From the IMG/VR virus record IMGVR_UViG_3300047325_000170, positions 47,161 through 111,160 of that record: a DNA stretch of 64,000 nt; one strand, written 5' to 3'. This DNA comes from a virus. The notes under the pieces were generated by a model. That model saw only the letters and a list, made by a program, of their open reading frames with translations. It had not been told where the DNA came from and ran no database searches. Of this stretch, positions 1 to 64,000 are shown one piece after another. The position numbers were made by a program, and so were the translations under genes. Positions within the stretch are counted from its first letter, which is position 1. Each line of letters opens with the position of its first letter.

Positions 1-634
1 CTTGCTGCCAGTACCAGCGTTGTAAGGGGTAGATGAAAGCGGAGTCAAACTGATAGGGCGGGATCGATGAACAGAAGGTGCCGATTTCGAGAGCCTTACA
101 CCACAAGACAACAGCAAGCGCGTTCGGGATCTGTTGTCCATCCTTGGTACCGGCCCGGAGGAAGAGCCGCTCGAGCGCGAGGACATGAACCCCATTCGAA
201 TTGAGGTACGTGTTCGTGACGGGCAAGATGGGCGTGCGCTTGAATTGAGCAATCAGACTCGCGATACTGCGATTGTCGATAGGTGGCGAGCTTAAGTAGC
301 CCCCGCTGACGCGACGATTATCGGGATTAGGATCAACTTCTCCGGTCGAGAGTCCGAAGACATCATAGGCACTCGTGACTTCAAACTCGATCTGGACGAT
401 CTTCTCCACAAAGCCGGTGGACATGACAATACCGCCCGTTGTCCGAGGGACCGGTTCGACGTGGTTGTTGGAGACATCCGTGAGAGAGATACGGTACGGC
501 GGGACCGTCGCGGCAAAGTCTCCGATACGAAGGTAGTCTTCGTTACCGATGAGCTCCCCGTCCAAACTGCGGTCAAAGTTGATCGCGAGGAGCTGGGGGA
601 AGTTCTCATCAGAAGGATAGCGGAGGAGAGGCAA
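1..634 (-). CDS. Virion/baseplate-region protein, 5' part (runs off the window; absent from ORF track)
   Basis: Own translation from TTG at 634: MPLLRYPSDENF...YLRIGDFAATVPPYRI...SLIAQFKRTPILPVTNTYLN...; open to position 1; follows the 659..6397 gene on the same strand. Confidence 0.7.
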   Translation of the reverse strand, partial: MPLLRYPSDENFPQLLAINFDRSLDGELIGNEDYLRIGDFAATVPPYRISLTDVSNNHVEPVPRTTGGIVMSTGFVEKIVQIEFEVTSAYDVFGLSTGEVDPNPDNRRVSGGYLSSPPIDNRSIASLIAQFKRTPILPVTNTYLNSNGVHVLALERLFLRAGTKDGQQIPNALAVVLWCKALEIGTFCSSIPPYQFDSAFIYPLQRWYWQQ

Positions 635-658
635 CCAGGAAGCAGATCCTTTACGGGG

Positions 659-3600
659 CTACGAGCGGCCTTTCAACTGATCACTCGCGTCCTTGTCACG
701 GTCGCGGGTCGTGCGGCGTGCGTCTTGCATATCGACGTTCACCTGGGCCCCAATGGCGTTGCTGATCCCGGCACGGAGCGCTTCGGGGCTTGACATGTCC
801 CCGTTCCGACTTGCACGTACCTGGATGTTGTAGCTCTGGGCCGAGCCACCGGTGTCGTTACTCATGACGCGGGTGCGGCCGCCCGTTGGGGGCTTGGGCA
901 TCTCGGGGGCGTCGCGGATCTCCCCGCTCTGTCCGAAGGTCACGGCTGCGGTTGCCAGGGCGCCTGCGCCAAGGCCGGCCATGACCCAGGGGTTCCGGAG
1001 TTTCTCCATCACCCCGCTCATTGAGAGCTTCTTTGCTATTTTAGCACCATCTTCGACCATTGAGCTAGCGTTTTGGGTGACCGGGGCCGAGATCATGTTC
1101 TCGGTGAGGTCCTTGGTCTCGGGCAGCACGGACTCTGGGATGCTTGCCCCGATCTTGGGTTCGGTCAGAGCTTGGCTTGCTGCCTGTGCCTCTTGCATGC
1201 GCTCTTCGGTTGTTCCGGCGGCGTCGATAGCCCCACGTCCAAAGATCCGTGAGAAGATGTCAACCGCGCTCCGGCCGACTTTCTTCCCTGGGTTGGTAAT
1301 AGTGCGCACCCAGTCCCCGGCATTCGCTAGGTCAAGTGGCCCGGCGCCGTTCTTCATGGCGGCTTGAGATTTCCAATTGACCGGTTCGGTAAAGGATTCA
1401 AACCAGGAGATCTCTTTGCCCCACTTGTCAAATTTCGGTTCCGCAGCCTGGCCAGTTTTCACCATGTCTGTGAAAGCCTTGAGGGCTTGGTACTTCCAGA
1501 TATCCTTACCGGCTTCCATGTCCTCCTTGGCGCCCGCAAGGAAGTACTTGTCCATGTAGCTATCAACGTTCATGGAGCCAGCGCTCGTTTGCAGCAAGCC
1601 GCTTTTTTTGTCATAGAGGTCCTGCGTCTTGTCGATCACCGATGCTCCCGCCACGCCCGGGACACTCACGGGCTTGCCAACCGACTGCTGTTGAAGGAGC
1701 GTGGTGAAAGCGTAGGGGTCAAACTGATTGCCGCCCTTCACCTTGAGGAACTCTTCACGAATGATGCCCGCGCCGGTATACTGCAGCGCTGCTAGCTCTC
1801 GTTCTTCTGGACTTGCTGCGGTGTTCTTGATCGTGTTCATGAGCCGGTCTTGGATAGGCGTCGTCACCGCTCCGATGAGACCCTGCGCACTATCAACCTC
1901 GTGCTGCTCGAGGATCCTCTCCATCGTGCTCATCTTTAAGATTGGGAGATTGGTATGATAGTAGTTCTCAAAGTTGGCGAAGAGCTCTGCTGTTTTGGGC
2001 AGGTTCGCTTTGATCTCTTTAAGGGCGGCTTCATGCCCTTCCCACGCTGCAACCTTGGCCGTCCATGCCGATTCGAATTGCCCGTGCAATTTCTGCATGA
2101 TCGCCCGATTGATTTTCGTTCCCTCAAGCATGCCGGCAAGGACAACACGGACCTTGTCACCGTCCGAGTCACCATAGAGTGCCTTACGCAGACTGTCATG
2201 AACGTAGAGGCCAAATCCCTTGATGGTATCGTCGACATAGACCTTTGCGCCCATACGACCGTAGATCGCATTGGGGTCGCGGTGCACGGTTGCCCAGAAG
2301 AACTCTTGTCCCCGCTCGTCTTTCAGCAAGCTTTGGCCCGGGACAGCGCCGATTTGTTTAGCAAACTCCCGAGAAACCTTGGCGCTGAAGGGTTGGAAGG
2401 ACGCATCGTCCGCCCAGAGGGACTGCTGAAGGGGTGCCTTTAAGAAGCCCTTCCCGCTGAAGTCGAGGCTCTTGTAGAGGTTGTTAAGGAGACCCTTCTT
2501 GCCCTTGATCTGCGTTGCAAGCGATTGCTGGTAGGACTCAATAGATTTATTGAGATCATCCAGGTGGGCAAGATTCTCAGGATCGATCCGAGCGCTGAGC
2601 GCAATCACGCGGTCGAGGGCGCGTTGCGATTCGGAGGGACGGTAGCCACCGCCCTTTACGTCGGTGAGATCGGGGATCTCATCGGGGGCGTAGAGCCGCC
2701 GCCCGTTTCCAATATCGATATACTGTGCGCCACGCCCATAGCGTGCGAGGTATTCGTCCTTTGAGAGGACGTTCTTCGGTGCTTGTTCGCGTAGGGCGAT
2801 CTGTTCGGCGGTCATTTCTGTTGCGCCGGTCGCATTCCCGAATTTCATCGGATTTTGGTTGGCTTCATACGCAGAGAGGTATTGGTGGAGCTTGTAGGCT
2901 CTCTTCTGAGTGGTCGGGTTAGCGAGGTAAGAGGTCTTGAGATTCTCAGCCTGGAGAAGGAGACCCTCAGCCTCGTAGGCCTTAATGTCAAAGGCCTGCA
3001 TACCGGCTTCGTTCCGCTTGGGATTGAGGCGTTTGTGCTTTGCGTAGAGCGCTTCTTCCGCTGTCATGTCCGTCGTGGGCGAAGGATCATTGATGACGCG
3101 AGTGGCCAGCATCGACTGTTCATACTGCACGCGGTAGCGGTTCCCGCTCCGTGAGGTGAAGTTGGTTGTTTGGAGTAATTCCATGCCGCCGCTCGGATCG
3201 ATCTTCTGTCCGAGCTCGTTCATCATGCGCTTCGCTTCAAGGGCCTTCGCCACGTTGGTCTCATCAAAGCGATGTTTGCCGGAGATCGCTCGGTTGACGA
3301 CGTAGCCATTCTCGATGCTGAACTTCATACCGAGACCAAGCTGATCGAAGATCTCCTGCAACCCTTGTTGAAGAGCAAGGGCCTTCTGGGGATCCTTGCC
3401 AGCCCGCGCCATCATCATATTCATCTGACCGCGGACGAGCATGCCTGCGCCTTCGTGCTTCTGGAGGGTCTTCACGAGTGGGACGCCAGAGAAGATCTTG
3501 ACGAAGTCATCGTCCCAGGTCGTTTTCCCACCGTTGATGACGACGGTGTTCTTCGACATATCGGCCATGATCTTCATGTTGTGAAGATTGGCCCCGGCCC

Positions 3601-6397
3601 CGAAGGCCTCGTTGATCTCGGGCTTCGCGATGGCCTGTTGTTCGTAGGCCCCCATCACCTGCATCATCTCGTCGGTCCCAAGAGTACGGACAACATTCCC
3701 CGCCTCGTCGAGCTCCTCGCCGCCAACGATGAAACCCATGCCGACATTGCGCTGGTAGGTGGGGTCTGCGAACTCCTTCCCGAGGCGGGACTCTACGCGT
3801 TGGAACTGCGTCATCGCAATCTCGTCCTCTGAATTGCGCAGGGGCACGGCATTGAACTCTTGTTGTGGTCGCGCCCAGGGATTACCACCGGGGACCACGT
3901 CTTGATAGATCGCCGCTGCGACGGGAGATCCCTGACGGCCCGCCTTATTACCAATGATCGCGAGACCCTCGACCCCCTGTCCGGGAGCGGAGCCTTGAAT
4001 CAGCCGCGTGCGAATCCGCTGCAGTTGCCGGTTCTTGACGGACGTATTTGAGCCGATGGTATTGAAGATGCGATTTGCAAAGCTTCCCTCGAAGCCGCCT
4101 CTTTCATCCTCTTTGTTTAAGAACTTCTCTTGAACTGTGTCTCCGCCGGCGCTTTCATAGAGGGCTTTTGCAACGGCATTACCTTCCTTGGGTTCGATAC
4201 GTCCGTCCTCTGCATTTTGAAAGAACTGCCTGAAGAACTTGTCGCGGTTGATGCGACTCTTATCGGTTGTGGCAAAAGCATAGATTGGATTGATTGTCGA
4301 CTCTGGCAAGAGCAAAGCATTATGAACGAGGAGTTGTTCTTGTGTCTGAACGGCCGACGCGGAGATAGCAATCCCGGGATCCTCGGCCGTGGCATCAAGG
4401 ACGCCCTTCCCGAGCTCAGACGTTGCTTGGTCAAAGAGTCCCATGTCGAGTTTGCGGACTGCGCGCTGCATGCGGCGGCCGACCGATGCGAACATGACTT
4501 CGGTGGCTGAGAAAACATGGAGTCCGCCTTGGATGCGGTTCTGCGCCGCAATCTTTCGTGCCTCGGAGTAGTTATTAAATGTCTCCGGTCTGACATGAAC
4601 TGTCTGATATTTCAGTCCTTGGTTGATGAGCTCGTTATCGTCGAGGAACTCGCTTCCCCGGCCCGATTGCCGTAGGACGAGGTCACTGACGCCAAGGTAC
4701 TGGCCGATATATTTGCTCCCGCCGGCCGTTTGGAAGACACCGTTGACGTCTTCAACGGGAAGGAAGAACTGAGCGGCCCCGCCGGTTCCTTTTGAGATGG
4801 CAGCGTTCTCGTGGGGAGCAATGTGAACCCAGACACCGAATCCTTGGCCACCGCCCTTGAGAGGGTTCGACTCTTGGAAGGAATAGGAGACCTTCCACTT
4901 CGCTGCACGCGGGACCGATTTTCCGTCCTTCTGCTCAAAGCTTTGAAAGAACTTGATACGTTCCTGAAGATAGTCGAAGGCGGCTTCACGGTTTCCGCCG
5001 ATGTTGCCGTTCCCGAAGGCGACGATGCCTGTTTTCTTCTCAAAGGTATCAAGGGCCCGAAGCCGCGCGCGTACATGGGCGGCTTCATCGAACTCATTGA
5101 CCTTGCCGGTCCACACTTTCTTGCTACCTTCTTGCTTCATCTCGAAGACTTCGCGTGAGGTAAGCTGCGCGATGTGGGACTCAAGACCACCGGGGATCTC
5201 TTCCGTACCCATCTTGAGGCCCATATGCTGGCCTTGTTGTTCAAGGTTTTCAAAGTGCCGGCGGAAGAAGCCAAAGGCTCCCTCTCCGGTGAAGGCTTCG
5301 CGCCGTAAGACATCCGCCCCGTGGGGCATGCCAAGGCCATTCACTGAGGTTTGCATCGCCTCGAGAACAGGGTTCATAAAGCGCTGCCACATCTTCTTGC
5401 GCAGAGCAGCGCGCATCGCTGGATGCTGGGCCGGATCTCCCTTGATCCGGCCATTCTTTACCAGTCGTTGCCATTGGTTCTCAAAGGCGGTCTCGAAGGT
5501 GTTGTAGATTGCCCGGCTCATCGCTACATTCTGGGGAGCGACGAAGCCCTGCATCACCCGGTTATAGAGGCCCTGTGCATCCTTCGTGTAGACGCCGCCG
5601 ATCCCGCGACTGCGGATCTTCGGGACGATCCCGCCATCGTCGGTTGTGACCGATCCGCGCTCGAGCAGTGCCTTGAAGCCGTCGGGATTGAGGAATTCGT
5701 GGGGCGACTTCTCATCATTCGTCACGCCACTGAGGGCCATCATCGTGCGCTGATGAGTCATGATGAGATCCTGGAAGCGGATCTGGCGCGCGGTCGCCTT
5801 GGTCTGTGCCATGTTAAACATGAGCTGACCGACATCTTCGGGGTTCATGGTTGCAGAGAAGCTCTTGCCAAGCTTTCCTATGGCGCCCTGGGGGACGATG
5901 TTCATCGCCACCTGTCCGCTCTCGGTGAGCGAGGAGCTAACCTTATAGACTCCAAACTGCTTGGTCAACTCGGGGTCCATGAAGCCAGCAGCACGTAGAG
6001 AATCCGTCATGACGTAATAGCCAGAAGGAAGCTCACCTTGCGCGATCTTGGCAGCGGTCTGAGCGCCGGCTGTTTTCATCTCCTCAAGGCGTCCCGCAGC
6101 ATTGGCGGCCCTCTCCGCCTTCGTCTCGGGAGTGAAACGGAAGTCACGTAAGGCAACTCCCATGTCCATGTCGCGGATCTTCCGCCGCGCCGAGGTGAAC
6201 TCAGGGAGATCCTTGGTGGAGGGAACCTTTGTGATCATGGCTTGCCAGACATTTGTGCCGCCCTCTTTAACAAACTTCCAGAGGTTTGCCGTCGCCAGAT
6301 AGCCGCTGCCCCGCATCTTCATATAGACCCCACTCTTGGTGGTGTCTGCGCCTTGGGCTGGAGCGTAATTCTTAACTACCTTGTCGTAGAGAGACAT
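659..6397 (-). CDS. Giant protein (1912 aa), putative virion-associated two-barrel RNA polymerase
   Basis: HRDPNA (2270-2284) followed ~35 aa later by LYGDSDGDKVRV (GDSDGD at 2156-2173), matching the R-x-P...DxDGD pattern of the catalytic double-psi beta-barrel; lies inside the structural operon. Confidence 0.65.
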   Translation of the reverse strand: MSLYDKVVKNYAPAQGADTTKSGVYMKMRGSGYLATANLWKFVKEGGTNVWQAMITKVPSTKDLPEFTSARRKIRDMDMGVALRDFRFTPETKAERAANAAGRLEEMKTAGAQTAAKIAQGELPSGYYVMTDSLRAAGFMDPELTKQFGVYKVSSSLTESGQVAMNIVPQGAIGKLGKSFSATMNPEDVGQLMFNMAQTKATARQIRFQDLIMTHQRTMMALSGVTNDEKSPHEFLNPDGFKALLERGSVTTDDGGIVPKIRSRGIGGVYTKDAQGLYNRVMQGFVAPQNVAMSRAIYNTFETAFENQWQRLVKNGRIKGDPAQHPAMRAALRKKMWQRFMNPVLEAMQTSVNGLGMPHGADVLRREAFTGEGAFGFFRRHFENLEQQGQHMGLKMGTEEIPGGLESHIAQLTSREVFEMKQEGSKKVWTGKVNEFDEAAHVRARLRALDTFEKKTGIVAFGNGNIGGNREAAFDYLQERIKFFQSFEQKDGKSVPRAAKWKVSYSFQESNPLKGGGQGFGVWVHIAPHENAAISKGTGGAAQFFLPVEDVNGVFQTAGGSKYIGQYLGVSDLVLRQSGRGSEFLDDNELINQGLKYQTVHVRPETFNNYSEARKIAAQNRIQGGLHVFSATEVMFASVGRRMQRAVRKLDMGLFDQATSELGKGVLDATAEDPGIAISASAVQTQEQLLVHNALLLPESTINPIYAFATTDKSRINRDKFFRQFFQNAEDGRIEPKEGNAVAKALYESAGGDTVQEKFLNKEDERGGFEGSFANRIFNTIGSNTSVKNRQLQRIRTRLIQGSAPGQGVEGLAIIGNKAGRQGSPVAAAIYQDVVPGGNPWARPQQEFNAVPLRNSEDEIAMTQFQRVESRLGKEFADPTYQRNVGMGFIVGGEELDEAGNVVRTLGTDEMMQVMGAYEQQAIAKPEINEAFGAGANLHNMKIMADMSKNTVVINGGKTTWDDDFVKIFSGVPLVKTLQKHEGAGMLVRGQMNMMMARAGKDPQKALALQQGLQEIFDQLGLGMKFSIENGYVVNRAISGKHRFDETNVAKALEAKRMMNELGQKIDPSGGMELLQTTNFTSRSGNRYRVQYEQSMLATRVINDPSPTTDMTAEEALYAKHKRLNPKRNEAGMQAFDIKAYEAEGLLLQAENLKTSYLANPTTQKRAYKLHQYLSAYEANQNPMKFGNATGATEMTAEQIALREQAPKNVLSKDEYLARYGRGAQYIDIGNGRRLYAPDEIPDLTDVKGGGYRPSESQRALDRVIALSARIDPENLAHLDDLNKSIESYQQSLATQIKGKKGLLNNLYKSLDFSGKGFLKAPLQQSLWADDASFQPFSAKVSREFAKQIGAVPGQSLLKDERGQEFFWATVHRDPNAIYGRMGAKVYVDDTIKGFGLYVHDSLRKALYGDSDGDKVRVVLAGMLEGTKINRAIMQKLHGQFESAWTAKVAAWEGHEAALKEIKANLPKTAELFANFENYYHTNLPILKMSTMERILEQHEVDSAQGLIGAVTTPIQDRLMNTIKNTAASPEERELAALQYTGAGIIREEFLKVKGGNQFDPYAFTTLLQQQSVGKPVSVPGVAGASVIDKTQDLYDKKSGLLQTSAGSMNVDSYMDKYFLAGAKEDMEAGKDIWKYQALKAFTDMVKTGQAAEPKFDKWGKEISWFESFTEPVNWKSQAAMKNGAGPLDLANAGDWVRTITNPGKKVGRSAVDIFSRIFGRGAIDAAGTTEERMQEAQAASQALTEPKIGASIPESVLPETKDLTENMISAPVTQNASSMVEDGAKIAKKLSMSGVMEKLRNPWVMAGLGAGALATAAVTFGQSGEIRDAPEMPKPPTGGRTRVMSNDTGGSAQSYNIQVRASRNGDMSSPEALRAGISNAIGAQVNVDMQDARRTTRDRDKDASDQLKGRS

Positions 6398-9300
6398 TAG
6401 GCCGCCTGCTGAATCTGCATGTTCACTTGATGTTGCTGAGCATTATTGGGATAGAGCTGGATATCGATATCGCGAAGCCCCATACCATCGAGGACGCGAT
6501 GGAGGTTCGCTTTGATGTTGCCGGGGGTCTCGCGGAAGGGACGGATGTCTTTGATCCCAAGCTCACTGACTCGCTCTTCATCCTGCGGCCAGAAGCCTTG
6601 GGAGGTCATATCGAGACCCTCTTGCTTCGTGACAACCAGACGGTAGTCGTCAAGTGAGTTCTCAGCCTGCCAACCATTCCAGTCCGCGGGCGGCAGGTAA
6701 TGGTGCTTGAAGTACTCGATGAGTTCTGGCTTCTCATCGACCTTTAGGCCATAGGCGGCTTGCAAGAAACGGCGCTCGTTCTTGGGCACCATCTTGAGGA
6801 TCTCTTTCCGCTCAGGCCCCGGGGCCTTGAGGAACGCCTGGAAGAACTCACGCTCCTTGGGGTCAAGTGAGAGCAAGACCTTTTGGAGATCGCTACCTGG
6901 CTTCGCACCATAGAGTGTCGTCTGCGCGACCTGACGATACTGGATCGCAAGGATATCATCACGGGTGAGCTTCAGCTCCTTGCGATAGGACTGCAGCTCG
7001 GAGATCTCTTGGTTGATCTCGTGCAAGCGCTTCGCTTGCTTCTTCTTGTCGCCCTTAATGATGATGCGCCGCTTCTCTTGCCGTAGTTGGGAGATGCGGT
7101 GCTTGCGATCATCGCCTTCGCGTTCGTAGCGGTCGATGATCGCGCCGATGTCTTTGTGCTCATGTTTGAGAACGTAGGCGCGCGTCTTCTCGTAGAGCCC
7201 CTCGTACTTCATGTACTTAAGAATGTCGAAGTACTCTTTGGTCTCGCGCTCTTTCTTACGATACTCCGGTATGGGATCTTGTGACACCTTATGGCTGAAG
7301 GCAAGCGCGCCGGCAATCGCCATCGAAGCACCCATCAAGATGGCGCGCGACTTCAACTGGATCTTCCCAAGCTTGAAGCCAAATTTGGTGTTGGGGAGAC
7401 GCTCAATGAGCTTCCCGCCGTAGAGGGGGCCAACCCCGAGGAAGTACCCGATAGCACCGGCAACCGCCATACCGGCGATGCCTTGTGCGGCAGCTGATTC
7501 AAACGAGGGGAAGATGTAATCCCGGAAAGGGTGCTTCCAGTCTTGCCAATCCTTACCGTAGACTTGCGTACGCTTATAGAGTTCGATAGGTGAGTCAAGG
7601 GCCATGTACTTATTGTGAAGCAGGGTGATCGGCAGGTGCCCAATGCGCTCAAGGGCTCCGGCCCAGGCGATCTCGTTGCTCGTGTACTGTGCATGCATAC
7701 CAGCGGGCGAACTATCTTGGGTCTCTGAGCCGTAGTCCTGATCGATAGCTTCGCGGTTGAGCATCCGCCCATGGCTAAAGACGACAGCGTGGATGGTGTT
7801 GAGGGTATCCTTCGAGACACGCTGCGCTTGATCGTGAGCATAGCCGATCTTCACCGTACGCCCCGGCCCGAGATTCTGGCTGAGCCAGGTGGTCGCATCG
7901 GCATCGCTGCGGACGTGAACACCCGCAAGGCGGATCGGATTGTCGGGGTGCTCGAGCGTCGTGAAGGTATTATTGTCGATCATCTTATCGATATGGACGG
8001 TCTCATAGTCGAGCTGTGCATACCGGAGATGATAGGGTGCCATCGTTACGCGGTGCTTGCGCTGCGTAACCTGTTCCTTGACGGTCTTGATGCGTGCTCG
8101 ATCTTCGTCGGAGAGGACGCCTTCGGGGAGATGCACGAGATAGTCGCGGTAGCGCCGGTACTGTGAGGACCAGGGCGCCACATCACCGAGGATCTCGAGC
8201 TTCGTGACATCATCGTAGAACTGGCCTTGGCTCCAAAGGCCTTCTTTCGTCTCCTTGGCGATCTGCTTGCGGACATCGTCGACCTTTGCAATCGTCTTAT
8301 CGTAGAGATCCTGATCGAAGGTCAGCTGCGCGGAACGCTGCTCATTTGGATTGTCGCGGTTGACGTAGACGATGCCGCCCTGCTTTGCGCCAAGCTCGGC
8401 CATGTCCAGGTTGAGTTGTTCGCGATGGCGTGCATCAATCGTGTCATGCAGTTCGCGATAACGCTTCTGCGAGAGGGTGTGGATCTCAATTGGGTTGCCG
8501 TCCTTGGTGACAAAGTCGACGGTTCCGGAGATCCCAAGCTTCTTGTCATCGTAACTGACGTCACGCTTGCCACCCGGCGACTCGCCGAGAAGCTCATGCT
8601 TGATCTTCTCATGCAGCTCTCCACCGCGTTCAGCGATTTCCTGTGAGTAGGCATAGAAGGGCTCGTGGTCTCCCGTTAAGAGTCCATAGAGTCCGTCGCG
8701 AGAGTAGCCGATCTGCGTGCTGCGTAGCTTGAGGTCCATGGCTGGTATTCCATGGAGTTTCTCGTAGGCCGCACCTGGCAGGCGCGCTTCACCGTTCGGG
8801 ATCGTGACATAGGGGTCGCCGTGGAGGAAGTCGAGGAAGTAGGCGGGGTCTTCACCGCCCTGCCCCGGCAACCAGGTGGGCATTGTATTCCGGATCGGAT
8901 TGTATTCGGTGTTGGAGTGATAGCGGTGGGGCAGGAAACGACGGAAGGCTTCTGAGAGCCCCGGTGTCGGCAGCATGCCGCCGGTGTTCCAGTTATCCCA
9001 GTACTGCCGCTCGAACGAGGTCATCCGTCCTGCTGATTGCAGGGTCGGCAAGTTGGAGTAGGGATAGTCCACGGTGCTCGCCGCGGCGAAGCCGTAGATA
9101 CCGCCGATTTCCGTTAAGGAGTAGTAGCCAAGACCGGCCTGATAGCGTGGATCGTTGGGATTGATGAGTCGCTTGAGGGAGCGGGGATCATTCGGATCCT
9201 GCGACTTGAAGAGCCCCGGCGCTTGCGTGCCTTCGAGCATACGCCCCGGCGTGAAGCGCTGCGCTGCCTTGAGCTTCTCGTTGGACTCACGGATCTTTTG

Positions 9301-11583
9301 GCGTGTCTTCGCCTTGGCCGAACCGTAGGGCGCAATCGCCCGCGCACCCTTCCCGTAGCTGCCGCGCTGGACGCCTTCGTCATAGCCCGCATCGCTGTCG
9401 TCAGCGTCGTCTTGGGTATCGTCATTGATCGCAGCAATCGCCCGATCAGAACCGGGCAGGCCCACCGCGCCCATCGGCAGGATCTGGCCCGAGGCGGTGA
9501 CAAAGCCGGTGAGTTCTTGGTTAGCAGCCTTTTCTTTGATTTGCTCGTTGAGGGTGCGAAGATCTCCGCGGTACTTGGGATTGCGTTCGCCCTGGTGGGG
9601 GCCAGAGATCAAATACGGAAGATCCTCCGCATGCATGTATTTCGTCGGCTTGAGGATCGGGCCGAGAATTGGGTTGAGGAGGGCGCCCCAGGGTGAAGTG
9701 GGCTCAAAGAGCGGGGCGGAGATCGGATAGGGGCGGTCCTTGTAGTGCTTCTTCTCGTAGTGATAGCGATCAAAGAGGAAGTGCTGCGCCCAACTGAAGG
9801 GATGCGTCGGTGTGGGGAGGGCGGCATTAGCGTAGTATTCATCAACTGAACCGAAAAGGGTGTCGGTCTTGGTGATGTCGCCAGCTAAGGCTTGACGATG
9901 AGCATTGGGAGCAAAGTACTGGATGCGCTCGCCGCGGAACGGCGTGCTCGATCCGAAGCTCCACCAGCGGCCCTTGCGGACCGGGACATAGCCACTGTCC
10001 TGTTGCTCCTTGAGTTCCTCTTGGCTGAGGCCAACCTTCGCATCGACGAAGGGGTGGGCGATGTGAGAGAGGACACCGCCGGAGAGCTCATCGACATGCT
10101 TGAGCCACGGACTGATCCCAAGCTTGTCCTTAAGTCCCGCCCACCAGAGCTCACCCTTATCCTTGGCGAGCTGTGCTTGATCGGTCGGGCGGCGCCCCAT
10201 GAGCTTGCCGAGTTCATCGTTGAGATAGCCTGCGTAGAAGATCCCCGCCGCGATAGGCAAGGCCCGCTTGAGCATGACATTCGCAAAGTAGGCGGTCGGA
10301 CCCTTAAAGGCTAGCTTCCCGAGCTTGAACTCGGTGGATGATCCCGACATCGCAAGCCATGGGAAGAGGCCATTGTAGGCCATGCCCGTGTTGATACGCT
10401 CGAGGAGATGATAGGCGGCAAAGGTGCCGGTGTTGATCTCGGTTCCGCGGGTTGCCCCGAAGAACATGTTCTTGAGACCAGTGGGCGTGAACTCCATGGC
10501 CCGTGCCACCCCGAAGGGCAGCTGATCAGCAAGGCGTCGTGCCTCGGGAAGATCCTCGACTGCAATGTTTCCGAAGCGGGACTGCCAGAACTTCTCGCGG
10601 CCCTCTTTGCTCCAGATTGCCGCGCCGCGCTCATTGAGGCCAACGTCGAAGAAGCGTTGCGCACGAGCTCGTAAGCTGGTGTTTCCGGGATCGCGAATCG
10701 CAGCGATCTTCTCGAGCTTCTCATTGAGCGTCTCAAGGTTGAAAAGCCGCACCCCTTCTTCCTGAGAGATTCCCCGCTCTTCGCGGATAACATCTCCCCG
10801 GATCCTTGAGATGAGTTTTTGATTGCGACTAATGCGAGCATGGATATTGCCGACATCATAGCTCTCGCCGAGGAGATCGCCACGCATGCGCTCGATGGCG
10901 TTCTTCTTCTCGCCAATCCCCGCCTTACCATAGAGCCAGTACTTGCCTTCAATGGTATGGATCTTGCTCCACAGTAGCTGTGGAGGCGCCCCTTCGCCCG
11001 GGCTATCAAGAAGGGCTTGAACGACGTGAACCTTACCACCGACGAAGTAGGCACGGGCGTGCTCTGAGATCCCGCGCTTCTGGAGTTCTTCAGGGGTGAG
11101 GAGGCCGAGCTTGCCGATTCTCCCGAGGGCTTGGAACTGAGAGGTCGACTTGCCGGCCGTCCCATACATCTCACGGAGTTCAGGACCGAAGGCGAGCTTA
11201 TCGGCGATCTGGAGCGGCAGGAAGGTCTGAGACGCTTTCTGCCACGCGGTCATCAGCGGCGAGCGGCTAATGAACATCCCCAGGGCATGGATGCTATTGG
11301 CTTCAGGGGCCTTGCCCTGCAGGTGGTTGTAAAGGAGATTGGTTTCGATGGTCCGCCGCTGCATGGCACGCAGGGCAGTCGTTTGCTTCATCCAGCCAGG
11401 TGGCGTGAAGGCGAGGCCGCCCTGTTGGAAGGCGACCTGCATCTCCGCAGCAAGGGTCTTATCAGCCCACGGCTTGAGGCCCTTGCCCAACGCAAAAAGA
11501 CCGCCGACAGTAGCTGCTCCGGTGAGGAGCGAACGGCGGCGGTCGTCTTCGCTGTTGGGGGGGTTGTAGCCGTACTCAGCCAC
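6397..11583 (-). CDS. Giant virion protein (1728 aa) at the tape-measure position, with PD-(D/E)xK-like and thermonuclease-like domains
   Basis: GISGTVDFVT..PIEIHT...HREQLNL..GGIVYVNRDN (Cas4/RecB-like pattern); VHIDKMIDNNTF...PIRLAGV (SNase-like); hydrophobic segments; directly after the tail chaperones. Confidence 0.6.
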   Translation of the reverse strand: MAEYGYNPPNSEDDRRRSLLTGAATVGGLFALGKGLKPWADKTLAAEMQVAFQQGGLAFTPPGWMKQTTALRAMQRRTIETNLLYNHLQGKAPEANSIHALGMFISRSPLMTAWQKASQTFLPLQIADKLAFGPELREMYGTAGKSTSQFQALGRIGKLGLLTPEELQKRGISEHARAYFVGGKVHVVQALLDSPGEGAPPQLLWSKIHTIEGKYWLYGKAGIGEKKNAIERMRGDLLGESYDVGNIHARISRNQKLISRIRGDVIREERGISQEEGVRLFNLETLNEKLEKIAAIRDPGNTSLRARAQRFFDVGLNERGAAIWSKEGREKFWQSRFGNIAVEDLPEARRLADQLPFGVARAMEFTPTGLKNMFFGATRGTEINTGTFAAYHLLERINTGMAYNGLFPWLAMSGSSTEFKLGKLAFKGPTAYFANVMLKRALPIAAGIFYAGYLNDELGKLMGRRPTDQAQLAKDKGELWWAGLKDKLGISPWLKHVDELSGGVLSHIAHPFVDAKVGLSQEELKEQQDSGYVPVRKGRWWSFGSSTPFRGERIQYFAPNAHRQALAGDITKTDTLFGSVDEYYANAALPTPTHPFSWAQHFLFDRYHYEKKHYKDRPYPISAPLFEPTSPWGALLNPILGPILKPTKYMHAEDLPYLISGPHQGERNPKYRGDLRTLNEQIKEKAANQELTGFVTASGQILPMGAVGLPGSDRAIAAINDDTQDDADDSDAGYDEGVQRGSYGKGARAIAPYGSAKAKTRQKIRESNEKLKAAQRFTPGRMLEGTQAPGLFKSQDPNDPRSLKRLINPNDPRYQAGLGYYSLTEIGGIYGFAAASTVDYPYSNLPTLQSAGRMTSFERQYWDNWNTGGMLPTPGLSEAFRRFLPHRYHSNTEYNPIRNTMPTWLPGQGGEDPAYFLDFLHGDPYVTIPNGEARLPGAAYEKLHGIPAMDLKLRSTQIGYSRDGLYGLLTGDHEPFYAYSQEIAERGGELHEKIKHELLGESPGGKRDVSYDDKKLGISGTVDFVTKDGNPIEIHTLSQKRYRELHDTIDARHREQLNLDMAELGAKQGGIVYVNRDNPNEQRSAQLTFDQDLYDKTIAKVDDVRKQIAKETKEGLWSQGQFYDDVTKLEILGDVAPWSSQYRRYRDYLVHLPEGVLSDEDRARIKTVKEQVTQRKHRVTMAPYHLRYAQLDYETVHIDKMIDNNTFTTLEHPDNPIRLAGVHVRSDADATTWLSQNLGPGRTVKIGYAHDQAQRVSKDTLNTIHAVVFSHGRMLNREAIDQDYGSETQDSSPAGMHAQYTSNEIAWAGALERIGHLPITLLHNKYMALDSPIELYKRTQVYGKDWQDWKHPFRDYIFPSFESAAAQGIAGMAVAGAIGYFLGVGPLYGGKLIERLPNTKFGFKLGKIQLKSRAILMGASMAIAGALAFSHKVSQDPIPEYRKKERETKEYFDILKYMKYEGLYEKTRAYVLKHEHKDIGAIIDRYEREGDDRKHRISQLRQEKRRIIIKGDKKKQAKRLHEINQEISELQSYRKELKLTRDDILAIQYRQVAQTTLYGAKPGSDLQKVLLSLDPKEREFFQAFLKAPGPERKEILKMVPKNERRFLQAAYGLKVDEKPELIEYFKHHYLPPADWNGWQAENSLDDYRLVVTKQEGLDMTSQGFWPQDEERVSELGIKDIRPFRETPGNIKANLHRVLDGMGLRDIDIQLYPNNAQQHQVNMQIQQAA

Positions 11584-11595
11584 GTAGGAAGTCCT

Positions 11596-12342
11596 TTACG
11601 ATCTGTTCTGTTTGAGACTTGCCATCAGTTGCTGACGACGTTGTGCTTTCTCGAACTTTGGTAGGACTTCACTGAGCGGCTTGAGGGCTGCTCGATCTGC
11701 GCCGTCGATGACCCCGAGGGTTGATCCACTCTCGTCGGCGACCTGTTGATTCTTGTTGAGGCGCTCTTGAAGTTCGGCCATGCGTTCTTTGTTATTGAGG
11801 CCACGCGGTGGCTTGATTGGTTTCTCTTCTTCTTTCTTACTCTGCTGGATCTTCAGCCCCGGCGTCGTCGCTTCAAGGATCCAACAAGCCCGTGCATAGG
11901 CATCGAAGAGTTGATCGTGACTCCAATCACTGTAGCGGGCGAAAAGCCCCCCGCCATCAAAGGCATAGTCGATCATCGTCTCCATCTGAGCTTCAAAGTC
12001 TTCAACGATACGCCCCTGGTAGAAGCCGAGGCGTCCTTCCATATCGATGATGCCGGAAGAATTGAGGACCTGAGCGCAGATAGCATCCGGTACACCGGCC
12101 GGTCCATCTTGGACTGCGGGGGCATCTGCCTTCCATCCCTCGGGCCAGAGGAGCGTTGTCTCGCAGACTTCTTCGGCGCGTTCGAGCTCGTCTTCGATAT
12201 GAATAATAGCTCGGTACTCACGCCGCGAGAGTCGCCGGTAGATGTAGATCTGCTCGACGTGCTGGAATAAGAAAATAGCCCCGTAGTCAGCAATCCAACT
12301 ACGGAAGCGTTCCTCCGGCGGCGCTTGCGGCGCTGCCTCCAC
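11596..12342 (-). CDS. Putative tail assembly chaperone 2
   Basis: Between tube genes and giant protein; YRRLSRREY...LWP...PAG matches the adjacent upstream ORF. Confidence 0.55.
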   Translation of the reverse strand: MEAAPQAPPEERFRSWIADYGAIFLFQHVEQIYIYRRLSRREYRAIIHIEDELERAEEVCETTLLWPEGWKADAPAVQDGPAGVPDAICAQVLNSSGIIDMEGRLGFYQGRIVEDFEAQMETMIDYAFDGGGLFARYSDWSHDQLFDAYARACWILEATTPGLKIQQSKKEEEKPIKPPRGLNNKERMAELQERLNKNQQVADESGSTLGVIDGADRAALKPLSEVLPKFEKAQRRQQLMASLKQNRS

Positions 12343-12345
12343 TCC

Positions 12346-12822
12346 TTAGAGCTGAATGCTCTCCGCGACGGGTTGGAAAGCGGAGTAGGCATAGAACTCT
12401 TGCATCACGACTTGGACAGCACCGGCCGGCATGTTCTGCAACACGGTGCGGTCCGAGCAATCCGGGAAGAGACAGATCTTCGTGAAGAGGGTATCTTCGC
12501 GTTGATCGGGATCTTCGATAGCGGAAATAAGCTTCTGAACGGCCTTCCACTCAAGGCGCGTCATCGTGCGATAGACACATCCACTGCCATCGGCGAAGAG
12601 CACGCAGAGCACCTTGCTGTGAGGATACTTAAGCTTGATTTCCTCGACCTGAGAGCGCGTGGGGCCGCCTTCATAGAGAGGCTCATCCTGACCGAGCGTC
12701 TCAAGGACGCTGGCGGTCTTCGGTGGCTCTTCGGCAACGACGGGGGCAACGACGGGGAATTCTTCAGCGAAGGGAATTGCATCGAGGGCAGCTTGCTGTT
12801 CGGCGGTTAACTCTTCAGACAA
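12346..12822 (-). CDS. Putative tail assembly chaperone 1
   Basis: Position; YRTMTRLEW...LFP...PAG; paralogue of 11596..12342. Confidence 0.55.
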   Translation of the reverse strand: MSEELTAEQQAALDAIPFAEEFPVVAPVVAEEPPKTASVLETLGQDEPLYEGGPTRSQVEEIKLKYPHSKVLCVLFADGSGCVYRTMTRLEWKAVQKLISAIEDPDQREDTLFTKICLFPDCSDRTVLQNMPAGAVQVVMQEFYAYSAFQPVAESIQL

Positions 12823-12852
12823 AACACATCAAACCCTTGGGAGATCGTGCAC

Positions 12853-13554
12853 TTACAAGCTTACGATAGAGCGATTGGGCGCATTGATATCAGTAGCGAT
12901 GAACTGGAACATCTCTTGGATGTTTTCACCAGAGAGGTCGATGCGTTGGCCGACCGACATCAGGCTGACTCCCTCAATCGTACGGACGCGTCCGCTATTA
13001 CGAGCAGTGATGTCAATACTGTCGATATCTCCGTAGACGAGCAAGATCTGAAAGTTCGTATTAGTGAAGTAAGGAACACGCGAGAGATCGGTTTGCCCTT
13101 GGTTGATGATCGTCTCGAGATTGCCCCAGTTGATGTTCTTTTGATTCTGGATCCACTGTTGATAGCCGGTCGGGTCCGTCTGGGGGTCCGGCATCGCCGT
13201 TGGGGCATAGGGATTCGGTTGAAGGGTCTGCGAGGCGAGCGGCGCCGCTTCTTGGTCATTGATGCTATTGACCAACTCATGGAGGTAATCGCCCGGCCGC
13301 AGGTTGATACAGAAAGACCCCTGGACGATACGCGTCCCTGGGATAATCCTATTAGCAGTATAGGATGCGTAGGAATAGATTGGGTATTGGTTTTCGGTCA
13401 ACGCGCATTGAAACTCACAGATTTCGTCGATGTAATTGCCAGCCAAGAAGAGCGAGACGTCAACCCCGGAGAAGTATTCAACAGGATAGACTTCGTTGTA
13501 GGCCGGTGTGTAGGGGTTGACCTGCGCCCCGCGGTAGGGAGTGATGAAGGACAT
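12853..13554 (-). CDS. Tail tube-like protein (paralogue 3)
   Basis: YFSGVDV...YPIYSY...GTRIVQGSF aligns by eye to the two upstream tube-like ORFs. Confidence 0.6.
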   Translation of the reverse strand: MSFITPYRGAQVNPYTPAYNEVYPVEYFSGVDVSLFLAGNYIDEICEFQCALTENQYPIYSYASYTANRIIPGTRIVQGSFCINLRPGDYLHELVNSINDQEAAPLASQTLQPNPYAPTAMPDPQTDPTGYQQWIQNQKNINWGNLETIINQGQTDLSRVPYFTNTNFQILLVYGDIDSIDITARNSGRVRTIEGVSLMSVGQRIDLSGENIQEMFQFIATDINAPNRSIVSL

Positions 13555-14204
13555 TAGGCGATGACGGCCCCGGAACTAACCACCGTCGGATAGGCTGGTT
13601 GGAGGGGAACGTAGTCGAGAGCGATGTAGGACATCTGCTCCTCAAGGATCAGGTCATCGATACCGGCAGTTATGCCATTCGTGACAATCTCAACGCCGAT
13701 GATCTTCGCGAGCGATGACTGCCCATACTCATTGACCATGGTGATTGTGATATCGAAAGGGGGAACTTCGTCCGCCTGCATGCGGGCAATGACTGCGGGA
13801 AGGTTTCCCGTTGCCGTCGAGTAGTTCGTATTGACCTGTTGGTAGTAGCTCGAAACCGCGTTCTCGACGGCGTAGAGGCTCTCTCGGTCAAACATCGTAA
13901 AGATCAGAGATCCCGCAATGGTCCGGCAGCCACGGGTGAAGCCTCGGGGGTTGATGGACTTTAAGGCGCGGACCGGCACCTTGTCACGGTGGGTCGAAAT
14001 CGAGACCGTCTGGAGGGTCGCAATCGTGATCGGAGCGGTGATCAGGGGCGAGGGGTTAAAACCCACCCCCGGCTGATACTGGTCATTGGTCAGCATCGGG
14101 ACCGTAATCGAACAGACGATGTCGCAGCCGGCGTAGCTCGAGAAGAGCGACGTCATGTAGGCGTTGGGGCCAGTCGGGAGCATGGCGGGCAGGTAGCTAG
14201 ACAA
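13554..14204 (-). CDS. Tail tube-like protein (paralogue 2)
   Basis: SYAGCD...LQTVSISTHRDKVPV...RGCRTIAGSLIF...PPFDITITMVNEYG. Confidence 0.65.
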   Translation of the reverse strand: MSSYLPAMLPTGPNAYMTSLFSSYAGCDIVCSITVPMLTNDQYQPGVGFNPSPLITAPITIATLQTVSISTHRDKVPVRALKSINPRGFTRGCRTIAGSLIFTMFDRESLYAVENAVSSYYQQVNTNYSTATGNLPAVIARMQADEVPPFDITITMVNEYGQSSLAKIIGVEIVTNGITAGIDDLILEEQMSYIALDYVPLQPAYPTVVSSGAVIA

Positions 14205-14240
14205 GGCTCATCCTAGAGGTGGAGCTAAACTACGCTAGCC

Positions 14241-14274
14241 AAAACAAAGAAGGGAGAGCCGAAGCTCTCCCTTC
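14241..14274 (-). terminator. Intrinsic terminator after tail tube gene
   Basis: 11-bp stem GAAGGGAGAGC/GCTCTCCCTTC, 4-nt loop, followed by TTTGTTTT on the minus strand. Confidence 0.85.
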
Positions 14275-14305
14275 CAGAGTATCACAAAAGCGGGGTCTTT
14301 GCCAG

Positions 14306-15076
14306 TTAGGACGTTTTGCCGGTCTGGCCGTTCGGGGTAACCGAGGACTGGCTGATGGGCGAGCTGGTGTTGGCGATACCGCTCGTGTAGAAGCCAGGGC
14401 GCAGACGCTGTGCCTTACGGGCGATGAAGGTGCAGGCACGCTCGAGGTTGATGTCGTCGATGGAGACGCCGGTTCCCTCGTTGAGGATTTCGACGTCTTG
14501 GATGATCATGTTCGCGGCGTTGCCATATTCGTTCGCGAAGGTGATCGTGATGTCGAAGGGTGGGACCTGATCTTCGTAGGTCCAGAACTCACCAGGCTGG
14601 TCGCCGTGGAGTTGGACGAAGGGCGTGCTGTTCGCGGCAACCTGGGCGGCGTTGGCAGCATTGAACTGCACGACCGTCGAGAGGTTGTTGAGTGTCGAGT
14701 TAAGCGGGAGACCGTTGTAGACACCGGCTTGGTTGACCAGGTTCGTTGGCTGGGCGTTGACCTGGATCACACCCTGATTGCCGGCTGCCGTGTACTGTGG
14801 GATCGTGCCGAATTGAGCAGCTGCCTGCTCCATTTCGACGAGAAGCGCGTCGCGGTCAAACATGACGAAGACGAGATTCCCGGCGATGCCACGCTTACCG
14901 CGGCTGAAGGAGAGCGGGTCGGGGTCCCCGAGGACATAGATGGGACCCTTCTCACGCTGAATGTTAATCGTGATCGCCTGGAGCTCTCCGATGACCTGCC
15001 CGTTGAAGGTGGCAATGGCGTCCGCACCCGAAAAGCTGGTGTAGGTGCCGTCAGTGCCCAGATTGAAATTTGCCAA
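14306..15076 (-). CDS. Major tail tube protein
   Basis: Immediately after sheath; SFSGAD...ELQAITINIQREKGPIY...RGKRGIAGNLVF...PPFDITITFANEYG; followed by a terminator. Confidence 0.75.
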   Translation of the reverse strand: MANFNLGTDGTYTSFSGADAIATFNGQVIGELQAITINIQREKGPIYVLGDPDPLSFSRGKRGIAGNLVFVMFDRDALLVEMEQAAAQFGTIPQYTAAGNQGVIQVNAQPTNLVNQAGVYNGLPLNSTLNNLSTVVQFNAANAAQVAANSTPFVQLHGDQPGEFWTYEDQVPPFDITITFANEYGNAANMIIQDVEILNEGTGVSIDDINLERACTFIARKAQRLRPGFYTSGIANTSSPISQSSVTPNGQTGKTS

Positions 15077-15129
15077 GAGTCATACCTCTAGATAGAGCTA
15101 CCTGAGCTCCAGGTTCTAGCACTAACCTA

Positions 15130-16809
15130 TTAGGTTACTCCACCTTGTTGGCTGCTGCTGCCGGACTGGGTGATCGCTCCCGGTGCAGTGAGCGAGATCG
15201 TGACGTAGATCTTCCGGATCTGCAGAGCGGGAACGAGCTGCAGGTTGATCTGGAAGGTACCGGCGATCTGGTTCGCTGCCGTAGCGTTGATGTTCCAGGT
15301 GTAGTCAAGCAGGGCACCTGAGCTCTTGAGAGCCGCGAGTGCGGAGTTGACGGCGGTACCCATGGCGTTAATCGTAGCGGGGTTGGCTGCTCCGCCGATG
15401 AAGCCGGCGCAAGCCTGACGGACCGCTTCCATCGAGGCGTAGGTGATACGCAGCGTGGAGAGCTTGGCGAAGTCTCCACCAGAGACTTCGTAGGTCTGGT
15501 CAGCAACCGTGCGGACCGATCCCTGCTGGGTGTTGAAGACCACGAAGCCCGGACCGGAACCGACGAGGGTGTTGATGACCGAGGCTCCGTAGTTGTAGGA
15601 GAGGCCGACAACCGAAGAGAGGGTCTTGTTCGTCATACCGATTTGCGGCTGGATGGTCGTCGACTTTCCAGCGTAGGTTGCGGCGCCGTCCATGACGTAG
15701 TTGCCAAGGCGCTGGTTGTTGAGGATCGGGTCGGGACCGACGCAGATGTTGAGCAAGTACCCGATGTTCAGAGCCGCACCCGCCGTGGTCAAGACCTCAG
15801 CGTTTGAGACCGCCGGGCTGTTCGTGTTGTAGCCCGAGAGGTAGTTGAAGTTGTACTTTGTTAACGCCAACTGATTGCCGCGACGAACCGCGTTCGTGAA
15901 GGTCGGCACCGAGAGGGGAGCAACTGAGATCACACCGTAGCAGGACTGGGTATCGACCGAGACGCGCGCACAGAACTGCGCGAGATTCTGACCGAACCAG
16001 ACCGTATCGCCGCTGTTTGCATTGGCGATGGTTGGGTTGCCGGAGGCATCGAGCGCGTAGGTGGGCTGCAGGTAAGCACCCAGGGGGCAGACGACGTCCA
16101 CGCCGTAGGTCTCGAGCTGCATGTAGGCCGCAACGAGCGCGTCATTGTACTGCGCATCGGTGAGGTTGGTGCCGTCGTTACCACCGCTGAAGTTGGTCGG
16201 GCCAGAGTTCACAACGTTGATCGTGGCGAGGGGGTTCCCTGACGTGCTCGCCTGCGTTGCGACAACGTTGATCGTCGAGAAGTTAACCGCGTTCATCAGG
16301 TCGCCCCAGATGCCGCCCACCGGGATCGGGAAGGCGTGCGCGACGCCATCGAGGGTCGTGATGGTCAGAGATCCAGCGCCTGTGCCGGGAGCAACAACCG
16401 TTGCCGTCAGGCCATTGTACTTCACGCCGGGGTAGTTCGCGGTGAGGGTCACGCTATTCGCGGGGGTGACCGTGTCGGTGATAACAACTGAAGAACCCGT
16501 GCCCGAAACGCGCACGAGGTTGATGTTGGTGCAGCCAGCTTGGAAGGCTTCGTAGACGCCGCGAGTGAGCGACTTCGCCAGAATCGGCGCAGCCGTAATC
16601 GACGGCGCTGCCGTGGTGATCCCGAAGATCTGCTCGGCTTGAGCAATCGAGGTGATCTGGATCGGCGTGTAAAGGGGGCCGTCCGTCGCCACACCAAGCA
16701 GCAAGACTGCGTCGGTGAGATTCTGCGGCGGTTGTGCAACCTTGAGGCCGAAGTCCTGAATCTGGGCTACAAAGCCTGGAGTATTCGGGTAGATGTCGGA
16801 GATTGGCAA
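15130..16809 (-). CDS. Tail sheath protein
   Basis: N-terminal PGFVAQIQD, LLGVATDGP..P, FSGGNDG, C-terminal LRI...FIG...LVPALQIRKIYVTISL as in contractile sheaths; start placed at TTG 16809 behind AGGAG. Confidence 0.85.
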   Translation of the reverse strand: MPISDIYPNTPGFVAQIQDFGLKVAQPPQNLTDAVLLLGVATDGPLYTPIQITSIAQAEQIFGITTAAPSITAAPILAKSLTRGVYEAFQAGCTNINLVRVSGTGSSVVITDTVTPANSVTLTANYPGVKYNGLTATVVAPGTGAGSLTITTLDGVAHAFPIPVGGIWGDLMNAVNFSTINVVATQASTSGNPLATINVVNSGPTNFSGGNDGTNLTDAQYNDALVAAYMQLETYGVDVVCPLGAYLQPTYALDASGNPTIANANSGDTVWFGQNLAQFCARVSVDTQSCYGVISVAPLSVPTFTNAVRRGNQLALTKYNFNYLSGYNTNSPAVSNAEVLTTAGAALNIGYLLNICVGPDPILNNQRLGNYVMDGAATYAGKSTTIQPQIGMTNKTLSSVVGLSYNYGASVINTLVGSGPGFVVFNTQQGSVRTVADQTYEVSGGDFAKLSTLRITYASMEAVRQACAGFIGGAANPATINAMGTAVNSALAALKSSGALLDYTWNINATAANQIAGTFQINLQLVPALQIRKIYVTISLTAPGAITQSGSSSQQGGVT

Positions 16810-16921
16810 GTCACTCTCTCCTTGAGAGGAGATCAACAAACTCTAACTTACCCTGCATCTAGCGAACAGGCTCTTCAGCCCTAGCGCTCAGGTAATCTTG
16901 CGTGTACCTCTGGAGAGAGGC

Positions 16922-17848
16922 CTAGCCCGGGGTAAGGTCGGGGGCGTCACCATTACCACTTGGCACAATCGGAGAGTCGGGAACTCCCGTAATCGTTGTG
17001 ACCAGTTGCTCGGTGCCGCTGACGTCACTTGTCGGGTCAACGATGCCGGCTTGGATGAGGATCTGCTCGATCTCAGCGAAGTTAGCAACCGTTTGACGCT
17101 CGATGCGTGCGTTGTAGTAGAAGGCTTTATTTGGGAACTCTTGGGCTCGCGGTGGATCGAAGAGTGCGTCGCGGCCCTGCATCCGGAAGGTCAGTTGCTG
17201 CAATCCGGTCTGAATAAAGATCCCTGAGTAGGTGAGCATGAGATCTTCAAAGCGTTCAGCGTAGTCGTACATCGTTTGCCAGGTTGAGCCGTAGACCGTG
17301 AACATCTGAACGACATCGAAGCTCTGGCCCCAGATCCACTGTCCGCCCTGCGGTGCCGGTGAAGCGACGGTGATCAGCCCCGTATCGGTCTGGACCTGCG
17401 TCGTTACTTGATTCGTGCGATCTTCCCGGATCCGTGGCTTGATCTCTTTACGTCCGTTGAAGTCAGCGGGAGTCTTCGAGATCGTCTCGTGGGTGATGAT
17501 GACACCCTTTAAGCTCTTGGGATTCTCAGGAAGGAGCGCATAGTCTTGGGTGAAGAGGAACTCTGGGTCAGTACCGCTGGCGTTTCCCCAGGCCGCATTC
17601 ATGATGCGGTGCATGACCTTCATCCAGCCTTGGATCGTGCGGCAGTCATCGTAGGTCTGCTCGCTTGCATCCGGGGCGAGGCGCGCATCGAGGGGCTTGG
17701 GATAGTTCTTGAGCCGCGCCTTGACGACCGCTGCCTTACCGTTATTGGCGATGAAGATTGAACTGCCCTGAGGGGCATTGTAGGCAAGCGATGGGATCTG
17801 CTGCTGATCGAAGGGAAGCTCGGAGGGATTCGGTGGGATGAAGCTCAT
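16922..17848 (-). CDS. Putative tail completion/terminator protein
   Basis: 308-aa ORF immediately upstream of sheath; positional inference. Confidence 0.45.
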   Translation of the reverse strand: MSFIPPNPSELPFDQQQIPSLAYNAPQGSSIFIANNGKAAVVKARLKNYPKPLDARLAPDASEQTYDDCRTIQGWMKVMHRIMNAAWGNASGTDPEFLFTQDYALLPENPKSLKGVIITHETISKTPADFNGRKEIKPRIREDRTNQVTTQVQTDTGLITVASPAPQGGQWIWGQSFDVVQMFTVYGSTWQTMYDYAERFEDLMLTYSGIFIQTGLQQLTFRMQGRDALFDPPRAQEFPNKAFYYNARIERQTVANFAEIEQILIQAGIVDPTSDVSGTEQLVTTITGVPDSPIVPSGNGDAPDLTPG

Positions 17849-18925
17849 TTAGAGCACCAAGTTGATCTGCGCAGAGACCTGAATGAAGTCGGTTTCGAAG
17901 GGCGGCAAGACCGAGACCGTGATGTAGACCGCGCTCTGGACCGCTTGGACGGTGATGTCATAGGTGTAGGCGAGGATCGTTCCTGCGCTCTTGAGCGTAT
18001 CGAGAACCCCGACGACGAGCGGCGTAAGATTCGATGGCGCGGGATCTCCGATGAAGCTGACCGTAAGATCTCGTAAGGCACGAGAGACGGCATTGGCAAT
18101 CCGCATCGTCGAGAGAGTGTGGAAATCTGAAGAGTAGATCGGCGAGCTTGGATTGTTGCTTGTCGCCGTCACACCGTAGAAGGGCGAGACCCCATTGCGG
18201 ATATGGTACTTGAGTACCGTATAGCCCGCGTTCGAGAGTGCTTGGGCATCGCTTGTATCGTAGGGGTTGAGCAGATTGAGCCCCGCCAGGGTTTCGTTCG
18301 TGATGCTAACTGCAGGGGTGAGCTTGGCCATCAAGCCTGCCACTGAGGGTGCCGCATCGGCCTGGTATTGCGAGGGGATGTTCGGATTGATCAGCACCTG
18401 ATCGAGGGTGAGCACGAAGTTCCGACCAAGAACATCGAGCGCATTTTCAAGGGTGTTGAAGCCTGCGTTGTACCCATCTGGTGAAGCGGTGAGAGCTGCG
18501 ACACCAGGACTCGGATCGGCTGGCATGACGGTAATCGTCGGGAAGCCGATCTGACTGCGCAGGTACGAGAACTGTCCGAAGAGGGCAAGGTTAGAAGGTG
18601 TTGCGATCATGCCGGCCGGGACCAGGATGTCATACGGGATGTCTTTGAGGTAATCAAAGACAGCCGAGAGATCGCTTTCCTGGTAGATGGCAACGGCGAT
18701 GATACAAGGGGCGCTTTGCCGGAAGAGTTCGCCAATCGCGCGGGTAAAGCGTCCGTAGCCGTAAAGGTTCGCCGCTGAAACCAGGTCCGTAATAATGTAG
18801 GGCGTGTTGTAGATCGAGAGATCAAGACCAGGAACGACGCCAAGCACGAGGACCGTTTGGTTGACGGGGAGGTTCGGTGTTGCGGGAGCAAGCGGTGCGA
18901 ACGAGGTAGGGGAGAGATAACTCAC
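17849..18925 (-). CDS. Second, shorter tail-sheath-like protein
   Basis: C-terminus TLSTMRIANAVSRALRDLTVSFIG...LKSAGTILAY aligns with sheath KLSTLRITYASMEAVRQACAGFIG...LKSSGALLDY. Confidence 0.65.
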   Translation of the reverse strand: MSYLSPTSFAPLAPATPNLPVNQTVLVLGVVPGLDLSIYNTPYIITDLVSAANLYGYGRFTRAIGELFRQSAPCIIAVAIYQESDLSAVFDYLKDIPYDILVPAGMIATPSNLALFGQFSYLRSQIGFPTITVMPADPSPGVAALTASPDGYNAGFNTLENALDVLGRNFVLTLDQVLINPNIPSQYQADAAPSVAGLMAKLTPAVSITNETLAGLNLLNPYDTSDAQALSNAGYTVLKYHIRNGVSPFYGVTATSNNPSSPIYSSDFHTLSTMRIANAVSRALRDLTVSFIGDPAPSNLTPLVVGVLDTLKSAGTILAYTYDITVQAVQSAVYITVSVLPPFETDFIQVSAQINLVL

Positions 18926-18928
18926 AGC

Positions 18929-19612
18929 TTAGCTCCTATAACTTGCCGCGTAGCGGATCACTCCGTCGGACGTAGCGGTGTCGATGTGGGAGACGAGGCG
19001 CCGTAATTCGTCACCGAACTGGTCTCGCAGGATGGGCCGCGCTTCACACGCACAGCGCCAGTATTCGATCCGACCACCAGAAGCACGGAAGGGGTCGGCA
19101 TAATTGACACGGTAGGCGGTCAGGACTCGTTGCGGAAGGGTCATCGCCGCATCGGCCCAGGTCACTTCGTAGACGATGTCTTCAGCTTCGGGGTTAACTT
19201 GGTACTCGAAGTACCAGAAGACCATGTCTTGAAGTTCTGCGCCCACGGTGGACTGCATGAGGACCTGCTGCTTGTGTTCGTTATCGGAGCTCATGCGGCG
19301 GGAACGATGGCGTTCGTAAACCGCAAGGTAGCCACGGCCGAGGCAGAGGGGGCAATCTGTTTCGCCCTCGCCTTCGACTTCGTTCCAGCACTGGCAGTGG
19401 ATCTGCAAGTTGAGGCGCTGGACGAGGACCATCTGGCTGAAGGGCTCGAGGAAGTTGTTAAAGACCGAGCGGATGTTGAGGCCCGTCTCGATCTCCCCCG
19501 CCTCCGGGGGCACGAGCTTGACCGGAGTCCGGGTCGGGGTGAGGATCTGAGGGGGACGGCCGAAGGGAACAACCGCTGGTGGTTTACGAGGGGGCTGGTT
19601 CCAGTCGGACAT
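18929..19612 (-). CDS. Putative neck/head-closure protein with Cys cluster
   Basis: CQCWN...CPLCLGRG; position between head and tail genes. Confidence 0.5.
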   Translation of the reverse strand: MSDWNQPPRKPPAVVPFGRPPQILTPTRTPVKLVPPEAGEIETGLNIRSVFNNFLEPFSQMVLVQRLNLQIHCQCWNEVEGEGETDCPLCLGRGYLAVYERHRSRRMSSDNEHKQQVLMQSTVGAELQDMVFWYFEYQVNPEAEDIVYEVTWADAAMTLPQRVLTAYRVNYADPFRASGGRIEYWRCACEARPILRDQFGDELRRLVSHIDTATSDGVIRYAASYRS

Positions 19613-19671
19613 GGGGCTCCTCAGAGGTGCATAGTACTGGCGCTACCCGGTCTTTTCTTGGCCTTCAGGCG

Positions 19672-21387
19672 TTAAAAGCGGCGTCGTGACCGAGGGTCAT
19701 GGACACGGTAGGGAAAATTCCACGTATCCTCTTGGCCGAAGCTGCCCGCACCGCGGAGGGAGCTCTGGCCGCGGGCATAGCCCCGGTTGGAGTGCCCACG
19801 CAGGGCATCCTCAAAGGGCTGCATCTCGAGCTTGATCTCAGAGATCGCCTGCGCCAAGTTCTCCTTGAGGGCACTTGATTCTTGATCGTAGCTGAAGTCA
19901 CCAAGCATAGCCTTGGGCTTGACGAGGAGCGAGTAGTACTTCATTCGCAGGAAGTCGAGCACGGACTTGAGGCGGACATACTCCCGCACATACCAATTTG
20001 GGTTATTGACGTTGAAGCTGATCGGCGGCTGGTAGATCTGCCACTGGGCGTCGACCTTCGTCGGCCAGTAGACCTGGATCCAGATGGCATGAAGGCTATT
20101 GCGCCGGATGGTGAACCAGATATCATCGTCCGTGAGCTCGGGGATGAAGAAGTCCGTCATCTGGCGGATTGAGCGCACAGAGTTAAAGACCGGCTTCCAA
20201 GCCGTCGTGAAGCTCCATTCCTGGGGCGCTTGAAACTCCTGAAGGTCGAGGGTCAGGGTATAAAAGTTGTTATCCTGCCAGTACGTCTGGGGGACATCCA
20301 TCGTGATCGTCGTGTAGGCGCCATCAAAGCTCCCCGCCGGGGCAACCCCGGAGAGCTTGCCGGCCATGAGGATCTGCTGGTAGGAGTCAACCGGTCCGGG
20401 AATAGTCACGCCGCCTCCGCCGAACTGCGAGCCGTTCAGGGAGGGGGTGAAGATTGGCCGGAAGTCACCGGGCGTGAAGGTCCCGTCGACGGGGACTCCA
20501 ACGACCCGCAGGCTGTGCTCCCCGATCTGAGCAAGGGAGATCTCCCCTTGGATCTTGATCTCGATCCGGTTGGGGTAGTCGTCATCGGGGATATTTGAGA
20601 CCCCCGGCATCGGGCAGGCGGAGACAACCACCGGGGCAAAGGCCGTCGGGGGGATGACGCCCATTGGAGCATCGTCGGGGGTGACGGTCCCATAGGTCGG
20701 GTTGCCATAATAGAAGCTCGAGGCATCTGACCAGCCGCCGGGAACCGCCGAGCCTGAGTAGACGGTCGTGGCCCGGACGCGCCACCAGTATTCCTGGTTG
20801 TAGGCGAAGGGCCGGGCGGGAGTAACCGTCGTGAGGGTCTGATTGTACGTGTCGGTCGGGAGCGGCCAGTAGATGTTCCCGAAGGTGTTATCAATCGAGA
20901 CCTGGATGTCGTAGTACGTGGCCCCGGTCACGGCTGAGAACGAGAAGGTCGGCTGGGCGGCAACGGCCGTCTGCTCCACGGGATACATGAGCGTGGGCGT
21001 GGCCGGCACGCCGATATTCGTCGTGCGGAACTGCCAGCTTGCGAGGCCGACGAAGCCATTTCCCGTGATGTCCCGGATGCCCGTGATGTTGTTGCTAAAG
21101 GCGTCGACCGTCGGGTTCGTGTCCCCAACGAGGGTGACCGAGTAGGTCGTATTGGGCAGGAGGCCGCCCGTCGGGATGATCTGGAGCTGACGGTTGGCGT
21201 AGGTGTAGGTGAAGGGAACAGGTGCGACGGTGCCCACGACCTGGAGGGAGATCGTCGCAGGTCCAAGGGTCGTCTGGTCGATGTCCCGCAGGAAACTGAC
21301 GCCGATGATCTGATTGGTTAAGATCCCCGTCGCATAGCGGTCAGGCTCGACCCGTGTAATCAGATTCGAGGTGGTAAAGTCAGCCAC
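19672..21387 (-). CDS. Ig-like/FN3-domain virion protein with probable head-tail adaptor C-terminus
   Basis: Ig-like pattern (IIPTGGLLPNTTYSVTL...WQFRT), FN3-like pattern (YDIQVS...YWWRVRA...GGWS), helical C-terminus. Confidence 0.6.
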   Translation of the reverse strand: MADFTTSNLITRVEPDRYATGILTNQIIGVSFLRDIDQTTLGPATISLQVVGTVAPVPFTYTYANRQLQIIPTGGLLPNTTYSVTLVGDTNPTVDAFSNNITGIRDITGNGFVGLASWQFRTTNIGVPATPTLMYPVEQTAVAAQPTFSFSAVTGATYYDIQVSIDNTFGNIYWPLPTDTYNQTLTTVTPARPFAYNQEYWWRVRATTVYSGSAVPGGWSDASSFYYGNPTYGTVTPDDAPMGVIPPTAFAPVVVSACPMPGVSNIPDDDYPNRIEIKIQGEISLAQIGEHSLRVVGVPVDGTFTPGDFRPIFTPSLNGSQFGGGGVTIPGPVDSYQQILMAGKLSGVAPAGSFDGAYTTITMDVPQTYWQDNNFYTLTLDLQEFQAPQEWSFTTAWKPVFNSVRSIRQMTDFFIPELTDDDIWFTIRRNSLHAIWIQVYWPTKVDAQWQIYQPPISFNVNNPNWYVREYVRLKSVLDFLRMKYYSLLVKPKAMLGDFSYDQESSALKENLAQAISEIKLEMQPFEDALRGHSNRGYARGQSSLRGAGSFGQEDTWNFPYRVHDPRSRRRF

Positions 21388-21420
21388 GAGGACCCCCTAC
21401 ACCAAGCTGCGGTACCCTAA

Positions 21421-22089
21421 CTAGACGAGCGTTGCGAAGTTGACCGAGGCGACATTCGGTACGTGGACTGAGCGGGAGATCGAGGGACCGTGGGGCGCCA
21501 GGGGCTGGCCGTAGGGGAAGAAGGGCTGCAGGTTTGCTGTCGCTGCGTTGATCGGCAAGCTAAAGACGAAGGTGTAGAGGGTGTTCTTGGGCTCCGTGAT
21601 GAGGTCATTACTGATCAGGGAGAGGTTCCAGTTCCCATTGGCGTCCGTGGTCGTCGAGACCGAGTTTGCCAGGATCAGGTTCGTCGCGATAACCGGACCT
21701 GAGGCGATGAGGTTAGCCGTGACCGTGGCATTGACCTGAGCGGAGCCATCCTGATTCTGGAGGGTCCCGAAGACCTCACAGAGCGGGGTCTGCTCGTAGG
21801 TCGAGACGTAGACCGGTCCGGAGGACGAGGTCAGGCTCGTTGTCATGTAGCTCGGCATGAGGTTGCCGACCACGAAGAGGCAGAGAGTTGCTTCGGGGAG
21901 GGCCAGCTGGGTGTGGCCGTAGATGTCGGTCACCCCAGAGGCTGCGGCCAGGTTGGTCGTCTGGAACTGGGTGACCTGGGCGGCTGAGAGCCCGAGGGGA
22001 GCATTCGTGTAGGCATAGACCGGCAGCGCCGAAGCCACCGGCGTGAGGGTCGTTAAGAGGAAGGTGACGTCGTACAGGCCTGCGGCCAT
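21421..22089 (-). CDS. Hypothetical virion protein (beta-sandwich type)
   Basis: 222-aa ORF behind AGGAG; TTTDANGNWNLSL motif. Confidence 0.55.
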   Translation of the reverse strand: MAAGLYDVTFLLTTLTPVASALPVYAYTNAPLGLSAAQVTQFQTTNLAAASGVTDIYGHTQLALPEATLCLFVVGNLMPSYMTTSLTSSSGPVYVSTYEQTPLCEVFGTLQNQDGSAQVNATVTANLIASGPVIATNLILANSVSTTTDANGNWNLSLISNDLITEPKNTLYTFVFSLPINAATANLQPFFPYGQPLAPHGPSISRSVHVPNVASVNFATLV

Positions 22090-22183
22090 GGAATTCTCCT
22101 CATCCGAGATCTCGTGCCTTTCTCCTTACCGTCTTACATAGTACGGGTCCGGCGGGGGCGCTACCCTACCGTTCGAACACCGC

Positions 22184-22348
22184 TCATGGCGTCGTTACGC
22201 GAACCCAATCATAAGAGAACAGACCAACGCTGCCTATGCGGTTGTCCTGTTCCTGGTCCTTCGCATCCTGGCGCAGAATGAAGGCGTCGAGCTTGCCGTC
22301 CACGCGCATCAGCAGCTGAAGGATGAGTGGCTCTTCATGCTCGCTCAT
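22184..22348 (-). CDS. Small hypothetical protein (54 aa), possibly a chimeric remnant
   Basis: ATG overlaps stop of upstream gene; MSEHEEPLILQLLMRVDGKLD...SYDWVRVTTP. Confidence 0.4.
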   Translation of the reverse strand: MSEHEEPLILQLLMRVDGKLDAFILRQDAKDQEQDNRIGSVGLFSYDWVRVTTP

Positions 22349-23082
22349 CGGCGGAATACCGCGCTCATGTTCGTGAGCTTCTGTGCCGCAGTAAGGCGCG
22401 CGTTGTAGACCGCAATGTTTTGGACAATCATTGTCCCCCAATAGCCGCCATTGAGCCCACCGACAATGAGGCCGCCGGACAGTGTTCCGCCGGATGGCGA
22501 AGCGCCGCTGCCGACTTGAATCCCGTTGACCGAAGTGTATTGGTCAGTCCCGTCCCATTCAGCATGAAAGAGAATCGCACTGAGGCCGCTATAGATGCCC
22601 GTAATGTGATTATTGCTGTAGTCACTGTAACCCAGGCCGTAGCCGTTCATATTGTTCCACCACGCGAGCCCTGTCGAACCCGTGTTGTTGGCGCAACAGA
22701 TTCCGTAGGTGTTGCCGTTGTCATACTGATAGTTAATCAACAGCAATTCAATGCACCAGGAACCAGACGTTGGGATAACGCCCGCCGCGCTGAGCTTGTC
22801 GGCACTGTTAGCGGAGTTGCAAAAGACAGCGGTCTGTCCGTCGTTCAAAAGACCAGGAACGCCCACGATAGCTGACCCGCTAACCGTCAAGGTAGTAGAG
22901 CCAACGCTCGCAGCGAGAGATGTCGAACCGCTCGCATCGTTGCACCGCCACTGATGAGTGAGACTGCTAATGTTTTGCTGCGCTTGGTGCAGCGTCGCAT
23001 ACGTTGTCCCGCTTGCAGCGAGGACCGTCGTTACGCCTCCTGGTATGCAAAGCGTTCCTGCCGCGTATGATGATTGTGCCAT
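22345..23082 (-). CDS. LamG/concanavalin A-like lectin-domain protein (candidate receptor binding)
   Basis: WRCNDASGST...SWCIEL...WDGT..YTSVNG...IVGG...IAVYNARLTAAQ pattern; follows the fibre gene; RBS GGAG. Confidence 0.65.
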   Translation of the reverse strand: MAQSSYAAGTLCIPGGVTTVLAASGTTYATLHQAQQNISSLTHQWRCNDASGSTSLAASVGSTTLTVSGSAIVGVPGLLNDGQTAVFCNSANSADKLSAAGVIPTSGSWCIELLLINYQYDNGNTYGICCANNTGSTGLAWWNNMNGYGLGYSDYSNNHITGIYSGLSAILFHAEWDGTDQYTSVNGIQVGSGASPSGGTLSGGLIVGGLNGGYWGTMIVQNIAVYNARLTAAQKLTNMSAVFRR

Positions 23083-23090
23083 GATCGCTC

Positions 23091-26000
23091 CTAAGTAATG
23101 TAGGCCGAGATAACGGCCGTCGAACTAGACTGATAGGAGGAGTTGGAGCTGACGTTTCCGCCCGCGTTGCTGATACCGTTCGCCCCTTGCTTACCGACCA
23201 AAAGACACGCGCTGCGCGCTGAGTCTGCCGGATCGCAGTGGTACAAGTCTGCCCACGGTGGGTAGCCAATCTGATAACTACCGTGACTGACCAAGCCAAC
23301 GAGAACAATCGGCCAGGAGCCTGCAGGCGGTGTCCATGACGGGAGTCTCACGAGATACGTTCCCGTTGCATCGGCGGCACTATTGATGGTGATGGATCGC
23401 GTACCTTGCACTTCCCAAACGATGCACGCGCCTTCGTCCGTGTTGTTCCAATTGAAGGTAACGGCAGTGTCCGAGGCACTTGCCTTCTTGAAGATTGCAA
23501 CGCCGGAATAGGGCGAGGTGGTGTGGCTCGAAACGCTCGTCCAACCGGAAGGCGTGTTGAGCGTTTGGCTGGGGCCGTCCCAATAGACGAAAGCGAAGAG
23601 CGTGTTGCCGCTCGCTGCTGCTGTTCCCGGAAGTGTTGCGGTGATGCTTGGCCCCTGCGTGCCGAACGTACCCGCCATCGCTGATTGAATGATGGTGAAC
23701 GGATAGCCACCCGTGACCGTCACCGGATACGGCGTCAGCACCGAGACGCTCGTTCCCGTGATGCCTTGCACAATGCAGCTGTAGGGTGTTGAACCATCCG
23801 TACTTGGGAGCTGCACAAGCTCTCCCACGTTGAGACTTGGCGCAGACGTAAAGCTCATTGTGCCCGTGGATCCAGCAGCCGGCGGATAGAACGTAGACGC
23901 CAGCGCAGGATAACTCACGCCACCGCCACCGCTGCCTCCCGAAGAAGCGATAGTGAACGTGTTGCCGCTTTGCGTCACACCGCTTCCGGTGAGGGTGATC
24001 GCTCCGGTGACTGTGGAGCTTGGACCGATAATGGACGTGACACCTGATGCGCTACCGCTGCCGGATGTGCTGCTGTAGACGATGATGGAGCTGCCGGATC
24101 GCGTGACCGTCGTTCCGCCGCTGCCGACAAGTGCAAGGGTGCCGCTCGCCCCATTGAGCGTTGTGACGCCGCCACTTGTCGTGCCACCACCAAGGTTCGC
24201 GAACTGATAGTTCTTTGTGCCGCCAACGCTTGGCACATAGAAGATTGCGCCGTAGTCGTTCGTGAGTCCAGAGCCTGTTGTCGTTGCTGCTTGCGAAGCA
24301 ACGGCACTTGGGTTGGAGATATGCTGCGTCACGAGGTAGGTGCCAGCGAGGTCAAGGGTCCAGCCACTCGAAGCAACCGCCGTGCCTGCGCCACCGGAGA
24401 ACGTCTGTATCGCGAAGCTCAAAGAGTATGCGGGCACGGAGATTGAGGCCGTAGGATTGCTCGACGTTGCAACCGGAGTGGACGGCGTACCCCAATTGTT
24501 CACTTCATACATGACGTTTTGCGAGCTGCCGGTTAAGGCCACGCTTTGGTCAGAGCTGCCCGCTGAGGTCTTGGTAAAGACCGCCATGTTGTAACCGCTT
24601 GTATTATAGAAGGTCATCGTCCAACCGGAAGGCACCGACGGTTCTCCCGTGTTGTAGTACATTCCGAGGATAATGAGCAGGTTACCAACGGTTGGCGCAG
24701 ACACAAGTGATGCCGTCGAACTTGCGTAAGCTGATGAGTTTTTCTGCACCACCGATGGTTGCGGTTCTTCAGGGTTGTAGACGAGCGCATAGCCCAGCTG
24801 CTGCGTCGTTGTATCTACATCGGTCAGCGCCGCAAGGGTTGTGGCGCTTCCACCCGCACCCGTGCTAGAGATATTGATTGCGGAGCCTGAGACGGTCAGC
24901 GTGATATTGCTGCCCTGTTGAAGGGTGACGCCGCCCGTCAGACCATTGATCGAGGTAACGCCACCTCCACCAGAACCACTCGCGGTTGAATTGATGGTGA
25001 TCGCGGTGCCGCTCTGGACAACGGTGATGTTGGTACCAGCCTTGATGGCAAGGGCACCCGTTGCGCTATTGAGGCTCGTGACGCCGCCCGGAGATCCACC
25101 GGCAACGACAAAGCTGCCCGCCGCTGTCCCTGGCGTGACGGTTGTTCCACCGCTACCGAGGAGCGTGATTGGTCCCGTGTCGCCATTGAACGAACTGACC
25201 AGGCCACCAGAGGCAACGCTGCTGATGGTCAGGGTGCCACTTGAGGCGGTGATCGTGGTGCTGCCCGATCCCACAATATTGACGGGACCGAGGACTTCGG
25301 TGCCGTTGACGCTGATTGGCCCGCTGATGGCGACGAACTCGTAGGGCTGATTTGCGTTCGCGGGTGGAATGTAGAAGAGGCCATACGTGCCCGCGCCAGC
25401 TGTGGTGAAGGCATTGGCCGTTAAGGTCGGTGTGTAGGTTGTTGAGCCATTTGCGGTAATGGTCTCGGTATCGAAGGCCCAGGAATAGCCAGATCCTACG
25501 GGCGGTGTCGGACCTTCGTAGTCGGTCCAGCCGCTCATCGGGACCGGGAAGCTAGACGAACGATTCCCGAAGGTTGCAACGACAAGAGAATTGATGACCG
25601 GTGTGACACTGAGCGTTCCGCCCGTCGTGGAGAATCCGGTCGTCGTTTGGGCGCCGGCGGGCGTTCCCGCATTGGCAATCTCAAAGAGTTGGACGCTTGT
25701 CGCAGTGTTGCCGCTGCTTAAGAAAGTGACGCCCGTGTCCGTGCCGCTCGCGATCTTGTAAGCGGCAGCGGCAGTCTGGTAGTTGTTGGTCTGTGTGTAG
25801 ATGCTCGTCCAGCCCGAAGGGAGACTGTACGGGAAGCCATCGGCGAAGATGACAAGGAGCATCATGTTCCCTTGGATCGGCGTCGTCGGGAAGCTGAAGG
25901 TGGTTGGACCCGCGGCAGTACTCGCAAAGGAGACCGTCTGCCGGATGGTCGGGGATGGATTATAGGTTAGGTAGGTACCAAAGGCTTGCGTGCTCGTTGC

Positions 26001-29000
26001 GACGTCGGAGAGATTCGCGAGGGCATTGAGCTGCGGCACCCAGCCACCAGAAGCAGCAAGGTAGGTGAGATTGGTATTGTTGCTCGGAGATCCACCAACG
26101 TAGTCTTCGAGCATTTCGACCGTTGGATTGTAATAGAGGACCGCAGAACCGCTGCCGATAGATGAACTTCCTGCCGTCCATCCCGTGGTCTTGAGGGTCT
26201 TAACCGTCAGTCCCGTTGCGCTTGCAACATTCGTGATCGTGAAGATCGCGCTATTGCTCGCACTTGCGATGTAAACGTTCGTGTTCGGTGCGTAGAAGGC
26301 GGTCGTCGTAACGGGCAGCGTGCCGCTCGAGGCAATCGCCGGGATTGCAAAGCTCGAAGAGGTGGTAGCTAAGCCTCCACCGCCCGCGCCACTGAAGGCG
26401 ATGAGCGAGCCATTGGGAATGTTCGTTGCCCCACCTTGCACCACGGTCTGCACCGTGAGTGTGTTGGTGAGGATGTTCATGTTCGTGATCAAGCCAATAT
26501 ACGGGTAGTCCGTATTGTTGGCGATCTGCACATAGACATAGCCATTGCCGAAGATACCGGCGCTGCCGACACTGACAGTCGTTGTTTGCCCAACGATGGG
26601 CGGCGAGAAGTTCTGGGTGATCGTTGTCGCACCCGCTCCGCCGCCGGGGTTCCCCTGCGCACCTGGTGGTCCGCCAAAGGTGATGACGGTTCCAATGGAA
26701 AGCACTTGGCCGACGGTTGCTGAACCAAGGCTGATGGTCTGGATCGTTAAGGTGCTGCCGGAGACACCGGTGACATAGCCTTCGTAAGCGAAGGTGCCAC
26801 CGCTCGGCAACTGGACATAGACGCCGGCTGGGAAGGCATACGCATCAGCAACGGTGACGGTCGCAGCATTGCCCACGTTCGGAACCGTGAAGGTACCGAC
26901 AAGCGTTGTTGCACCGTGGCCAGCCGGTCCGCCCGATCCCGCTGGGCCCGTCGTGCCCTGCAGACCTGTTGGACCCTGGGGACCCTGGATGCCCGTAGAG
27001 ATCCCGGTCCAGGTGACGAGACTTCCCGAGGCAAGGGGTGCATAGGTCGGTGAGTAGACGGTCGTGGCGCTGATGGAACCCACGGCAGTGCCCACAACCG
27101 TTCCGACGTAAGGCGAAGGACCGTTGCTTGCGCTCGGAACAAGGATCTGATTGCCTACTCCAAAGGCGGTGGAGTCGACAACCGAGAGGACACCAAGGGC
27201 ACCCGACGCAGGCGGCGTGAAGGTCGCGTTAAGAGTCGTTGAGCCATGGCCGGATGGCCCGGTTGGGCCGGTGGGACCAACACTTCCCGTTGGACCCTGC
27301 GATCCTGTTGCGCCTTGCGGTCCACTGAAGGTTGCAATCGCTCCCGGAGAGAGAGTCGATGAAGTCCCAACGATGAAGGTTTCAACGGTGAGGGTATTAC
27401 CGCTCTGCGCGGTAACTTGGCCGAAGAAGGGACTCGTTGTCCCGTTCTCAACAAGGATGTAGCTTCCCGGGGGGAAGGCCGTGCCGTCGAGCACATACAT
27501 CGTGCCCGTTGCATTGACGCTCGGAACGGAGTAGCTACTCGTGAGCGAGGTTGCGCCATGGCCTGGTGTGCCGCTCGAGCCCCGTGCGCCGCTCCCTGCA
27601 CCCGAGCTGTTGACGACAACACTGATCGAGGGCATCGAGCCGCTCGAACTTGACCAACTCCAGCTCGGCACATACAAACTCGCAGAGTTGCCCGGAGATC
27701 CATAGACCTGGACATCGAGGGGATACGCGCCCGCACCGATGACGCCTTCGCTCGTCCACCCACTTGCCGCCGCTGTTCCGGTCGAGGTGCCGCTCTGCGT
27801 GAAGCCTGCGAGCAAGAGGCCGCCATTATAAGTGGGGATGAGCCCCGCGCCATTGGTCGTTGTGGAGATGTAGCTATTTGGTTGAAGCGAACTCCAGCCT
27901 TGGATCTCTTGGAGGTAGTAATTTGAAGCCGCGCTGCCCGCATAGGAGAAGCTGTACGCGGTCTCACCCGCGAGCACAACGTGCGCGAAGAGATCGAGTT
28001 CGGCATTTCCGTTATTGACCGTTGAGACAAGGTCCCAGACACTTGTCTGCGGCAAGACGGGAGCGTCAGTCTTGTGCGATGCCCACACAAGGACGAGATC
28101 TCCAGGTACAGCAGAGCTCGAGAGGGTAAGGGTCGTCGTGCCCGCACCGGTGTTGGTTGCGCTCGTGTGCTGGTAGATGACCGGCTGTGCGGTCGACGCC
28201 GGTTGAATGAGCAAGAGACCGGTATTGCCGTAGTTCTCATTGCTGGTAAAGCTAATGTTGTCCCAGAGGGTTGAAGCAGAGACGCTCGAGGTGTTGGGCC
28301 CTGTAATTGGCCCCAGCTGCACGCAGTGCGGCGAATAGAGCGGTTCGGGATCGGAGATGATAGACCAGCCACCGTTATAGGTTGGCAGGTTGCCCGTCCC
28401 GATGTTGAAGAGTGCGAGAGGTAAGCAGTAGAGTGCATTCGGCCCAAGGCTCGGTGTCGTCTGCGCGGCCGCAATTGCGGTGCCTGCCATGGCATGCTGA
28501 ATGATGCCTGCATTGGCAACTTCAAGGACGGTAACGGCCGTGTAGTCGCTCTGCGAGAAGGTAAAGGAAAGCGTGCCCTCACTGCCTACGGCCTGCTTCG
28601 TGTAGACCGCAAGGTTGTAGGGGAAGTGGTTCGCAAAGTCGAGCAGCGAGAAGCCCGAGGGAACCGTCGGGATATTGGTTCCCATCGCCGATGAGTAGGT
28701 GAGGATCGCAATGAGCGTATTGCCCGACGTTGGCTGTGCAACGTTGACGCTGACCGAGTTCGTGTCGGTGTTGCCGCCATTGCTGTTGACAACTTGAACG
28801 ACGTAGGGTTGCTGGACCGCAACCGATCCAATGGTGCCAATAGGTTGACCGGCGGGTCCTTCCGCACCACTGTTGCCCACTGTCGTATTCGAGGGGATGG
28901 GAGAGGTTGATCCCGTTTGAATGGTGAGGAGTGTTAAGCCCGTCGTGCCGATCTGAGCAAGGACCTGACCGATGTAGGGTTCAAGGCCGCCGGTAGAAAG

Positions 29001-32000
29001 CAAGACGTACGCACCGACGGTGTAGGCGGTGTTGTTGACAACCGAGAGGGTGTTCTCTCCACCCACCGCTGGCACATCAAAGGCGGCGGTGGTCTGCGTG
29101 ATACCGCTTCCCGTTGGACCCGTTGGGCCCGTTGGTCCCGTCGGACCGGTTGGGCCCGTTGGACCAGTTGGTCCCGGCGGTCCCGCCGGATTACCAGAGA
29201 AGGTAACGGTAGCGCTCGCGGCAATCGTCCCTGAACTTCCCGTTTGAACGGTCGTGACGTAGAGGTTCGAGGTTCCGCCGCCGCTGAGAACTTGTCCAAT
29301 GTAGGGCGAGACCGTTCCGTTGGACACGAGCAGATACGCACCGTTCGGGAAGGCGATGCCATCCGAGACCGAGAGCGTTGCGCTTGTGTTATACGCAGGC
29401 GGTGAGAACGGTGCCGTTGTGTAGGTTGCGCCGGGGCCGGTGGGGCCTTGGGGTCCCTGGACACCGGTTGGGACACCGGTGAAGGTAACGAGAGTCCCCG
29501 AACTGATGACGCTGCCCGCCGAGAGACTGCCGAGGTTGATCGTCTCGATGCCAAGGGTCGAACCGGAGTTGCTGGAGATCTGGCCTATGTAGGGCGACGC
29601 ACCGCCGGTCGGCATGAGGATGTAGGAACCAACCGGGAAGGCCGTTGCGTCTTCGACCGTGACCGTGGCTGAACTATCGACCGTCGGGACCGTGAAGTTC
29701 GCAGTCGTCAGCGTCGTGCCGTGACCTGAGGATCCCGTAGCACCCGTTGGCCCCTGGGGACCAGAGAAGGTCACCGTTGCACCGGAATGGATGACCGCGA
29801 CATTGGCTTGCTGCACGGTCGTTGCGGTGATTGCACCGGTCGTCAGATTCGCAGCGGTGATCAGGCCAACATACGCGACCGTTCCCCCATCGAGGACGCT
29901 TGAGATCAGGGCATAGGCACCCACAGGGAACGCGGTTGCATCAGCAACGTAGAAGGTTGACGAGGCACCCGCTGAGGGATTTCCAAAGTCGGCGGTTGTT
30001 GTTGTGGTGCCGTGATTGTTGGAAGTGATATTCTTCCAGGCCGGCAGCGCTGAGTTGTACGCCGTCTGGACAAAGAGCGAAGCTGTACCCGTCGAGTCGG
30101 AGTTCAGCATCCGATACGAGCCCTGGTTCTGTTGGTCGTTCGCGTCGGCGAAGGAACCACTGAGCGGCGGATCCGCCGAGCAGGTGATCGTGATCGGGAG
30201 GGTCGAGCTATCGACGGGGAAGAGGCGAATACCTAAGGTCTGGCTGTAACCACTAATCGAGGGGTTCTCAGGTCCTGGCTTGTAGCCCGTTGCATACTTG
30301 CCAACTTCGAACTGCGGGGTTGCCCAGAAGACATTCCCACCGGAGATCCCGCAGTGGTTCGTCTGTTGGATGACGCGCACGTAGAGTACCGAGCCATCGG
30401 AAGGACACTGCCAGGTAACCGAGACGATCCCTGACTTCCCCTTCGTTTGGTACGCGTTGGCGTAGTCGGTTGTATAATTGAAGTTCTGCGCGTAGCCCGG
30501 GGTCGCAGCAGTCGTTGCATCGACAATGCCCCAGAAGGGAAGGTTGCTCGACGTCGTAACGTAGGTCGCGTCAATGTAGCCCGAGAGCGTGTAATAACTT
30601 CCCGGGATGACGGGGATCGGCACCTGGCTGACGATGTGGCCGTCTTCGCCGGAGAACGTTGGGCGTGCGAAGATCGCATTCTCAACGCCCGTCGTATCAG
30701 CAGTCGTCCCACGCTGAACGCCAAACTTGACGCCATCGACCTGATAGCCGGCCCAGTACGGGTTCCAGATATCGGAGCTGCCAGCGAAGCCCGAGCTATT
30801 GAAGTCACTGGCATCAAAGTTCGAGTCCGTGATAAGGTTCGGGTTCGTTGAAGCAAGCCCCGGTGGATTGAAGGGCACGGCCCCCGCCGAGGTCGTGATC
30901 GGGGTGATGTACGTCTCGGTGCCACTCGTCGAGATCCCCGAGACCGCGAAGTCCCAGATGACACCATTCGAGAGATCTTCAAAGGTGTAGGTGTACGTAC
31001 CAACGAGAGGCAGGTTGTTGAGGTCGGGATCGGCGAGATCTTGCGCGGGGATAATATCCCAGCCCGACCAGTACGGATCTCCGTCCTGTCGCACCCAGAC
31101 GTGCAGATTCCGCAAGCTTCCATCGAGGGGCTGATTCTGCACTTGGAAGGACACAACGTAGGCTGTCGTGATGCCGTTGATCGAAGGAATCGTTTGGACA
31201 GCAGGAATCGCAGCGGGAATACCACCACTGCCCGCCGGTACGCCAGCGGTGACTTGGGGCACCCACGCCGTGTTGTTCGCCAACATGTCGTTCGTGAGGC
31301 CCATCTGGCCATTGAACCAGCTATCGGCAAAGACGCTGATGGGACCGGTAACTTCGCCTGTGGAGATGTAGCTCGCCCCGAAGTCAAAGAACTTTGAGGA
31401 GAGAGGCACACGGCCATAGGAGTAGGAGATCGCCTGACCTTCAGGGGGCGACGGCAGGCCATTGATGTTGATCTTGTCGGCGAGGATCCAGGGATAGGTC
31501 TTCGGGGGATCGATGCCGCCGGGATCAAGCGATCCAATGAGGATCGTTGCGGCGTGGTAGCCCTGTTGATACCCCGTCTGACTCGAGGAGTTGATCCCAA
31601 AGGTACAACTGATGGGCGTGACTTCATCTTGCGTCAGTGAGAGCGAGTGAGCCGAAGCACCCTGGTAATAGTTTTCGTCGTAGGCACTTGAATAGCCGAC
31701 GTAGCCATCGAGAGTCCAGCCCGGTGAGAGAACCGTTGGATCAAAGCCCGGATCGTCAAGATGCAAGCCGATCCACGAGATCGCAAAGTCGGCAAAGACG
31801 CGCGGGGTTACGGTCTGGCTTGTGACCGATGCTGATCCATTCGCATTAACGATAGAGTCGACGACATCAATCGTTGCTGTTGGGCTGACGCCACCGAGCT
31901 CATAGCAGAAGATAAGCGGGACGCCATAGATGAAGGTGTTGTAAACGTCCTGCGTCAGACCGCTTGCGGCGTCTTCTGCTGTCCAGAACTTGTAGAAGAC

Positions 32001-33011
32001 CATGAGGCCGGTAACGACATTGGGATCGCTATCAGGATCAATCCAGGCGCGGTTCCAGCCCACCGCCGGGGACGGCAAGGCATTTGCGGCCGCAGCCAGG
32101 ACTAAGACGAGGTTGCCGACCTTGGGTGCATTGCCCGCATCGAACTGCAAGCCGCCGCCGACCCAGGCGTGCGACTGCACAAAGTAGACACCACCCTGCG
32201 CGGGGATGGGCGTTAAGGGATCGGGATGCTGACGATACCAGAAGCCGGCCTGGTTGACCGAAAGATCCGTTGGGACGTTCGTAAAGTACGGATCGACCGT
32301 GAGGTCTTGGTAATAGCCAGGATAGTTGTTCCACGCCGTTATGGATTCAAGGTTGAAGGGATACGTGGAACTCTGGAGATAGGTCGGCGCCGGTGGGACA
32401 TTGTAGTCGAGGATCGCTGAGAGATCGTTCCCAAGACCGCTCCAGAGGACGAGCGTTCCCTCGGGGATGATCGTGCCAACCTGCGCGAGGTTGAGGACTT
32501 GTGACTCGATAGTCAGGTACTCGCCCGATGCGGCGACGACCGAGGAGATGTAGGGCAGTCCCGATCCACCCGATGCGAGCGGAACCTCCATCTGGATGAT
32601 TGTCTCGAGCGGGTACCCGAAGGGTGGGTAAACAGGAACGACCACCGTCTCACCGACCGGCGGCACAGCGAAGGGAGCTTGGGTGACCCCAATGAACTCG
32701 CCGATGCCGCCACTTGCGATGTTGACGATGGTCGTGTTGTTGCCGCTCGCTGGGAGAGCGGTCGTGTACTGGCCCCAGATGTAGACCTCAACGAGGGGCG
32801 CAAGGCCACCCGCACTACCGGGGGTAAGGAGCGTGCTTAAAGAGGTTGAGGCATCCGCATCAGCCGTAGGCACAACGGCCACGGCATTGGGCAGGACACT
32901 GTAGGTTGAGCCGCCAGCTTCGAAACTGATGACATCAAGGGTCTCGTTCCGAAAGCCCCGGTTGCGAACAACGGGGCTGTATGCTTCGAAACCACCCCAG
33001 TTTGTGCTCAA
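23091..33011 (-). CDS. Giant fibre/adhesin-like virion protein (3306 aa)
   Basis: Ser/Thr/Gly-rich; collagen-like GPT runs; about nine ~90-aa repeats; several 'PT.GN.L...P.GW' domains; GVTSLNG repeats. Confidence 0.8.
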   Translation of the reverse strand: MSTNWGGFEAYSPVVRNRGFRNETLDVISFEAGGSTYSVLPNAVAVVPTADADASTSLSTLLTPGSAGGLAPLVEVYIWGQYTTALPASGNNTTIVNIASGGIGEFIGVTQAPFAVPPVGETVVVPVYPPFGYPLETIIQMEVPLASGGSGLPYISSVVAASGEYLTIESQVLNLAQVGTIIPEGTLVLWSGLGNDLSAILDYNVPPAPTYLQSSTYPFNLESITAWNNYPGYYQDLTVDPYFTNVPTDLSVNQAGFWYRQHPDPLTPIPAQGGVYFVQSHAWVGGGLQFDAGNAPKVGNLVLVLAAAANALPSPAVGWNRAWIDPDSDPNVVTGLMVFYKFWTAEDAASGLTQDVYNTFIYGVPLIFCYELGGVSPTATIDVVDSIVNANGSASVTSQTVTPRVFADFAISWIGLHLDDPGFDPTVLSPGWTLDGYVGYSSAYDENYYQGASAHSLSLTQDEVTPISCTFGINSSSQTGYQQGYHAATILIGSLDPGGIDPPKTYPWILADKININGLPSPPEGQAISYSYGRVPLSSKFFDFGASYISTGEVTGPISVFADSWFNGQMGLTNDMLANNTAWVPQVTAGVPAGSGGIPAAIPAVQTIPSINGITTAYVVSFQVQNQPLDGSLRNLHVWVRQDGDPYWSGWDIIPAQDLADPDLNNLPLVGTYTYTFEDLSNGVIWDFAVSGISTSGTETYITPITTSAGAVPFNPPGLASTNPNLITDSNFDASDFNSSGFAGSSDIWNPYWAGYQVDGVKFGVQRGTTADTTGVENAIFARPTFSGEDGHIVSQVPIPVIPGSYYTLSGYIDATYVTTSSNLPFWGIVDATTAATPGYAQNFNYTTDYANAYQTKGKSGIVSVTWQCPSDGSVLYVRVIQQTNHCGISGGNVFWATPQFEVGKYATGYKPGPENPSISGYSQTLGIRLFPVDSSTLPITITCSADPPLSGSFADANDQQNQGSYRMLNSDSTGTASLFVQTAYNSALPAWKNITSNNHGTTTTTADFGNPSAGASSTFYVADATAFPVGAYALISSVLDGGTVAYVGLITAANLTTGAITATTVQQANVAVIHSGATVTFSGPQGPTGATGSSGHGTTLTTANFTVPTVDSSATVTVEDATAFPVGSYILMPTGGASPYIGQISSNSGSTLGIETINLGSLSAGSVISSGTLVTFTGVPTGVQGPQGPTGPGATYTTAPFSPPAYNTSATLSVSDGIAFPNGAYLLVSNGTVSPYIGQVLSGGGTSNLYVTTVQTGSSGTIAASATVTFSGNPAGPPGPTGPTGPTGPTGPTGPTGPTGSGITQTTAAFDVPAVGGENTLSVVNNTAYTVGAYVLLSTGGLEPYIGQVLAQIGTTGLTLLTIQTGSTSPIPSNTTVGNSGAEGPAGQPIGTIGSVAVQQPYVVQVVNSNGGNTDTNSVSVNVAQPTSGNTLIAILTYSSAMGTNIPTVPSGFSLLDFANHFPYNLAVYTKQAVGSEGTLSFTFSQSDYTAVTVLEVANAGIIQHAMAGTAIAAAQTTPSLGPNALYCLPLALFNIGTGNLPTYNGGWSIISDPEPLYSPHCVQLGPITGPNTSSVSASTLWDNISFTSNENYGNTGLLLIQPASTAQPVIYQHTSATNTGAGTTTLTLSSSAVPGDLVLVWASHKTDAPVLPQTSVWDLVSTVNNGNAELDLFAHVVLAGETAYSFSYAGSAASNYYLQEIQGWSSLQPNSYISTTTNGAGLIPTYNGGLLLAGFTQSGTSTGTAAASGWTSEGVIGAGAYPLDVQVYGSPGNSASLYVPSWSWSSSSGSMPSISVVVNSSGAGSGARGSSGTPGHGATSLTSSYSVPSVNATGTMYVLDGTAFPPGSYILVENGTTSPFFGQVTAQSGNTLTVETFIVGTSSTLSPGAIATFSGPQGATGSQGPTGSVGPTGPTGPSGHGSTTLNATFTPPASGALGVLSVVDSTAFGVGNQILVPSASNGPSPYVGTVVGTAVGSISATTVYSPTYAPLASGSLVTWTGISTGIQGPQGPTGLQGTTGPAGSGGPAGHGATTLVGTFTVPNVGNAATVTVADAYAFPAGVYVQLPSGGTFAYEGYVTGVSGSTLTIQTISLGSATVGQVLSIGTVITFGGPPGAQGNPGGGAGATTITQNFSPPIVGQTTTVSVGSAGIFGNGYVYVQIANNTDYPYIGLITNMNILTNTLTVQTVVQGGATNIPNGSLIAFSGAGGGGLATTSSSFAIPAIASSGTLPVTTTAFYAPNTNVYIASASNSAIFTITNVASATGLTVKTLKTTGWTAGSSSIGSGSAVLYYNPTVEMLEDYVGGSPSNNTNLTYLAASGGWVPQLNALANLSDVATSTQAFGTYLTYNPSPTIRQTVSFASTAAGPTTFSFPTTPIQGNMMLLVIFADGFPYSLPSGWTSIYTQTNNYQTAAAAYKIASGTDTGVTFLSSGNTATSVQLFEIANAGTPAGAQTTTGFSTTGGTLSVTPVINSLVVATFGNRSSSFPVPMSGWTDYEGPTPPVGSGYSWAFDTETITANGSTTYTPTLTANAFTTAGAGTYGLFYIPPANANQPYEFVAISGPISVNGTEVLGPVNIVGSGSTTITASSGTLTISSVASGGLVSSFNGDTGPITLLGSGGTTVTPGTAAGSFVVAGGSPGGVTSLNSATGALAIKAGTNITVVQSGTAITINSTASGSGGGGVTSINGLTGGVTLQQGSNITLTVSGSAINISSTGAGGSATTLAALTDVDTTTQQLGYALVYNPEEPQPSVVQKNSSAYASSTASLVSAPTVGNLLIILGMYYNTGEPSVPSGWTMTFYNTSGYNMAVFTKTSAGSSDQSVALTGSSQNVMYEVNNWGTPSTPVATSSNPTASISVPAYSLSFAIQTFSGGAGTAVASSGWTLDLAGTYLVTQHISNPSAVASQAATTTGSGLTNDYGAIFYVPSVGGTKNYQFANLGGGTTSGGVTTLNGASGTLALVGSGGTTVTRSGSSIIVYSSTSGSGSASGVTSIIGPSSTVTGAITLTGSGVTQSGNTFTIASSGGSGGGGVSYPALASTFYPPAAGSTGTMSFTSAPSLNVGELVQLPSTDGSTPYSCIVQGITGTSVSVLTPYPVTVTGGYPFTIIQSAMAGTFGTQGPSITATLPGTAAASGNTLFAFVYWDGPSQTLNTPSGWTSVSSHTTSPYSGVAIFKKASASDTAVTFNWNNTDEGACIVWEVQGTRSITINSAADATGTYLVRLPSWTPPAGSWPIVLVGLVSHGSYQIGYPPWADLYHCDPADSARSACLLVGKQGANGISNAGGNVSSNSSYQSSSTAVISAYIT

Positions 33012-33050
33012 GCAAAAACCCCTCTAGCGGGAGTACGAGCCCTTACACAC

Positions 33051-33083
33051 AACAAGGCAGTCAGGAGAACCCTGCTGCCTTGT
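33051..33083 (-). terminator. Stem-loop between 33109 gene and fibre gene
   Basis: ACAAGGCAG...CTGCCTTGT inverted repeat; weak U-tract. Confidence 0.5.
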
Positions 33084-33108
33084 CGATGACCTACTGGTGA
33101 GCGAGAAC

Positions 33109-33528
33109 TTAGGAGTTGTCCTCGTACTTCGAGTCGGCAGCGACGCCCGAGATCCCCGAGCCGAAGGGCTGGATGAGTTCGTAGGCCGAGCCACCCTTGC
33201 TGAGGGTCGTCGTCGTGATGCTGTCGTATTCGTAGACCACGCTCTGACCGATGTCGCCAGCCGTCGCGTAGAGGCTGTAGGTCGAGAAGGCCGCGGTGTG
33301 AACGCCGAGAGCTGATGCCGCTCCACTGGAAACCGAGAGGGTTCCCATGTAGACCGCATTGCAGATGTTCACGAGCTGCGCCTGCGAGAAGCCAGAGAGA
33401 TCAGCGGAGGTCGGGTTGCCCTTGTTGAGATTGACTCCCGTGAGCGGGTCATAGAACCCGTAATTCTGGTTAATCGTCCCGAGGATTTTACTCGAGATCC
33501 GCTGGTTGAGAGTTACCGTTAAGGCCAT
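33109..33528 (-). CDS. Small virion protein, paralogue family member C
   Basis: VTLN...FYDPLTGVNL...NPTSADLS...NAVYMGTLSVSSG; RBS AGGAG. Confidence 0.7.
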   Translation of the reverse strand: MALTVTLNQRISSKILGTINQNYGFYDPLTGVNLNKGNPTSADLSGFSQAQLVNICNAVYMGTLSVSSGAASALGVHTAAFSTYSLYATAGDIGQSVVYEYDSITTTTLSKGGSAYELIQPFGSGISGVAADSKYEDNS

Positions 33529-33566
33529 TCAATACTCCTGGGTGTAAGGGTTATCCCAACTAGCGG

Positions 33567-34091
33567 TTAGTAAGAGGCCGCAATCGAAGCCGTCAGAGTC
33601 GTGCTGCCACCGGGGACAATCTGAACGAAGGGTGCGGGGGCGATGGGAACTTCGGCACCGCCATTGACGATGGGCGCAAGGGCTGATCCCCCGCCTGGTG
33701 CCTCGGCTGGGACCCAGGTGACACCGTCTTCACTGACGTTGATCGTGAGAGTCGTGGAACCGGAGGTGTGGAGTAAGACGGTAAGCGAGGCGGCCGGCCC
33801 AACAGGTGCCCAGAGCGAGCTTGAGGACGTTACCGAAGCCGCCGCAGCAAGGACGATAGAGAGACCGCCAGAGTCAGCGCGATAGGCGCTCACCATACTG
33901 CCAGAAGCGACGATGAGGATACCTTCGCTGATCGCAGTCAGGACGTTGAAGAGCGATTGAGCTCCATTACTCGTGATGTCGCCTGAGTACGGGTTCGTCT
34001 GCGTGAGCCGCATGCCGGAGACTGGTTCATAGTACTCGTCGATGCCGGAACGCTCGTCGGCGTTCGAGTTGAGCTTGACGACTAAGGACAA
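33567..34091 (-). CDS. Small virion protein, paralogue family member B
   Basis: VKLN...YYEPVSGMRL...NPYSGDIT...TAISEGILIVASG; RBS GAGGAG. Confidence 0.7.
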   Translation of the reverse strand: MSLVVKLNSNADERSGIDEYYEPVSGMRLTQTNPYSGDITSNGAQSLFNVLTAISEGILIVASGSMVSAYRADSGGLSIVLAAAASVTSSSSLWAPVGPAASLTVLLHTSGSTTLTINVSEDGVTWVPAEAPGGGSALAPIVNGGAEVPIAPAPFVQIVPGGSTTLTASIAASY

Positions 34092-34111
34092 GTCAGTCTC
34101 CTCAGTGAGGG

Positions 34112-34495
34112 CTAGGCCTTGCTCTTCAGCAGCTCATCAAAGTGTTTGAGAGCTGCGACTTGCTCCTTCTCGAGATCTGGCGTCCAGCGCGAGCGCCCCG
34201 ACCCATAGGTCGTAATCTGTTCGGGCTTCACACCCTCGGGGAAGTCTCCCTCGGCAACGATGAGGATGCCATAGTGGATGGCAGTAACAACATCGGCGAG
34301 CTCTTCATTTGAGAGCTTCGAGAGATCGCGAGAGATTGGGCCGGTGTCCGGGATGGGCTTGCTCTTCGCATCAATCTGCGGGCCGAGGAAGAGATTGACC
34401 CCTGCCTTTGAGTTGAACCAGCTTGTTGCTTCAGGATTCCGTGGATTGAGGGCAACGCGGAAGGCGGAGGTGCGTTCAGTCTTCGGTGCAGGCAT
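34112..34495 (-). CDS. Small virion protein, paralogue family member A
   Basis: VALN...WFNSKAGVNL...GPISRDLS...TAIHYGILIVAEG. Confidence 0.7.
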   Translation of the reverse strand: MPAPKTERTSAFRVALNPRNPEATSWFNSKAGVNLFLGPQIDAKSKPIPDTGPISRDLSKLSNEELADVVTAIHYGILIVAEGDFPEGVKPEQITTYGSGRSRWTPDLEKEQVAALKHFDELLKSKA

Positions 34496-34545
34496 AGATC
34501 ACAATCCGTTCATATATCAAGACTTACATCTCAAGCAGACTTCAT

Positions 34546-34827
34546 CTAGCTCTCGGGAGTCGGAGGCGCCATCACAACTTGCTTATGGGCCCGCTTCATC
34601 ATCGTTTGGTAGCGATGAAGGTCTAAAGGGGTGACAACAGGTCCGTGGCGGTAATAAGGATCGTTCGTTGTGGTGTAGGCATAGGCCCCAGAGGCTCCCA
34701 TAATGGGATACATCTGCGCCCGCTTCTGCATTTGCCTATTATACCACTTGCGGCCAGCTGGCGTCGTGTAATCATCCTGGTTGCCGATCATGTGGGGACT
34801 GTCGGCCGTTCGATTAAAGAGCCCCAC
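34546..34827 (-). CDS. Hypothetical protein (93 aa)
   Basis: GTG start behind AAGGAGG; co-oriented in operon. Confidence 0.6.
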   Translation of the reverse strand: MGLFNRTADSPHMIGNQDDYTTPAGRKWYNRQMQKRAQMYPIMGASGAYAYTTTNDPYYRHGPVVTPLDLHRYQTMMKRAHKQVVMAPPTPES

Positions 34828-34863
34828 GACGTCCTCCTTGAGCTGGTATCTACTAGAAGTGGA

Positions 34864-34894
34864 ACCGGCTGGCGGCGAGATGCCGCCAGCCGGT
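34864..34894 (-). terminator. Strong hairpin after major capsid gene
   Basis: 13-bp perfect stem ACCGGCTGGCGGC/GCCGCCAGCCGGT; poor U-tract, so possibly an mRNA stabiliser or partial terminator. Confidence 0.6.
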
Positions 34895-34919
34895 GAAGAT
34901 CTCCAGGCTACGAGCCAGA

Positions 34920-36023
34920 CTACATCGTCTTGACGAGCAGCGGACGGTTGTACGACGGGGTCAGCGAGATGGAGCGGATCTGAACGATACCGCGGCCTTC
35001 GTTGTAGATACCCGGGCTGTAGCGTTCCTTGACGCGGAAGGAGGTGATGTCGTGGATGGGATCCTTGAACTCATCGGTCGACATGTCTTCACGCACGAGG
35101 ATCGCACCGACATTATCACGGTCCAGAAGGAACATGTCGAAGGTGCGGTTGACGCGGTCGATTGGCGCGAAGGGGGTCAGGATCACTTCGAAGCTGAAGG
35201 GCAGGCGCGATTGAATCGACTGCGGTCCAAGCTCGATGTCCTTGACCGGATACGCGACGTTCTGACCCGGGAAGACAACGTTCTGAGCGAGCGATCCGAG
35301 GATGTCGTTCTTCGCGAAGACGGCCCAGACCAGGGGGTGGATCAGCAAGGTCGTGGGGACGTATCCATTATACATCAGCCCGGCAAAGAGGTCGATGAAG
35401 TCGAAGACCGAGAGGGTGTTGTTCGGATTGCCGTCAGGACCAAGGCCCGTCGTGTGCTGGGTCGGGTCGGTCGAGGTGTTGTCCATGAAGACGTGGGAGT
35501 GCTTGTAGAGCTCTTTGAACAGCCACTCTTCCTTGAAGCGAGCCATCGCGCGGCCGGCGTAGCGGAGGTGCATGCCGATGACGTCCCACTCGGAGTCCTG
35601 AATCATTTCGTCGGTAAGACGAACCAGAAGACCGACCTTACGGACCTTCACCTCGAACGTGGAACGGTGACGCTGGAAGTCCAGGGTCTCAGCCTTGTAG
35701 GGCTGCGCTTCGTCGACAAAGTGGGCACGGAGCAGGCCAACTGAGGGGAACTCAATTGAGGTACCCTGCGTCACGCGAATGGTCGTGAAGAACTGGCTTG
35801 CGACGTACACGGGCTCTGCTGCTTCACGCATCACGCCAGTGATGATCTTGGGGACCAACATGGCTGAGTCATCAGAATTCAGAGCTTCAGCAATTCGGAA
35901 GTTGCGAACGGCTTCACCGTCCGCGTTAACGAGGTCATCCCATCCGCCATTCACCCGCTTGTAGGACTCGCTGAAATGACGGGCAACGATCTCCTCGAAG
36001 TTATCCTTGAGGGTTTTAGCCAC
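34920..36023 (-). CDS. Major capsid protein (HK97-fold type)
   Basis: AMLVPKII..VMREAAEP, KVGLLVRLTDEMIQDSEWDVIG, LLIHPL, VKERY; follows protease; start placed at GTG 36023 behind GGAGG. Confidence 0.85.
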   Translation of the reverse strand: MAKTLKDNFEEIVARHFSESYKRVNGGWDDLVNADGEAVRNFRIAEALNSDDSAMLVPKIITGVMREAAEPVYVASQFFTTIRVTQGTSIEFPSVGLLRAHFVDEAQPYKAETLDFQRHRSTFEVKVRKVGLLVRLTDEMIQDSEWDVIGMHLRYAGRAMARFKEEWLFKELYKHSHVFMDNTSTDPTQHTTGLGPDGNPNNTLSVFDFIDLFAGLMYNGYVPTTLLIHPLVWAVFAKNDILGSLAQNVVFPGQNVAYPVKDIELGPQSIQSRLPFSFEVILTPFAPIDRVNRTFDMFLLDRDNVGAILVREDMSTDEFKDPIHDITSFRVKERYSPGIYNEGRGIVQIRSISLTPSYNRPLLVKTM

Positions 36024-36171
36024 TCTAGTATGTTCCTCCACTTGGGAGTGTATTTGTCTTACTTTAGTGGCTGTCAGTCCCTCGGTTGGCGCCGAAGTCC
36101 CGAGCCGTCTAGCTTGGGCCGGGACAGTTGAGCCGTAGCCCAACTGTCCCGCACCCCGAGTTCCCTAGTTC

Positions 36172-37497
36172 TTAGAGGACGTCGATTGCGATACGAGCCG
36201 CCCCAACCGAACCCTTGAAGTCGATGTTGCTGGGAACGCCGACGACCTGGTTCTCAAGGCTGGTGTAGGTGATCGTGTAGGTCTCAGTGCCAGTCTGGTT
36301 CGCAGTCTGGATGTACACGATACCGCGGTAGCGGTCAACGTAGTAGTCGACGAGCTCAACGAGCGGGGTGGTTGCTGCGGCGTTGTTGTACACGAGCATC
36401 TTGGTCGGGAAGGGGTGGTCGGGCGTTGGGTTGGTCGCACCCTGACCGTCCTTCGCAACACGCTTATGCGAGAGGGTGATCGTGTTGATGCCGTTCGCGT
36501 ACGAGTTCTGCGTGCCGTTACCGAGAGACTCGGAGTAGTCGACCGCAGCCATGCGCGCGCCGTCGGTGAGGCCGGGGATACCCATGGCATCCCAGAGCTG
36601 TTCGGGGAAGCGCGTCACAAGGTCGTTGAAGCTGTAGAACGCCGGGTACTGGTTCTGCTGGGCGTTGAGGTCGGGGCGCTGGGCGGTCGTGGTGCCCGAG
36701 GTGCCGCCGGTCGTGTCGCCCGCAGATCCATCAGGAGTCTGAAGCGGCGCGTTGACGTCATACGGGTTGAACATTTCCCACTGTCCCATACCTTGCGCGT
36801 CCATGCTCATCCACTCCCACATCACCCACTGCAGCCAGCCCTGGACGGGGATGGAGCGGTCGATCATGATGACCTGACCGATCTTCTGGGTGGTCTCGGT
36901 GTCGAGGCTCTGGTCCCACTTGGTGACCTTGCCGTTGGGATCGCTCATCACGTGGTCGCCCATGTTGAGGACCGAATTGCCACCGAGTGCCGCATTGTCA
37001 TACACGCAGCCCCACTTCATCGACTGTGCGAGGGACGCATTGGACGAGAAGTACGGAAGCGAGATGTACGACTTGCGGGTGATCGTTGGGTAGTTACCCT
37101 TGAAGCGGTCGTTCAGACGACGGTAGCAGTTCTTGAACGCGATACCGATGGGAACGTTCGCCGTGCGGGTGTAGGAGCCGTAGGGGCCAGTCACGGTCGT
37201 GGTCGTACCGCCATTGGCGATAGTGAGGCACGGAGCCATGAAGTCGACGTCGTAGTCCTTAGCGTATGGTGCGCCGTAGCGGTGAGCAACGACGGTACCC
37301 TTGGGGATCTGGACTTCGGCCGGACGGAAGTAGGTGCCCGAGAACGGATAGGTGAATTGGACCGGAAGGTACGGGTCCGTAATGAAGACTTCCGCGATCT
37401 GCTTGAGATCATCGGAGATGATCAGCTGATTCTGGGTGCGGAAGACGTTATTGGGACCGTCTTCGAGGATCCACGAACCACCATTAGGTAGAAGCAT
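36172..37497 (-). CDS. Putative capsid decoration/structural protein
   Basis: Between protease and capsid genes; strong RBS GGAGG. Confidence 0.6.
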   Translation of the reverse strand: MLLPNGGSWILEDGPNNVFRTQNQLIISDDLKQIAEVFITDPYLPVQFTYPFSGTYFRPAEVQIPKGTVVAHRYGAPYAKDYDVDFMAPCLTIANGGTTTTVTGPYGSYTRTANVPIGIAFKNCYRRLNDRFKGNYPTITRKSYISLPYFSSNASLAQSMKWGCVYDNAALGGNSVLNMGDHVMSDPNGKVTKWDQSLDTETTQKIGQVIMIDRSIPVQGWLQWVMWEWMSMDAQGMGQWEMFNPYDVNAPLQTPDGSAGDTTGGTSGTTTAQRPDLNAQQNQYPAFYSFNDLVTRFPEQLWDAMGIPGLTDGARMAAVDYSESLGNGTQNSYANGINTITLSHKRVAKDGQGATNPTPDHPFPTKMLVYNNAAATTPLVELVDYYVDRYRGIVYIQTANQTGTETYTITYTSLENQVVGVPSNIDFKGSVGAARIAIDVL

Positions 37498-37600
37498 TAG
37501 CTGTTATCCTCCAGACTGTTGGGGCGAAGTCTTCCACCGCTACAACAGTGCAGGTTTGACTAGCAACTTGCATGCCTACTACCGGGGTAGGCTCGGGTTC

Positions 37601-39508
37601 CTAGGCTTGCTTCCGGGTCATCTCATTGACCTGCTTCACAACCTTGCGGCGGGCACGGGTGCTGCCGAAGTAAGCTGCAAGCAAGGTCTCTGAGTCTGGA
37701 GCCGAAACCGTTTTGTCGACCGTTTTGTCGTTTTCGCCACCATGCGAGAGGCCCTTGGTGGGAACCGTCGCGCTGACGAAGAGCTGTTGGCCGGCTTCTT
37801 CCTTGAGGCTGGTAAGCACGCCTTCGAGGAAGCTGTCGTCCTTAGAAGAGAGCTCGGTCGTCTTCGCTTCAACCTCATCCTCAGCGATATTCTGAAGGAG
37901 AAGGATCATCTCGATGACCTGGCTCTTCGCGGCGGACTGGAGTTCAGTAACTTGTTCGATGAGCTCGTCAGCCTCAGCTTCGCGCTCGAGGAGGATCCGC
38001 TCCACTTCGGCAAGGGCGTCCTTGGTTTCCTCGAGCTCAGCCGTAACTTGTTCAGTATCAGCTGAGGTCAGGGCTTCCAGCTCTTCGGCGGTTAGGACGC
38101 TGAGGCCGTGCGCGGCGAGGACTTCCTTCGCGTCGGCGACATCTTCGGCGGTTTGCTTGGCCTTATTGGTATCGGAGGCAAGTCCCGCCTTCACCGCAGC
38201 GGCCTTGAGCTTCGCGAGGGCCTTAGCCTTATCAGCGGTCTCAAAGCCAGCAACCTGCTCCCAGCGGGAGAGGGCCGTGCGGAGGAGTTCCTTATCCAGG
38301 GAGCCGTCAGCCTTCTTATAGGGAAGGGCCCGCAGCTTCTTTTCTCCCACAACCTTCACAAGCGCAAAGGCAGAATCTGAGAGATCTGCCTGGTTCCTGC
38401 TGGATAGTACACTCTGCTGCAAGGCAATTAGCTCAGCTTCAAGATGTTCGTTGTTGTCGAACACGTACGAAGTAAGCTTCTCAAGCTCAGCCTGGCCGAG
38501 CGGCGCGTCCCCAGACATGACCTGCTCTTCGAGGGAAAGCTCCCCACCCGTGAGGAGAACCTCAAGGGCCGTGGCCGTCTCAAAGTAGAAAGTCAGGGGA
38601 TCGTTCTCGTAGAGATCCCGGTCCGCTTCGTCGAGGCCCTCGATGAGGCTCGCAACGGAGCGCTCCGTTACGACCTCTTCACCTGTCGGAGTCTCGTCCT
38701 CGTTGTTCGGGGCGATGACATCGAGCTCTTTTGAGGCCGCCTGGGCGGTCTCAGTGAACGCTGGGTCAAGCAGGTTGAGGGGGGCTGAGCCCTCTTCGCC
38801 CGTCAGTGACATCTCCTTGACTGCGTAGGACTTCACCTTGGAACGCATGTCGGAGGGGACGGCCACGACGGAATATTCACGGGCCCAAACATTACCAATG
38901 TTGATGTGCATGCGGCGGGCACCCTTGGCGTGGGCTTCAGCATCGACCCACTGGCCCTCGGTCTCAGAGCCCTTGGGGCCCTTCTGGTACCACTTGCCGC
39001 GCTCGTGTTCGCAGCGGGCAGCCCAGCCCTTCATGAAGTCCATCCCACAGATCGAGCACTCGGCCTTATCGACATCCATGCCGATAGAGCCCGTGGAGTA
39101 CTCGCCGCGCATGAACTTCTCGATAGCCATGGGGTCCGTGATGCGAGCCGTGATCTCAACGTGGCCGGGGGTGCGGCCTTCCTTCTCGACCCACTCCGCC
39201 TTGATAACGCGGCCAATCGTGTTGTCGACCTCGGCGGAATCATGGTTCTTGAGGATGGGGGCACCGTAGGGATCAATCCAGCTCTCGAGGCCGCCAACCT
39301 GACCCTGGTCGTTCTTTTCCTTATGGGTCAGGCCTTCTTTAGAGTAGAAGGTGTTATTGCGAGTCAGGCCCTCGTGGATTGCGGCAATCTTCACTTCCAG
39401 GGCATGGCTACCGCCGTCCGGGAGGAGTGCTTCGGTTACCCGCTGTGTGGCAGACTCATCAAGCTTGGGAAGAATGAGTCCGAAGGTTTCGTTGATACGG
39501 AGCATCAA
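37601..39508 (-). CDS. Prohead protease with acidic scaffold-like C-terminus
   Basis: PILKNHD...IGRV, YSTGSIG, CSICG...CEH, EYSVVAVPSD; acidic coiled-coil C-terminal half. Confidence 0.8.
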   Translation of the reverse strand: MMLRINETFGLILPKLDESATQRVTEALLPDGGSHALEVKIAAIHEGLTRNNTFYSKEGLTHKEKNDQGQVGGLESWIDPYGAPILKNHDSAEVDNTIGRVIKAEWVEKEGRTPGHVEITARITDPMAIEKFMRGEYSTGSIGMDVDKAECSICGMDFMKGWAARCEHERGKWYQKGPKGSETEGQWVDAEAHAKGARRMHINIGNVWAREYSVVAVPSDMRSKVKSYAVKEMSLTGEEGSAPLNLLDPAFTETAQAASKELDVIAPNNEDETPTGEEVVTERSVASLIEGLDEADRDLYENDPLTFYFETATALEVLLTGGELSLEEQVMSGDAPLGQAELEKLTSYVFDNNEHLEAELIALQQSVLSSRNQADLSDSAFALVKVVGEKKLRALPYKKADGSLDKELLRTALSRWEQVAGFETADKAKALAKLKAAAVKAGLASDTNKAKQTAEDVADAKEVLAAHGLSVLTAEELEALTSADTEQVTAELEETKDALAEVERILLEREAEADELIEQVTELQSAAKSQVIEMILLLQNIAEDEVEAKTTELSSKDDSFLEGVLTSLKEEAGQQLFVSATVPTKGLSHGGENDKTVDKTVSAPDSETLLAAYFGSTRARRKVVKQVNEMTRKQA

Positions 39509-39516
39509 TAGGTCCT

Positions 39517-39948
39517 TTATCGGGGATTGCTCAGCACTTGCCGGATGACGTGCTCACACTGGTCGATGTCGCCGTTGATCTGGGAGCCAGAGAAACGCAG
39601 GACGGTCCAACCTAGACTCTCAAGCTCCACCTGCCGGCGCTTGTCACGCGCCTTCTGGGCGGGGGTTGAGTGGTAGGCGGCACCGTCACATTCGATAGCC
39701 ACCAGAGATCCCGGGATTGCGAAATCGAGGTAGTAGTACCCGCGTATCCGGCGCTTGACCGGGTATTGGGGCGTCGCTGAGATGCCCCAGCGTTTGAGGG
39801 CGGACCCCATCCGGATCTCGATCCAGGTTGGTTGTGGTCGCCGCCTTCTGTTTTTAACAGTACTAGAGCTATGCTTGCGTTTCGGTCGAGTTCGAGGACG
39901 GGCAGCTTTCTTCTTCGCCTTCTTGAGGGTCTTTTTCTTAACTGCCAA
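39517..39948 (-). CDS. DUF559/Vsr-like endonuclease with basic N-terminus
   Basis: QYPV...YYLDFA...VAIECDGAAYH...RDKRRQ..LESLGWTVLRF. Confidence 0.8.
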   Translation of the reverse strand: MAVKKKTLKKAKKKAARPRTRPKRKHSSSTVKNRRRRPQPTWIEIRMGSALKRWGISATPQYPVKRRIRGYYYLDFAIPGSLVAIECDGAAYHSTPAQKARDKRRQVELESLGWTVLRFSGSQINGDIDQCEHVIRQVLSNPR

Positions 39949-42433
39949 GGCGAATTACTAAGGAACATTCACATCTGGGATGCAGCGTCGGGGCAGCACT
40001 GAGCCTGCGGCGAGCGGAGCTTTGGTTCTCCCAGAGGTCGGGTGCAGCCAGGCACTCATCGCAGCACTCGGCCTCCCGCGCAAGCTGCAGGGGGACGCCC
40101 GTGAGGTGGGCAGCGGAGGCGTAGCCGAACCAGTAGCTCTGCGGAAGCTCGGTGTTGGCGATGATCTCCAGGCGGTAGCGGACACCATCGAAGATCGCAT
40201 TGACCTTCGCGGGGAGGTCTTTTGGATCAGCCGTGTTCTTGATAGCCCGGATCGTCGGGCGCGCGAGATCTCCCACGAGGCGATTGACGGTTCGCTCATT
40301 GAACTCCGTCAGTGCCGCCCGTTCACTTGTGAAGGGATCGGCGAGCGCGGGAAGCTCGCTCTCATCCCAGAAGCGGGCGACCCCCGCATGGAAGGCCGGC
40401 TGGAGGTAGCGCTGCGAGAGGGTTAGAATGCGCCCCTTCACGAGCTCAAAGAGGAGCTTTGAGAACTGCGGCTCCTCCTCCGGGGTCATGTTGATATGCA
40501 ACTGGCCCTGCTCGATACTGGCGCCCCGGAGATCTTCAAAGAGCTCACCGATCTCCGTATAGAAGCCAGCCAGGCTCGTCGTCATGTCGACGGAGTGCGC
40601 GGAGACGTCTTCAGAGAGGAAGAGACCCTCGCCCTTGCGCTTGGGACCGAGACGCTTGCCATGCTGATTGGCGGGGCGGTTCTTATTATCGGTTCCCTTG
40701 GACGTCGTCTTCGGATCAGCGCTCGGTCCTGGAGGGAGGGCGAAGTGCCCCTTCGGTGCAGCAACAGGCTTCTTGACCTGGGTCGTCTTCGCAACGGTCC
40801 GCTTGCCGCCGCCTGTTGTGACCGCGTGCTTTGTGGTCGTAATAGCGTGGGCGCCCTGCGCAGCACCCTGCTCGGGCGGAGCATCAAGCTCCTTTTGCTT
40901 GAGCTTGAGATCCATATCGGAGTGATCGCTGAGATCAGCGGCGGCGTTCATGTCAGCCTTGTGCTTCTGAAGCATGATCTTGCCGTGGTCTTCAAGGTCC
41001 GTCGTGCCTGTGAGCTTGACGATATCCTGCGGGATCAGGAAGCGGGTCAGGTAGGTATCATCCCACTGTGCTTCGGTGAAGGGCTGAAGACCAATGCGCT
41101 TACGGAACTCCGAGAAGGTGAGGGCATTGGCTTGGAGGAGCGCAAGGTTGTGGGCTTCACGCTTGATCTGTGACTCGACTTCGATCTCTTCAAAGATGAG
41201 TTCGGCCCAGTTCTTCTCGATGTCCTCATAGAGTTCAAAGCCGCCCTCTTGGAGGATCTCGCGGAAGATCTCCTGAGAGATCGAACGTGAGAGGACGTTC
41301 TGGAAGTGCTTGATCTGATCGTGCATCTCGACGGACATCGCATCAGCCGTTGAACGGTTGGCCGTATCACCCTGGCCCATCGCGACACCCGAGACTCCGA
41401 GCCCGGAGAAGGACCGGTTCTGGAAGTGCTCGAGGTAGGGTTCGAGGTTGATTGCCTCACCTTCGGCACCGACCACGTTGAACTCAACAGACTCCGACGT
41501 AACGAGGGTGGCATCCGGCGGCGCATTGGCAACGAGCTTCTTGTAATAGTCGAGTTGTTCTTCGGTTGCTTGGAAGCCCGGCGTTGGCTCACCCACCCGT
41601 ACTTGGGTGAAGGGAAAGGCAAAGCGAAAGGCCAGGCGCGAGGTGTGGTCCTCGATAGTCCGCAGCATACGAACATCATCAAGGACGGGCCCAAGGAAGG
41701 GCGCCCCATACGCAAAGCCATCCTCGCGATCCGTCGTAATGTGAATGATCTCATCAGGCGTAAACTCAACGCGCTGCTTGGGATCTTGGGGACGGGCCTT
41801 TGCTCCCCAGGGCCATTGCTCGTAGCGAATGACATTATTGTTGGGATCACGCACCGCGCGCATCGTCGCGGGGTGGAGGAGTTCATACGCAGCGATAGGA
41901 TCTTGCGGGACAAGGATCGGCTTTTGATCTTCCTTGCCCTTTTGCTTAATCGCCGGAACGCCCTTGACGTTCACTCCCTTGGGGAGGGTGGGCTGCTTGC
42001 GACGATTCTTATAGAGGTAGACATTCGCATAGGTGACGAGATCCCGCGCAATGTCCTGGAATAAGGCGTCGATATGATCGTGCTTCGGGTCGGCATCGAT
42101 GATGAGACGCAGGCGAACCTTGAGATATTTGTCGATAGCCGGTTTGAGCGTGAGGATCTTATAGCCACGTAGGAAGATACCGTTCGTGAACTTCGTGACC
42201 GTCTGCTTGATGTAGCCGTCGGTCTGTACGCCCTGGTGAATAGCGTAGAGGTTGGAGAGCGGCTCCTCGAAGATCTCCTGAGGACGACGGCGCGTGTAGC
42301 CATCCCAGGGACCACGTGTCGGAGAGATCTGGCGTGACTGATAGGGCTTCGTCCGAGGCGAGACAAACTCAACGGCTGCGGGTGCAGACGTCTTCGTCGG
42401 TACGACAAGCTCTTGGTTCAGAAAGTCCGCCAA
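39938..42433 (-). CDS. Portal protein with C-terminal MuF-like domain
   Basis: DLVTYANVYL, EIIHI..DREDGFAYGAP, LGVS...G.GDTANRSTA; C-terminal RLEIIANTE...CCDEC...LHPRCEC. Confidence 0.8.
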   Translation of the reverse strand: MADFLNQELVVPTKTSAPAAVEFVSPRTKPYQSRQISPTRGPWDGYTRRRPQEIFEEPLSNLYAIHQGVQTDGYIKQTVTKFTNGIFLRGYKILTLKPAIDKYLKVRLRLIIDADPKHDHIDALFQDIARDLVTYANVYLYKNRRKQPTLPKGVNVKGVPAIKQKGKEDQKPILVPQDPIAAYELLHPATMRAVRDPNNNVIRYEQWPWGAKARPQDPKQRVEFTPDEIIHITTDREDGFAYGAPFLGPVLDDVRMLRTIEDHTSRLAFRFAFPFTQVRVGEPTPGFQATEEQLDYYKKLVANAPPDATLVTSESVEFNVVGAEGEAINLEPYLEHFQNRSFSGLGVSGVAMGQGDTANRSTADAMSVEMHDQIKHFQNVLSRSISQEIFREILQEGGFELYEDIEKNWAELIFEEIEVESQIKREAHNLALLQANALTFSEFRKRIGLQPFTEAQWDDTYLTRFLIPQDIVKLTGTTDLEDHGKIMLQKHKADMNAAADLSDHSDMDLKLKQKELDAPPEQGAAQGAHAITTTKHAVTTGGGKRTVAKTTQVKKPVAAPKGHFALPPGPSADPKTTSKGTDNKNRPANQHGKRLGPKRKGEGLFLSEDVSAHSVDMTTSLAGFYTEIGELFEDLRGASIEQGQLHINMTPEEEPQFSKLLFELVKGRILTLSQRYLQPAFHAGVARFWDESELPALADPFTSERAALTEFNERTVNRLVGDLARPTIRAIKNTADPKDLPAKVNAIFDGVRYRLEIIANTELPQSYWFGYASAAHLTGVPLQLAREAECCDECLAAPDLWENQSSARRRLSAAPTLHPRCECSLVIRLGS

Positions 42434-42443
42434 GCGGGGCCCC

Positions 42444-43460
42444 TTAACCTACGTGATAGAACTCCTCAGCCGCTAAGACTGGGTAGTCGCCTAGCCGTAC
42501 AAGGGTGAAGGCATCGTGCTCGTCGAGATCAACACGGATCAAGCTATCTTCCTTGATGTCCTGGCTAATGAGTCGCTTTGCGATGGGAGATTCGAGATGG
42601 CGGATAAGAGTTCGTTTGATCTCACGCGCCCCGTACTCCCGGCTGAAGCCTTCGCGGAAGAGCTTCGTTTGGAGCTTCTCGCCGAGTTCAATGCGCACGA
42701 GATGACGGGTCAGGCGACTATTGAGATCGGCGATGAGGCGCTCGAAGATCTTCTCTTGTTGCTCGAGGGTCAAGGGATCGAAGTGGACTTGGCCGGTAAG
42801 CCGGTTGATGAACTCTGGGCGGAAGGTCTTCTTCACTTCGGTCTGAACTTGCGCCCGGATCGAACTTTCCGAAGGGCGCTCGGGACGAAAGCCAAGGTCC
42901 TTACGATCACTGTAGTTCGAGGCGCCAACGTTACTCGTCAGGAAGATCAAAGCCTTACTGAAGTCGAGACGCCGGCCCTTACTGTCCGTCATGATCCCTG
43001 AGTCCATGACCGAGAGCCACGCATCGAAGAAGCGACTATGAGCCTTCTCGATCTCATCGAGCAAGAGGATGAAGCCGCCCTCGGGGTGAGAGATGTTCTC
43101 GATCTGCTTGACGAACATCGATGACTGGTCGCTGCCGACGTATCCCGGCGGGCTCCCAAAGAGCTTGGCAACTTCGTGATCGAGAGAGAACTCCGAGCAG
43201 TCGATGCGAATGAAGGCATCGGGCGGCTGCGTGAACTCCGCTAACTTCTCAACAAGCCAGGTCTTCCCGACTCCCGTTGGGCCAAGGAAGAGGAAGCTGC
43301 CAATAGGACGTTTCCCATCGTGTAGCCCCGCTTGATAGCGCTCGAGCGCTCCAAGGATCGCTTCGATAGCTGCTTCCTGCCCAATGACCGTTTCGTTGAG
43401 AAGATACTTGAGCTCAAAGAGCTGGGTCTGAAGATCTGCCCGGTCGTTAAGCTTTGCCAT
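42444..43460 (-). CDS. ClpA/B/C-type AAA+ ATPase, D2 domain only
   Basis: VIGQEAAI, RPIGSFLFLGPTGVGKT, RIDCSEF, LFGSPPGYVG, LLLDEIEKAH, FRPEFINR, YGAREIKR. Confidence 0.9.
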   Translation of the reverse strand: MAKLNDRADLQTQLFELKYLLNETVIGQEAAIEAILGALERYQAGLHDGKRPIGSFLFLGPTGVGKTWLVEKLAEFTQPPDAFIRIDCSEFSLDHEVAKLFGSPPGYVGSDQSSMFVKQIENISHPEGGFILLLDEIEKAHSRFFDAWLSVMDSGIMTDSKGRRLDFSKALIFLTSNVGASNYSDRKDLGFRPERPSESSIRAQVQTEVKKTFRPEFINRLTGQVHFDPLTLEQQEKIFERLIADLNSRLTRHLVRIELGEKLQTKLFREGFSREYGAREIKRTLIRHLESPIAKRLISQDIKEDSLIRVDLDEHDAFTLVRLGDYPVLAAEEFYHVG

Positions 43461-44769
43461 CAGGCAGCACCGCAGTGTAATGCTGGCCGGTGAGGATCAC
43501 CGGGATCATGTCGGGCTTGAGTGCTCCTGTTTCTGCGTTGAAGCTGATGCGCACAGTTCCCATCGGTCCAGGTGTATACCCCGCATCTCGGGCATAGCCA
43601 AGATAGGAGTGGAAGGTGGAGGTATAGACTCCATAGGACGTCTTGACATACCGACGCAAGTCTCCCGGCCGCACGCGCTCGGTGTGATTGGCGACGATGC
43701 CGGAGATGTGGTTATGGCCACAGGTGATGATGTCGGCATCGGGGCGGCCCGCAAGTTGCGCCTGCATCTTGTTGTATTGGGGCCCTGGCTTGTTTCCGGC
43801 GGGGAAACCGTGGATGTTGTAGGAGAGGTAGCTTTGATCTCCCACGTGGATCTTCGTCCACCCCTCAGTTTGGAGGTAGTGAACATCGAGCGTTCTGGCC
43901 ATCGTTTGAGCAGCATCGACAATGTTCTTGGTCGCCTTATCGAGGCGGTCTTCGTGATTCCCGCGTAAGATAAAGAGGATCTTGCGTGCCCGCGCAAGCT
44001 CGAGAAGATCATCGGTTGCGAGGGTGAATTGCTCCTGAACGGTCATCGACTGTTCGGCCATGACGCCAACAGAGACACCCGTGAGGAAGTCCACCATGTC
44101 GCCCTGGAAGGCGATGTACTCATCGTCGTGGTCCAGGACGTAGCTAAGGATGGACTTGAAAGCGCGGTAAGCGCAGGCATCCGTTCCAATGTGGACATCG
44201 CCCACGTGCCAGATCCCAAGGGTCGCCGTCTTCTTCGGATAGGGAAGGTAGATCGGCGTGATGCACTCGTTCTGCGCGAGGTCCGTACGAGACATGAACT
44301 CTTCGCGGATGCGAGCAGCAGTCTTGACGCGCGGCGAGTCGGTGAACGACGTGCCGCGGGGAAGGGTGATGTCTTCGGGAGCGGGCGCCTTCGGGAGGGT
44401 ATTCACCGAGATCGTCTGCTCGAAGTAGGCCGGCGAGAGATCGTACTGATTGGTCAGGCCCATAGCCATCCCGACACAGTCACGTCCGCGCTCGCGGTGG
44501 CTTTCAACACGACAGAAGAGACGACCGGGGCGATCACTGTAGAGATCGCATTCGGTTTCTGGCTTTTGTAGCAGAGGCTTATTGTGGTAGTCAGCCCCCG
44601 TATGAGGCAGCGAAGTCTTATAGGCAGACAAGTCGACCGGAGCTATATACTCCGGGTCGTGGATATCGCAATAGACTGGTTTGGGCTTCTGGTGCTTCGG
44701 GTATTGGAATGAAGATCCGCAATGGGTGCAGTACCCCAGGGAATACCCGGTACCTTTGAGCTTATTCAG
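43447..44769 (-). CDS. Calcineurin-like metallophosphoesterase with N-terminal Cys/His motif
   Basis: GDVHIG, GDMVD, GNHE, HG, GHNH; frame stays open 46 codons upstream of 44631 to a CTG at 44769, adding CTHC...CDIH. Confidence 0.8.
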   Translation of the reverse strand: MNKLKGTGYSLGYCTHCGSSFQYPKHQKPKPVYCDIHDPEYIAPVDLSAYKTSLPHTGADYHNKPLLQKPETECDLYSDRPGRLFCRVESHRERGRDCVGMAMGLTNQYDLSPAYFEQTISVNTLPKAPAPEDITLPRGTSFTDSPRVKTAARIREEFMSRTDLAQNECITPIYLPYPKKTATLGIWHVGDVHIGTDACAYRAFKSILSYVLDHDDEYIAFQGDMVDFLTGVSVGVMAEQSMTVQEQFTLATDDLLELARARKILFILRGNHEDRLDKATKNIVDAAQTMARTLDVHYLQTEGWTKIHVGDQSYLSYNIHGFPAGNKPGPQYNKMQAQLAGRPDADIITCGHNHISGIVANHTERVRPGDLRRYVKTSYGVYTSTFHSYLGYARDAGYTPGPMGTVRISFNAETGALKPDMIPVILTGQHYTAVLPDGKA

Positions 44770-44796
44770 TGGCCGAAGTTCCTGACTTGAGACAGC

Positions 44797-46338
44797 CTAG
44801 ACGAGGCCTGTCACATCGTTAAGGAGCGAACTTGCCGCAGCTGCCGGGTTACCACCCGTTGCCACATTGCCCCAGCTCTGGCCGCTTACGGGACCAGATA
44901 CTACTGTTAGTATATCAGAATTTATGGGCGGACGCGAAATAGCTAGACTAGGGACGCTTGGTAAGAGGCTACTTACGATCTGCCCCTGCAGATTTCCTTG
45001 AAGGCTAGCTGCTATACCTAGCCAGTTCCCAGAAGCAATGCTCTCAGCCTTCTGAAGGACCGAGATCAGCTCGTTAAGGACCTTGATAAGGTTGCGCAAG
45101 CGGTTGTTCACATCCGCGCTCCCCGTCTGGGTATTGGTGGCTTGGGTCTGCTGCTGAGCCATGCGGAAGAAGTCGAGGGCGTACTTGTTGAACTTGCCGA
45201 CCACGCCGTCGAGCAGCCCCGTAACCGCCGCGAACATTCCGTTGACCGCCGCGCCCCCGATTCCGCCGCCGAGGCCCGAGCCATACCGCACGAGACCGAG
45301 GATGGGGCTAAGCAGTTCGCTCTGGATGTGGGCGAAGGCCGCCATCGCCTGGCCTTCAAAGAGCATGAGGATCTCATCTCCAAGGGCGAGGAGCTGGGCC
45401 TCGATGCCCGCAACCGAGAGCCACGAACTTGCAGCGAAGACTTGGAAGACGGTCTCAAGGGTCTGCAAGATGCTGATGACCTCGCCAATTCCGCCGCCAG
45501 TTGGACCACCCCCGAAGAAGACGGGCTGGAGTCCGACCGCAAGGTTGAAGCCATCGGTCGGGATGGTCTGATTCACATTGACGGCGTTGACGATATTTTG
45601 AATGGAGTAGGCTGCTTCGCTCGTCGAACCACTCAGAGCATCCTGGGCCTTAACGTAGCCATCGACCTGCTCAGCATTCACATAGGAAGCGTTGTAGGTA
45701 ACGGCTGCGGTAATGTTCGTGACGTTCGAGAGTACGTCGCCCGACGTATTTCCAAGGTTGTAGCTCTGCAGGGCGGCAACGCGCTGGGAGAGATCCACAA
45801 CGTTTGAAATGTAGGGCTGATACTGGACAAGCGCGGGATAGACGAAGGCGTCGATCCGGCCATTGATCCCCCAATTGTAGTTGAGCCAGGAGGTCACAAT
45901 CGCCGTGCTGCCAGGGGCACTCGGGCTTGTAAGGGCGGTCTGCAAGTCCGAGAAGGTAATCGTCGTCTTGCCAATCGCGGTGAGATACGCGTAGTCGGCC
46001 GGCGAGAGGACATCGGGGTTAGCAACCGCGCTGACCGTCTGGAGATCTGCCTGGAGGGTGGCAAGGACGGAGGTCAGATGCTTCTGGACAACGAGGCTGT
46101 CGCGAACCGTTGCGATGACATTGAGCAAGTGGTCCGTGATTGCGGACTGCTCAACGCCTGCCTGGACGGGGGTGGGTACCGTCCCCGCCGGGGCCGCCGG
46201 ATTGGGTGGGACAGAGAAGTCTGGTTGGTAATCGAGGACGCCCTTGGCAACCAGGTTCTCGGCACTGACCTGGGCGGGGGTAAGATTCGGGACCGGTTCA
46301 GACTCCGGTCCCTCGACCTCTTCGGGCTCTTCGGCCAC
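44797..46338 (-). CDS. Hypothetical protein (513 aa), probably virion-associated
   Basis: Long ORF abutting terminase stop; hydrophobic helical C-terminal half. Confidence 0.65.
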   Translation of the reverse strand: MAEEPEEVEGPESEPVPNLTPAQVSAENLVAKGVLDYQPDFSVPPNPAAPAGTVPTPVQAGVEQSAITDHLLNVIATVRDSLVVQKHLTSVLATLQADLQTVSAVANPDVLSPADYAYLTAIGKTTITFSDLQTALTSPSAPGSTAIVTSWLNYNWGINGRIDAFVYPALVQYQPYISNVVDLSQRVAALQSYNLGNTSGDVLSNVTNITAAVTYNASYVNAEQVDGYVKAQDALSGSTSEAAYSIQNIVNAVNVNQTIPTDGFNLAVGLQPVFFGGGPTGGGIGEVISILQTLETVFQVFAASSWLSVAGIEAQLLALGDEILMLFEGQAMAAFAHIQSELLSPILGLVRYGSGLGGGIGGAAVNGMFAAVTGLLDGVVGKFNKYALDFFRMAQQQTQATNTQTGSADVNNRLRNLIKVLNELISVLQKAESIASGNWLGIAASLQGNLQGQIVSSLLPSVPSLAISRPPINSDILTVVSGPVSGQSWGNVATGGNPAAAASSLLNDVTGLV

Positions 46339-48234
46339 TTAGAACCCCGTACGTCGACCCTTATAGCCGCGGCCACCGCGCTGAAAGTAGTCTTGTTGAT
46401 CGAGCCTAGCCCTACTGCTCTCACCGGGGACGCCGGGGGCAGTCTTGATTTCCTCTGCTCGTATCATACCAGAACTAGCCAAACGCAAGTCTTCTTCGAG
46501 GTTCTCTTGCTCGAGCGCGGGATCTTCGGTCTTCTTGAGGTAGTTGGGGCGGCGCTTCTCTTTCTCGCCATCCGCTTGCTTCTTACGCTCCATGTAGCGT
46601 GAGCCGAGGGGTGGCTCGATGAAGGCTTTCAGCAAGCTGCCGTGGGTCTTGACCCCGTACTCACAGTAGAGGCCCCAGTTCGCCAGCATCAGGGCATCGA
46701 CGGCGTGCTCGTTCTCTGAGGTGTACTTGGGTTCACCGGAGACGGTGATACGCACGACGACATAGTTGATGAGCTGGTTCTTGAGTTCGTCATCGAAGGG
46801 AGACATCACCATCTCCCCCGCATCGAACTTGTTTACCAGGCGATTGACCATCTCGGGCTTGATGCGCCTTTTCTCAAGACGCTTGGAGGCAGGGTCGAGG
46901 ACCTCAACGCCTTCCGAGAAGTTGACCCGAACGATCTTCTTGTGCAGGTTCCAGGCGGGGTCAGTTGGGTCTTTACACTCCATACCGAGGCGAATCATCG
47001 CTTCGATCTGATGCTCTCCGTAGCCCGCATCCATGTAGTAGAAGTTCGGTGAGAAGAGCTTATTGATCTGCACCAGCTCCCTGACCGCATTGTCGAGGGT
47101 GAACTGTGACTTCGGGATCTCCTTGCGGTGGACGACCTTGATGTAGTCGAAGGGCTGCTCGAGAGCCTTGGAGTACGCATCCGATCCCACATCAGCTTTG
47201 CGTGCCTCGATGATGAGGATCTGGGTGCCCGCCCCGTACTTATCCCAGTCGACACCAACAATGCGATAGACCGAGTCATTACGGTCAAGGCGGTTAGCGT
47301 AGCCAAAGACTGGGTACTTCGGCGACATACCTGGGTAGGGGAAGTCATCAGCACCGCGGATCACCGCAGCGTCAATCGTGTCCTTGTTAAAGACACCCGT
47401 CGCTTCTTCGCCGAACTCAGCGAGGAATTCACGGGCAAAGGCGTCGACGGAGTACTGCTTACGGTACTCAAGCTCGAGATCTTCATTCCAGTTTGGAATG
47501 GCTTCGTAGCAGGTCTTGTGGAAGGCTTTCCACCCACGCGGAGGGTCGGTGCATAGACGGTAGAAGCGCTGCCGCTTACCGGTGGGCGTGGAAGTGAGGA
47601 TGACTTCCATGGTGGGATCCTGCGCGGGGATGGCGAGGATCGAATCGAGGTCAGCGTCGGTGAGGTAGTCGGCCTCGTCGATGTAGATCAGACCGACGCC
47701 GTGGCCTTGACCACGGACCGCATCGCCCTTGCCACCAGACTTGGTGCCGGCGGTGATGAAGTTGATGAAGCCGCCATTCTTGAAGCGGATAACGAAGGGA
47801 TTCTTGACGTCCTGATCGATGCTCTCGTTGAAGATCTCAGGCTTGGTGTCGATGAACTGCTGATGCATCGTATGGTAGAGCTCAGCGACCTGGCGCTCAA
47901 GGGGGGCCACAATAAGAACGCCCCGACCTTGCACGAAGCTCATGTGGAGTGACTTCACGATGCACATTGCCGACTTTCCGGCTCGTCGTGAGACTCGAAC
48001 GACCTTCTTAAGACCGGGGGTTTCGATGATCTCTTGTTGCCAGGGACGAGTTAACCATCCCTCAGTGACCTGCTTGAACTCGCGCTCGATGCCATCGACA
48101 TCGACGTAGCTCCGCAACTGAACCTTCGGTGGGAAGACCGTCTCCGCCCAGATAAGCGGGTACTTCAGAACTGCTTGGATAGCAGCCTGGTCACCCGACG
48201 TTAGATTGGTGAGGAGGTCCTTGGCGATAGCCAG
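46339..48234 (-). CDS. Terminase large subunit
   Basis: RPWQ, SRRAGKS (Walker A), IYIDEAD (Walker B), TSTPTG, REFLAEF, GVDWD, HAVDAL; start extended to CTG at 48234 behind GAGGT. Confidence 0.9.
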   Translation of the reverse strand: MAIAKDLLTNLTSGDQAAIQAVLKYPLIWAETVFPPKVQLRSYVDVDGIEREFKQVTEGWLTRPWQQEIIETPGLKKVVRVSRRAGKSAMCIVKSLHMSFVQGRGVLIVAPLERQVAELYHTMHQQFIDTKPEIFNESIDQDVKNPFVIRFKNGGFINFITAGTKSGGKGDAVRGQGHGVGLIYIDEADYLTDADLDSILAIPAQDPTMEVILTSTPTGKRQRFYRLCTDPPRGWKAFHKTCYEAIPNWNEDLELEYRKQYSVDAFAREFLAEFGEEATGVFNKDTIDAAVIRGADDFPYPGMSPKYPVFGYANRLDRNDSVYRIVGVDWDKYGAGTQILIIEARKADVGSDAYSKALEQPFDYIKVVHRKEIPKSQFTLDNAVRELVQINKLFSPNFYYMDAGYGEHQIEAMIRLGMECKDPTDPAWNLHKKIVRVNFSEGVEVLDPASKRLEKRRIKPEMVNRLVNKFDAGEMVMSPFDDELKNQLINYVVVRITVSGEPKYTSENEHAVDALMLANWGLYCEYGVKTHGSLLKAFIEPPLGSRYMERKKQADGEKEKRRPNYLKKTEDPALEQENLEEDLRLASSGMIRAEEIKTAPGVPGESSRARLDQQDYFQRGGRGYKGRRTGF

Positions 48235-48237
48235 ATG

Positions 48238-48663
48238 CTACCTCGGCTGCTTCGGTCCTACAAACCCGCGACGATACGGATTATAGGGGCCCTGCATGAG
48301 GTTCTGGGGACCAAATCGAGCACCCATGCGGCGCACTCCTTCGCTACCCTGGCGACGGCTAGCATAGACACTCATCGCTCCGCGGCCAGCAAGGCCCATA
48401 CCCATGCCCGTCATAGCACCGCGCATTGCTCCGCCACCACGATCATCAGAATCCGTAAGGCCGCCATACGCACCGCCAGCAGCGGCGTTGATACCCATAG
48501 ACTTCGCGACGCTACCGGGGCGCCAGAGAGCTTTGGCTCCATAGCCGCTATGTGCTGTACCGAAGCCACCCATTCTCGCCATCTGCGTTGCGACCGCGTC
48601 ACCCGACGGCACGCGCATCTTCGCTTTTGCTAAGAGACCACTAACTCCACTATACCAACCCAT
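48238..48663 (-). CDS. Gly/Met-rich hypothetical protein
   Basis: Co-oriented ORF, glycine-zipper-like segments. Confidence 0.6.
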   Translation of the reverse strand: MGWYSGVSGLLAKAKMRVPSGDAVATQMARMGGFGTAHSGYGAKALWRPGSVAKSMGINAAAGGAYGGLTDSDDRGGGAMRGAMTGMGMGLAGRGAMSVYASRRQGSEGVRRMGARFGPQNLMQGPYNPYRRGFVGPKQPR

Positions 48664-48666
48664 CAG

Positions 48667-49068
48667 CTATTTCCACCCTCTGCGATTCGCGAAGCCTCTC
48701 ATACCAGAACGCATATCCCCAAACAGTCCCATAGTCTGGCTCCCGACATCCTTACCAAATCGGCCACCCTTCATGCGCAAGAGGCGCATACCGCCGAGAT
48801 AGCCAGCTCCCGCAGCCGCACCAACAGATGCTCCCATAAGAAATCCCTTGCCTGCCCCGACGTTAGGATCCATCGAGCCCTGTATTGCTCCGGCGGCACC
48901 ATTAAGTGCAGCCGAGTAAGGGACATAGGTTCTCAGTGCCGAGCGGAAGAGCTTGGGGTTGTTGGCCATGGAGCCAGCCACAGATTTGCTAACCAAGTTG
49001 AGATGAAAGATCGCTCCCTTTGTTCCAAGGCTACCCGCTCTGTTTATTGCACTAGAAAAGACACCCAT
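48667..49068 (-). CDS. Gly/Ala-rich hypothetical protein
   Basis: RBS AAGGAG; GxxxG repeats. Confidence 0.65.
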   Translation of the reverse strand: MGVFSSAINRAGSLGTKGAIFHLNLVSKSVAGSMANNPKLFRSALRTYVPYSAALNGAAGAIQGSMDPNVGAGKGFLMGASVGAAAGAGYLGGMRLLRMKGGRFGKDVGSQTMGLFGDMRSGMRGFANRRGWK

Positions 49069-49083
49069 TCGACTGCTCCTTAG

Positions 49084-49515
49084 TTAGCGGTAACGGCTTG
49101 CGAACAAGCCGGCTTCTTGCCCCACGTATTGCCGTGCATTCATGCGACTCATCTGGATCGATTGGAGGGCACGTGCTCGTGAAGTCTGCGCGTAGGCGGA
49201 GTCTTGGAAGCGCCCGGGACCCATCGGCATCAGGTTACGTTGTGCCCTGCCTTGAGCGTTCTGGTACTGCTGATTGAGGATCGGGAAGAGGGGCGCGAGC
49301 TGGATCGCGGTCATGGGGAGCAAGAACTCATTCATGAGGATGGTCGACCCAATAGCCTTGGCAGCCGCGAGGACGGGGTTCATGCCCCGTGCTTCGTTAT
49401 CTTTATAACCAGAGTAGGTCAGGCCCGCGTTAAGCGCAAAGCCAATCGCTCCGGCAGCAGCAACATTCCCTGTTTTCTTGCCGACAAAGTCAACAACACC
49501 ACCAAAGGCACCCAT
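49084..49515 (-). CDS. Gly/Ala-rich hypothetical protein
   Basis: Start overlaps upstream stop. Confidence 0.65.
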   Translation of the reverse strand: MGAFGGVVDFVGKKTGNVAAAGAIGFALNAGLTYSGYKDNEARGMNPVLAAAKAIGSTILMNEFLLPMTAIQLAPLFPILNQQYQNAQGRAQRNLMPMGPGRFQDSAYAQTSRARALQSIQMSRMNARQYVGQEAGLFASRYR

Positions 49516-49853
49516 TACTGATTTAATCTATGTAAAGCAAAAACCAAATTTCCACTTGCTCCGAGGTCATAGCGATTGTCGCTGAGGCTATTGGGACGCT
49601 GCCGCTCTTCGGCTGGGCCAAAGGGGATAGCTTGGGTTTGATCAGAGCCATAGCTGAAGACCGCGTAGGCACCAATCGCGCCAGCAGTTGTCTGCATCGG
49701 ATGTTGCGAGGCCCAGCGAGCAATACCAAGCGCGCCGGCCGTGCCCTTCACGGCCATGCCGCCCTGGTTCTTGACCTGCTGGCCGAGCATTCCCATCCTG
49801 CGCTTTCCTGCCACGCTCATGCTCGAGGTGAGCTTGCTAAAGAGTCCAGCCAT
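49515..49853 (-). CDS. Hypothetical protein (112 aa)
   Basis: RBS AAGGA; co-oriented. Confidence 0.65.
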   Translation of the reverse strand: MAGLFSKLTSSMSVAGKRRMGMLGQQVKNQGGMAVKGTAGALGIARWASQHPMQTTAGAIGAYAVFSYGSDQTQAIPFGPAEERQRPNSLSDNRYDLGASGNLVFALHRLNQ

Positions 49854-49862
49854 GTTATGTCC

Positions 49863-51173
49863 TTAGGTAGGTGAGTTACTTGGCATGGTATTGCTCGCGT
49901 GCTTGCCACGCTTCTTCTTGGGCTGCTGACCATTTGGATTATGGAGATTCGCCGCAGTCGTTGCGGCAAGGTACTGGTGCGGACCAAAGCTGATCACATG
50001 ACCGAGAGCGAGACTCTGCATCCACATCGACCTGCCCTCCGGGTCCGTGTGCATGAGGGTAGGAGCGATGACATTATGGCTTATGTTCGAGACCAGGCCC
50101 ATCGAACCGACGGCGCTGTGGTAGGCGAGATCTCCAGAGACCTTCATGCCCTGCGCAAAGAAGTTCGGCTTCTTTCCGCTGAGGACATCGGCCGGTCCAG
50201 CAGTGGTGACCGCCCGCCAGTTCTTCAGGCGTGCTTGCTGAACATCAAGCTGAAGGGTCCCTACTTCAAGAGCGCGGCCACCTCGTGCCACTTGACTACT
50301 CGCGAAGGTCACGAGTTTCCCGAGGGCCTTCCCAAGCTTGGGGATACGAGTAGCTCCGAAGAGAAGGCCAGCACCGATGGTTGCGGGAAGGGCATTCTTC
50401 GCTACATCACCGAAGGCGGCAAGGTTCTGCCCAAGGCTTGGGTTATGTGACCGGTAGATCCCGTAAGCCCCCATGACACTTGCACCGACTAACCCGCCAA
50501 TCGTTCCTCCCGCTAACCCCTTCATGCGCCCACCGACGATGCCACCCGCAATACCACCAAGGTAGCTAAAGGAGAGGGCCTTCGCGCGGGGGTCACTGAC
50601 CTTATTGGGATCGTTGGAGGGACTTGTAACCATCGAGTTCAGGAAGCTACCGAAGGGGTTATTCTCCATGCGGTAGGTAATGGAGTCAGAGGTAGGTGAG
50701 TTAATACCGGTCATCATGGCTCGCTGGGAGCCAACTTGGCCATGATTGTTAAAGCCAGAGATACGGTTGGGGCTATAGGTTGCCGCGAGGGAGCCATTCC
50801 CGGACATATTCCGGTCATAGTTGGCAACGTATTGCTTGGCGGCAATGTACTGTTGGAAGTCTCGCCCCGCGAAGGCACCGGCAACACCGGCTCCTCCCGC
50901 GACGACTCCCGCCGTGACCACCCGCTTGAGGCCACCTTCCCAGATCGGCAGGCGGCGGGCAAGTAAGGGACCGCCAATAAGGAGGAGGGCATCGTCGGCA
51001 AAGCTGATCCCGATGTCCTTGGCAACGTTCGTCGCGAAGGACCCGACCGTCGCGTTCTGACGCGCCTCGTCGATATTCTTGGGCTGGGCGATCTGGGCAT
51101 TAAGCCCAACGAAGCCGCCATACGCGAGGCCGCCAAAGCCGAGGGCCTTCAGAAGCTTGCTGCTGGCGGCCAT
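49863..51173 (-). CDS. Glycine-zipper-rich protein (436 aa)
   Basis: Multiple GxxxG hydrophobic segments (GGIAGGIVGG, GGTIGGLVGA). Confidence 0.65.
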   Translation of the reverse strand: MAASSKLLKALGFGGLAYGGFVGLNAQIAQPKNIDEARQNATVGSFATNVAKDIGISFADDALLLIGGPLLARRLPIWEGGLKRVVTAGVVAGGAGVAGAFAGRDFQQYIAAKQYVANYDRNMSGNGSLAATYSPNRISGFNNHGQVGSQRAMMTGINSPTSDSITYRMENNPFGSFLNSMVTSPSNDPNKVSDPRAKALSFSYLGGIAGGIVGGRMKGLAGGTIGGLVGASVMGAYGIYRSHNPSLGQNLAAFGDVAKNALPATIGAGLLFGATRIPKLGKALGKLVTFASSQVARGGRALEVGTLQLDVQQARLKNWRAVTTAGPADVLSGKKPNFFAQGMKVSGDLAYHSAVGSMGLVSNISHNVIAPTLMHTDPEGRSMWMQSLALGHVISFGPHQYLAATTAANLHNPNGQQPKKKRGKHASNTMPSNSPT

Positions 51174-51183
51174 TTAGCTCGTG

Positions 51184-51960
51184 TTACTCCCCTGGGGGTA
51201 AAGCTTCGGGTTCTTGGTCTATGGTATCGGCGTGTTGGTCAACGCCATATTTGTAGCCCATGGTCTCGGCGTCGGCATAGTTGCCTTCGCGGATAAGGGC
51301 AGCGCGGGCAGCAGTGATCTGGGCGCGCTCGATGAGTTGCTTCGTGAACTGATCGATCCCCATCCCCTGCGAGCCACTGGCGGCGATCTTGTCCTTCCGA
51401 GTGGCCGAGAGGAGTTGGAGGATCTCATTATGCCGGCGCTGGAGCTTAGGGAGGGCCTCGGCTGCCTTGTGCAGCTGGGGCTGCTGGATGACCTCACCGG
51501 CGGGGTTCATCGCCACATCGATCTCTTCGATGAGGTTCCCCGACGATAAGAGCATCGTGCAGCGGTCGATGAGGATCTCAAGGGTGAGAAGCTGTTGGAT
51601 GAGGACCCCGTCGACCCGTTGACCCGGGTCCGTGGGATCTACCGCAAACTCAGAGTAATACCGGTCAGAAGCTTCCATGAGCTTGCCGATCTCAAGGACG
51701 CAGCGATCACCCCGGGTCACTTCCCCGCGCTGTTGGTAGACGCAGTGGTGCTTGTAGGGGCAGTCGTGGTCCCGGCAGATCATGGGGATCGAGGAGAGGA
51801 TCCCGTGCTTGACCGAGCGGGAAGAGATGGAACTCTTGACGGCCTCGAGCTTCTTGGGGGTATCGATCTTCCACTCCGACGGCAAACCATTGGTCTGGGC
51901 CGGGGGAGACGACTCGGGCTCTTGAGGTACAGGCAAATCCAAAAGTAAGAAAGACCCCAC
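51184..51960 (-). CDS. Putative terminase small subunit
   Basis: First gene of late arm; VKHG motif, Cys cluster, helical body ending LSATRKDK; largely positional. Confidence 0.55.
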   Translation of the reverse strand: MGSFLLLDLPVPQEPESSPPAQTNGLPSEWKIDTPKKLEAVKSSISSRSVKHGILSSIPMICRDHDCPYKHHCVYQQRGEVTRGDRCVLEIGKLMEASDRYYSEFAVDPTDPGQRVDGVLIQQLLTLEILIDRCTMLLSSGNLIEEIDVAMNPAGEVIQQPQLHKAAEALPKLQRRHNEILQLLSATRKDKIAASGSQGMGIDQFTKQLIERAQITAARAALIREGNYADAETMGYKYGVDQHADTIDQEPEALPPGE

Positions 51961-52125
51961 ACATTTTCTCGAGGCTTACTGAGTCGATAGTACCCATGAG
52001 CGCTTCTTCATTCGCTCAGGTAGAGATCTAGGGACCGGAGCGTCTCCCTTGAGACCGGGAAGGGCTGGGTCGCTCCCCACCCCGCTCTTTGGGGGGTACG
52101 GGCAAAAGCAAAGTCGGACTCCTTA

Positions 52126-52172
52126 GATCTTCTCTGTCTTTTTGATCTTCTCTGTCTTTTTGATCTTCTCTG
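52126..52172. repeat. 18-bp tandem repeat, ~2.6 copies (GATCTTCTCTGTCTTTTT)
   Basis: Copies start at 52126, 52144, 52162. Confidence 0.9.
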
Positions 52173-52770
52173 CCCACTGCAGCTGGAACCACTCCCCAAG
52201 GGCGATGGGCATGACCAGGAGCAAGAATCCGAGATCTTCGATTGCCAAGGAGATATGCCGCAGTTGGCTACCGACCTCCCTCCATAATTCAGGAAGGAGG
52301 GGCTCCGGGCGACTGTAGCCGACGGGATCGACCCTTTCTCTCTTCTCTCTCTCTTCCAGGCTCTCAATCGTATGGAAGGACCACTCCCCCTCTGAGTCCA
52401 GGCTTCCGATGCACCGCTGTCCCTTGGCATTCACCAAGGTCCAGCTATCGTCGTAGGGGAAACAAACCTGCACCATTACCCCGGCCTTGGGTCCTCGACC
52501 CAAGCCGTAGTCCTTGGCCTGGTACGGCGTTGGGCTGACCACTTGCCAGCCCCCCGCCTTTGGGTAACTTCCGCTCCATCCCCCATAGGGTAAACTGCTC
52601 CCTGTTGGAAGGACACTACTCCCTTGTAGTATTTGGTTCATAAGAACCCGGAGGGAGACCCTCCGGACCTCCCCTCATCTTCCTTTAATGCCTTATAGGA
52701 TTGGAAGACGGGAAATCTGTATCTGGCTTTAGTCATAGTAGCTTCCTAGGGCTCAGAAAGCTAGAGCTGG

Positions 52771-52853
52771 CTTCAAGACAAAACTTCAAGACAGGGATCA
52801 ACTTCAAGACAAGGATCGACTTCAAGACAAGGATCAGCTTCAAGACAAGGATC
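52771..52853. repeat. Iteron-like direct repeats, CTTCAAGACA(A/G)GGATC
   Basis: CTTCAAGACA cores at 52771, 52784, 52802, 52820, 52838 (spacing 13, 18, 18, 18). Confidence 0.9.
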
Positions 52854-53226
52854 CCTGAGATCAAGAACCAGAGCGAGCAAGAGCCGGCCCCCCTCCCCAG
52901 GTGCGACAAAAGTAGGAGGGCCGTAAGAGATCTCAAAAGTGAGAAATCTGTCAGGGGGTCCACGTCCTACGGACCCCTTGCGCCATGCGGGTTCCGAGCC
53001 CCCGGGGTCGGATCCGGGCGGAGTCTTCCGCACGGGACTAGTTCTGGTCACCCAGCCACGTTGCCAAGGGGCGGGGGCGTGGACGCCTCGGCTATCCATG
53101 CTGCCGTCTGACGCCTCGGTTACTGTCGCAACAACCTGCACCGCAGGGTACGCCACGTGTGCCAGGCGTCTTCCCTTTTTCCTCCTACTCTCACTTGCCT
53201 TCCGTCTCTTGATTGGAGATCTTATC

Positions 53227-53376
53227 GTGAACGCACTCTACTCGTTCTTCGACTCCGTCGCTCCCACCATCATCCGCCTCGGCTTCGGTACCGGGCTCGT
53301 CACCGTCATCTGGTACGCTGCTACCTACCTCTTCTCATCTATCGTACATAGTCTGGTCCATGCAGTGGGGGGCTAG
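53227..53376 (+). CDS. Small membrane protein (49 aa)
   Basis: GTG behind GGAG; hydrophobic. Confidence 0.6.
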   Translation: MNALYSFFDSVAPTIIRLGFGTGLVTVIWYAATYLFSSIVHSLVHAVGG

Positions 53377-53461
53377 CGCCCCCCACACCCCCCGCCTCCC
53401 TACGACCACGACTTGAGTGGCGGGGAGGCGAATCACCTTCTCTACTTCGGGAGACTTCACC

Positions 53462-53659
53462 ATGCGTATGCTCTTCTACAAGGCCTCGATCTTCTCTTGG
53501 GTCAACAATGCCACGGGCAAGACCTGGTCGAAGGACTTCAAGCTCGGTCTCGGTGCAGCCATGATCTACATGACCGCTGCCCAACTGACCGGCTACCTCG
53601 CTCGTCTCGGCGCGACCAAAGAAGGCCGAGACGTCCTCAAGTCCCTGGTCTCACGCTAG
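53462..53659 (+). CDS. Hypothetical protein (65 aa)
   Basis: ATG behind GGAG; followed by terminator 53664-53689. Confidence 0.65.
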   Translation: MRMLFYKASIFSWVNNATGKTWSKDFKLGLGAAMIYMTAAQLTGYLARLGATKEGRDVLKSLVSR

Positions 53660-53957
53660 TCCCGAACCCCCGCTGCGGCGGGGGTTCTTACTTGCGTCCT
53701 CGTGCTCTCTGTATAGCGAATCTTCGGGTGCTCTTTGTAGCGAATTCCCAGTCCCTCGCTGGTCTGTATAGCGAATCTGTGGAGGGACTGGCACCCCACC
53801 CTTTGGGAAGCGATTTCCATCCCCTTCCCTCCACCCATCCCCACAAATCGCCACCATTCCACGGGGCAGTCACGGGTGCGCACACACATCACTCAATATA
53901 CGACGTCCCAAGGGGCTGGGATGTAGACAACTTGCTTCTCATTGAAGGAGATCTCAC

Positions 53958-54245
53958 ATGGATCAAGCCACCTACCAGGCCAAGGTCGACGTCGCTTTCA
54001 TGAACCTCTACCACAGCCTCAAGAAGAACCCGTTCTCGCGTTGGCTGGCGGTCGTGAAGTTCTACACCGTCATCATGGAGCACAATCCCAAGCTCAAGGG
54101 CGCCGAGCTCAAGACGGCCGCCAAGCGTGAGGCACTCGATGCAGCTCGTCGCCAGATCCTCAAGGTCGCGGCGCAATGCGTGAACGAAGCGAACCTCGCG
54201 CCTACCGTCAAGGTAATCGAGGACCTCGTCGCCCTTCCCGCCTAG
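53958..54245 (+). CDS. Hypothetical protein (95 aa)
   Basis: RBS AAGGAG; terminator follows. Confidence 0.75.
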   Translation: MDQATYQAKVDVAFMNLYHSLKKNPFSRWLAVVKFYTVIMEHNPKLKGAELKTAAKREALDAARRQILKVAAQCVNEANLAPTVKVIEDLVALPA

Positions 54246-54320
54246 AGACCCACCCTCAGCAATCGCGCTGGGGGTTTTCTCTTTTCACGCTGCGGAGAGG
54301 ATGGGACATGGAGGTGACCT

Positions 54321-54506
54321 ATGGAACTCGAACCCAACATCGCGCAGATGGACGCCACGGGCAAGACCTACTGCGGCATGTGCTCCGAAGCGGTGTATGC
54401 GGACTCGGACTGGCACACGGTCCCCACAACCACCGTCTCGGGCGCCCACACTATCCTCTGCCACTCGTGCTACCTCGACTATACCGCCATCAAAGCAGAA
54501 ATCTAG
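54321..54506 (+). CDS. Small zinc-finger protein
   Basis: CGMC...CHSC; RBS GGAGGT. Confidence 0.7.
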   Translation: MELEPNIAQMDATGKTYCGMCSEAVYADSDWHTVPTTTVSGAHTILCHSCYLDYTAIKAEI

Positions 54507-54655
54507 TACCTCGGCATGGCGGACACCGGCCCCTAAAATCGCTACCAACCCTCGCCCTATGGGTGAGGGTTTTCTCCCTCCATGCTCACAAATCGCTACC
54601 CACCCCTGAAAATCGCCACGAACTTTTGAGTGGGAGATCCCTGGAGGTAATCAAC

Positions 54656-54850
54656 ATGATTCGTGATATGTCCGGCTATCGCCCGCCACGCAAGCTCTGC
54701 GTCGACATGACCGATGAGGAGTTTCGTGACTACGAAGACTGGGAAATCTGGCGTACCGCGGTCTACATACGACCACGTTATCAGCTCATTCCCTCGAGAC
54801 AAACCCCGACGGGTCGCATCCTCATGCTGGTGCACTCAAAGCCACGCTGA
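54656..54850 (+). CDS. Hypothetical protein (64 aa)
   Basis: ATG behind GGAGGT. Confidence 0.65.
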   Translation: MIRDMSGYRPPRKLCVDMTDEEFRDYEDWEIWRTAVYIRPRYQLIPSRQTPTGRILMLVHSKPR

Positions 54851-54857
54851 TGAGGGG

Positions 54858-54985
54858 CGGGGAGGCGGACAGGCAGCTCGGCGCGACCGAGTCGGTCCCA
54901 TGCGTACGGTTTAGCATTCGGTGCTTCCAGCATGGGGAGAGGCTAGCATAGGCCCTCGCCCTGTCCCACCCTTTTCGTCACCCCA
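54858..54985 (+). ncRNA. Candidate multi-branched structured RNA or leader
   Basis: GGACAGG/CCTGTCC closing stem around three hairpins; directly after motif copy 54842. Confidence 0.4.
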
Positions 54986-55007
54986 AACTCTCCACAGGAG
55001 ATCAAGC

Positions 55008-55061
55008 ATGGTGTACACCGAAGTCGACGGCGTGCTCGCGAAGATTATCTTCAAGAAATAG
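55008..55061 (+). CDS. 17-aa minigene MVYTEVDGVLAKIIFKK
   Basis: RBS AGGAG, stop, then terminator 55067-55100. Confidence 0.5.
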   Translation: MVYTEVDGVLAKIIFKK

Positions 55062-55140
55062 CGCCCAAACCCACAACGCTGCGGCGTTGTGGGTTTTTCT
55101 TCCCCCACGCTTGGAAGAGGGTGAGCTGCGGAGGTGAACC

Positions 55141-55359
55141 ATGGAAGAACTCGACTGGCTTCTAGCATGGGAAGAGGCTTGGGAACCCTGCATCAGCTGC
55201 TATCGGAGAGCAGCTCTGCCCGACGTGACCGAACGTGAGCTCGTCGAGCTGGGTGCCATGTATGGCCCGGGCGGCGAGTACGACGGGCTCTACAGTGGCG
55301 GCCTTTGCCGTCTGTGCGAGGCAGGTGCCGAGCGTGGCCGTGACCCTAGCGAGAGCTAG
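55141..55359 (+). CDS. Hypothetical protein (72 aa) with CxxC pairs
   Basis: RBS GGAGGT; shares AMYGPGGEYDGLY with 56092..56523. Confidence 0.7.
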   Translation: MEELDWLLAWEEAWEPCISCYRRAALPDVTERELVELGAMYGPGGEYDGLYSGGLCRLCEAGAERGRDPSES

Positions 55360-55411
55360 GGTCTCTTTCTTTTCCAACCATCTCGCTCAGGTTCCACGTT
55401 GTGAAGTGGAA

Positions 55412-55716
55412 GGGATGCGGAAGCAAAAGGAGGCCGCCATACTCAAGGCGGACCGCTGCCCGGAAGTATCGTCGTATCGGAAGCGTAGGTGATTCTCGGT
55501 AAATCCTACGCATTGCCGACGGGACGAGTGACCGGTGACTGGTTGCATAAAACCCTATTCATACGATGCTTGTGAGCAACATAAGACATAACCCTGCACC
55601 CTCCCCGGCATGCGCCCCCGGTGAGACCCACGAGAGGGAAAGACATGAGGTTGCAGGCGGTTGGGTATCGTATGGCTTCCACTCTCCCCACAATGCTCCG
55701 GCATTGTGGGGTTTTC
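55412..55716 (+). ncRNA. Candidate ~300-nt structured ncRNA
   Basis: Bounded by motif copy 55394 and terminator 55687-55716; four nested helices; no convincing RBS-led ORF. Confidence 0.5.
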
Positions 55717-55742
55717 TCAACTTTCTTCATAGGAGAGCTACC

Positions 55743-55994
55743 ATGGCTTACAATCGCCAGAAGATTGCCATTGCTTCGGCAATCGAAAAGCAAGAGCTCA
55801 ACATCGTGGTTCGCGAGCTCGTCGCTGCGCGCCATCGCTACGAGCGCTCCTTCCAACCGGGCAGCCACATCAATCGTGATTTCGCTCAGCACGAGCTCAT
55901 GATTGCCAACTCCAACTACCTGCGTTTAACCCTCAGCAACGGGTTAAACCATATGCGCTTCAAGTACCCTGAGTTCTACTCAGACCTGGTTTAG
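55743..55994 (+). CDS. Hypothetical protein (83 aa)
   Basis: ATG behind AGGAG. Confidence 0.7.
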   Translation: MAYNRQKIAIASAIEKQELNIVVRELVAARHRYERSFQPGSHINRDFAQHELMIANSNYLRLTLSNGLNHMRFKYPEFYSDLV

Positions 55995-56091
55995 CTCTAT
56001 GAGCCTAAGTTAGATGTAGCCACGCTCCCAAGGGGATGCGAGGTGAAGCCTATCTTGGGCTCAGCTTTTTCGCTTTAACCTGGAGGTTAAC

Positions 56092-56523
56092 ATGGCCACA
56101 CAAGTCGATTTCACGCCAATCTTCGAATCCCGCGAGTACAAGCTCGCTCTCGAGCGTGCCGAGAAGCCCGCTCAGTTCCCCTATCGCGTACGCAAGGCGG
56201 CGTACCAGCGCAAGACCTACACGAAGTGGGATGCCGCTATCGACCGCCTACGCGAGGCGTACACCACCAAGCTGCAAGGCGAGTACACGCGCCTTCGTCT
56301 CAAGGAGGCGAAAACCGAGCTGGAAGGCCAGCTCAGCCTGCTCGAGGATGACGGGTTCGCGCCTGAACCCGATCCGGATCAGGCCTACGAGCGCTGGCTC
56401 GAGCGCGGTGACCACGAGACCGAACGTGACCTCGCCGAGCACGATGCCATGTATGGCCCGGGCGGCGAGTACGACGGGCTCTACAACCGCTGCTCGCAGC
56501 CCGACGACGAGCTGCCCTTCTAG
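56092..56523 (+). CDS. Hypothetical protein (143 aa), acidic C-terminus ending DDELPF
   Basis: RBS GGAGGT; terminator follows. Confidence 0.75.
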   Translation: MATQVDFTPIFESREYKLALERAEKPAQFPYRVRKAAYQRKTYTKWDAAIDRLREAYTTKLQGEYTRLRLKEAKTELEGQLSLLEDDGFAPEPDPDQAYERWLERGDHETERDLAEHDAMYGPGGEYDGLYNRCSQPDDELPF

Positions 56524-56634
56524 GGCATACCCCCGCTTCGGCGGGGGTATCCTCTTCCCACATCTGCCCACCCATGAAAATCGCCACGAACTTTTCGCCA
56601 CGCTTTAAGTGGGAGAGCCACGGAGGTAACGCAG

Positions 56635-56931
56635 ATGAAGCAAGTAGGCACCTTGGTCTTGCCCGATGGCGAGATGCTCCAGGTTTTCCAGACCCAGTAC
56701 ACCGATGGCCAAACCGCCATCGAGATCTTCGCGGCGGATGGCCCGTACGCACGCCTCAGCGTGAATATGGCGCCCGACTACGTCTGCCAAGACGGCGAGT
56801 TCGTTGTCAAGTCGTGGTCCGGGAACGAGGAGATCGTCGAGATCGCCGAGGCCTCGGGTCTCTTCGAGTACGCCGGGAAAGTCGCTGGCAACGGCTTGGT
56901 CTTCGGACCGGTGTGGAAACTCAAGGGCTAG
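56635..56931 (+). CDS. Hypothetical protein (98 aa)
   Basis: RBS GGAGGT; terminator follows. Confidence 0.75.
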   Translation: MKQVGTLVLPDGEMLQVFQTQYTDGQTAIEIFAADGPYARLSVNMAPDYVCQDGEFVVKSWSGNEEIVEIAEASGLFEYAGKVAGNGLVFGPVWKLKG

Positions 56932-56999
56932 AGGCCCGCCCCCGACCCAGCTTGATGCTGGGTCGGGGGCTTCTCACAAACCAAGAAAGGAATGATACG

Positions 57000-57185
57000 A
57001 TGAAAACTAAAGCCATTTACAAGTTCGCAACCGGCGACGTAATTCCCGAAGGCGCTGTCTATCTGAATACCGTCGTCCAAACCCGCGCACGGGGCGTTCG
57101 AGGGAGGAATCAGCCAGAAGCGGCGGGCCCGTGGTCGCCTTGCTGGCTGGTCTGGCATTACTTTCTCGTTGAGGTTGACGCGTGA
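57000..57185 (+). CDS. Hypothetical protein (61 aa)
   Basis: RBS AAAGGA; MKTKAIYKF... Confidence 0.6.
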   Translation: MKTKAIYKFATGDVIPEGAVYLNTVVQTRARGVRGRNQPEAAGPWSPCWLVWHYFLVEVDA

Positions 57186-57349
57186 ATAGCGAGCTTTACA
57201 AACTGTGGCAAGAGATCGGTGCTCTACGGGAACGCGTTCAAGAACTCGAGGCGTACGCCGAAGAACTCGACGCGGCCAACGTGGCCTTAAGCAAGCAGGT
57301 GGAGATCTTGACGAGCACTAGAGGGTCTTCACGCTTTCCACGCTCATAG
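57182..57349 (+). CDS. Small coiled-coil protein (55 aa)
   Basis: GTG overlapping previous stop; RBS GAGGT. Confidence 0.55.
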   Translation: MNSELYKLWQEIGALRERVQELEAYAEELDAANVALSKQVEILTSTRGSSRFPRS

Positions 57350-57431
57350 TGGAAGGGCCGCGCTGGCACCCCCGCGTTAGCGGGGGTTTCCTCTTTCCAC
57401 GCTCGTAGTGGGTGTGAACTGGAGGTGACCT

Positions 57432-57599
57432 ATGAACTCATGCCACGTGTGCAACAAGGCTCTCACGCACGCAGAAGCCATCGATGAGGACCTCAGCCTC
57501 ATCATTCAGGAACCTATCTGGATGCGGGTCAGCATCTGTGCAGCATGTGCTGCATCAATGGATGCTGCCAGGAACGCCGACGTCTTCAGCCCCAACTAA
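57432..57599 (+). CDS. Small zinc-finger protein (55 aa)
   Basis: CHVC...CAAC; RBS GGAGGT; terminator follows. Confidence 0.65.
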   Translation: MNSCHVCNKALTHAEAIDEDLSLIIQEPIWMRVSICAACAASMDAARNADVFSPN

Positions 57600-57667
57600 C
57601 CTTAGCCCCGCTTATGCGGGGCTTCTCTCTTGCCACGCTGCGAGAGGCTAAGAATTGGAGGTGAAAG

Positions 57668-58087
57668 ATGGCTATTACCAGCTTTAGTGGCCCGTGGGCC
57701 TGCCTATCGAACTTCTGGCCAGTCATGATCTGGGTCGAAGACGAACTCTACCCGAGCGCCGAGCATGCCTTTCAGGCAATGAAGACGCTCAACTCTGCCG
57801 AACGTCGCTCTATCGCGCTGGCCGCCACTCCCGGCCAAGCGAAGAAGGCCGGGCGCGCGCTATCCCTGCGAGAAGACTGGGAGCGCGTCAAGGATGAGCA
57901 GATGCTGAAGATCCTACGCGTCAAGTTCGCCGTCGCCCCTCTCGCCGAGAAGCTGCTCGAGACGGGCGACCAGGAACTCGTCGAAGGGAACTGGTGGGGT
58001 GATACCTACTGGGGCGTCTGTAAGGGCACCGGGCAGAATAAGCTCGGCAAGAGTCTGATGACCGTGCGAGCTGAGCTTAAGGGGTAG
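57668..58087 (+). CDS. NADAR (YbiA-like) family protein
   Basis: LSNFW...YPSAEHAFQAMK...DWERVK..M...KF...LLETG...LVEGN.WGDTYWG...GQNKLGKSLM.VR. Confidence 0.9.
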   Translation: MAITSFSGPWACLSNFWPVMIWVEDELYPSAEHAFQAMKTLNSAERRSIALAATPGQAKKAGRALSLREDWERVKDEQMLKILRVKFAVAPLAEKLLETGDQELVEGNWWGDTYWGVCKGTGQNKLGKSLMTVRAELKG

Positions 58088-58153
58088 GCGTAAGCCTACC
58101 CCTTCTCTCTTGCCACGCTGTGAAGTGGATGTGAGTTGGAGGTAATCATCACT

Positions 58154-58633
58154 ATGAGAAAGACCATCTTCCTCGCACTCAAGTGGACCCAAGACACAGG
58201 TTCAGCTTTCGCTGTCCAAGAACTAGCTGCTGGCGCCCCCTTCGGTCTCGAGGGTTGGGTTGTCCTCTCTTGGTGGTCGACGTACCACCAAGCAGAACAA
58301 GCCAGGTCGCTGTACGAAACCCACTATCTCCTTCACGGAGATGAGGACGACAGCTACATCGGCGAAGCCGTCGAGTACATGCCAGACAATGCCGATCATC
58401 CGCTCAACCTGCTCTCTTGGTTCATCAAGAACTGTCTCACGGATCTGGCTCAGAACACCAGTCCCCTCGTCATCACCCCGGTCAACGACGAGTACACGTC
58501 GCTCGAGGTTCACAACGAGCACGCGCATACCCGCTTGGGCTGCCTTACTCCCAGCATGCGGCGTGCCGTCTACCTGATGGTGGCAAAGTATAACCTGGAC
58601 CTCCGCCGATTTGCAGCAGAAGTGGGGATGTGA
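58154..58633 (+). CDS. Hypothetical protein (159 aa)
   Basis: ATG behind GGAGGT. Confidence 0.7.
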   Translation: MRKTIFLALKWTQDTGSAFAVQELAAGAPFGLEGWVVLSWWSTYHQAEQARSLYETHYLLHGDEDDSYIGEAVEYMPDNADHPLNLLSWFIKNCLTDLAQNTSPLVITPVNDEYTSLEVHNEHAHTRLGCLTPSMRRAVYLMVAKYNLDLRRFAAEVGM

Positions 58634-58661
58634 GGTGGCATAGATCCACGCTTGGGAGGGG

Positions 58662-58792
58662 GAGTGACGTGAGGATCTGTGCGTCCGAAGCTCAGAACCC
58701 AAACTCCCTGTGTAAGCAGGAGCATGCCCGTTGGTGAGTTGTTCATTCAACCACCAACGGGTCTTTCTTTTCAAGCTATCGCTCACGTCAAA
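58662..58792 (+). ncRNA. Candidate ~130-nt structured RNA
   Basis: After motif copy 58646; TGACGTGAG/CTCACGTCA 9-bp closing helix with internal hairpins. Confidence 0.4.
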
Positions 58793-58904
58793 GGTGATGT
58801 CTTGAGTTGAAGCTTGGGAATGCTCATTCCGTCTGTGCTTTTCCACGCTAGGAGTGGGAGGGTCGTGCCAGAGGCATTTGCCTCACACCTGGAAGGAGAT
58901 CTCC

Positions 58905-59270
58905 ATGGCAGACAACACCCAAGCGGATCGTAAGCCAACCGAACTCGACGAGGCCCTCGCGGCCGTTCCCGTCGGTGGTATCGCGATCTACAACCTGCGT
59001 CCGCAAGACGCGAAGTCGCTGAAAGCCCGTTTCACCGTCCTCTTCGGCGGTCTCGGCGCAGTCATCGGCTGCTCGTACTTCGTCGGCCAGAATGGCCCGT
59101 ACGTCCAGCATTCCGCCAAGACGGACCGTATCGTCAACGGCAAGCCGGACTACATCACCACGGCGAAGTTCACGCCCGAGGTGCAGGCCAAGATCACCAA
59201 CGCGGTGGGCAACATGCTCGCCAAGTTGGAACCGCCTACCAAGGCGAAACCGACCGCCGAACTGGTCTAA
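58905..59270 (+). CDS. SpoVG-like nucleic-acid-binding protein
   Basis: LKARFTV...GQNGPYVQ.S.K...DY...PEVQAKITNAV resembles the SpoVG pattern; RBS AAGGAG. Confidence 0.55.
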   Translation: MADNTQADRKPTELDEALAAVPVGGIAIYNLRPQDAKSLKARFTVLFGGLGAVIGCSYFVGQNGPYVQHSAKTDRIVNGKPDYITTAKFTPEVQAKITNAVGNMLAKLEPPTKAKPTAELV

Positions 59271-59435
59271 GCAAACCAACCACGTCAAATCCCCCTTGTT
59301 TCGCACTTGCGAGCAAGGGGGATTTTGCTTCCTAGTCCAAGCATTTCTCCCCTGTCCAAGCACGGCTCAGTTCAAATGCCGTAGTTGGGCCAGGATGACG
59401 CCGTGGAGTGGAAGTGCCGTGATTGGAGGTTCACC

Positions 59436-59567
59436 ATGAACCAGCGTACCTCAGCCTGGACGATCCTTTGGATCATCCTCTCAACGACCGTTCTCTGCTA
59501 CCTTGCTTACCAAGGCATAGGCCATGTCCTCGACATCCCCTGCAACCACATCGGAGCAATCTGTTGA
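59436..59567 (+). CDS. Small membrane protein (43 aa)
   Basis: RBS GGAGGT; one hydrophobic helix. Confidence 0.6.
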   Translation: MNQRTSAWTILWIILSTTVLCYLAYQGIGHVLDIPCNHIGAIC

Positions 59568-59735
59568 TCTACGACATCGTAAACAAGGTCAAGATCCGTC
59601 CCCGGACGATCATCAGAGCTGAGATGCCTGAAGATGCTCGAGCTCGCTGGAATCAGGTTTACGCTCGCCTACGGGCCGGAAAGTCTCCCGTCGAATAGTC
59701 CACGTCCGAAGTGGTGGAGAATTGGAGGATCTCTC

Positions 59736-59897
59736 ATGATCACACGCACCATCTTCACCGGATTCCCCGGCCTCCTCACGGGAGTGCTCGCGGGCGGATC
59801 GCTCTTCGCAAGCTTCGGGTGGAAGATCATCTTCGGATTGATCATCATCCCGTTCGTTCCATTTCCCTTTAACGTTCCAGTTATGTTGCTGATCTAA
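59736..59897 (+). CDS. Small membrane protein (53 aa)
   Basis: RBS GGAGG; hydrophobic. Confidence 0.6.
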   Translation: MITRTIFTGFPGLLTGVLAGGSLFASFGWKIIFGLIIIPFVPFPFNVPVMLLI

Positions 59898-60022
59898 TGG
59901 CAAAGATCAAGCAGCAAATCTACCCGCTGCTCGGTACCCTGCTCTTCGCGAGCCTCGTCATGACCCTCGGGACCGAAGCAGCCACCTACCTGCGTATCTA
60001 CACCGCGAGGTACCTCACATGA
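59897..60022 (+). CDS. Small membrane protein (41 aa)
   Basis: TAATG coupling to upstream gene; hydrophobic. Confidence 0.5.
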   Translation: MAKIKQQIYPLLGTLLFASLVMTLGTEAATYLRIYTARYLT

Positions 60023-60138
60023 GCCATTTCATTCTCAACTTGGCAACCGCCGCCAATCCCTTCCTCGTCGGTGGGGTGATCTTCGTGGTCACGCTCTTTG
60101 TTCTGATGGTTTTCTTGTCGTTCAACAAGGCCATCTAA
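60019..60138 (+). CDS. Small membrane protein (39 aa)
   Basis: ATGA coupling; hydrophobic. Confidence 0.5.
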   Translation: MSHFILNLATAANPFLVGGVIFVVTLFVLMVFLSFNKAI

Positions 60139-60225
60139 TACCCCGGCCGACTGTGCCCAGATGCTCTTGATGGTCACGCCTCGAGTGGAAGAAGGTCGAA
60201 TCCCATCGTCCAAAGGAGGTCTAAC

Positions 60226-60405
60226 ATGCTAACCCTCGCAGGTCTCAGCGCGCTCGGCATGCACATGGTCATGTCCGCCAGCGCTATCAAGCTCAAGTAT
60301 GCCATCGTGACCGGCAATCTGCCGTACCTGGCACACCACGAAGTCTACAAAGTCACGATGCATGCGGTACGTCCGCTGCTCTTCTGGCATCCGCTGGGAC
60401 GCTAA
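60226..60405 (+). CDS. Hypothetical protein (59 aa)
   Basis: RBS AAGGAGGT. Confidence 0.65.
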   Translation: MLTLAGLSALGMHMVMSASAIKLKYAIVTGNLPYLAHHEVYKVTMHAVRPLLFWHPLGR

Positions 60406-60434
60406 AGAATCTCTTCAGCATAAGGAGTAACCAC

Positions 60435-60689
60435 ATGGTCATCCTCGTTGTCGTCGTCTGTTCGATCATTTACCTTGTCGCACGCGGCGGCAACGAGGCC
60501 TTCGGCTCCAGCATCGGCACCTTCATGATCTTTGCTGGCTTTGGCCTCATAGCACTCATGGCGCTCTTCGCTCTCTCAGCGATCATCGTGCCTCTCCTGA
60601 TGGGACTCTTCATTCCCATCGCTTTCATCTGGGGACTCTTCCTGATCTTTCGCTGGGTCTTCTTCGGACCCAAGGAGGCCTGCAAGTGA
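60435..60689 (+). CDS. Membrane protein (84 aa)
   Basis: RBS TAAGGAG; mostly hydrophobic. Confidence 0.7.
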   Translation: MVILVVVVCSIIYLVARGGNEAFGSSIGTFMIFAGFGLIALMALFALSAIIVPLLMGLFIPIAFIWGLFLIFRWVFFGPKEACK

Positions 60690-61140
60690 AGATCCTTACG
60701 TCGTATCTTCGCTACCAATACTACATGGCCAAGGCCCGCTACTACAACCTCAAGGTCAAGTACCTTGAGTGGCGCTGGATGCGCACCTTTCACCGATGAG
60801 CAAGCAATACCGCTGCTCCGGTTCTATCGAAGCAGGCTGGGCGCTCATTGGCAGCGTGAAGAACTTGATTCTTTACGCTGCCAATGAGTCTTGCGTGGAT
60901 GTCAAGATAAAAGTTACTGCCGGCCTCCGCGGTCGCACCATCTACTTTGCCGTGGCGGATGAGGATCATGCGAAGGTCCTACAATTCCAGACGATGGTGA
61001 AGTCGATCCGTAAAACGGCATGTTAGGCAACTGATGGGAAAGTTTGGTTTCTTCATCAGAGGTAAACTCTTCAACCTCTTCGTGGGGGTTTGGGGGCAAC
61101 GCCCCCATATCTACCTCTACCCACGAATCAAGCTCTGGCC

Positions 61141-61527
61141 ATGGGGAAAGAAACGAAAATGAGCTGGCAACACCAAGAGACCCGCATGTACCTGGGAGGT
61201 ACCCTTCCCTTAGTCTCCTTCGCCAACGACCAAGGAGACCGCGCAGAGTTCTTGCCCTGTAACCCAGAGAAGCAAGGGCTCTATCCCGATTTCCTCGGGT
61301 ACTTGAAGTTCTATCTTCACGGTTCCCATACCGAGACCAAAGTCGGCCTCAACGTGAAGGGGGGCGAGATCACCTGGCACACCACGAGCGAGGCGACCCG
61401 CCGCTTCGCCAAGGAAGACTTCCTCGCGTTGATCGGGGAAGGCATTCGCTACGCCGAGCGAGCGGGATTTACGTTCCCCTCCTACTTTCGCTTGAAGAAG
61501 TCGCCTCCCACCCTTCACATCATCTAA
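61141..61527 (+). CDS. Hypothetical protein upstream of Cas7-like gene
   Basis: Co-oriented ORF ending 9 nt before next start; start uncertain (61141 or 61159). Confidence 0.55.
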   Translation: MGKETKMSWQHQETRMYLGGTLPLVSFANDQGDRAEFLPCNPEKQGLYPDFLGYLKFYLHGSHTETKVGLNVKGGEITWHTTSEATRRFAKEDFLALIGEGIRYAERAGFTFPSYFRLKKSPPTLHII

Positions 61528-61536
61528 GGAGAAGGC

Positions 61537-62235
61537 ATGCCCAGAACGGCAAAACCCACCGATATCGATCTCAAAGCCGCCGCCAAGAAAGCCATCGCAG
61601 AAGCGACCTCCGGCTCCCACGATCTCACGATCACGATCCCCGAGATCGAGAAGCGCAAGGTCGTCATCCGCGTCGTCGGCGACACCCCGCTCATCACCCA
61701 TTGCTGGTCCGAGAAGGCCAAAGAGATGATGCGGATCAAGCAGACCAAGGGTGCGGCCCTGGCAAAGTCCGCCAAGAACGCAGCCGAAGACGTCGATGGA
61801 GCCACCTACTGGCTCGACAAGGAGAAAGGGCACGTCGGCTTCCCGGCCATTGCATTCAAAGCATCGATGGTTGATGCGGCGGTTGCCCTGGGCGGCAAGA
61901 AGACCGAAACGCGCCGAGCCTTTCGCATCGTCGGCATTCCCACCGTCCAGTACGGTGAGCTCGTGAAGATCGAGTACCAAGAGATGGTCCAGCGCGAAGA
62001 CATGGTGCGCGTTGGCATGGGCACGGCCGATCTTCGCTACCGTCCCGAATTCCGTGGCTGGCACGCCGACGTCACCTTCATCTACGACGCACGCCAGATC
62101 AGTCCGGCACAAATCATCTCCCTGCTCAACCAGGCCGGCTTCTCAACGGGCATCGGTGAGTGGCGGCCCGAACGGGATGGATCCTACGGGATGTTCTCGG
62201 CCACCGAAATCATCGGAGACATCACCCCACAATGA
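61537..62235 (+). CDS. Stand-alone Cas7/RAMP-like protein
   Basis: RAMP-like order of elements: IRVVGDTPLITH, FPAIAFKASMVDAA, RPEFRGW, terminal Gly-rich loop AGFSTGIGEWRPERDGSYGMF; RBS TAAGGAG. Confidence 0.7.
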   Translation: MPRTAKPTDIDLKAAAKKAIAEATSGSHDLTITIPEIEKRKVVIRVVGDTPLITHCWSEKAKEMMRIKQTKGAALAKSAKNAAEDVDGATYWLDKEKGHVGFPAIAFKASMVDAAVALGGKKTETRRAFRIVGIPTVQYGELVKIEYQEMVQREDMVRVGMGTADLRYRPEFRGWHADVTFIYDARQISPAQIISLLNQAGFSTGIGEWRPERDGSYGMFSATEIIGDITPQ

Positions 62236-62738
62236 CCAAAGCTGTTCAAGCGCGCCTCGATGAGCTCGCCGGGAGATCCGGCGGCCTCACCGTGGCCACC
62301 GTCCTCAAGGATGCCCGCAATCCCAAGAGCCCCCTCCACACCGAGATCGATTGGGATAAGGAGCGCAACTACCAAGCCGGTCTCAAAGAGCAAGCTCGCG
62401 AACTCATTCGCCGCTATACCGTTTCTTACGTCAAGGGCGAAAGGAAGTTCCAGAAGTACATCTACAATCCACGGACCCATCAACGCGAGAGCGTCGTGCA
62501 AGCCCTCGATTCAGCACAGGTCGCAAGCAACATCGCGATCACCCTTCACGACGAACTCGTGAACTTTGCCAATCGCAATGCGGCCTACTTCAAGATGTTT
62601 CCCAACCTCAAGAAGGCCTCATGGATGCTCGACCAACTCATCGATGAGTTCAAGACTGTCAGCAAGACGATCTCGGCTGCTGCGACAACCAAACCCCTCA
62701 AGACCACCCCGAAGACCACCCGCAAGAAGGTCGCCTAG
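62232..62738 (+). CDS. Accessory protein (168 aa) coupled to Cas7-like gene
   Basis: ATGA overlap; GGLTVATVLKDARNPKSPLH..IDWD...QARELIR; basic tail. Confidence 0.7.
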   Translation: MTKAVQARLDELAGRSGGLTVATVLKDARNPKSPLHTEIDWDKERNYQAGLKEQARELIRRYTVSYVKGERKFQKYIYNPRTHQRESVVQALDSAQVASNIAITLHDELVNFANRNAAYFKMFPNLKKASWMLDQLIDEFKTVSKTISAAATTKPLKTTPKTTRKKVA

Positions 62739-62743
62739 ATCCC

Positions 62744-63088
62744 GGCAGGCTCGGCGTGGCGGGGCACGTCCGGGCGCGGTTAGGCCCGGCACGGCACGGC
62801 AGGCGTGGCTTGGCCCGGCAGGTCCAGGCCTGGCCTGGCTTGGCAGGTAAGGCAAGGCCCGGTGCGGCCCGGCGTGGCACGGCAACGCAAGGACCGGCAA
62901 GGCAGGCTTGGCAAGTCGGGGCGCGGTGCTGCTGGGCATGGCCAGGTCCCGCTTGGCACGGCAGGCAGGGTGTGTCCAGGCGAGGCGGGGCTTGGCAAGG
63001 CTTGGCAAGATGCGGCGTGGCAGGCGGGGCAGGCAAGGCAGGTAGGGCTTGGCTGGGCAAGGCCGGGCCCGGCGTGGCAGGCAGGGCA
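62744..63088 (+). repeat. Non-coding GGY-NN pentamer array punctuated by GGCA (candidate guide-RNA array)
   Basis: ~60 pentamers with near-constant GGC/GGT and variable dinucleotide; phase reset by GGCA tetramers. Confidence 0.85.
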
Positions 63089-63166
63089 AACATAATCCCG
63101 TTCCGAGATCCACGTCTCGAGTGGTTGAGTCGTGAAGTTATCTCTCTCTTTTCAAGGAGTTCACTT

Positions 63167-63379
63167 ATGTTCACCGCAGGCTTTCTCTTTGGCCTGGGCG
63201 CCTTCATGGCGGCCCCGGCCGGTACTTACCTCGGCATCGGCTTGCTCGGTGTCGTACGTAGCGTGAGCCAAATGGCCAACGGCACCGTCGACTTCGCAGC
63301 CAACCGCGTGGCCGACAGTCTCAACACCGTCACCGAAAAGATCTCGCAGATCCGCCACAAGCAAAAGGCGGCTGCCTAG
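63167..63379 (+). CDS. Small membrane-associated protein (70 aa)
   Basis: RBS AAGGAG after motif copy 63110; terminator 63388-63419. Confidence 0.7.
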   Translation: MFTAGFLFGLGAFMAAPAGTYLGIGLLGVVRSVSQMANGTVDFAANRVADSLNTVTEKISQIRHKQKAAA

Positions 63380-63444
63380 AATGCACGGAAGGCTTACCTA
63401 CTACAGGTAAGCCTTCTTTGTATCCCTTCAGGTTCCAATGAAAA

Positions 63445-63918
63445 CTATACGGTCATGTCTTCTAAGGGAAAACAACCATGATGCTCCGCGATGCGGTCCT
63501 CGTCCCACCAATCTCTTTCGACGAAGCTCGGGTCCGCCAACAAGCGAAGGCTGACTACTGCCGTAACGCCCATCTTCTCTTGCCCAAGGGCTATCAACAT
63601 CGGTATGCCCACGAGGATCCCAAGCTGATCGATATGGCTTTCCACGAGGCAGGACATATCCTTATCGCTCAGGTCCTTGGATGGGAAGTCAACTACTCTA
63701 CTATCGAGGTATTTAGTAGGGCCGAAAGTCTGCCCGATACGAACAAAGCCTTTACGTACATCAACTACCCTTCCTGCAGTCGCAATCATATGGGCTTGGC
63801 AACCTTCAAGAGTTTCGCCCGACTTGCCATGGCTGGTCATGCCGCAGCCATACAACTGTACGGATGTCATTACCACGCTGGGTCTCGCGGCGACATCAAC
63901 GGTCTGAAATTGCGCCAA
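63445..63918 (-). CDS. Hypothetical protein (157 aa), convergent block
   Basis: TTG start directly after the TAG of an ORF entering from the window edge. Confidence 0.45.
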   Translation of the reverse strand: MAQFQTVDVAARPSVVMTSVQLYGCGMTSHGKSGETLEGCQAHMIATAGRVVDVRKGFVRIGQTFGPTKYLDSRVVDFPSKDLSDKDMSCLVESHIDQLGILVGIPMLIALGQEKMGVTAVVSLRLLADPSFVERDWWDEDRIAEHHGCFPLEDMTV

Positions 63919-64000
63919 CTAACCTGTCCGAAAGCCAAAGATGAACCACTCGCGAAGATTATCCAGCAAGCCGTACGCTACGACAAGCCGCTTATCGAAC

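Follow-up and report, generated by a model that had tools for sequence, protein, structure and literature searches.

The tape-measure slot of a jumbo myovirus related to Bacillus phage 0305phi8-36 encodes a candidate single-chain two-barrel RNA polymerase

Results

The window analysed here is a stretch of 64,000 nucleotides (positions 47,161 to 111,160) from the IMG/VR virus record IMGVR_UViG_3300047325_000170, which comprises 111 kb and is about 70% complete. The 1912-residue open reading frame that a preliminary description had placed at positions 659 to 6397 is real and is encoded on the minus strand. Its product, P0001, and the surrounding features are listed below in window coordinates.

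1..634, minus strand: start of a downstream gene of 2231 aa that continues beyond the window; homologue of the baseplate hub protein gp147, Moorella phage CDS32 and ME3 gp037 (BLASTP E 1e-29 to 3e-40)
659..6397, minus strand: whole P0001 gene, 1912 aa (ORF and translation), no cysteine; candidate virion single-chain two-barrel RNA polymerase (RNAP)
662..895, minus strand: C-terminal module, residues 1835-1912, common to gp146 of 0305phi8-36 (HMM score and co-linear alignment)
932..994, minus strand: Gly/Ala-rich hydrophobic segment NPWVMAGLGAGALATAAVTFG, residues 1802-1822; possible membrane-insertion element
1736..1927, minus strand: two long conserved helices (AQGLIG..., IREEFLKVK), residues 1491-1554; bridge-helix/trigger-loop candidates
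2051..2452, minus strand: predicted catalytic barrel (DPBB-A), residues 1316-1449 (model)
2156..2170, minus strand: D1410-S-D-G-D1414, putative Mg-binding catalytic triad; three Asp and Gly conserved where covered
2273..2281, minus strand: R1373-D-P1375, putative counterpart of the beta-prime NRAP element; R-x-P in every homologue covering it
2459..2950, minus strand: predicted helical inter-barrel connector, residues ~1150-1313, weakly clamp-like (model)
3071..3802, minus strand: beta/Rpb2-like barrel (DPBB-B candidate), residues ~866-1109 (model; family-conserved K942, K949, K976, K980-H981)
6397..11583, minus strand: upstream gene of 1728 aa, cysteine-free homologue of gp145 (BLASTP 30% identity over 1473 residues, E=0)
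11596..16839, minus strand: sheath, tube, tube paralogue, gp142 homologue and two tail chaperonins, collinear with 0305phi8-36 gp139-gp144

The phage is distantly related to Bacillus phage 0305phi8-36. The sheath gene has a Pfam match, and gp139-gp144, ME3 and Moorella phage counterparts were identified by BLASTP. Gene order from sheath to hub is collinear with 0305phi8-36 and places P0001 in the gp146 slot, downstream of the tail chaperonins and upstream of the gp27-like hub homologue, with the gp145 homologue intervening as in 0305phi8-36; the slot order is conserved in ME3 and the Moorella phage as well. A TAATG coupling to a giant neighbour had been described, and the overlap with the upstream 1728-aa gene is indeed present (junction GGCCTAATGTCT). 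In 0305phi8-36, gp145, gp146 and gp147 are all virion proteins by mass spectrometry. The last of these is a T4 gp27-like hub, and gp146 was assigned as tape measure from tail length alone (PMC2147016). The rest of the tail module yielded no conventional tape-measure candidate: besides P0001 and the homologues of gp145 and the hub, the stretch from the chaperonins to the baseplate contains only small ORFs and an SLT lysin.

Conserved motif and homologues

The peptide quoted in the preliminary description occurs in the translation, with HRDPNA starting at residue 1372 and DSDGD at residues 1410-1414. The R-x-P element, described as lying about 35 residues ahead of DxDGD, has a spacing of 37 residues from Arg to first Asp, compared with 38-39 in gp96, gp64 and gp66. 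The corresponding distance in E. coli beta-prime is 35. Among the 35,418 residues encoded by the 111-kb record, R-x-P with D-x-D-[GI]-D at a distance of 28-45 residues after it occurs once, in P0001. We estimate that chance alone would yield a bare DxDGD some 0.4 times in a proteome of this size, so the weight is carried by conservation of the motif and by the predicted fold.

P0001 has no match in Pfam or PHROGs, nor by tblastn against 50,697 phage records; PDB searches (phmmer with P0001, hmmsearch with the family profile) returned nothing relevant, and a word-indexed homologue search returned the query alone. An exhaustive HMMER search of 1.84 billion representative proteins identified six relatives, and no further ones were found in IMG/VR, GTDB genome contigs or JGI metagenome contigs. 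All three aspartates, proposed earlier as a feature to look for in homologues, are present in every homologue spanning the site, together with the Gly and R-x-P; R1373 is invariant in all seven aligned family sequences. The motif reads DSDGD in three members and ADSDGD, ADFDGD or NADFDGD in others; the two most divergent relatives carry ADFDGD, one of them as NADFDGD, the beta-prime spelling. Conservation peaks at both barrels, the helices after DPBB-A and the C-terminus. DPBB-A is the best-conserved region (family identity 21-55%), and identity in the motif block reaches about 80% between proteins whose overall identity is 29%. When all family members were scanned against Pfam at E<=10, no RNAP family emerged; PF10145 appeared in one member (E 0.74). 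Likewise, the family profile has no significant hhalign match to gp66, gp96, gp64, gp99 or gp146.

Predicted fold

The AlphaFold model was template-free, built from a 10-row MSA and of moderate confidence (mean pLDDT 59.7, pTM 0.34); a single-sequence run (pLDDT 37) was unusable. The model predicts two RNAP-type barrels, with the DxDGD loop inside the double-psi beta-barrel at 1316-1449, as the preliminary description had suggested should be looked for. For both barrels, the best or near-best structural matches are multisubunit RNAP subunits (bacterial, Rpb2/Rpb1, NCLDV, phiKZ and AR9). The beta-like barrel region has the highest pLDDT in the model and matches second-largest subunits specifically. 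The catalytic DxDGD loop is modelled at pLDDT < 50, and the resemblance of the motif to beta-prime may itself have biased the AlphaFold prediction. Foldseek TM-scores are low, about 0.1, because the matches are local; gp66 is absent among the structural matches listed.

In two-barrel RNAPs, DPBB-B supplies two conserved basic residues (beta K1065/K1073). K942, K949, K976 and K980 in the DPBB-B candidate are near-invariant across the family. The helices after DPBB-A (H632-666 and H671-692 in the model) show a family identity of 26-38% and include near-invariant E1548 and K1552-V-K1554; their assignment as bridge helix and trigger loop is suggested by the order of elements in PMC10770324. The structural alignment with gp96 reaches these helices at 1491-1554, with an rmsd of 11.8.

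C-terminus and cysteine content

Resemblance between P0001 and gp146 is confined to the last ~75-110 residues. The family C-terminal HMM scores 15.4 bits on the last 135 residues of gp146, against 9.4 for the top of 2000 shuffles; control giants gave no score. W1804 is invariant in the family, and a similar hydrophobic segment is found in gp146. No cysteine is present in P0001, any full-length relative, the gp145 and gp146 homologues or P23-45 gp96; hub proteins contain 8-12 and the non-virion RNAP gp99 contains 10. This zero-cysteine signature may offer a simple way to predict which proteins are ejected or lie in the tail lumen.

Comparison with known systems

The two precedents cited in the preliminary description, phi14:2 gp66 (bioRxiv 10.1101/2020.03.07.982082) and P23-45 gp96 (PMC10770324), are real. 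Gp96 of Thermus phage P23-45, also known from P74-26, G20c and TSP4, is a tape-measure-fused virion two-barrel RNAP (PMC10770324; PDB 8h2m/8h2n). It belongs to a non-contractile siphovirus, whereas the tail here is contractile. In gp96 the RNAP takes up the first ~1200 of 5002 residues, ahead of a long tape measure with a metallopeptidase, while the P0001 core is predicted at ~866-1554 of 1912 and is followed by one hydrophobic segment and no peptidase domain. Gp96 also lacks a clamp, in contrast to the weakly clamp-like connector in the P0001 model. Its sequence match to the family is insignificant (hhalign E 0.087), and the best path aligns the motif only.

The crAss-like phi14:2 gp66 is a giant virion RNAP of 2180 aa (bioRxiv 10.1101/2020.03.07.982082; PDB 6VR4). 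Like P0001 as modelled, it is a single-chain two-barrel giant, with the motif at 1361-1365 rather than 1410-1414; it too has two giant virion protein neighbours, is coupled by overlap to the upstream giant gene and is nearly cysteine-free (2 Cys). It differs in being a podovirus capsid/cargo protein with the motif DFDID, whereas P0001 is a tail-slot protein, and the two have no detectable similarity (hhalign E 0.71). Homology of the giants flanking P0001 to crAss gp67 and gp65 was considered and is unsupported (hhalign E 0.37 and 0.17, respectively).

Closer at hand, gp146 of 0305phi8-36, a "hypothetical tape measure protein" (PMC2147016), shares with P0001 the slot, the absence of cysteine and the C-terminal segment and module. 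It contains neither DxD[GI]D nor R-x-P...DxDxD and lacks profile similarity to the rest of the P0001 family. Instead, 0305phi8-36 encodes a separate QDE-1-like RNAP, gp99, elsewhere in its genome (PF05183, 69 bits). The 111-kb record of the present phage has no PF05183 match, and the idea that P0001 is a paralogue of a gp99-like RNAP is not supported, as no such gene was found in this ~70% complete record.

At the corresponding position, and likewise coupled by overlap, Acinetobacter phage vB_AbaM_ME3 encodes gp036, a cysteine-free hypothetical protein of 1603 aa. Its motif consists of R-E-P followed by GGDHDQD at residue 1217, with Gln at the fourth motif position. Gp036 has no BLAST match to the family and its hhalign score is insignificant (E 0.32), with the motifs in register on the best path. 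A BFVD entry for an uncharacterised ME3 protein, which by its fitting size would be gp036, matches the P0001 model with a Foldseek E of 6e-5 over 574 columns. No description of gp036 as a polymerase was found in searchable papers. Finally, the multisubunit RNAP cores (beta/beta-prime, Rpb2/Rpb1, NCLDV, phiKZ and AR9) have the canonical NADFDGD in common with divergent family members; P0001 differs in that its beta-like and then beta-prime-like parts lie on one polypeptide, and no alpha-, omega- or sigma-type partners are evident.

Discussion

The polymerase reading first put forward for this gene is supported on both counts, fold and aspartate conservation, that the preliminary description had named as decisive. 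Very probably, P0001 is a strongly diverged relative of the cellular RNA polymerases that consists of one chain. We further consider it probable that this tape-measure-slot protein of a 0305phi8-36-like jumbo myovirus is a single-chain two-barrel DNA-dependent RNAP, delivered through the tail for the earliest transcription. Synteny, the absence of cysteine and the shared C-terminal module suggest that P0001 is likely carried in the particle and injected.

Alternatively, P0001 could be a structural tape-measure or ejection protein whose barrels are a catalytically dead two-barrel relic, retained as a scaffold or DNA-binding plug. Such a role would fit a protein in the tape-measure slot with the gp146 C-terminal module, as would the variant DHDQD of ME3 gp036; no DxD[GI]D occurs in the proteins that fill this slot in 0305phi8-36 and the Moorella phage, so polymerase chemistry is dispensable there. 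We regard this reading as unlikely given that the Asp triad, Gly and R-x-P are held in relatives covering the site despite domain identities of 21-55%, that divergent members converge on canonical NADFDGD with no decay, and that gp66 is active despite Ile at the fourth motif position (bioRxiv 10.1101/2020.03.07.982082). Quite unlikely, in our judgement, is an active but unpackaged RNAP, encoded in the tail operon by happenstance, whose action would come late or in the round that follows its synthesis. The 111 kb of this ~70% complete record revealed no second RNAP, so P0001 could be the sole polymerase, but the gene is translationally coupled within a late structural operon between two virion-protein homologues, and a late-made polymerase would be useless for early transcription unless carried over. 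Its product, moreover, is cysteine-free like ejected and tape-measure proteins, unlike non-virion gp99, and has the conserved hydrophobic segment and module common to the virion protein gp146.

The fold class also includes QDE-1-type RNA-dependent RNA polymerases (RdRPs) and archaeal PolD (PMC10770324), QDE-1 and gp66 both use single-stranded templates, and a language-model look-up placed the PF05183 RdRP cluster at rank 5 (score 0.87). A two-barrel enzyme of other activity, whether a QDE-1-like RdRP, primase-like or a PolD-like DNA polymerase, nevertheless seems very unlikely: PF05183 matches no family member at E<=10, structural matches are mostly DNA-dependent multisubunit RNAPs with no PolD among the matches listed, and the characterised phage members of the class are all DNA-dependent RNAPs. 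Least credible of all is an artefact that combines a chance DxDGD in a giant protein with a motif-biased AlphaFold model. The estimated frequency of the bare motif, the moderate model confidence and shallow MSA, and the uniformly insignificant sequence-profile comparisons are compatible with it. Motif bias does not, however, explain a high-pLDDT beta-like match that lies 300-550 residues upstream of the motif and is specific to second-largest subunits, and the artefact reading is also at odds with the ~80% identity of the motif block in otherwise divergent proteins. In addition, the same-slot protein of ME3, unrelated in sequence, carries an R-x-P...DxDxD of its own, and its predicted fold, taken from an independent library, matches that of P0001.

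For the tail-delivered polymerase that we favour, the core would run from the beta-like barrel (~866-1109) through the connector to the catalytic barrel (1316-1449) and the bridge-helix/trigger-loop-like helices (1491-1554). The D1410/D1412/D1414 loop would bind Mg, with R1373-x-P in the same catalytic barrel. The C-terminal ~110 residues, comprising the hydrophobic segment and module, probably anchor P0001 at the hub, inside the tail lumen. When the sheath contracts, P0001 would exit via the tube, with or ahead of the DNA and alongside the cysteine-free gp145 homologue, and would then transcribe the first phage genes without host RNAP. The motif and its conservation, the predicted two-barrel fold, synteny, the shared C-terminal module and the absence of cysteine are observations; catalytic activity, DNA template, packaging, delivery route and timing are inferred.

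The preliminary description also held that position alone would mislabel such a protein as a tape measure. The tape-measure slot is where the gene lies, but "mislabel" is perhaps too strong because P0001 ends in the same C-terminal module as gp146, the presumed tape measure of this lineage. P0001 may be tape-measure-slot protein and polymerase at once, like gp96, although, with only ~350 residues following the polymerase core, it is hard to see how it would measure a long tail. More tentatively, we put forward as a possible but doubtful scenario that the branch comprising this phage, its metagenomic relatives and ME3 swapped the body of the tape-measure-slot protein for a single-chain two-barrel RNAP, which is delivered through the tube and starts at CCACG-N5-6-AGTGG elements; these are present in 17 copies ahead of small plus-strand genes. 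If true, both the delivery route and the promoter class would be of a kind not described for any contractile-tailed phage, and the branch would point to an evolutionary link that connects the virion RNAPs of crAss-like and Thermus phages with tail-lumen proteins.

To our knowledge, virion-delivered single-chain two-barrel RNAPs have been experimentally shown in two highly dissimilar systems only, the crAss-like podoviruses and one group of Thermus siphoviruses, and we found no paper on such RNAP genes in contractile-tailed phages. The tail-delivered polymerase is a directly testable idea, since ME3 is cultured and has a likely counterpart in gp036. Its apparent recurrence at the tape-measure position of contractile-tailed jumbo phages suggests that injection of cell-type polymerases is much more widespread than annotated, with such genes currently labelled "hypothetical" or "tape measure". 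The finding bears on how large phages escape dependence on host RNAP, on the passage of a >200-kDa enzyme through a tail tube, and on the deep evolution of two-barrel polymerases.

The polymerase motif and its gene

The preliminary description had placed an open reading frame (ORF) for a candidate virion RNA polymerase (RNAP) at window positions 659-6397 and quoted a peptide from it; both are present, and the strand is minus.

659-6397, minus strand: ORF of 1912 residues, the candidate RNAP
2273-2281, minus strand: R-D-P of the H-R-D-P element, which starts at residue 1372
2156-2170, minus strand: D-S-D-G-D motif, residues 1410-1414

The proposed TAATG coupling to another giant gene was likewise borne out, as the junction with the upstream gene for a 1728-aa protein reads ...CCTAATGTCT... 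The source is a 111,160-bp linear IMG/VR virus record, rated ~70% complete, of which the window covers bases 47161-111160; across the record's whole 35,418-aa proteome, R-x-P followed 28-45 residues on by D-x-D-[GI]-D occurs in the candidate alone. Its arginine and first aspartate are 37 residues apart, compared with 38 in gp96 and gp64 of phage P23-45 and 39 in gp66 of the crAss-like phage phi14:2, and the hydrophobic pattern that flanks the motif is common to all four proteins.

Homologues and predicted fold

The protein had no match in Pfam, PHROGs, or PDB sequences, nor by tblastn among 50,697 phage genomes. Among 5.8 billion proteins, a word-indexed search recovered a single homologue (29% identity), and exhaustive HMMER with core residues 440-1620 against 1.84 billion representatives recovered six (P0002-P0007), all from metagenomes and one on a 211,787-bp contig. 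In comparison with P0002, no other stretch is nearly as well conserved as the motif block. R-x-P and the three aspartates are retained in every family sequence that covers the site. The motif reads DSDGD in three members, with the variants ADSDGD in P0007 and ADFDGD in P0006, while P0004 carries NADFDGD, the signature of cellular beta-prime. Family-wide, identity has four peaks: at residues 1316-1449 (49-55% to the nearer homologues), at 866-1109, at 1491-1560, and in the C-terminal 110 residues.

From the single sequence, AlphaFold reached a pLDDT of 37; the model of residues 860-1660, built from a ten-row alignment (A3), has a mean pLDDT of 59.7, and for 294 residues the value is 70 or higher. 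Foldseek returned 79 PDB matches at E<=1e-3, and every one of the best 50 is a largest subunit of a multisubunit RNAP (beta-prime, Rpb1, plastid RNAP, or AR9 nvRNAP). An aligner independent of Foldseek separates two distinct structural signals in the model. Single-chain two-barrel RNAPs run from a beta-like barrel through a connector to a beta-prime-like barrel (PMC10770324), and the domain order of the predicted model is the same. The preliminary description had named two outcomes that would refute the polymerase reading, namely no double-psi beta-barrel fold around the motif, or aspartates that are not conserved in homologues; the fold is predicted and the aspartates are retained, so neither outcome was observed.

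By analogy, the predicted enzyme would work as P23-45 gp96 and crAss-like gp66 do; by sequence it belongs to neither family. Its domain order is not that of gp96 either, and it lacks the long tape-measure body and the peptidase of that protein, with only ~350 residues after the core. Its phage, unlike P23-45, is contractile-tailed.

The tape-measure slot

Terminase and sheath mark this virus as a distant relative (25-36% identity) of Moorella phage MTATph1, Bacillus phage 0305phi8-36, and Acinetobacter phage ME3. Gene by gene, its tail module is collinear with that of 0305phi8-36.

Tail module proteins and their counterparts in 0305phi8-36
Sheath: gp139
Tube: gp140
Tube paralogue: gp141
gp142 homologue: gp142
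Two chaperonins: gp143 and gp144
1728-aa protein: gp145 (30% identity over 1473 residues)
Candidate RNAP: slot of gp146
2231-aa protein: gp147, a T4 gp27-like hub (PMC2147016)

Mass spectrometry identifies gp145, gp146, and gp147 of 0305phi8-36 as virion proteins. The name tape measure was given to gp146 because its length matches the tail, and for that reason only (PMC2147016). No similarity was detected between gp146 and the body of the candidate. At its extreme C-terminal end the candidate aligns co-linearly with the corresponding ends of gp146 and Moorella CDS31; the shared elements are a hydrophobic W-x-x-AG-[LI]-GA segment, GG[RK]T, Y-x-[IV]-x-V-[RK], and N-x-x-[MI]-x-D-x-R. Against the family's C-terminal profile gp146 scores 15.4 bits (best among 2000 shuffles, 9.4), while four control giants of this phage and gp147 of 0305phi8-36 give no score. 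Slot and C-terminal evidence together therefore make the protein the positional counterpart of the lineage's tape-measure-slot protein, with a C-terminus that is probably homologous and a body that is a putative polymerase.

Several further features were also recorded. Residues 976-1111 of the 1728-aa gp145 homologue (6397-11583, minus strand) match phrog_1706, "CRISPR/Cas system associated" (E 1.7e-10), which suggests a nuclease-like domain embedded in this probably ejected protein. In MTATph1, the tape-measure-slot gene (L011:513-7869) appears interrupted by a transposase gene (L011 4539-6026), with CDS27 matching the middle of gp146 and CDS31 its C-terminus. A 3306-aa ORF between capsid and tail genes (23091-33011, minus strand), with no Pfam match and faint PHROG matches, occupies approximately the place of the large virion and curly-fibre proteins of 0305phi8-36. 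Finally, the head-morphogenesis block encodes, between portal-region and capsid genes (42444-44631, minus strand), a ClpB-like AAA+ ATPase (AAA_2 plus ClpB_D2-small, E 8.5e-41) and a calcineurin-like phosphoesterase.

Structural matches in other viruses and a likely counterpart in ME3

The best matches to the model in a viral predicted-structure library span 570-840 alignment columns and are followed by NCLDV RNAP subunits and LEF-9.

Best viral structural matches
"Minor tail protein", Siphoviridae sp. ctnpt50: E 1e-8
Unnamed entry: E 4e-8
ME3 uncharacterised protein: E 6e-5
Microcystis phage MaMV-DC protein: E 5e-4

The ctnpt50 entries in BFVD are A0A8S5SD80_1 and A0A8S5SEF1. A second protein of this uncultured siphovirus bears the name RNA-dependent RNA polymerase, and such a pair recalls the arrangement of two polymerases in P23-45.

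The ME3 gene flanked by the gp145 and hub homologues is gp036 (L015:4173-8984), annotated hypothetical, overlap-coupled, and encoding 1603 cysteine-free residues with R-E-P ... GGDHDQD at residue 1217. From its fitting size, we infer that gp036 is the two-piece BFVD entry that matches the model. Alignment of the family with gp036 by hhalign is insignificant (E 0.32), and its single best path is co-linear, placing HRDP on SREP and GDSDGDKVRVV on GDHDQDQAAVL. ME3 gp036 is likely an unrecognised RNAP, and ME3, being a cultured jumbo phage, is a practical test system. No such polymerase is described in a 2021 paper comparing jumbo-phage genomes, in a 2026 review, or in the papers searched that mention ME3; among such phages, the only enzymes that the 2021 paper lists are the YonO-like ones of 0305phi8-36 and Clostridium phage c-st.

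A candidate promoter and a proposed route into the cell

The window contains 19 copies of the motif CACG-N5-6-AGDGG (4.3 expected), and 17 of the 20 matches in the whole record lie on the plus strand of one 10-kb block of small plus-strand genes (53057-63124). Matches sit 10-80 nt 5' of start codons, often just after a hairpin and T-run, and the motif's ends, CCAC...GTGG, are self-complementary. It is a candidate phage-specific promoter or operator and a candidate site of action for the putative polymerase.

We propose that the protein is a DNA-dependent RNAP with beta-like and beta-prime-like barrels in one chain. It would be synthesized late, together with the tail, and would take the place of a tape measure, with its C-terminal module holding it in the tube lumen at the hub end; contraction would expel it, and it would then transcribe the first genes.

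The candidate, its 1728-aa neighbor, and all five full-length family members (the five comprising ~10,000 residues) contain no cysteine, against a proteome average of 0.77%. The same is true of gp145, gp146, Moorella CDS26, CDS27, and CDS31, ME3 gp035 and gp036, and P23-45 gp96, and each of the crAss proteins gp65, gp66, and gp67 has one or two. Cysteine content is normal in the hub proteins of the phages with cysteine-free slot proteins (8-12 cysteines) and in the non-virion RNAP gp99 of 0305phi8-36 (10). The cysteine-free giants are the gp145-slot and tape-measure-slot proteins in four phages of the lineage, plus P23-45 gp96, and this absence groups the two slot proteins with experimentally established ejected RNAPs. 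Such a composition may reflect passage of an extended chain through the tube and cell envelope, and total lack of cysteine may be an easy way to recognize proteins that lie in the tail lumen or are ejected.

Follow-up and report, generated by a model that had tools for sequence, protein, structure and literature searches.

A bipartite motif repeated along a block of small genes in an uncultured large phage is a candidate promoter class for a phage-encoded RNA polymerase

Twenty sites that share a bipartite motif are found on one strand of a block of small genes in an uncultured large phage. We think it reasonably probable that these sites constitute one phage-specific promoter class, read by a phage-encoded polymerase for which P0001, a 1912-aa protein, is the best candidate. 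The source contig spans 111,160 bp and is ~70% complete; the window analyzed here is a 64-kb stretch of it. The small-gene block (52700..64000, + strand) reaches the contig end, contains ~30 small ORFs, mostly without known families, and diverges from a − strand block of ~100 kb that consists mostly of virion genes. As we envision it, each site would head a short unit composed of a promoter, a Shine-Dalgarno sequence, a small ORF or non-coding RNA, and an intrinsic terminator, and the units together would form an early block of the host-takeover type. Positional evidence supports the promoter reading well, namely (i) strand and region, (ii) placement relative to terminators and ribosome-binding sites, (iii) the lack of either room for, or an excess of, sigma-70 elements, and (iv) motif-led units without ORFs. 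The enzyme reading the motif is most likely a phage-encoded polymerase, not the host sigma-70 holoenzyme, and we infer that this polymerase may be P0001.

A pattern scan of the window identified 17 copies of YCACG-N5-6-AGDGG (hereafter, the strict motif), all of them on the + strand, from 53056 to 63110. Together with three one-step variants, at 53901 (CGACG), 59396 (TGACG), and 54616 (8-nt spacer), they make up the 20 sites, in agreement with a preliminary description that had counted about 20 copies, all on the + strand within the block; the seven sites it offered as examples were each recovered in place. Outside this interval, the window contains no strict copy on the + strand and one on the − strand (at 6632), and the full contig contains 18 and 1, respectively, which leaves only two copies for the remaining ~100 kb, both strands counted. 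First-order Markov simulation of the 11.4-kb block (1000 runs) yielded a mean of 0.19 strict copies and a maximum of two, placing the observed number ~90-fold above chance, and among 80 unrelated phage loci (1.24 Mb, median GC 0.59) the strict pattern occurred 0.11 times per 10 kb per strand. In an unbiased count of dyads in the small-gene block, CCAC/CACG...AGTG/GTGG ranked first (p 1e-15 to 1e-11). A weight matrix, trained on the very 20 sites that it then scored, assigned them 20.7–34.2 bits when run over both contig strands, the next-best positions reaching 15.0 and 11.0 bits. Both scans showed the bias in strand and region for which the preliminary description had proposed to look: the 20 sites all lie on the + strand of the small-gene block, and only two strict copies lie elsewhere in the contig.

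Five copies lie in full cassettes of a common order: terminator stem, 9–11 nt, motif, 20 nt (25 nt in the last), and ATG, with the distance to the ATG counted from AGDGG. These copies are at 54285..54312 (terminator 54252–54275, 9 nt, ATG 54321; GGAGG from +14), 55105..55132 (terminator 55068–55095, 9 nt, ATG 55141), 57397..57423 (terminator stem ending at 57387, or 57385 in a simple scan; ~10 nt; ATG 57432), 57633..57659 (terminator 57604–57623, 9 nt, ATG 57668 of a NADAR-domain gene), and 58113..58140 (terminator 58080–58103, 9 nt, ATG 58154), the last with the top score, 34.2 bits. A position directly behind a terminator, previously described as frequent, was confirmed for these five, and more loosely of the copies at 55394, 54616, and 56598. 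Only 44–50 nt separate the strong terminator stem from the next ATG in the cassettes, and the motif fills this gap at a fixed register. Because genes behind efficient terminators need a new promoter, and nothing else in the gap is conserved, the motif is a promoter candidate.

Start codons also follow the copies at 54616..54645 (CCACG-N8-AGTGG; ATG 54656 at 22 nt, GGAGG from +14), 56598..56624 (ATG 56635 at 22 nt, GGAGG from +14), 59700..59726 (ATG 59736 at 21 nt, GGAGG from +14), and 59396..59423 (TGACG-N6-AGTGG...TG, 23.4 bits; ATG 59436 at 24 nt). Longer distances were found at 53406..53432 (CCACG-N5-AGTGG...CG; ATG 53462 at 41 nt), 53901..53927 (CGACG-N5-AGGGG...TA, 22.8 bits; ATG 53958 at 42 nt), 56020..56047 (ATG 56092 at 56 nt), 58843..58869 (ATG 58905 at 47 nt), and the last copy, 63110..63136 (ATG 63167 at 42 nt). 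The TCACG copy at 60174..60200 (ATG 60226 at 37 nt) heads a 2.5-kb multi-gene stretch (60226–62738).

Five copies head terminator-bounded units without a convincing ORF, which a translation signal would not explain. The first copy, 53056..53083 (CCACG-N6-AGGGG...TG), precedes the first small ORF (53227) by 155 nt; downstream of the motif come a structured stretch and a T-tract near 53180. The copy at 54842..54869 overlaps the 3' end of ORF 54656–54850 and is followed by ~150 nt without a convincing ORF, a 17-codon ORF, and the terminator at 55068–55095, while that at 55394..55421 heads a unit of ~320 nt that has no RBS-led ORF and ends in the terminator at 55686–55711; a ~300-nt stretch of this unit folds at z = −2.77. 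At 57338..57364, the motif overlaps the end of ORF 57182–57349, and a terminator (57358–57387) follows directly, giving a unit of ~30–50 nt depending on the start. Finally, the copy at 58646..58673 is just past the stop of ORF 58154–58633 and ~110 nt ahead of a hairpin and T-tract near 58735–58770.

Might the host's RNA polymerase serve these promoters, once an alternative sigma factor, or a phage protein of the sigma-like or appropriator kind, has redirected it, much as gp55 acts at T4 late promoters? Such a phage protein could have gone unrecognized or have its gene in the ~30% of the genome that is missing. The incompleteness of the contig leaves room for it, and hairpin-plus-T terminators, the intrinsic type found here, are what the host enzyme responds to. 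Phage promoters that are compact, consist of a single block, and are used by the host core enzyme do exist, the T4 late promoter TATAAATA being one. In addition, the two motif blocks are about one helical turn apart, like the −24/−12 sites of sigma-54, and CACG resembles part of the −24 element. However, the hallmark GG of sigma-54 promoters is missing, with T/G/C-C in its place, and one would hardly expect twenty promoters that depend on an activator yet lack upstream sites. Neither the 15–16-nt core nor the 44–50-nt gaps accommodate a −35/−10 pair, as the preliminary description had also concluded, and sigma-70-like sites are not enriched in the small-gene block (four found, 3.7 expected), none being positioned to serve these genes. 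No match to Sigma70_r2 (sigma-70 region 2) was found in the 111-kb contig, in a search whose controls were positive in 11 of 14 genomes, and the phage has an RNAP-like protein of its own. We therefore regard redirection of the host enzyme as rather unlikely.

Alignment of the 20 sites extended the motif to ~32 nt, YCACGYY-N3-5-AGDGG-NN-G-N-G-NNN-YG-R-A; the earlier description had captured the YCACG/AGDGG core and overlooked the downstream half (G-N-G, YG). Conservation is position-specific, and the interspersed positions are near random (0.05–0.6 bits), indicating that the sites are not recent copies of one segment. Position +13 is a pyrimidine in 20/20 sites and +14 a G in 19/20. GGAGG, which had been placed 8–10 nt past the motif, begins exactly 9 nt past AGDGG (at +14) in eight sites, but the other 12 have no Shine-Dalgarno sequence at that register. 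Since those 12 nevertheless retain YG at +13/+14 in 11 cases and YR in all, YG is a candidate −1/+1 start. Multisubunit-type RNAPs prefer a pyrimidine at −1 and a purine at +1, and the conservation fits this preference. In our model, the promoter would be bipartite, with an upstream YCACGYY and a rigid downstream AGDGG-NN-G-N-G-NNN-YG joined by a spacer whose length varies by 1 nt (by 3 nt in one copy). Transcription would start at, or just ahead of, the near-invariant G at +14, the pyrimidine being −1, and the mRNA 5' end of eight units would lie at, or a few nucleotides before, the GGAGG. Two features count against the promoter reading: a Shine-Dalgarno sequence at the extreme 5' end of eight mRNAs is unusual, and, if the start were instead near AGDGG, a conserved stretch of at least 13 nt beyond it would be long for a promoter.

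That conservation runs well into the would-be transcribed part would be expected if the motif acted in RNA, as a 5'-leader element (a processing site, a translational-regulator site, or a repeat like the SAS/ESAS of Cluster K mycobacteriophages) in a block transcribed from a few upstream promoters. The fixed spacing of GGAGG in eight copies, with ATG at 20–25 nt, agrees with this, as does the capacity of AGTGG copies to fold a hairpin of 4–6 bp at most with a 7–8-nt loop (mean RNA free energy −5.1 kcal/mol, against −3.3 for shuffles). Yet the central A-U (A-T) pair of this CCAC...GTGG stem is broken in 8/20 sites (7/17 strict) without a compensating change, the left arm having A in 20/20 and the right arm T in only 12/20 (10/17 strict). 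Further, a Shine-Dalgarno sequence is missing from that register in 12 of the 20 copies, and five copies lack an adjacent ORF; copies directly behind hairpin-plus-T-tract terminators would be carried only on scarce read-through transcripts; and no Rfam family matched. A role in RNA thus appears improbable.

The same inverted repeat, CCAC-N7-8-GTGG, is partly palindromic, its half-sites being spaced by roughly one turn, and could be a DNA operator for a dimeric repressor; alternatively, the motif could be an asymmetric 'stoperator' that silences the early block, the regulator belonging to phage or host. The stoperators of mycobacteriophage L5 are numerous, asymmetric, intergenic, and co-oriented with transcription, which would agree with this reading. 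Against this reading stand the strong asymmetry of the arms, the extension of the motif one way only (GNG, YG), and the fixed register to terminators and start codons. An operator would also provide no promoter for genes that follow terminators, and the part of the gene set that was scanned brought neither a repressor nor an integrase to light. We consider an operator very unlikely, and return to the promoter reading.

P0001 (659..6397, − strand) occupies the tape-measure slot of a contractile-tail module, in which a sheath is present, between two other giant ORFs. Its DSDGD (residues 1410–1414) belongs to a loop conserved in its family as [AG]D[SF]DGD (NADFDGD in one member), with R-x-P ~37 residues upstream. 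The loop lies in a predicted double-psi beta-barrel (DPBB; Z 8.3–8.7, rmsd 2.4–3.1 Å over 82–92 residues), and a Foldseek search with the low-confidence structure model (mean pLDDT 55.7, 8-row alignment) gave RNAP largest subunits as all of the best 50 matches, the top one being AR9 nvRNAP β' (E 2e-4). At the sequence level, the P0001 profile matched E. coli β' weakly (E 0.009, probability 4.6%) and gave no match to β, and no similarity to PDB chains was detectable. P0001 does look, by its predicted structure, like a single-chain two-barrel RNAP, as had been suggested from its DxDGD. It is the sole polymerase candidate within the available 111 kb, although the missing ~30% could hold the gene for a second (non-virion) polymerase or for a sigma-like factor, to which the motif would then belong. 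We infer that P0001 may be packaged in the virion and enter the cell along with the DNA, as does gp96 of Thermus phage P23-45.

P23-45 appears to be the closest precedent. Its TTATTCCTTTA-type promoters are read by gp96, a virion RNAP fused to the tape measure protein, and its TCTAGRGGC-type promoters by the non-virion RNAP gp64; these compact motifs adjoin the start site and sit just past terminator T-tracts (PMC10770324). Both phages encode a two-barrel RNAP-like protein in the tape-measure position and have many compact phage-specific motif copies at the starts of short pre-early/early units, putative ones in this phage, often right behind a terminator T-tract, with no reliance on a sigma-70 consensus. 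The AGRGG core of the gp64 motif lies ~9 nt before the start, which equals the distance here from AGDGG to the G at +14. In contrast to gp96, P0001 is a separate ORF, and the tail of this phage, unlike that of P23-45, is contractile; the present motif exceeds those of P23-45 in length (~32 nt), is rich in G+C, and has two parts joined by a flexible spacer.

Coliphage N4 resembles our proposal in its injected giant polymerase for early genes and in a motif with a short inverted repeat. N4 promoters are extruded hairpins with 5–7-bp stems and 3-nt loops, recognized by a T7-like single-subunit enzyme, whereas the candidate here is of the two-barrel type and the stem is short, wide-looped, and often broken, which upholds the earlier argument against an N4-type hairpin.

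Bacillus phage 0305phi8-36, a distant relative by its large terminase (29% identity), has 21-bp phage-specific promoter candidates, a two-barrel (QDE-1-like) RNAP encoded by orf99, and an SPO1-type host-takeover module (PMC2147016). Like the present phage, it carries small monocistronic units gathered in a block at one end of its genome, as well as a repeated, phage-only motif whose proposed reader is a phage polymerase. However, its motif was judged a middle-class promoter (PMC2147016), and its polymerase is non-virion and of another family (QDE-1-type RdRP, PF05183), which was not found in our contig. The P0001 family and the present motif are both absent from 0305phi8-36 and from Moorella phage MTATph1.

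In the crAss-like phage phi14:2, whose virion is podovirus-like and whose sequences are unrelated to those studied here, gp66 is a giant single-chain RNAP of the two-barrel type that the virion delivers and to which rifampicin-resistant early transcription is due, a role like that proposed for P0001, and no common motif was detected upstream of its transcripts (10.1101/2020.03.07.982082). Injected two-barrel RNAPs therefore need not use a consensus, whereas the motif in this phage is very sharp.

The contig is a linear IMG/VR sequence of 111,160 bp with an estimated completeness of approximately 70%, of which the window is the final 64 kb. Coding is on the − strand from window position 1 to about 52,640, as it is in the 47 kb to the left of the window according to ORF calls and base skew; the idea that the left 3.6 kb of the contig form a second + strand gene block was dropped, as our reading of the sequence suggests − strand coding there as well. 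The products of this − strand block are mostly virion proteins, including the large terminase (46339-48117, −), the portal (39938-42433) and the tail sheath (15130-16839), and in the window it also encodes baseplate proteins as well as a number of giant ORFs. A gene for a glycosyltransferase and a primase-like gene lie close to the contig's left-hand end. From about 52,700 onward, the rest of the contig carries approximately 30 small ORFs on the + strand, with strong ribosome-binding sites of the GGAGG type (the early block). Nearly none belongs to a known family, except for one with a NADAR domain and two that match PHROGs whose function is unknown. One protein of this block (232 aa; 61537-62235, +) matches phrog_4652 (E 7e-28), whose function is unknown, and has 216 relatives (40-53% identity) in IMG/VR, on contigs from many phages that are unrelated and mostly 35-70 kb in size; the protein is common among phages and not peculiar to this genome, and those smaller phages, which lack the motif described below, serve as background only. 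Judged by the large terminase, the phages in GenBank closest to this one are Moorella phage MTATph1, at 36% identity, and Bacillus phage 0305phi8-36, at 29% (29-33% across its group); both are large myoviruses. This kinship, the strength of the GGAGGTGA ribosome-binding sites and the 58% G+C content jointly hint at a high-G+C, Firmicute-like host.

A preliminary description had reported about 20 copies of the sequence YCACG-N5-6-AGDGG ahead of the early genes, as a candidate promoter for the phage RNAP. The strict pattern was found 17 times in the early block, always on the + strand and between 53056 and 63110, and three one-step variants (53901, 59396 and 54616, +) complete a set of 20 co-oriented sites within 53056-63136. 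Outside the block, there is one strict copy on the − strand of the window and one on the + strand of the remaining 47 kb. Markov simulation of the block yielded an expectation of 0.19 strict copies (no more than 2 in any of 1000 runs), and the observed density of about 15 per 10 kb per strand compares with 0.11 in unrelated phage DNA whose G+C is similar (1.24 Mb). When all 4-mer dyads were counted without bias, CCAC/CACG...AGTG/GTGG ranked top. A weight matrix, trained on the same 20 sites and run over both strands of the contig, scored them at 20.7-34.2 bits, and the next best match at 15 bits. Pattern and matrix scans of the contig agree with the predicted bias, all 20 sites lying on the + strand of the early block. 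It is compact, present in many copies, uniformly oriented, confined to one block and far more frequent than chance would allow, as would be expected of promoters specific to a phage RNAP, of the T7 or P23-45 type.

With the A of AGDGG numbered as position 0, the core of the motif is as first described, but its extent is not: conserved bases run on to +13/+14 and beyond. G is found at +7 in 16 of the 17 strict sites, and likewise at +9; +13 is a pyrimidine in all 20 sites and +14 a G in 19 (the single exception being A), while in the strict sites +15 is mostly a purine and +16 mostly A. At eight of the 20 sites, +14 is the first G of a GGAGG Shine-Dalgarno sequence. As the 12 sites without GGAGG at this position nevertheless keep YG (11/12) or at least YR (12/12), the dinucleotide belongs to the motif and is not a by-product of the ribosome-binding site. 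The positions between the conserved bases are nearly random (0.05-0.6 bits), which favours selection on particular bases over recent copying of one segment. The spacing is fixed within the right block, which runs from AGDGG to YG; YCACGYY, the left block, shifts by 1 nt, and by 3 nt in one copy.

The placement of the motif is at the 5' boundary of transcription units. In five cassettes, each consisting of terminator, motif and ATG (54285, 55105, 57397, 57633 and 58113), the motif starts 9-11 nt past the stem of a strong hairpin-plus-T-tract terminator and AGDGG ends 20 nt before the ATG (25 nt at 58113), so that terminator stem and ATG are always 44-50 nt apart. The statement that copies often follow a terminator holds for these five. 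GGAGG is in register in only 8 of 20. Seven further copies lie 21-56 nt ahead of a start codon. A gene that follows an efficient terminator must have a promoter to itself, and in the gap between terminator and ATG the motif is the sole conserved element. As previously proposed, a sigma-70 -35/-10 pair, with its hexamers spaced 16-18 bp upstream of the start, does not fit into these 44-50-nt gaps, which are filled by the motif; across 12 kb, four consensus-like sigma-70 sites were found against 3.7 expected, none of them usefully placed. Two cassettes have an identical 19-nt string in common (57623-57641 and 58103-58121), made up of the tail of the terminator and the beginning of the motif (CTTCTCTCTTGCCACGCTG), which hints at a shuffling of cassettes like that of T4-type promoter-stem-loop cassettes.

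Five copies (53056, 54842, 55394, 57338 and 58646) lead stretches that lack a convincing ORF and have a terminator at their end. Such units are easy to explain by a promoter and hard to explain by a translational signal. The SAS/ESAS motifs of Cluster K mycobacteriophages include the ribosome-binding site and always lie a few nucleotides before a start codon; here, GGAGG is in register in just eight of 20 copies, and five copies have no adjacent ORF. The segment led by the copy at 55394 (55394-55716, approximately 300-320 nt) has no RBS-led ORF, ends in a strong terminator (55686-55711) and has a folding energy of -117.6 kcal/mol (z = -2.77), equalled by 1 of 200 shuffles. It is a candidate for an early non-coding RNA; no credible Rfam match was obtained in the early block, this stretch included. 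Within about 20 nt of the copy at 57338 comes a terminator (57358-57387), with a second copy directly behind it at 57397, and 57338-57390 may represent either tandem promoters or a mini-transcript of roughly 30-50 nt.

We compared the motif with other known signal classes. Promoters of phage N4 form a stable 5-7-bp stem with a 3-nt loop. In the 12 copies that read AGTGG, CCAC can indeed pair with GTGG (4 bp, and 5-6 bp in a few), but the loop is 7-8 nt; in the other eight (7 of the 17 strict copies), AGAGG or AGGGG breaks the pairing, as noted in the preliminary description, and the left arm never compensates. An N4-type hairpin is not what the sites describe. An RNA hairpin or a symmetric dimer operator is argued against by the very unequal conservation of the two arms and by the extension of the motif in one direction only. 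Sigma-54 promoters carry GG at -24 and GC at -12 (TGGCAC-N5-TTGC); here the bases before CACG are T/G/C-C instead of GG, and AGDGG stands where TTGC would be expected. The few − strand intergenic gaps yielded nothing usable as a late-promoter motif.

The candidate enzyme is P0001, a separate ORF of 1912 aa (659-6397, −), whose DxDGD motif had led to its being proposed as RNAP-like. It matched nothing in Pfam, PHROGs or the PDB sequences; a phmmer search of all PDB chain sequences returned no polymerase at E up to 10, and tblastn against 50,697 phage records no match. Exhaustive HMMER search of 1.84 billion representatives recovered only seven relatives, for a family of eight. In the family alignment, R-x-P is followed about 37 residues on by [AG]D[SF]DGD, present in six of the seven rows that cover the loop (P0008 reads GDTDQD, and P0006 is unaligned there); one member reads NADFDGD, the canonical metal loop of beta'. 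About 460 residues upstream of the loop, at ~942-950, the family conserves K-x7-K-G-T-V-V, which resembles the K-x7-KGV lysines of beta. An hhalign comparison with E. coli beta gave nothing, and the fold rows hardly cover this part; that with E. coli beta' aligned the loop to NADFDGD, the correct segment, though weakly (E 0.009). An AlphaFold model of residues 780-1620 has low overall confidence (pLDDT 55.7). With this low-confidence model, the best 50 Foldseek matches were all RNAP largest subunits, headed by the beta' of the phage AR9 nvRNAP (E 2e-4), and VIA-align placed the DSDGD loop inside a double-psi beta-barrel (Z 8.3-8.7, rmsd 2.4-3.1 A over 82-92 residues). The location of the loop in a predicted barrel and the beta'-type fold matches bear out the RNAP-like assignment, and P0001 is, on its conserved residues and modelled fold, a putative polymerase encoded by the phage's own genome. 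Neither sigma-70 region 2 nor a QDE-1-type RdRP family was detected in the contig; a search for the T7-like RNAP family PF00940 came back empty too, but says little, as its positive control matched nowhere.

Gene order suggests how P0001 might reach the cell. Upstream of its gene are the sheath, two ORFs whose only named family match is 'major head protein' (phrog_9206), two paralogues of unknown function and a 1728-aa giant; downstream comes another giant, of 2231 aa, and after it a lytic transglycosylase and baseplate proteins. Lying between the sheath side and the lytic transglycosylase and baseplate genes, the P0001 gene occupies the tape-measure slot, and by this synteny its product may be part of the virion. 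Towards the C-terminus, the family members have a hydrophobic Gly/Ala segment in common, and their very ends are conserved (..V..RD.R......KGR), which would suit a membrane-inserting or tail-lumen protein. The 1728-aa ORF (6397-11583, −), directly upstream of the P0001 gene, contains a PD-(D/E)XK/Cas4-like segment (residues 976-1111 match phrog_1706, E 1.7e-10).

We consider it highly probable that the motif functions as a promoter and, given that function, probable that the polymerase reading it is phage-encoded; that this polymerase is P0001 specifically is somewhat less certain. The ~30% of the genome missing from the contig may encode a different polymerase, or a sigma-like factor, to which the motif belongs. 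On balance we lean toward the view that the 20 sites constitute one class of phage-specific promoters, heading short promoter-gene-terminator units of a host-takeover block, for which the likeliest enzyme would be P0001, entering the cell together with the DNA. This class of RNAP usually prefers a pyrimidine at -1 and a purine at +1. The invariant YG fits this preference, and its G is a candidate transcription start, in which case the promoter would extend from about -30 to +1 and the Shine-Dalgarno sequence would stand at the very start of eight mRNAs. A start inside AGDGG-GNG would instead give 5' leaders of ~12-25 nt. With initiation at the G, a more detailed reading, which we offer tentatively, would have a large contractile-tailed phage deliver P0001, as a single-chain two-barrel RNA polymerase of a family without known relatives, through its tail to act, free of sigma factors, on a duplex promoter of ~30 bp, bipartite in form (YCACGYY-N3-5-AGDGG-NN-G-N-G-NNN-YG, starting at the final G), producing eight early mRNAs whose first bases are exactly the Shine-Dalgarno sequence and, from several of the motif-led units, early non-coding RNAs. 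If true, promoter and polymerase would form a self-contained pair that could be reconstituted in vitro.

Relatives carrying the motif or the polymerase were sought in several ways. Megablast of the early block against phage records gave no match, related-locus searches with a 436-aa protein and with TerL gave no relatives, and neither did a search of IMG/VR, metagenome contigs and GTDB contigs with the P0001 alignment, which in its full 8-row form contains no block of sufficient conservation for such a search. Looking for the exact terminator-tail-plus-motif and motif-plus-RBS patterns produced nothing beyond isolated chance matches, and the very distant MTATph1 and 0305phi8-36 lack both the P0001 family and the motif.

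The T7, SP6 and N4 promoter-polymerase pairs are working tools and demonstrate transcription without sigma factors. To our knowledge, promoter recognition by single-chain two-barrel RNAPs is known only from P23-45, beside the multi-subunit AR9 and phiKZ enzymes. A sharp 20-copy consensus and a candidate polymerase of an undescribed family make a direct test feasible. The closest precedent is Thermus phage P23-45, which has a two-barrel RNAP fused to its tape measure and a second phage RNAP, each with a compact motif beside the start site, in many cases immediately behind a terminator T-tract (PMC10770324). The P23-45 gp64 motif, TCTAGRGGC, has its AGRGG core ~9 nt before the start (PMC10770324), the distance from AGDGG to the invariant G here; we regard this likeness as a lead, not as evidence of kinship. 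Unlike gp96 of P23-45, P0001 is a separate ORF not fused to a tape measure protein, in a contractile-tailed phage, and it shows neither sequence-detectable kinship to the gp96 type nor, to solved polymerases, any similarity that sequence comparison could detect; in addition, its motif is longer, bipartite and G+C-rich. In the distant terminase relative 0305phi8-36, a 21-bp promoter candidate is likewise phage-only, and there is a two-barrel RNAP, which belongs to another family (PMC2147016); no promoter consensus was found for the crAss-like vRNAP (10.1101/2020.03.07.982082). If our reading is true, tail-delivered polymerases encoded in the tape-measure slot would extend from a Thermus siphovirus to contractile-tailed phages, and the coupling of early transcription to injection would seem to be commoner than one would judge from the few cultured examples.

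The early block and its border contain further repeated sequences. Between the 168-aa gene's stop and the last motif copy, a G+C-rich stretch without an ORF (62744-63088) has a 5-nt periodicity (GGYNN; TRF periods 5, 9, 10, 20 and 25). The divergent region between the strand blocks carries an 18-bp tandem repeat at 52126-52172 (2.6 copies, 100% identity) and a different one at 52782-52853 (4 copies of AACTTCAAGACAAGGATC, 92% identity); these lie beside the first motif copy and might function as an origin or a packaging site, or form a regulator array. Words resembling TGTATAGCGAAT occur three times at a spacing of ~30 bp in 53700-53785, and AAATCGCYAC, roughly their reverse complement, occurs five times on the + strand (53843, 54534, 54592, 54612 and 56580). 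A 27-nt segment (CCCACCC..TGAAAATCGCCACGAACTTTT) is present twice, at ~54597 and ~56565, shortly upstream of two motif copies. Together, these three repeats possibly represent a second class of regulatory site in the left part of the early block.

What the first reader, a model, noticed from the sequence alone, without database searches (positions are those of the whole stretch)
61537..63088. Candidate non-CRISPR RNA-guided system: lone Cas7/RAMP-like gene + accessory gene + GGY-NN pentamer array
Seen: a 232-aa protein with RAMP-like elements ends in a Gly-rich loop (GIGEWRPERDGSYGMF). It is translationally coupled to a 168-aa gene, and 5 nt after that stop a ~345-nt array begins with no terminator between. 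No cas1/2/3/5/6 or repeat-spacer array is in the window. Established: Cas7/RAMP proteins polymerise along guide RNA with fixed nucleotide periodicity. Inference: each subunit grips one constant GGY while the variable NN positions are displayed, so the target is written as a gapped code, possibly against competing phages or host genes. From memory this resembles the recently reported phage 'VIPR' architecture; I cannot verify that here, so novelty needs checking.
Basis: partly seen in the sequence, partly recalled or inferred. Interest (0 to 1): 0.95.

Follow-up and report, generated by a model that had tools for sequence, protein, structure and literature searches.

The report
Phage VIPR locus, staggered guide array

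Summary
ORF1 (61537-62235, 232 aa) overlaps ORF2 (62232-62738, 168 aa) by ATGA. Five bases after the ORF2 stop, a 346-nt array of GGY-NN pentamers runs from 62744 to 63089. It is the only such array on either strand of the 111-kb phage record.

Of 113 related loci, 96 carry a same-strand GGY array beside the homologue. Of the 80 viral loci, 60 also carry an ORF2 homologue.

The array is of the 'staggered' type named in the VIPR preprint. The register slips by -1 at GGCAGGY, which brackets guides of 9-12 units here. This grammar is conserved across the clade, including Mycobacterium phage Quico. I found no structured 3' tail, ribozyme, CRISPR array or Cas1.

No credible target emerged in the phage itself, in relatives, or in exact-pattern scans of the viral and metagenome collections.

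Verdict: a real VIPR and a new member of a known kind. This scan already holds 535 VIPR notes from other genomes. Interest is modest.

The parts
61537..62235 (+). vipr gene: 232-aa Vipr (stand-alone RAMP/Cas7-like) protein. Predicted parts: RRM core, thumb hairpin (about residues 149-173, with Y168-R169-P170) and G-loop (204-219, with E208-W209-R210).
62232..62738 (+). vap-like accessory gene, 168 aa, coupled to vipr by an ATGA overlap. It has a conserved N-terminal domain (motif NSPLH..FEWD..AA...R..QAR), long C-terminal helices and a basic T/P/K-rich tail.
   Evidence: A homologue lies just downstream of vipr in 60 of 80 related viral loci. phrog_15946, E 4e-8. Alignment A2. No Pfam, PDB or fold match. 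Atlas neighbours are unnamed viral clusters.
62744..63089 (+). Staggered vrRNA array: 64 GGY-NN units with ten -1 register slips, each at GGCAGGY.
   Evidence: The junction grammar is conserved in relatives.
62748..62802 (+). Predicted guide V1: 11 units, NN = TC GT GG AC (CG) GC TA CC AC AC AG.
   Evidence: In-phase block between GGCAGGY junctions.
62802..62846 (+). Predicted guide V2: 9 units, one of them degenerate (GTCCA).
62846..62905 (+). Predicted guide V3: 12 units, 59 nt.
62905..62964 (+). Predicted guide V4: 12 units, 59 nt, three degenerate units.
62964..63023 (+). Predicted guide V5: 12 units, 59 nt.
63023..63089 (+). Distal part of the array: two 2-unit blocks, an 8-unit block (V8, 63041-63080) and the terminal GGCAG-GGCAA.
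   Evidence: Many relatives' arrays also end with GGCAGGYAA.
63110..63124 (+). Boundary marker: CCACGTCTCGAGTGG, the last of 17 +strand copies of a CCACG-N5-6-AGDGG motif. It precedes the next small gene, so the array sits at the 3' end of its transcription unit.
   Evidence: 17 copies on + between 53056 and 63110, and 1 on -.
63387..63417 (+). First strong hairpin terminator downstream (13-bp stem, then UUUGU), after the 70-aa ORF 63167-63379.
   Evidence: -25.7 kcal/mol, z -6.2.

Best explanation
The locus is a VIPR (Viral Interference Programmable Repeat) system of an uncultured tailed phage: vipr, then a vap-like gene, then a 'staggered' vrRNA array.

Shown here: ORF1 is a homologue of the structurally solved SUSP1 Vipr and has a Cas7-type RAMP fold. 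The array follows the GGY/NN rule. The gene-gene-array order is conserved across more than 100 relatives.

Inferred from the published mechanism: the array is transcribed by read-through from vipr-vap, because only 5 nt and no terminator separate them. Vipr protomers polymerise on the RNA, one per pentamer, each sequestering a GGY. In the SUSP1 structure these contacts are made by thumb R138 and by G-loop D177, W178 and R179, which align here to R169, E208, W209 and R210. The displayed NN dinucleotides pair with double-stranded DNA that reads NNxNNx (the 1-nt skip rule), and the bound filament represses transcription of a competitor element or another target.

My own inference on guide boundaries: in this clade guides are delimited not by a structured 3' tail but by the 4-nt unit GGCA inside GGCAGGY. 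That unit shifts the register by -1 and so ends one filament-sized guide (9-12 units here) and starts the next.

The confidence of 0.9 is for membership of the VIPR family. The biological role (silencing a competitor) I put at about 0.6, and the register-break model of guide boundaries at about 0.45.
For: - Sequence homology to PDB 36pp_D 'SUSP1 Vipr protein': E 3.3e-9 for the single sequence and 1.7e-11 for the profile. The alignment puts GIGEWRP on GVGDWRP and YRP on YRP. Those SUSP1 positions are the GGY contacts reported in 10.64898/2026.04.26.720927.
- R169 and R210 are invariant and E208 and W209 nearly invariant in 41 homologues.
- Array: unique in 2 x 111 kb. Across the clade's arrays all 16 dinucleotides occur at NN, while GGY is fixed with C 71% and T 29%.
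- Linkage: 68 of 80 viral and 28 of 33 bacterial-genome loci have an in-phase GGY array on the same strand, against 2 arrays on the opposite strand in all. A vap homologue is present in 60 of 80.
- Staggering: all ten -1 slips in the window are at GGCAGGY. In relatives 262 of 359 4-nt gaps are GGCAGGY, and distances between slips peak at 44, 49, 54, 59 and 64 nt, i.e. 5n-1. In-phase blocks are mostly 9-12 units long, close to the published 9-16 repeats per vrRNA. The preprint's fig. S18 legend describes staggered arrays with 1-nt overlaps.
- Phage context: terminase and portal families; IMG/VR virus record.
Against: - Nothing here shows that the array is transcribed or that the protein binds it.
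- No natural target was found. The best 1-nt-skip scores against the phage's own genome, 80 related loci and exact-pattern hits in the viral and metagenome collections are all at the level of shuffled guides or of chance expectation.
- The structured 3' tail or pseudoknot that caps SUSP1-type vrRNAs is absent. How guides are matured or capped is therefore unknown, and the preprint states that staggered arrays, unlike two other architectures, were not confirmed by small-RNA sequencing.
- About 13 of the roughly 70 units are degenerate.
- The distal third of the array has three very short blocks that may not give functional guides.
- The vap gene has no detectable similarity to anything characterised.
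Confidence: 0.9

Rival explanations
1. It is a genuine VIPR, but its guides are aimed at host genes (for example defence or other conserved genes), or they act as decoys or regulators, rather than at competing phages or satellites. The protein-RNA machinery would be the same and only the biological role would differ.
For: No competitor-element target was found. Other notes in this scan claim that guides elsewhere spell conserved motifs of host defence genes (AI notes, one of them partly overturned on later checking). The October 2026 preprint documents vrRNAs that redirect VIPR to host decoy sites.
Against: No host is known for this phage, so this could not be tested. The only multi-contig hit cluster falls in unrelated bacterial genes (V1; a MocR/GntR regulator and a GHMP kinase). 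It is explained by the fact that an NNx pattern fixes a peptide by construction.
Confidence: 0.25
2. The array is a decaying or non-functional remnant: vipr and vap are intact but the guides are no longer used. That would explain the degenerate units and the very short distal blocks.
For: About 13 degenerate units; three blocks of only 2 units at 63023-63041 and 63080-63089; no targets found.
Against: Five blocks keep canonical lengths of 9-12 units with intact GGCAGGY brackets. Internal degeneracy is described as frequent in working vrRNAs. Both genes are intact and translationally coupled. Relatives' arrays look the same.
Confidence: 0.07
3. The GGC-rich tract is not RNA-guide DNA at all. 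It would be a low-complexity coding region (ORF 62756-63379 or the minus-strand ORFs), a G-quadruplex or recombination tract, or origin iterons.
For: Long open frames cross it on both strands. It is G-rich with regularly spaced GG.
Against: A 5-nt period with -1 slips cannot preserve any reading frame. The signal is strand-specific and is conserved as GGY at the nucleotide level while NN varies freely. It is linked to a Vipr homologue in 96 of 113 loci across several phyla. The frames are a by-product of G/C-rich repeats.
Confidence: 0.02

Closest known systems
VIPR systems with staggered vrRNA arrays (bioRxiv 10.64898/2026.04.26.720920, main text and fig. S18 legend)
   Same: Stand-alone Vipr RAMP, one accessory gene and no cas genes or CRISPR array. 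GGY/NN pentamer array in which the end of one vrRNA overlaps the start of the next by 1 nt. Phage-encoded.
   Different: Nothing essential. The preprint gives no sequence grammar in the text I could read. Here the junction is specifically GGCAGGY, often followed by an A-rich NN, it also opens and closes arrays, and blocks are 5n-1 nt long. Which of the seven VIPR types this clade belongs to could not be determined, because the type tables and figures are not held.
Type II VIPR of Escherichia phage SUSP1 (Vipr structure PDB 36pp; 10.64898/2026.04.26.720927)
   Same: Homologous Vipr protein with the aligned GGY-contact residues kept. Vipr followed by an accessory gene and a downstream array. About 12 repeats per guide.
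   Different: Only distant sequence similarity, detectable over the C-terminal half. ORF1 has an N-terminal extension of about 35 residues. SUSP1 vrRNAs are separate units of about 100 nt, each capped by a conserved 3' tail with a pseudoknot, whereas here guides abut with no tail. The accessory gene has no tblastn-detectable relative in any GenBank phage, SUSP1 included.
Vipr loci of cultured actinobacteriophages, e.g. Mycobacterium phage Quico gp57 (NC_028751)
   Same: Closest homologues among cultured phages: 40-41% identity over 81% of ORF1. Same staggered GGCAGGC-punctuated array.
   Different: In Quico the array lies upstream of vipr, in the intergenic region beside the immunity cassette. 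The gene downstream of vipr there is not detectably similar to ORF2.
Cas7 backbone subunits of class 1 CRISPR effectors (Csm3, Cmr4, type VII Cas7, Cas7-11 domains)
   Different: 9-16% identity. No Cas10, Cas5, Cas6 or small-subunit partners seen, no Cas1 and no repeat-spacer array. The period is 5 nt rather than 6, with three bases per unit sequestered. The target is dsDNA read by a gapped code.

Membership tests
VIPR system | Vipr protein homologous to characterised Vipr proteins | tested here: met
   PDB 36pp_D SUSP1 Vipr: E 3.3e-9; profile E 1.7e-11.
VIPR system | Residues that hold GGY in the SUSP1 structure (thumb R138; G-loop D177, W178, R179) | tested here: met
   They align to R169 and to E208, W209, R210. 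R169 and R210 are invariant and E208 and W209 nearly invariant in 41 homologues. D177 is replaced conservatively by E. SUSP1 H17 and K33 lie outside the aligned stretch, so their equivalents (possibly H55) are inferred only.
VIPR system | RNA array of alternating GGY/NN pentamers (the paper's search criterion was at least 4 units) next to vipr | tested here: met
   64 GGY in 346 nt, 5 nt after the vap stop, same strand.
VIPR system | Individual vrRNAs of about 9-16 repeats | tested here: met
   In-phase blocks of 11, 9, 12, 12, 12 and 8 units. Across the clade most blocks are 9-12 units. Three 2-unit blocks fall outside the range.
VIPR system | Minimal locus: vipr plus one accessory gene, no CRISPR array or adaptation genes | tested here: met
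   Only Cas1 was searched as a family. Other cas genes were not searched one by one.
VIPR system | Encoded by a virus or other mobile element | tested here: met
   IMG/VR virus record of 111,160 nt. Terminase and portal PHROGs.
VIPR system | vrRNAs expressed and co-purifying with Vipr | not testable with these tools
   Needs small-RNA sequencing and pull-down.
VIPR system | Natural targets matching at least 80% of NN positions under the 1-nt skip rule | tested here: inconclusive
   Own genome, 80 related loci and relatives' guides against this phage all scored at the shuffled-guide level. Exact 18-base patterns gave 1, 1, 4 and 0 viral hits and 7 metagenome hits, all consistent with chance. 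Collection scans cannot allow mismatches and the host is unknown.
VIPR, staggered-array architecture | Adjacent vrRNAs overlap by 1 nt, the end of one being the start of the next | tested here: met
   Ten -1 slips, all at GGCAGGY. Conserved in relatives: 262 of 359 slips, with spacing 5n-1.
VIPR type II (SUSP1-like) | Each vrRNA capped by a conserved structured 3' tail (pseudoknot) | tested here: not met
   Guides abut directly. There is no conserved sequence after arrays in relatives, no Rfam match and no outstanding fold (z -2.3).
VIPR accessory proteins vap1-6 | ORF2 belongs to one of the six named vap families | tested here: inconclusive
There is no tblastn match in 50,697 phage records, which include SUSP1-type phages, and no Pfam, PDB or fold match.
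CRISPR-Cas class 1 effector | Cas7 accompanied by other effector subunits, a repeat-spacer array and usually Cas1/Cas2 | tested here: not met
   No repeat-spacer array and no Cas1. The flanking genes are unrelated small phage ORFs.

The most novel reading that the evidence does not exclude
In this large Vipr clade (phages of Alphaproteobacteria, Clostridia, Actinobacteria and others, including cultured mycobacteriophages), guide boundaries are set by a register-breaking 4-nt unit (GGCA within GGCAGGY, often followed by an A-rich NN) instead of a structured tail. The -1 slip would itself stop Vipr filament growth and define 9-13-unit guides, giving a tail-less way of measuring and maturing guides that has not yet been shown experimentally. 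ORF2 would be a new, uncharacterised vap family specific to this clade.
Probability: 0.45. Interest if true: 0.5.

Novelty: new member of a known kind. Interest (0 to 1): 0.3.

Why it matters
It adds a well-documented staggered-array VIPR from an otherwise novel 111-kb environmental phage. It also gives a concrete sequence grammar for that architecture: GGCAGGY brackets, blocks 5n-1 nt long, no tail. The published text names this architecture but says it was not confirmed by small-RNA sequencing.

The same grammar occurs in cultured Mycobacterium smegmatis phages such as Quico, so the maturation question can be tested directly in a laboratory system. As a discovery of a system it is not new. 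VIPR was described in three 2026 preprints, and this scan has already noted it hundreds of times.

Tried and rejected
1. Pfam and PADLOC on ORF1 and ORF2: nothing significant.

2. Target search under the 1-nt skip rule:
- Own 111-kb genome: best scores equal the shuffled-guide null.
- 80 related loci: at the null.
- 241 guides from relatives against this phage: at the null.
- Exact 18-base patterns in viral contigs for V3, V1, V5 and V4 gave 1, 1, 4 and 0 hits. The hits lie mostly in 26-40% GC contigs with no extension beyond the forced positions and no second guide hitting the same locus.
- V1 in metagenome contigs gave 7 hits. Three share a site with 20 of 22 matches and variation only at skip positions. 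The genes there (a MocR/GntR regulator and a GHMP kinase) are unrelated, and an NNx pattern fixes a peptide by construction, so I rejected this as a target.
- V2 and V8 (16 or fewer informative bases) were not scanned, because chance hits would dominate.

4. Ribozyme or tail search: Rfam at E up to 1 found nothing in 60000-64000.

5. Host inference: Vipr relatives span many phyla at 50% identity or less. Terminase relatives are unnamed environmental contigs. The host remains unknown.

7. VIPR type (I-VII) could not be assigned, because the figures and tables are not held as text.

Full report
OBSERVATION

- ORF1 (61537-62235, +, 232 aa) has an AGGAG ribosome-binding site and carries GIGEWRPERDGSYGMF at residues 204-219.
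- ORF2 (62232-62738, +, 168 aa) starts inside the ORF1 stop (ATGA).
- Five bases after the ORF2 stop, a tract of GGY-NN pentamers runs from 62744 to 63089.
- I counted 64 GGY triplets. Most successive spacings are exactly 5 nt. The rest are 6, 10 or 15 nt (degenerate units in the same register) or 4 nt.
- A sliding count of in-phase GGY finds this tract and nothing else in the window on either strand.
- Runs of four or more perfect GGYNN units occur six times in the 111,160-nt record, all inside this tract and all on the + strand.
- No terminator-like site lies between the ORF2 stop and the array. The first strong hairpin terminator is at 63387-63417, after a 70-aa ORF.
- No CRISPR-type repeat-spacer array is in the window, and the record has no Cas1.

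WHAT ORF1 IS

Pfam and PADLOC are silent. PHROGs places it in phrog_4652, function unknown, at E 7e-28.

The decisive result is a direct sequence match to a solved structure, PDB 36pp chain D, 'SUSP1 Vipr protein'. The match is E 3.3e-9 for the single sequence and 1.7e-11 for a 41-sequence profile.

The alignment puts ORF1 Y168-R169-P170 on SUSP1 Y137-R138-P139, and G-I-G-E208-W209-R210-P on G-V-G-D177-W178-R179-P. According to the cryo-EM preprint, R138, D177, W178 and R179 are the residues that hold the GGY bases. R169 and R210 are invariant and E208 and W209 nearly invariant among 41 homologues.

CONTEXT

The window is the last 64 kb of an IMG/VR virus record (linear, CheckV estimate 70% complete). 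It carries terminase, portal and protease genes. The locus lies in a +strand block of small genes, each preceded by a CCACG-N5-6-AGDGG motif. There are 17 copies on + between 53056 and 63110 and one on the other strand. The last copy sits 21 nt after the array, so the array is the 3' end of its transcription unit.

RELATIVES

The protein family is large: 2,992 proteins at E of 1e-3 or better.

- Of 80 related viral loci, 68 carry an in-phase GGY array on the same strand, mostly 0.4-1.2 kb downstream of vipr. One array lies on the opposite strand.
- Of 33 loci in bacterial genomes spanning Alphaproteobacteria, Clostridia, Actinomycetota, Planctomycetota, Verrucomicrobiota and Gemmatimonadota, 28 carry an array.
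- An ORF2 homologue lies directly after vipr in 60 of the 80 viral loci.
- The gene upstream (61141-61527) and the one downstream (63167-63379) are not conserved with the locus.
- Among cultured phages the closest Vipr homologues are in Mycobacterium and Gordonia phages (40-41% and 33-35% identity). Felixounavirus-type coliphages are more distant.
- Mycobacterium phage Quico has the same kind of array in the 400-nt gap upstream of its vipr gene, gp57.

ARRAY GRAMMAR

Every -1 register slip in the window (ten of them) occurs at GGCAGGY.

The slips give in-phase blocks of 11, 9, 12, 12 and 12 units: 62748, 62802, 62846, 62905 and 62964, the last three exactly 59 nt apart. Two 2-unit blocks, an 8-unit block and a terminal GGCAG-GGCAA follow.

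In the arrays of 53 sources (52 related viral loci plus the window itself), 262 of 359 4-nt gaps are GGCAGGC or GGCAGGT. Distances between successive slips peak at 44, 49, 54, 59 and 64 nt, i.e. 5n-1. Most in-phase blocks are 9-12 units long (241 blocks).

The NN after a junction is A-rich, at 48% A in each position. Across the clade's arrays all 16 dinucleotides are used at NN, and Y is C in 71% and T in 29% of units. Arrays typically open and close with GGCAGGY.

This matches the 'staggered vrRNA arrays' of the VIPR preprint, in which vrRNAs derive from positions overlapping by 1 nt and the end of one marks the start of the next (fig. S18 legend). The preprint says that the two other alternative architectures, but not this one, were confirmed by small-RNA sequencing.

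There is no conserved tail, ribozyme or Rfam family. The locus is therefore not of the SUSP1-like (type II) form.

MECHANISM

By homology with the published system, I expect the array to be read through from vipr-vap. Vipr would coat each guide one protomer per pentamer, hiding GGY and presenting NN. The filament would bind dsDNA reading NNxNNx and block transcription.

The step I add by inference is that the 4-nt GGCA unit breaks the register and so defines guide length in place of a tail. None of these steps is shown for this locus.

TARGETS

[quoted passage not shown] - The 80 related loci give null-level scores. So do 241 relatives' guides scanned against this phage.
- Exact 18-base patterns found 1, 1, 4 and 0 viral contigs. 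These are mostly AT-rich contigs with no extension of the match and no second guide nearby.
- The V1 pattern found 7 metagenome contigs. Three share a 20-of-22 site that varies only at skip positions. The genes there are unrelated bacterial genes, a MocR/GntR regulator and a GHMP kinase. Because an NNx pattern dictates a peptide, such clusters arise by construction, and I do not count them as targets.

ORF2

It is conserved with vipr and has a well-modelled N-terminal domain, long C-terminal helices and a basic T/P/K-rich tail. Nothing similar is found in Pfam, the PDB by sequence or fold, or GenBank phages. The ESM Atlas returns only unnamed viral clusters. A nucleic-acid-binding role, as the preprint suggests for vap genes in general, is possible but untested here.

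COMPARISON AND VERDICT

All testable defining features of a VIPR system are met. The type II tail feature is not met, and the staggered-array feature is met. Relative to Cas7 proteins of CRISPR effectors it shares the fold and the one-subunit-per-period principle but not the CRISPR context.

VIPR was published in April-October 2026. Pentamer arrays with Vipr-like neighbours have since been catalogued at scale. This scan already holds 535 VIPR notes from at least 360 genomes.

The finding is real and correctly interpreted, but it is a new member of a known kind. Its residual interest lies in the explicit junction grammar of the untested staggered architecture and in an uncharacterised accessory protein.

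Noticed in passing
window 53056-63124 (+): Seventeen +strand copies of CCACG-N5-6-AGDGG (only one on the - strand), usually 10-25 nt before a GGAGG ribosome-binding site of a small gene. This may be a phage-specific promoter or processing hairpin for the early-gene block. No copy lies between 60174 and 63110, so the VIPR genes may share a transcription unit with the genes from 60226 on.
   Followed up: partly
L095:2093-2368 (Mycobacterium phage Quico NC_028751, about 37299-37574): A cultured M. smegmatis phage has a GGCAGGC-punctuated staggered array upstream of its Vipr homologue gp57, beside the repressor/cro/antirepressor cassette. The features are annotated only as hypothetical proteins. 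It is a tractable model for this array type.
   Followed up: partly
window 63167-63379 (+) and 63387-63417: A 70-aa hydrophobic ORF (probably a small membrane protein) with its own motif and ribosome-binding site follows the array. After it comes a very stable terminator hairpin (-25.7 kcal/mol, z -6.2). It is not conserved next to Vipr in relatives.
   Followed up: partly
window 63478-64000 (+), runs off the end: An ORF with an HEAGH zinc-metalloprotease-like motif and weak hits to Peptidase_M41 and M50B (E about 0.01). It is cut by the end of the record.
   Followed up: no
window 42447-43460 (-): A 338-aa protein matches the C-terminal part of phrog_4871 'ATP-dependent protease' (E 2e-87). 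It sits in the packaging-gene region just upstream of the portal gene, which is an unusual position.
   Followed up: no
window 61078-61108 (+): A GGGGGC-AAC-GCCCCC hairpin (z -3.0) followed by a degenerate copy of the CCACG motif lies just before the non-conserved 128-aa ORF upstream of vipr. It could be a terminator and restart point that would make 61141-63089 its own unit.
   Followed up: partly
L124 (Micromonosporaceae MAG) 1851-2902 and 3601-3660; L080 4189-5346: Some relatives carry very long arrays (0.8-1.2 kb, over 200 units), or arrays on both sides of vipr. Array size therefore varies about tenfold within the clade.
   Followed up: no
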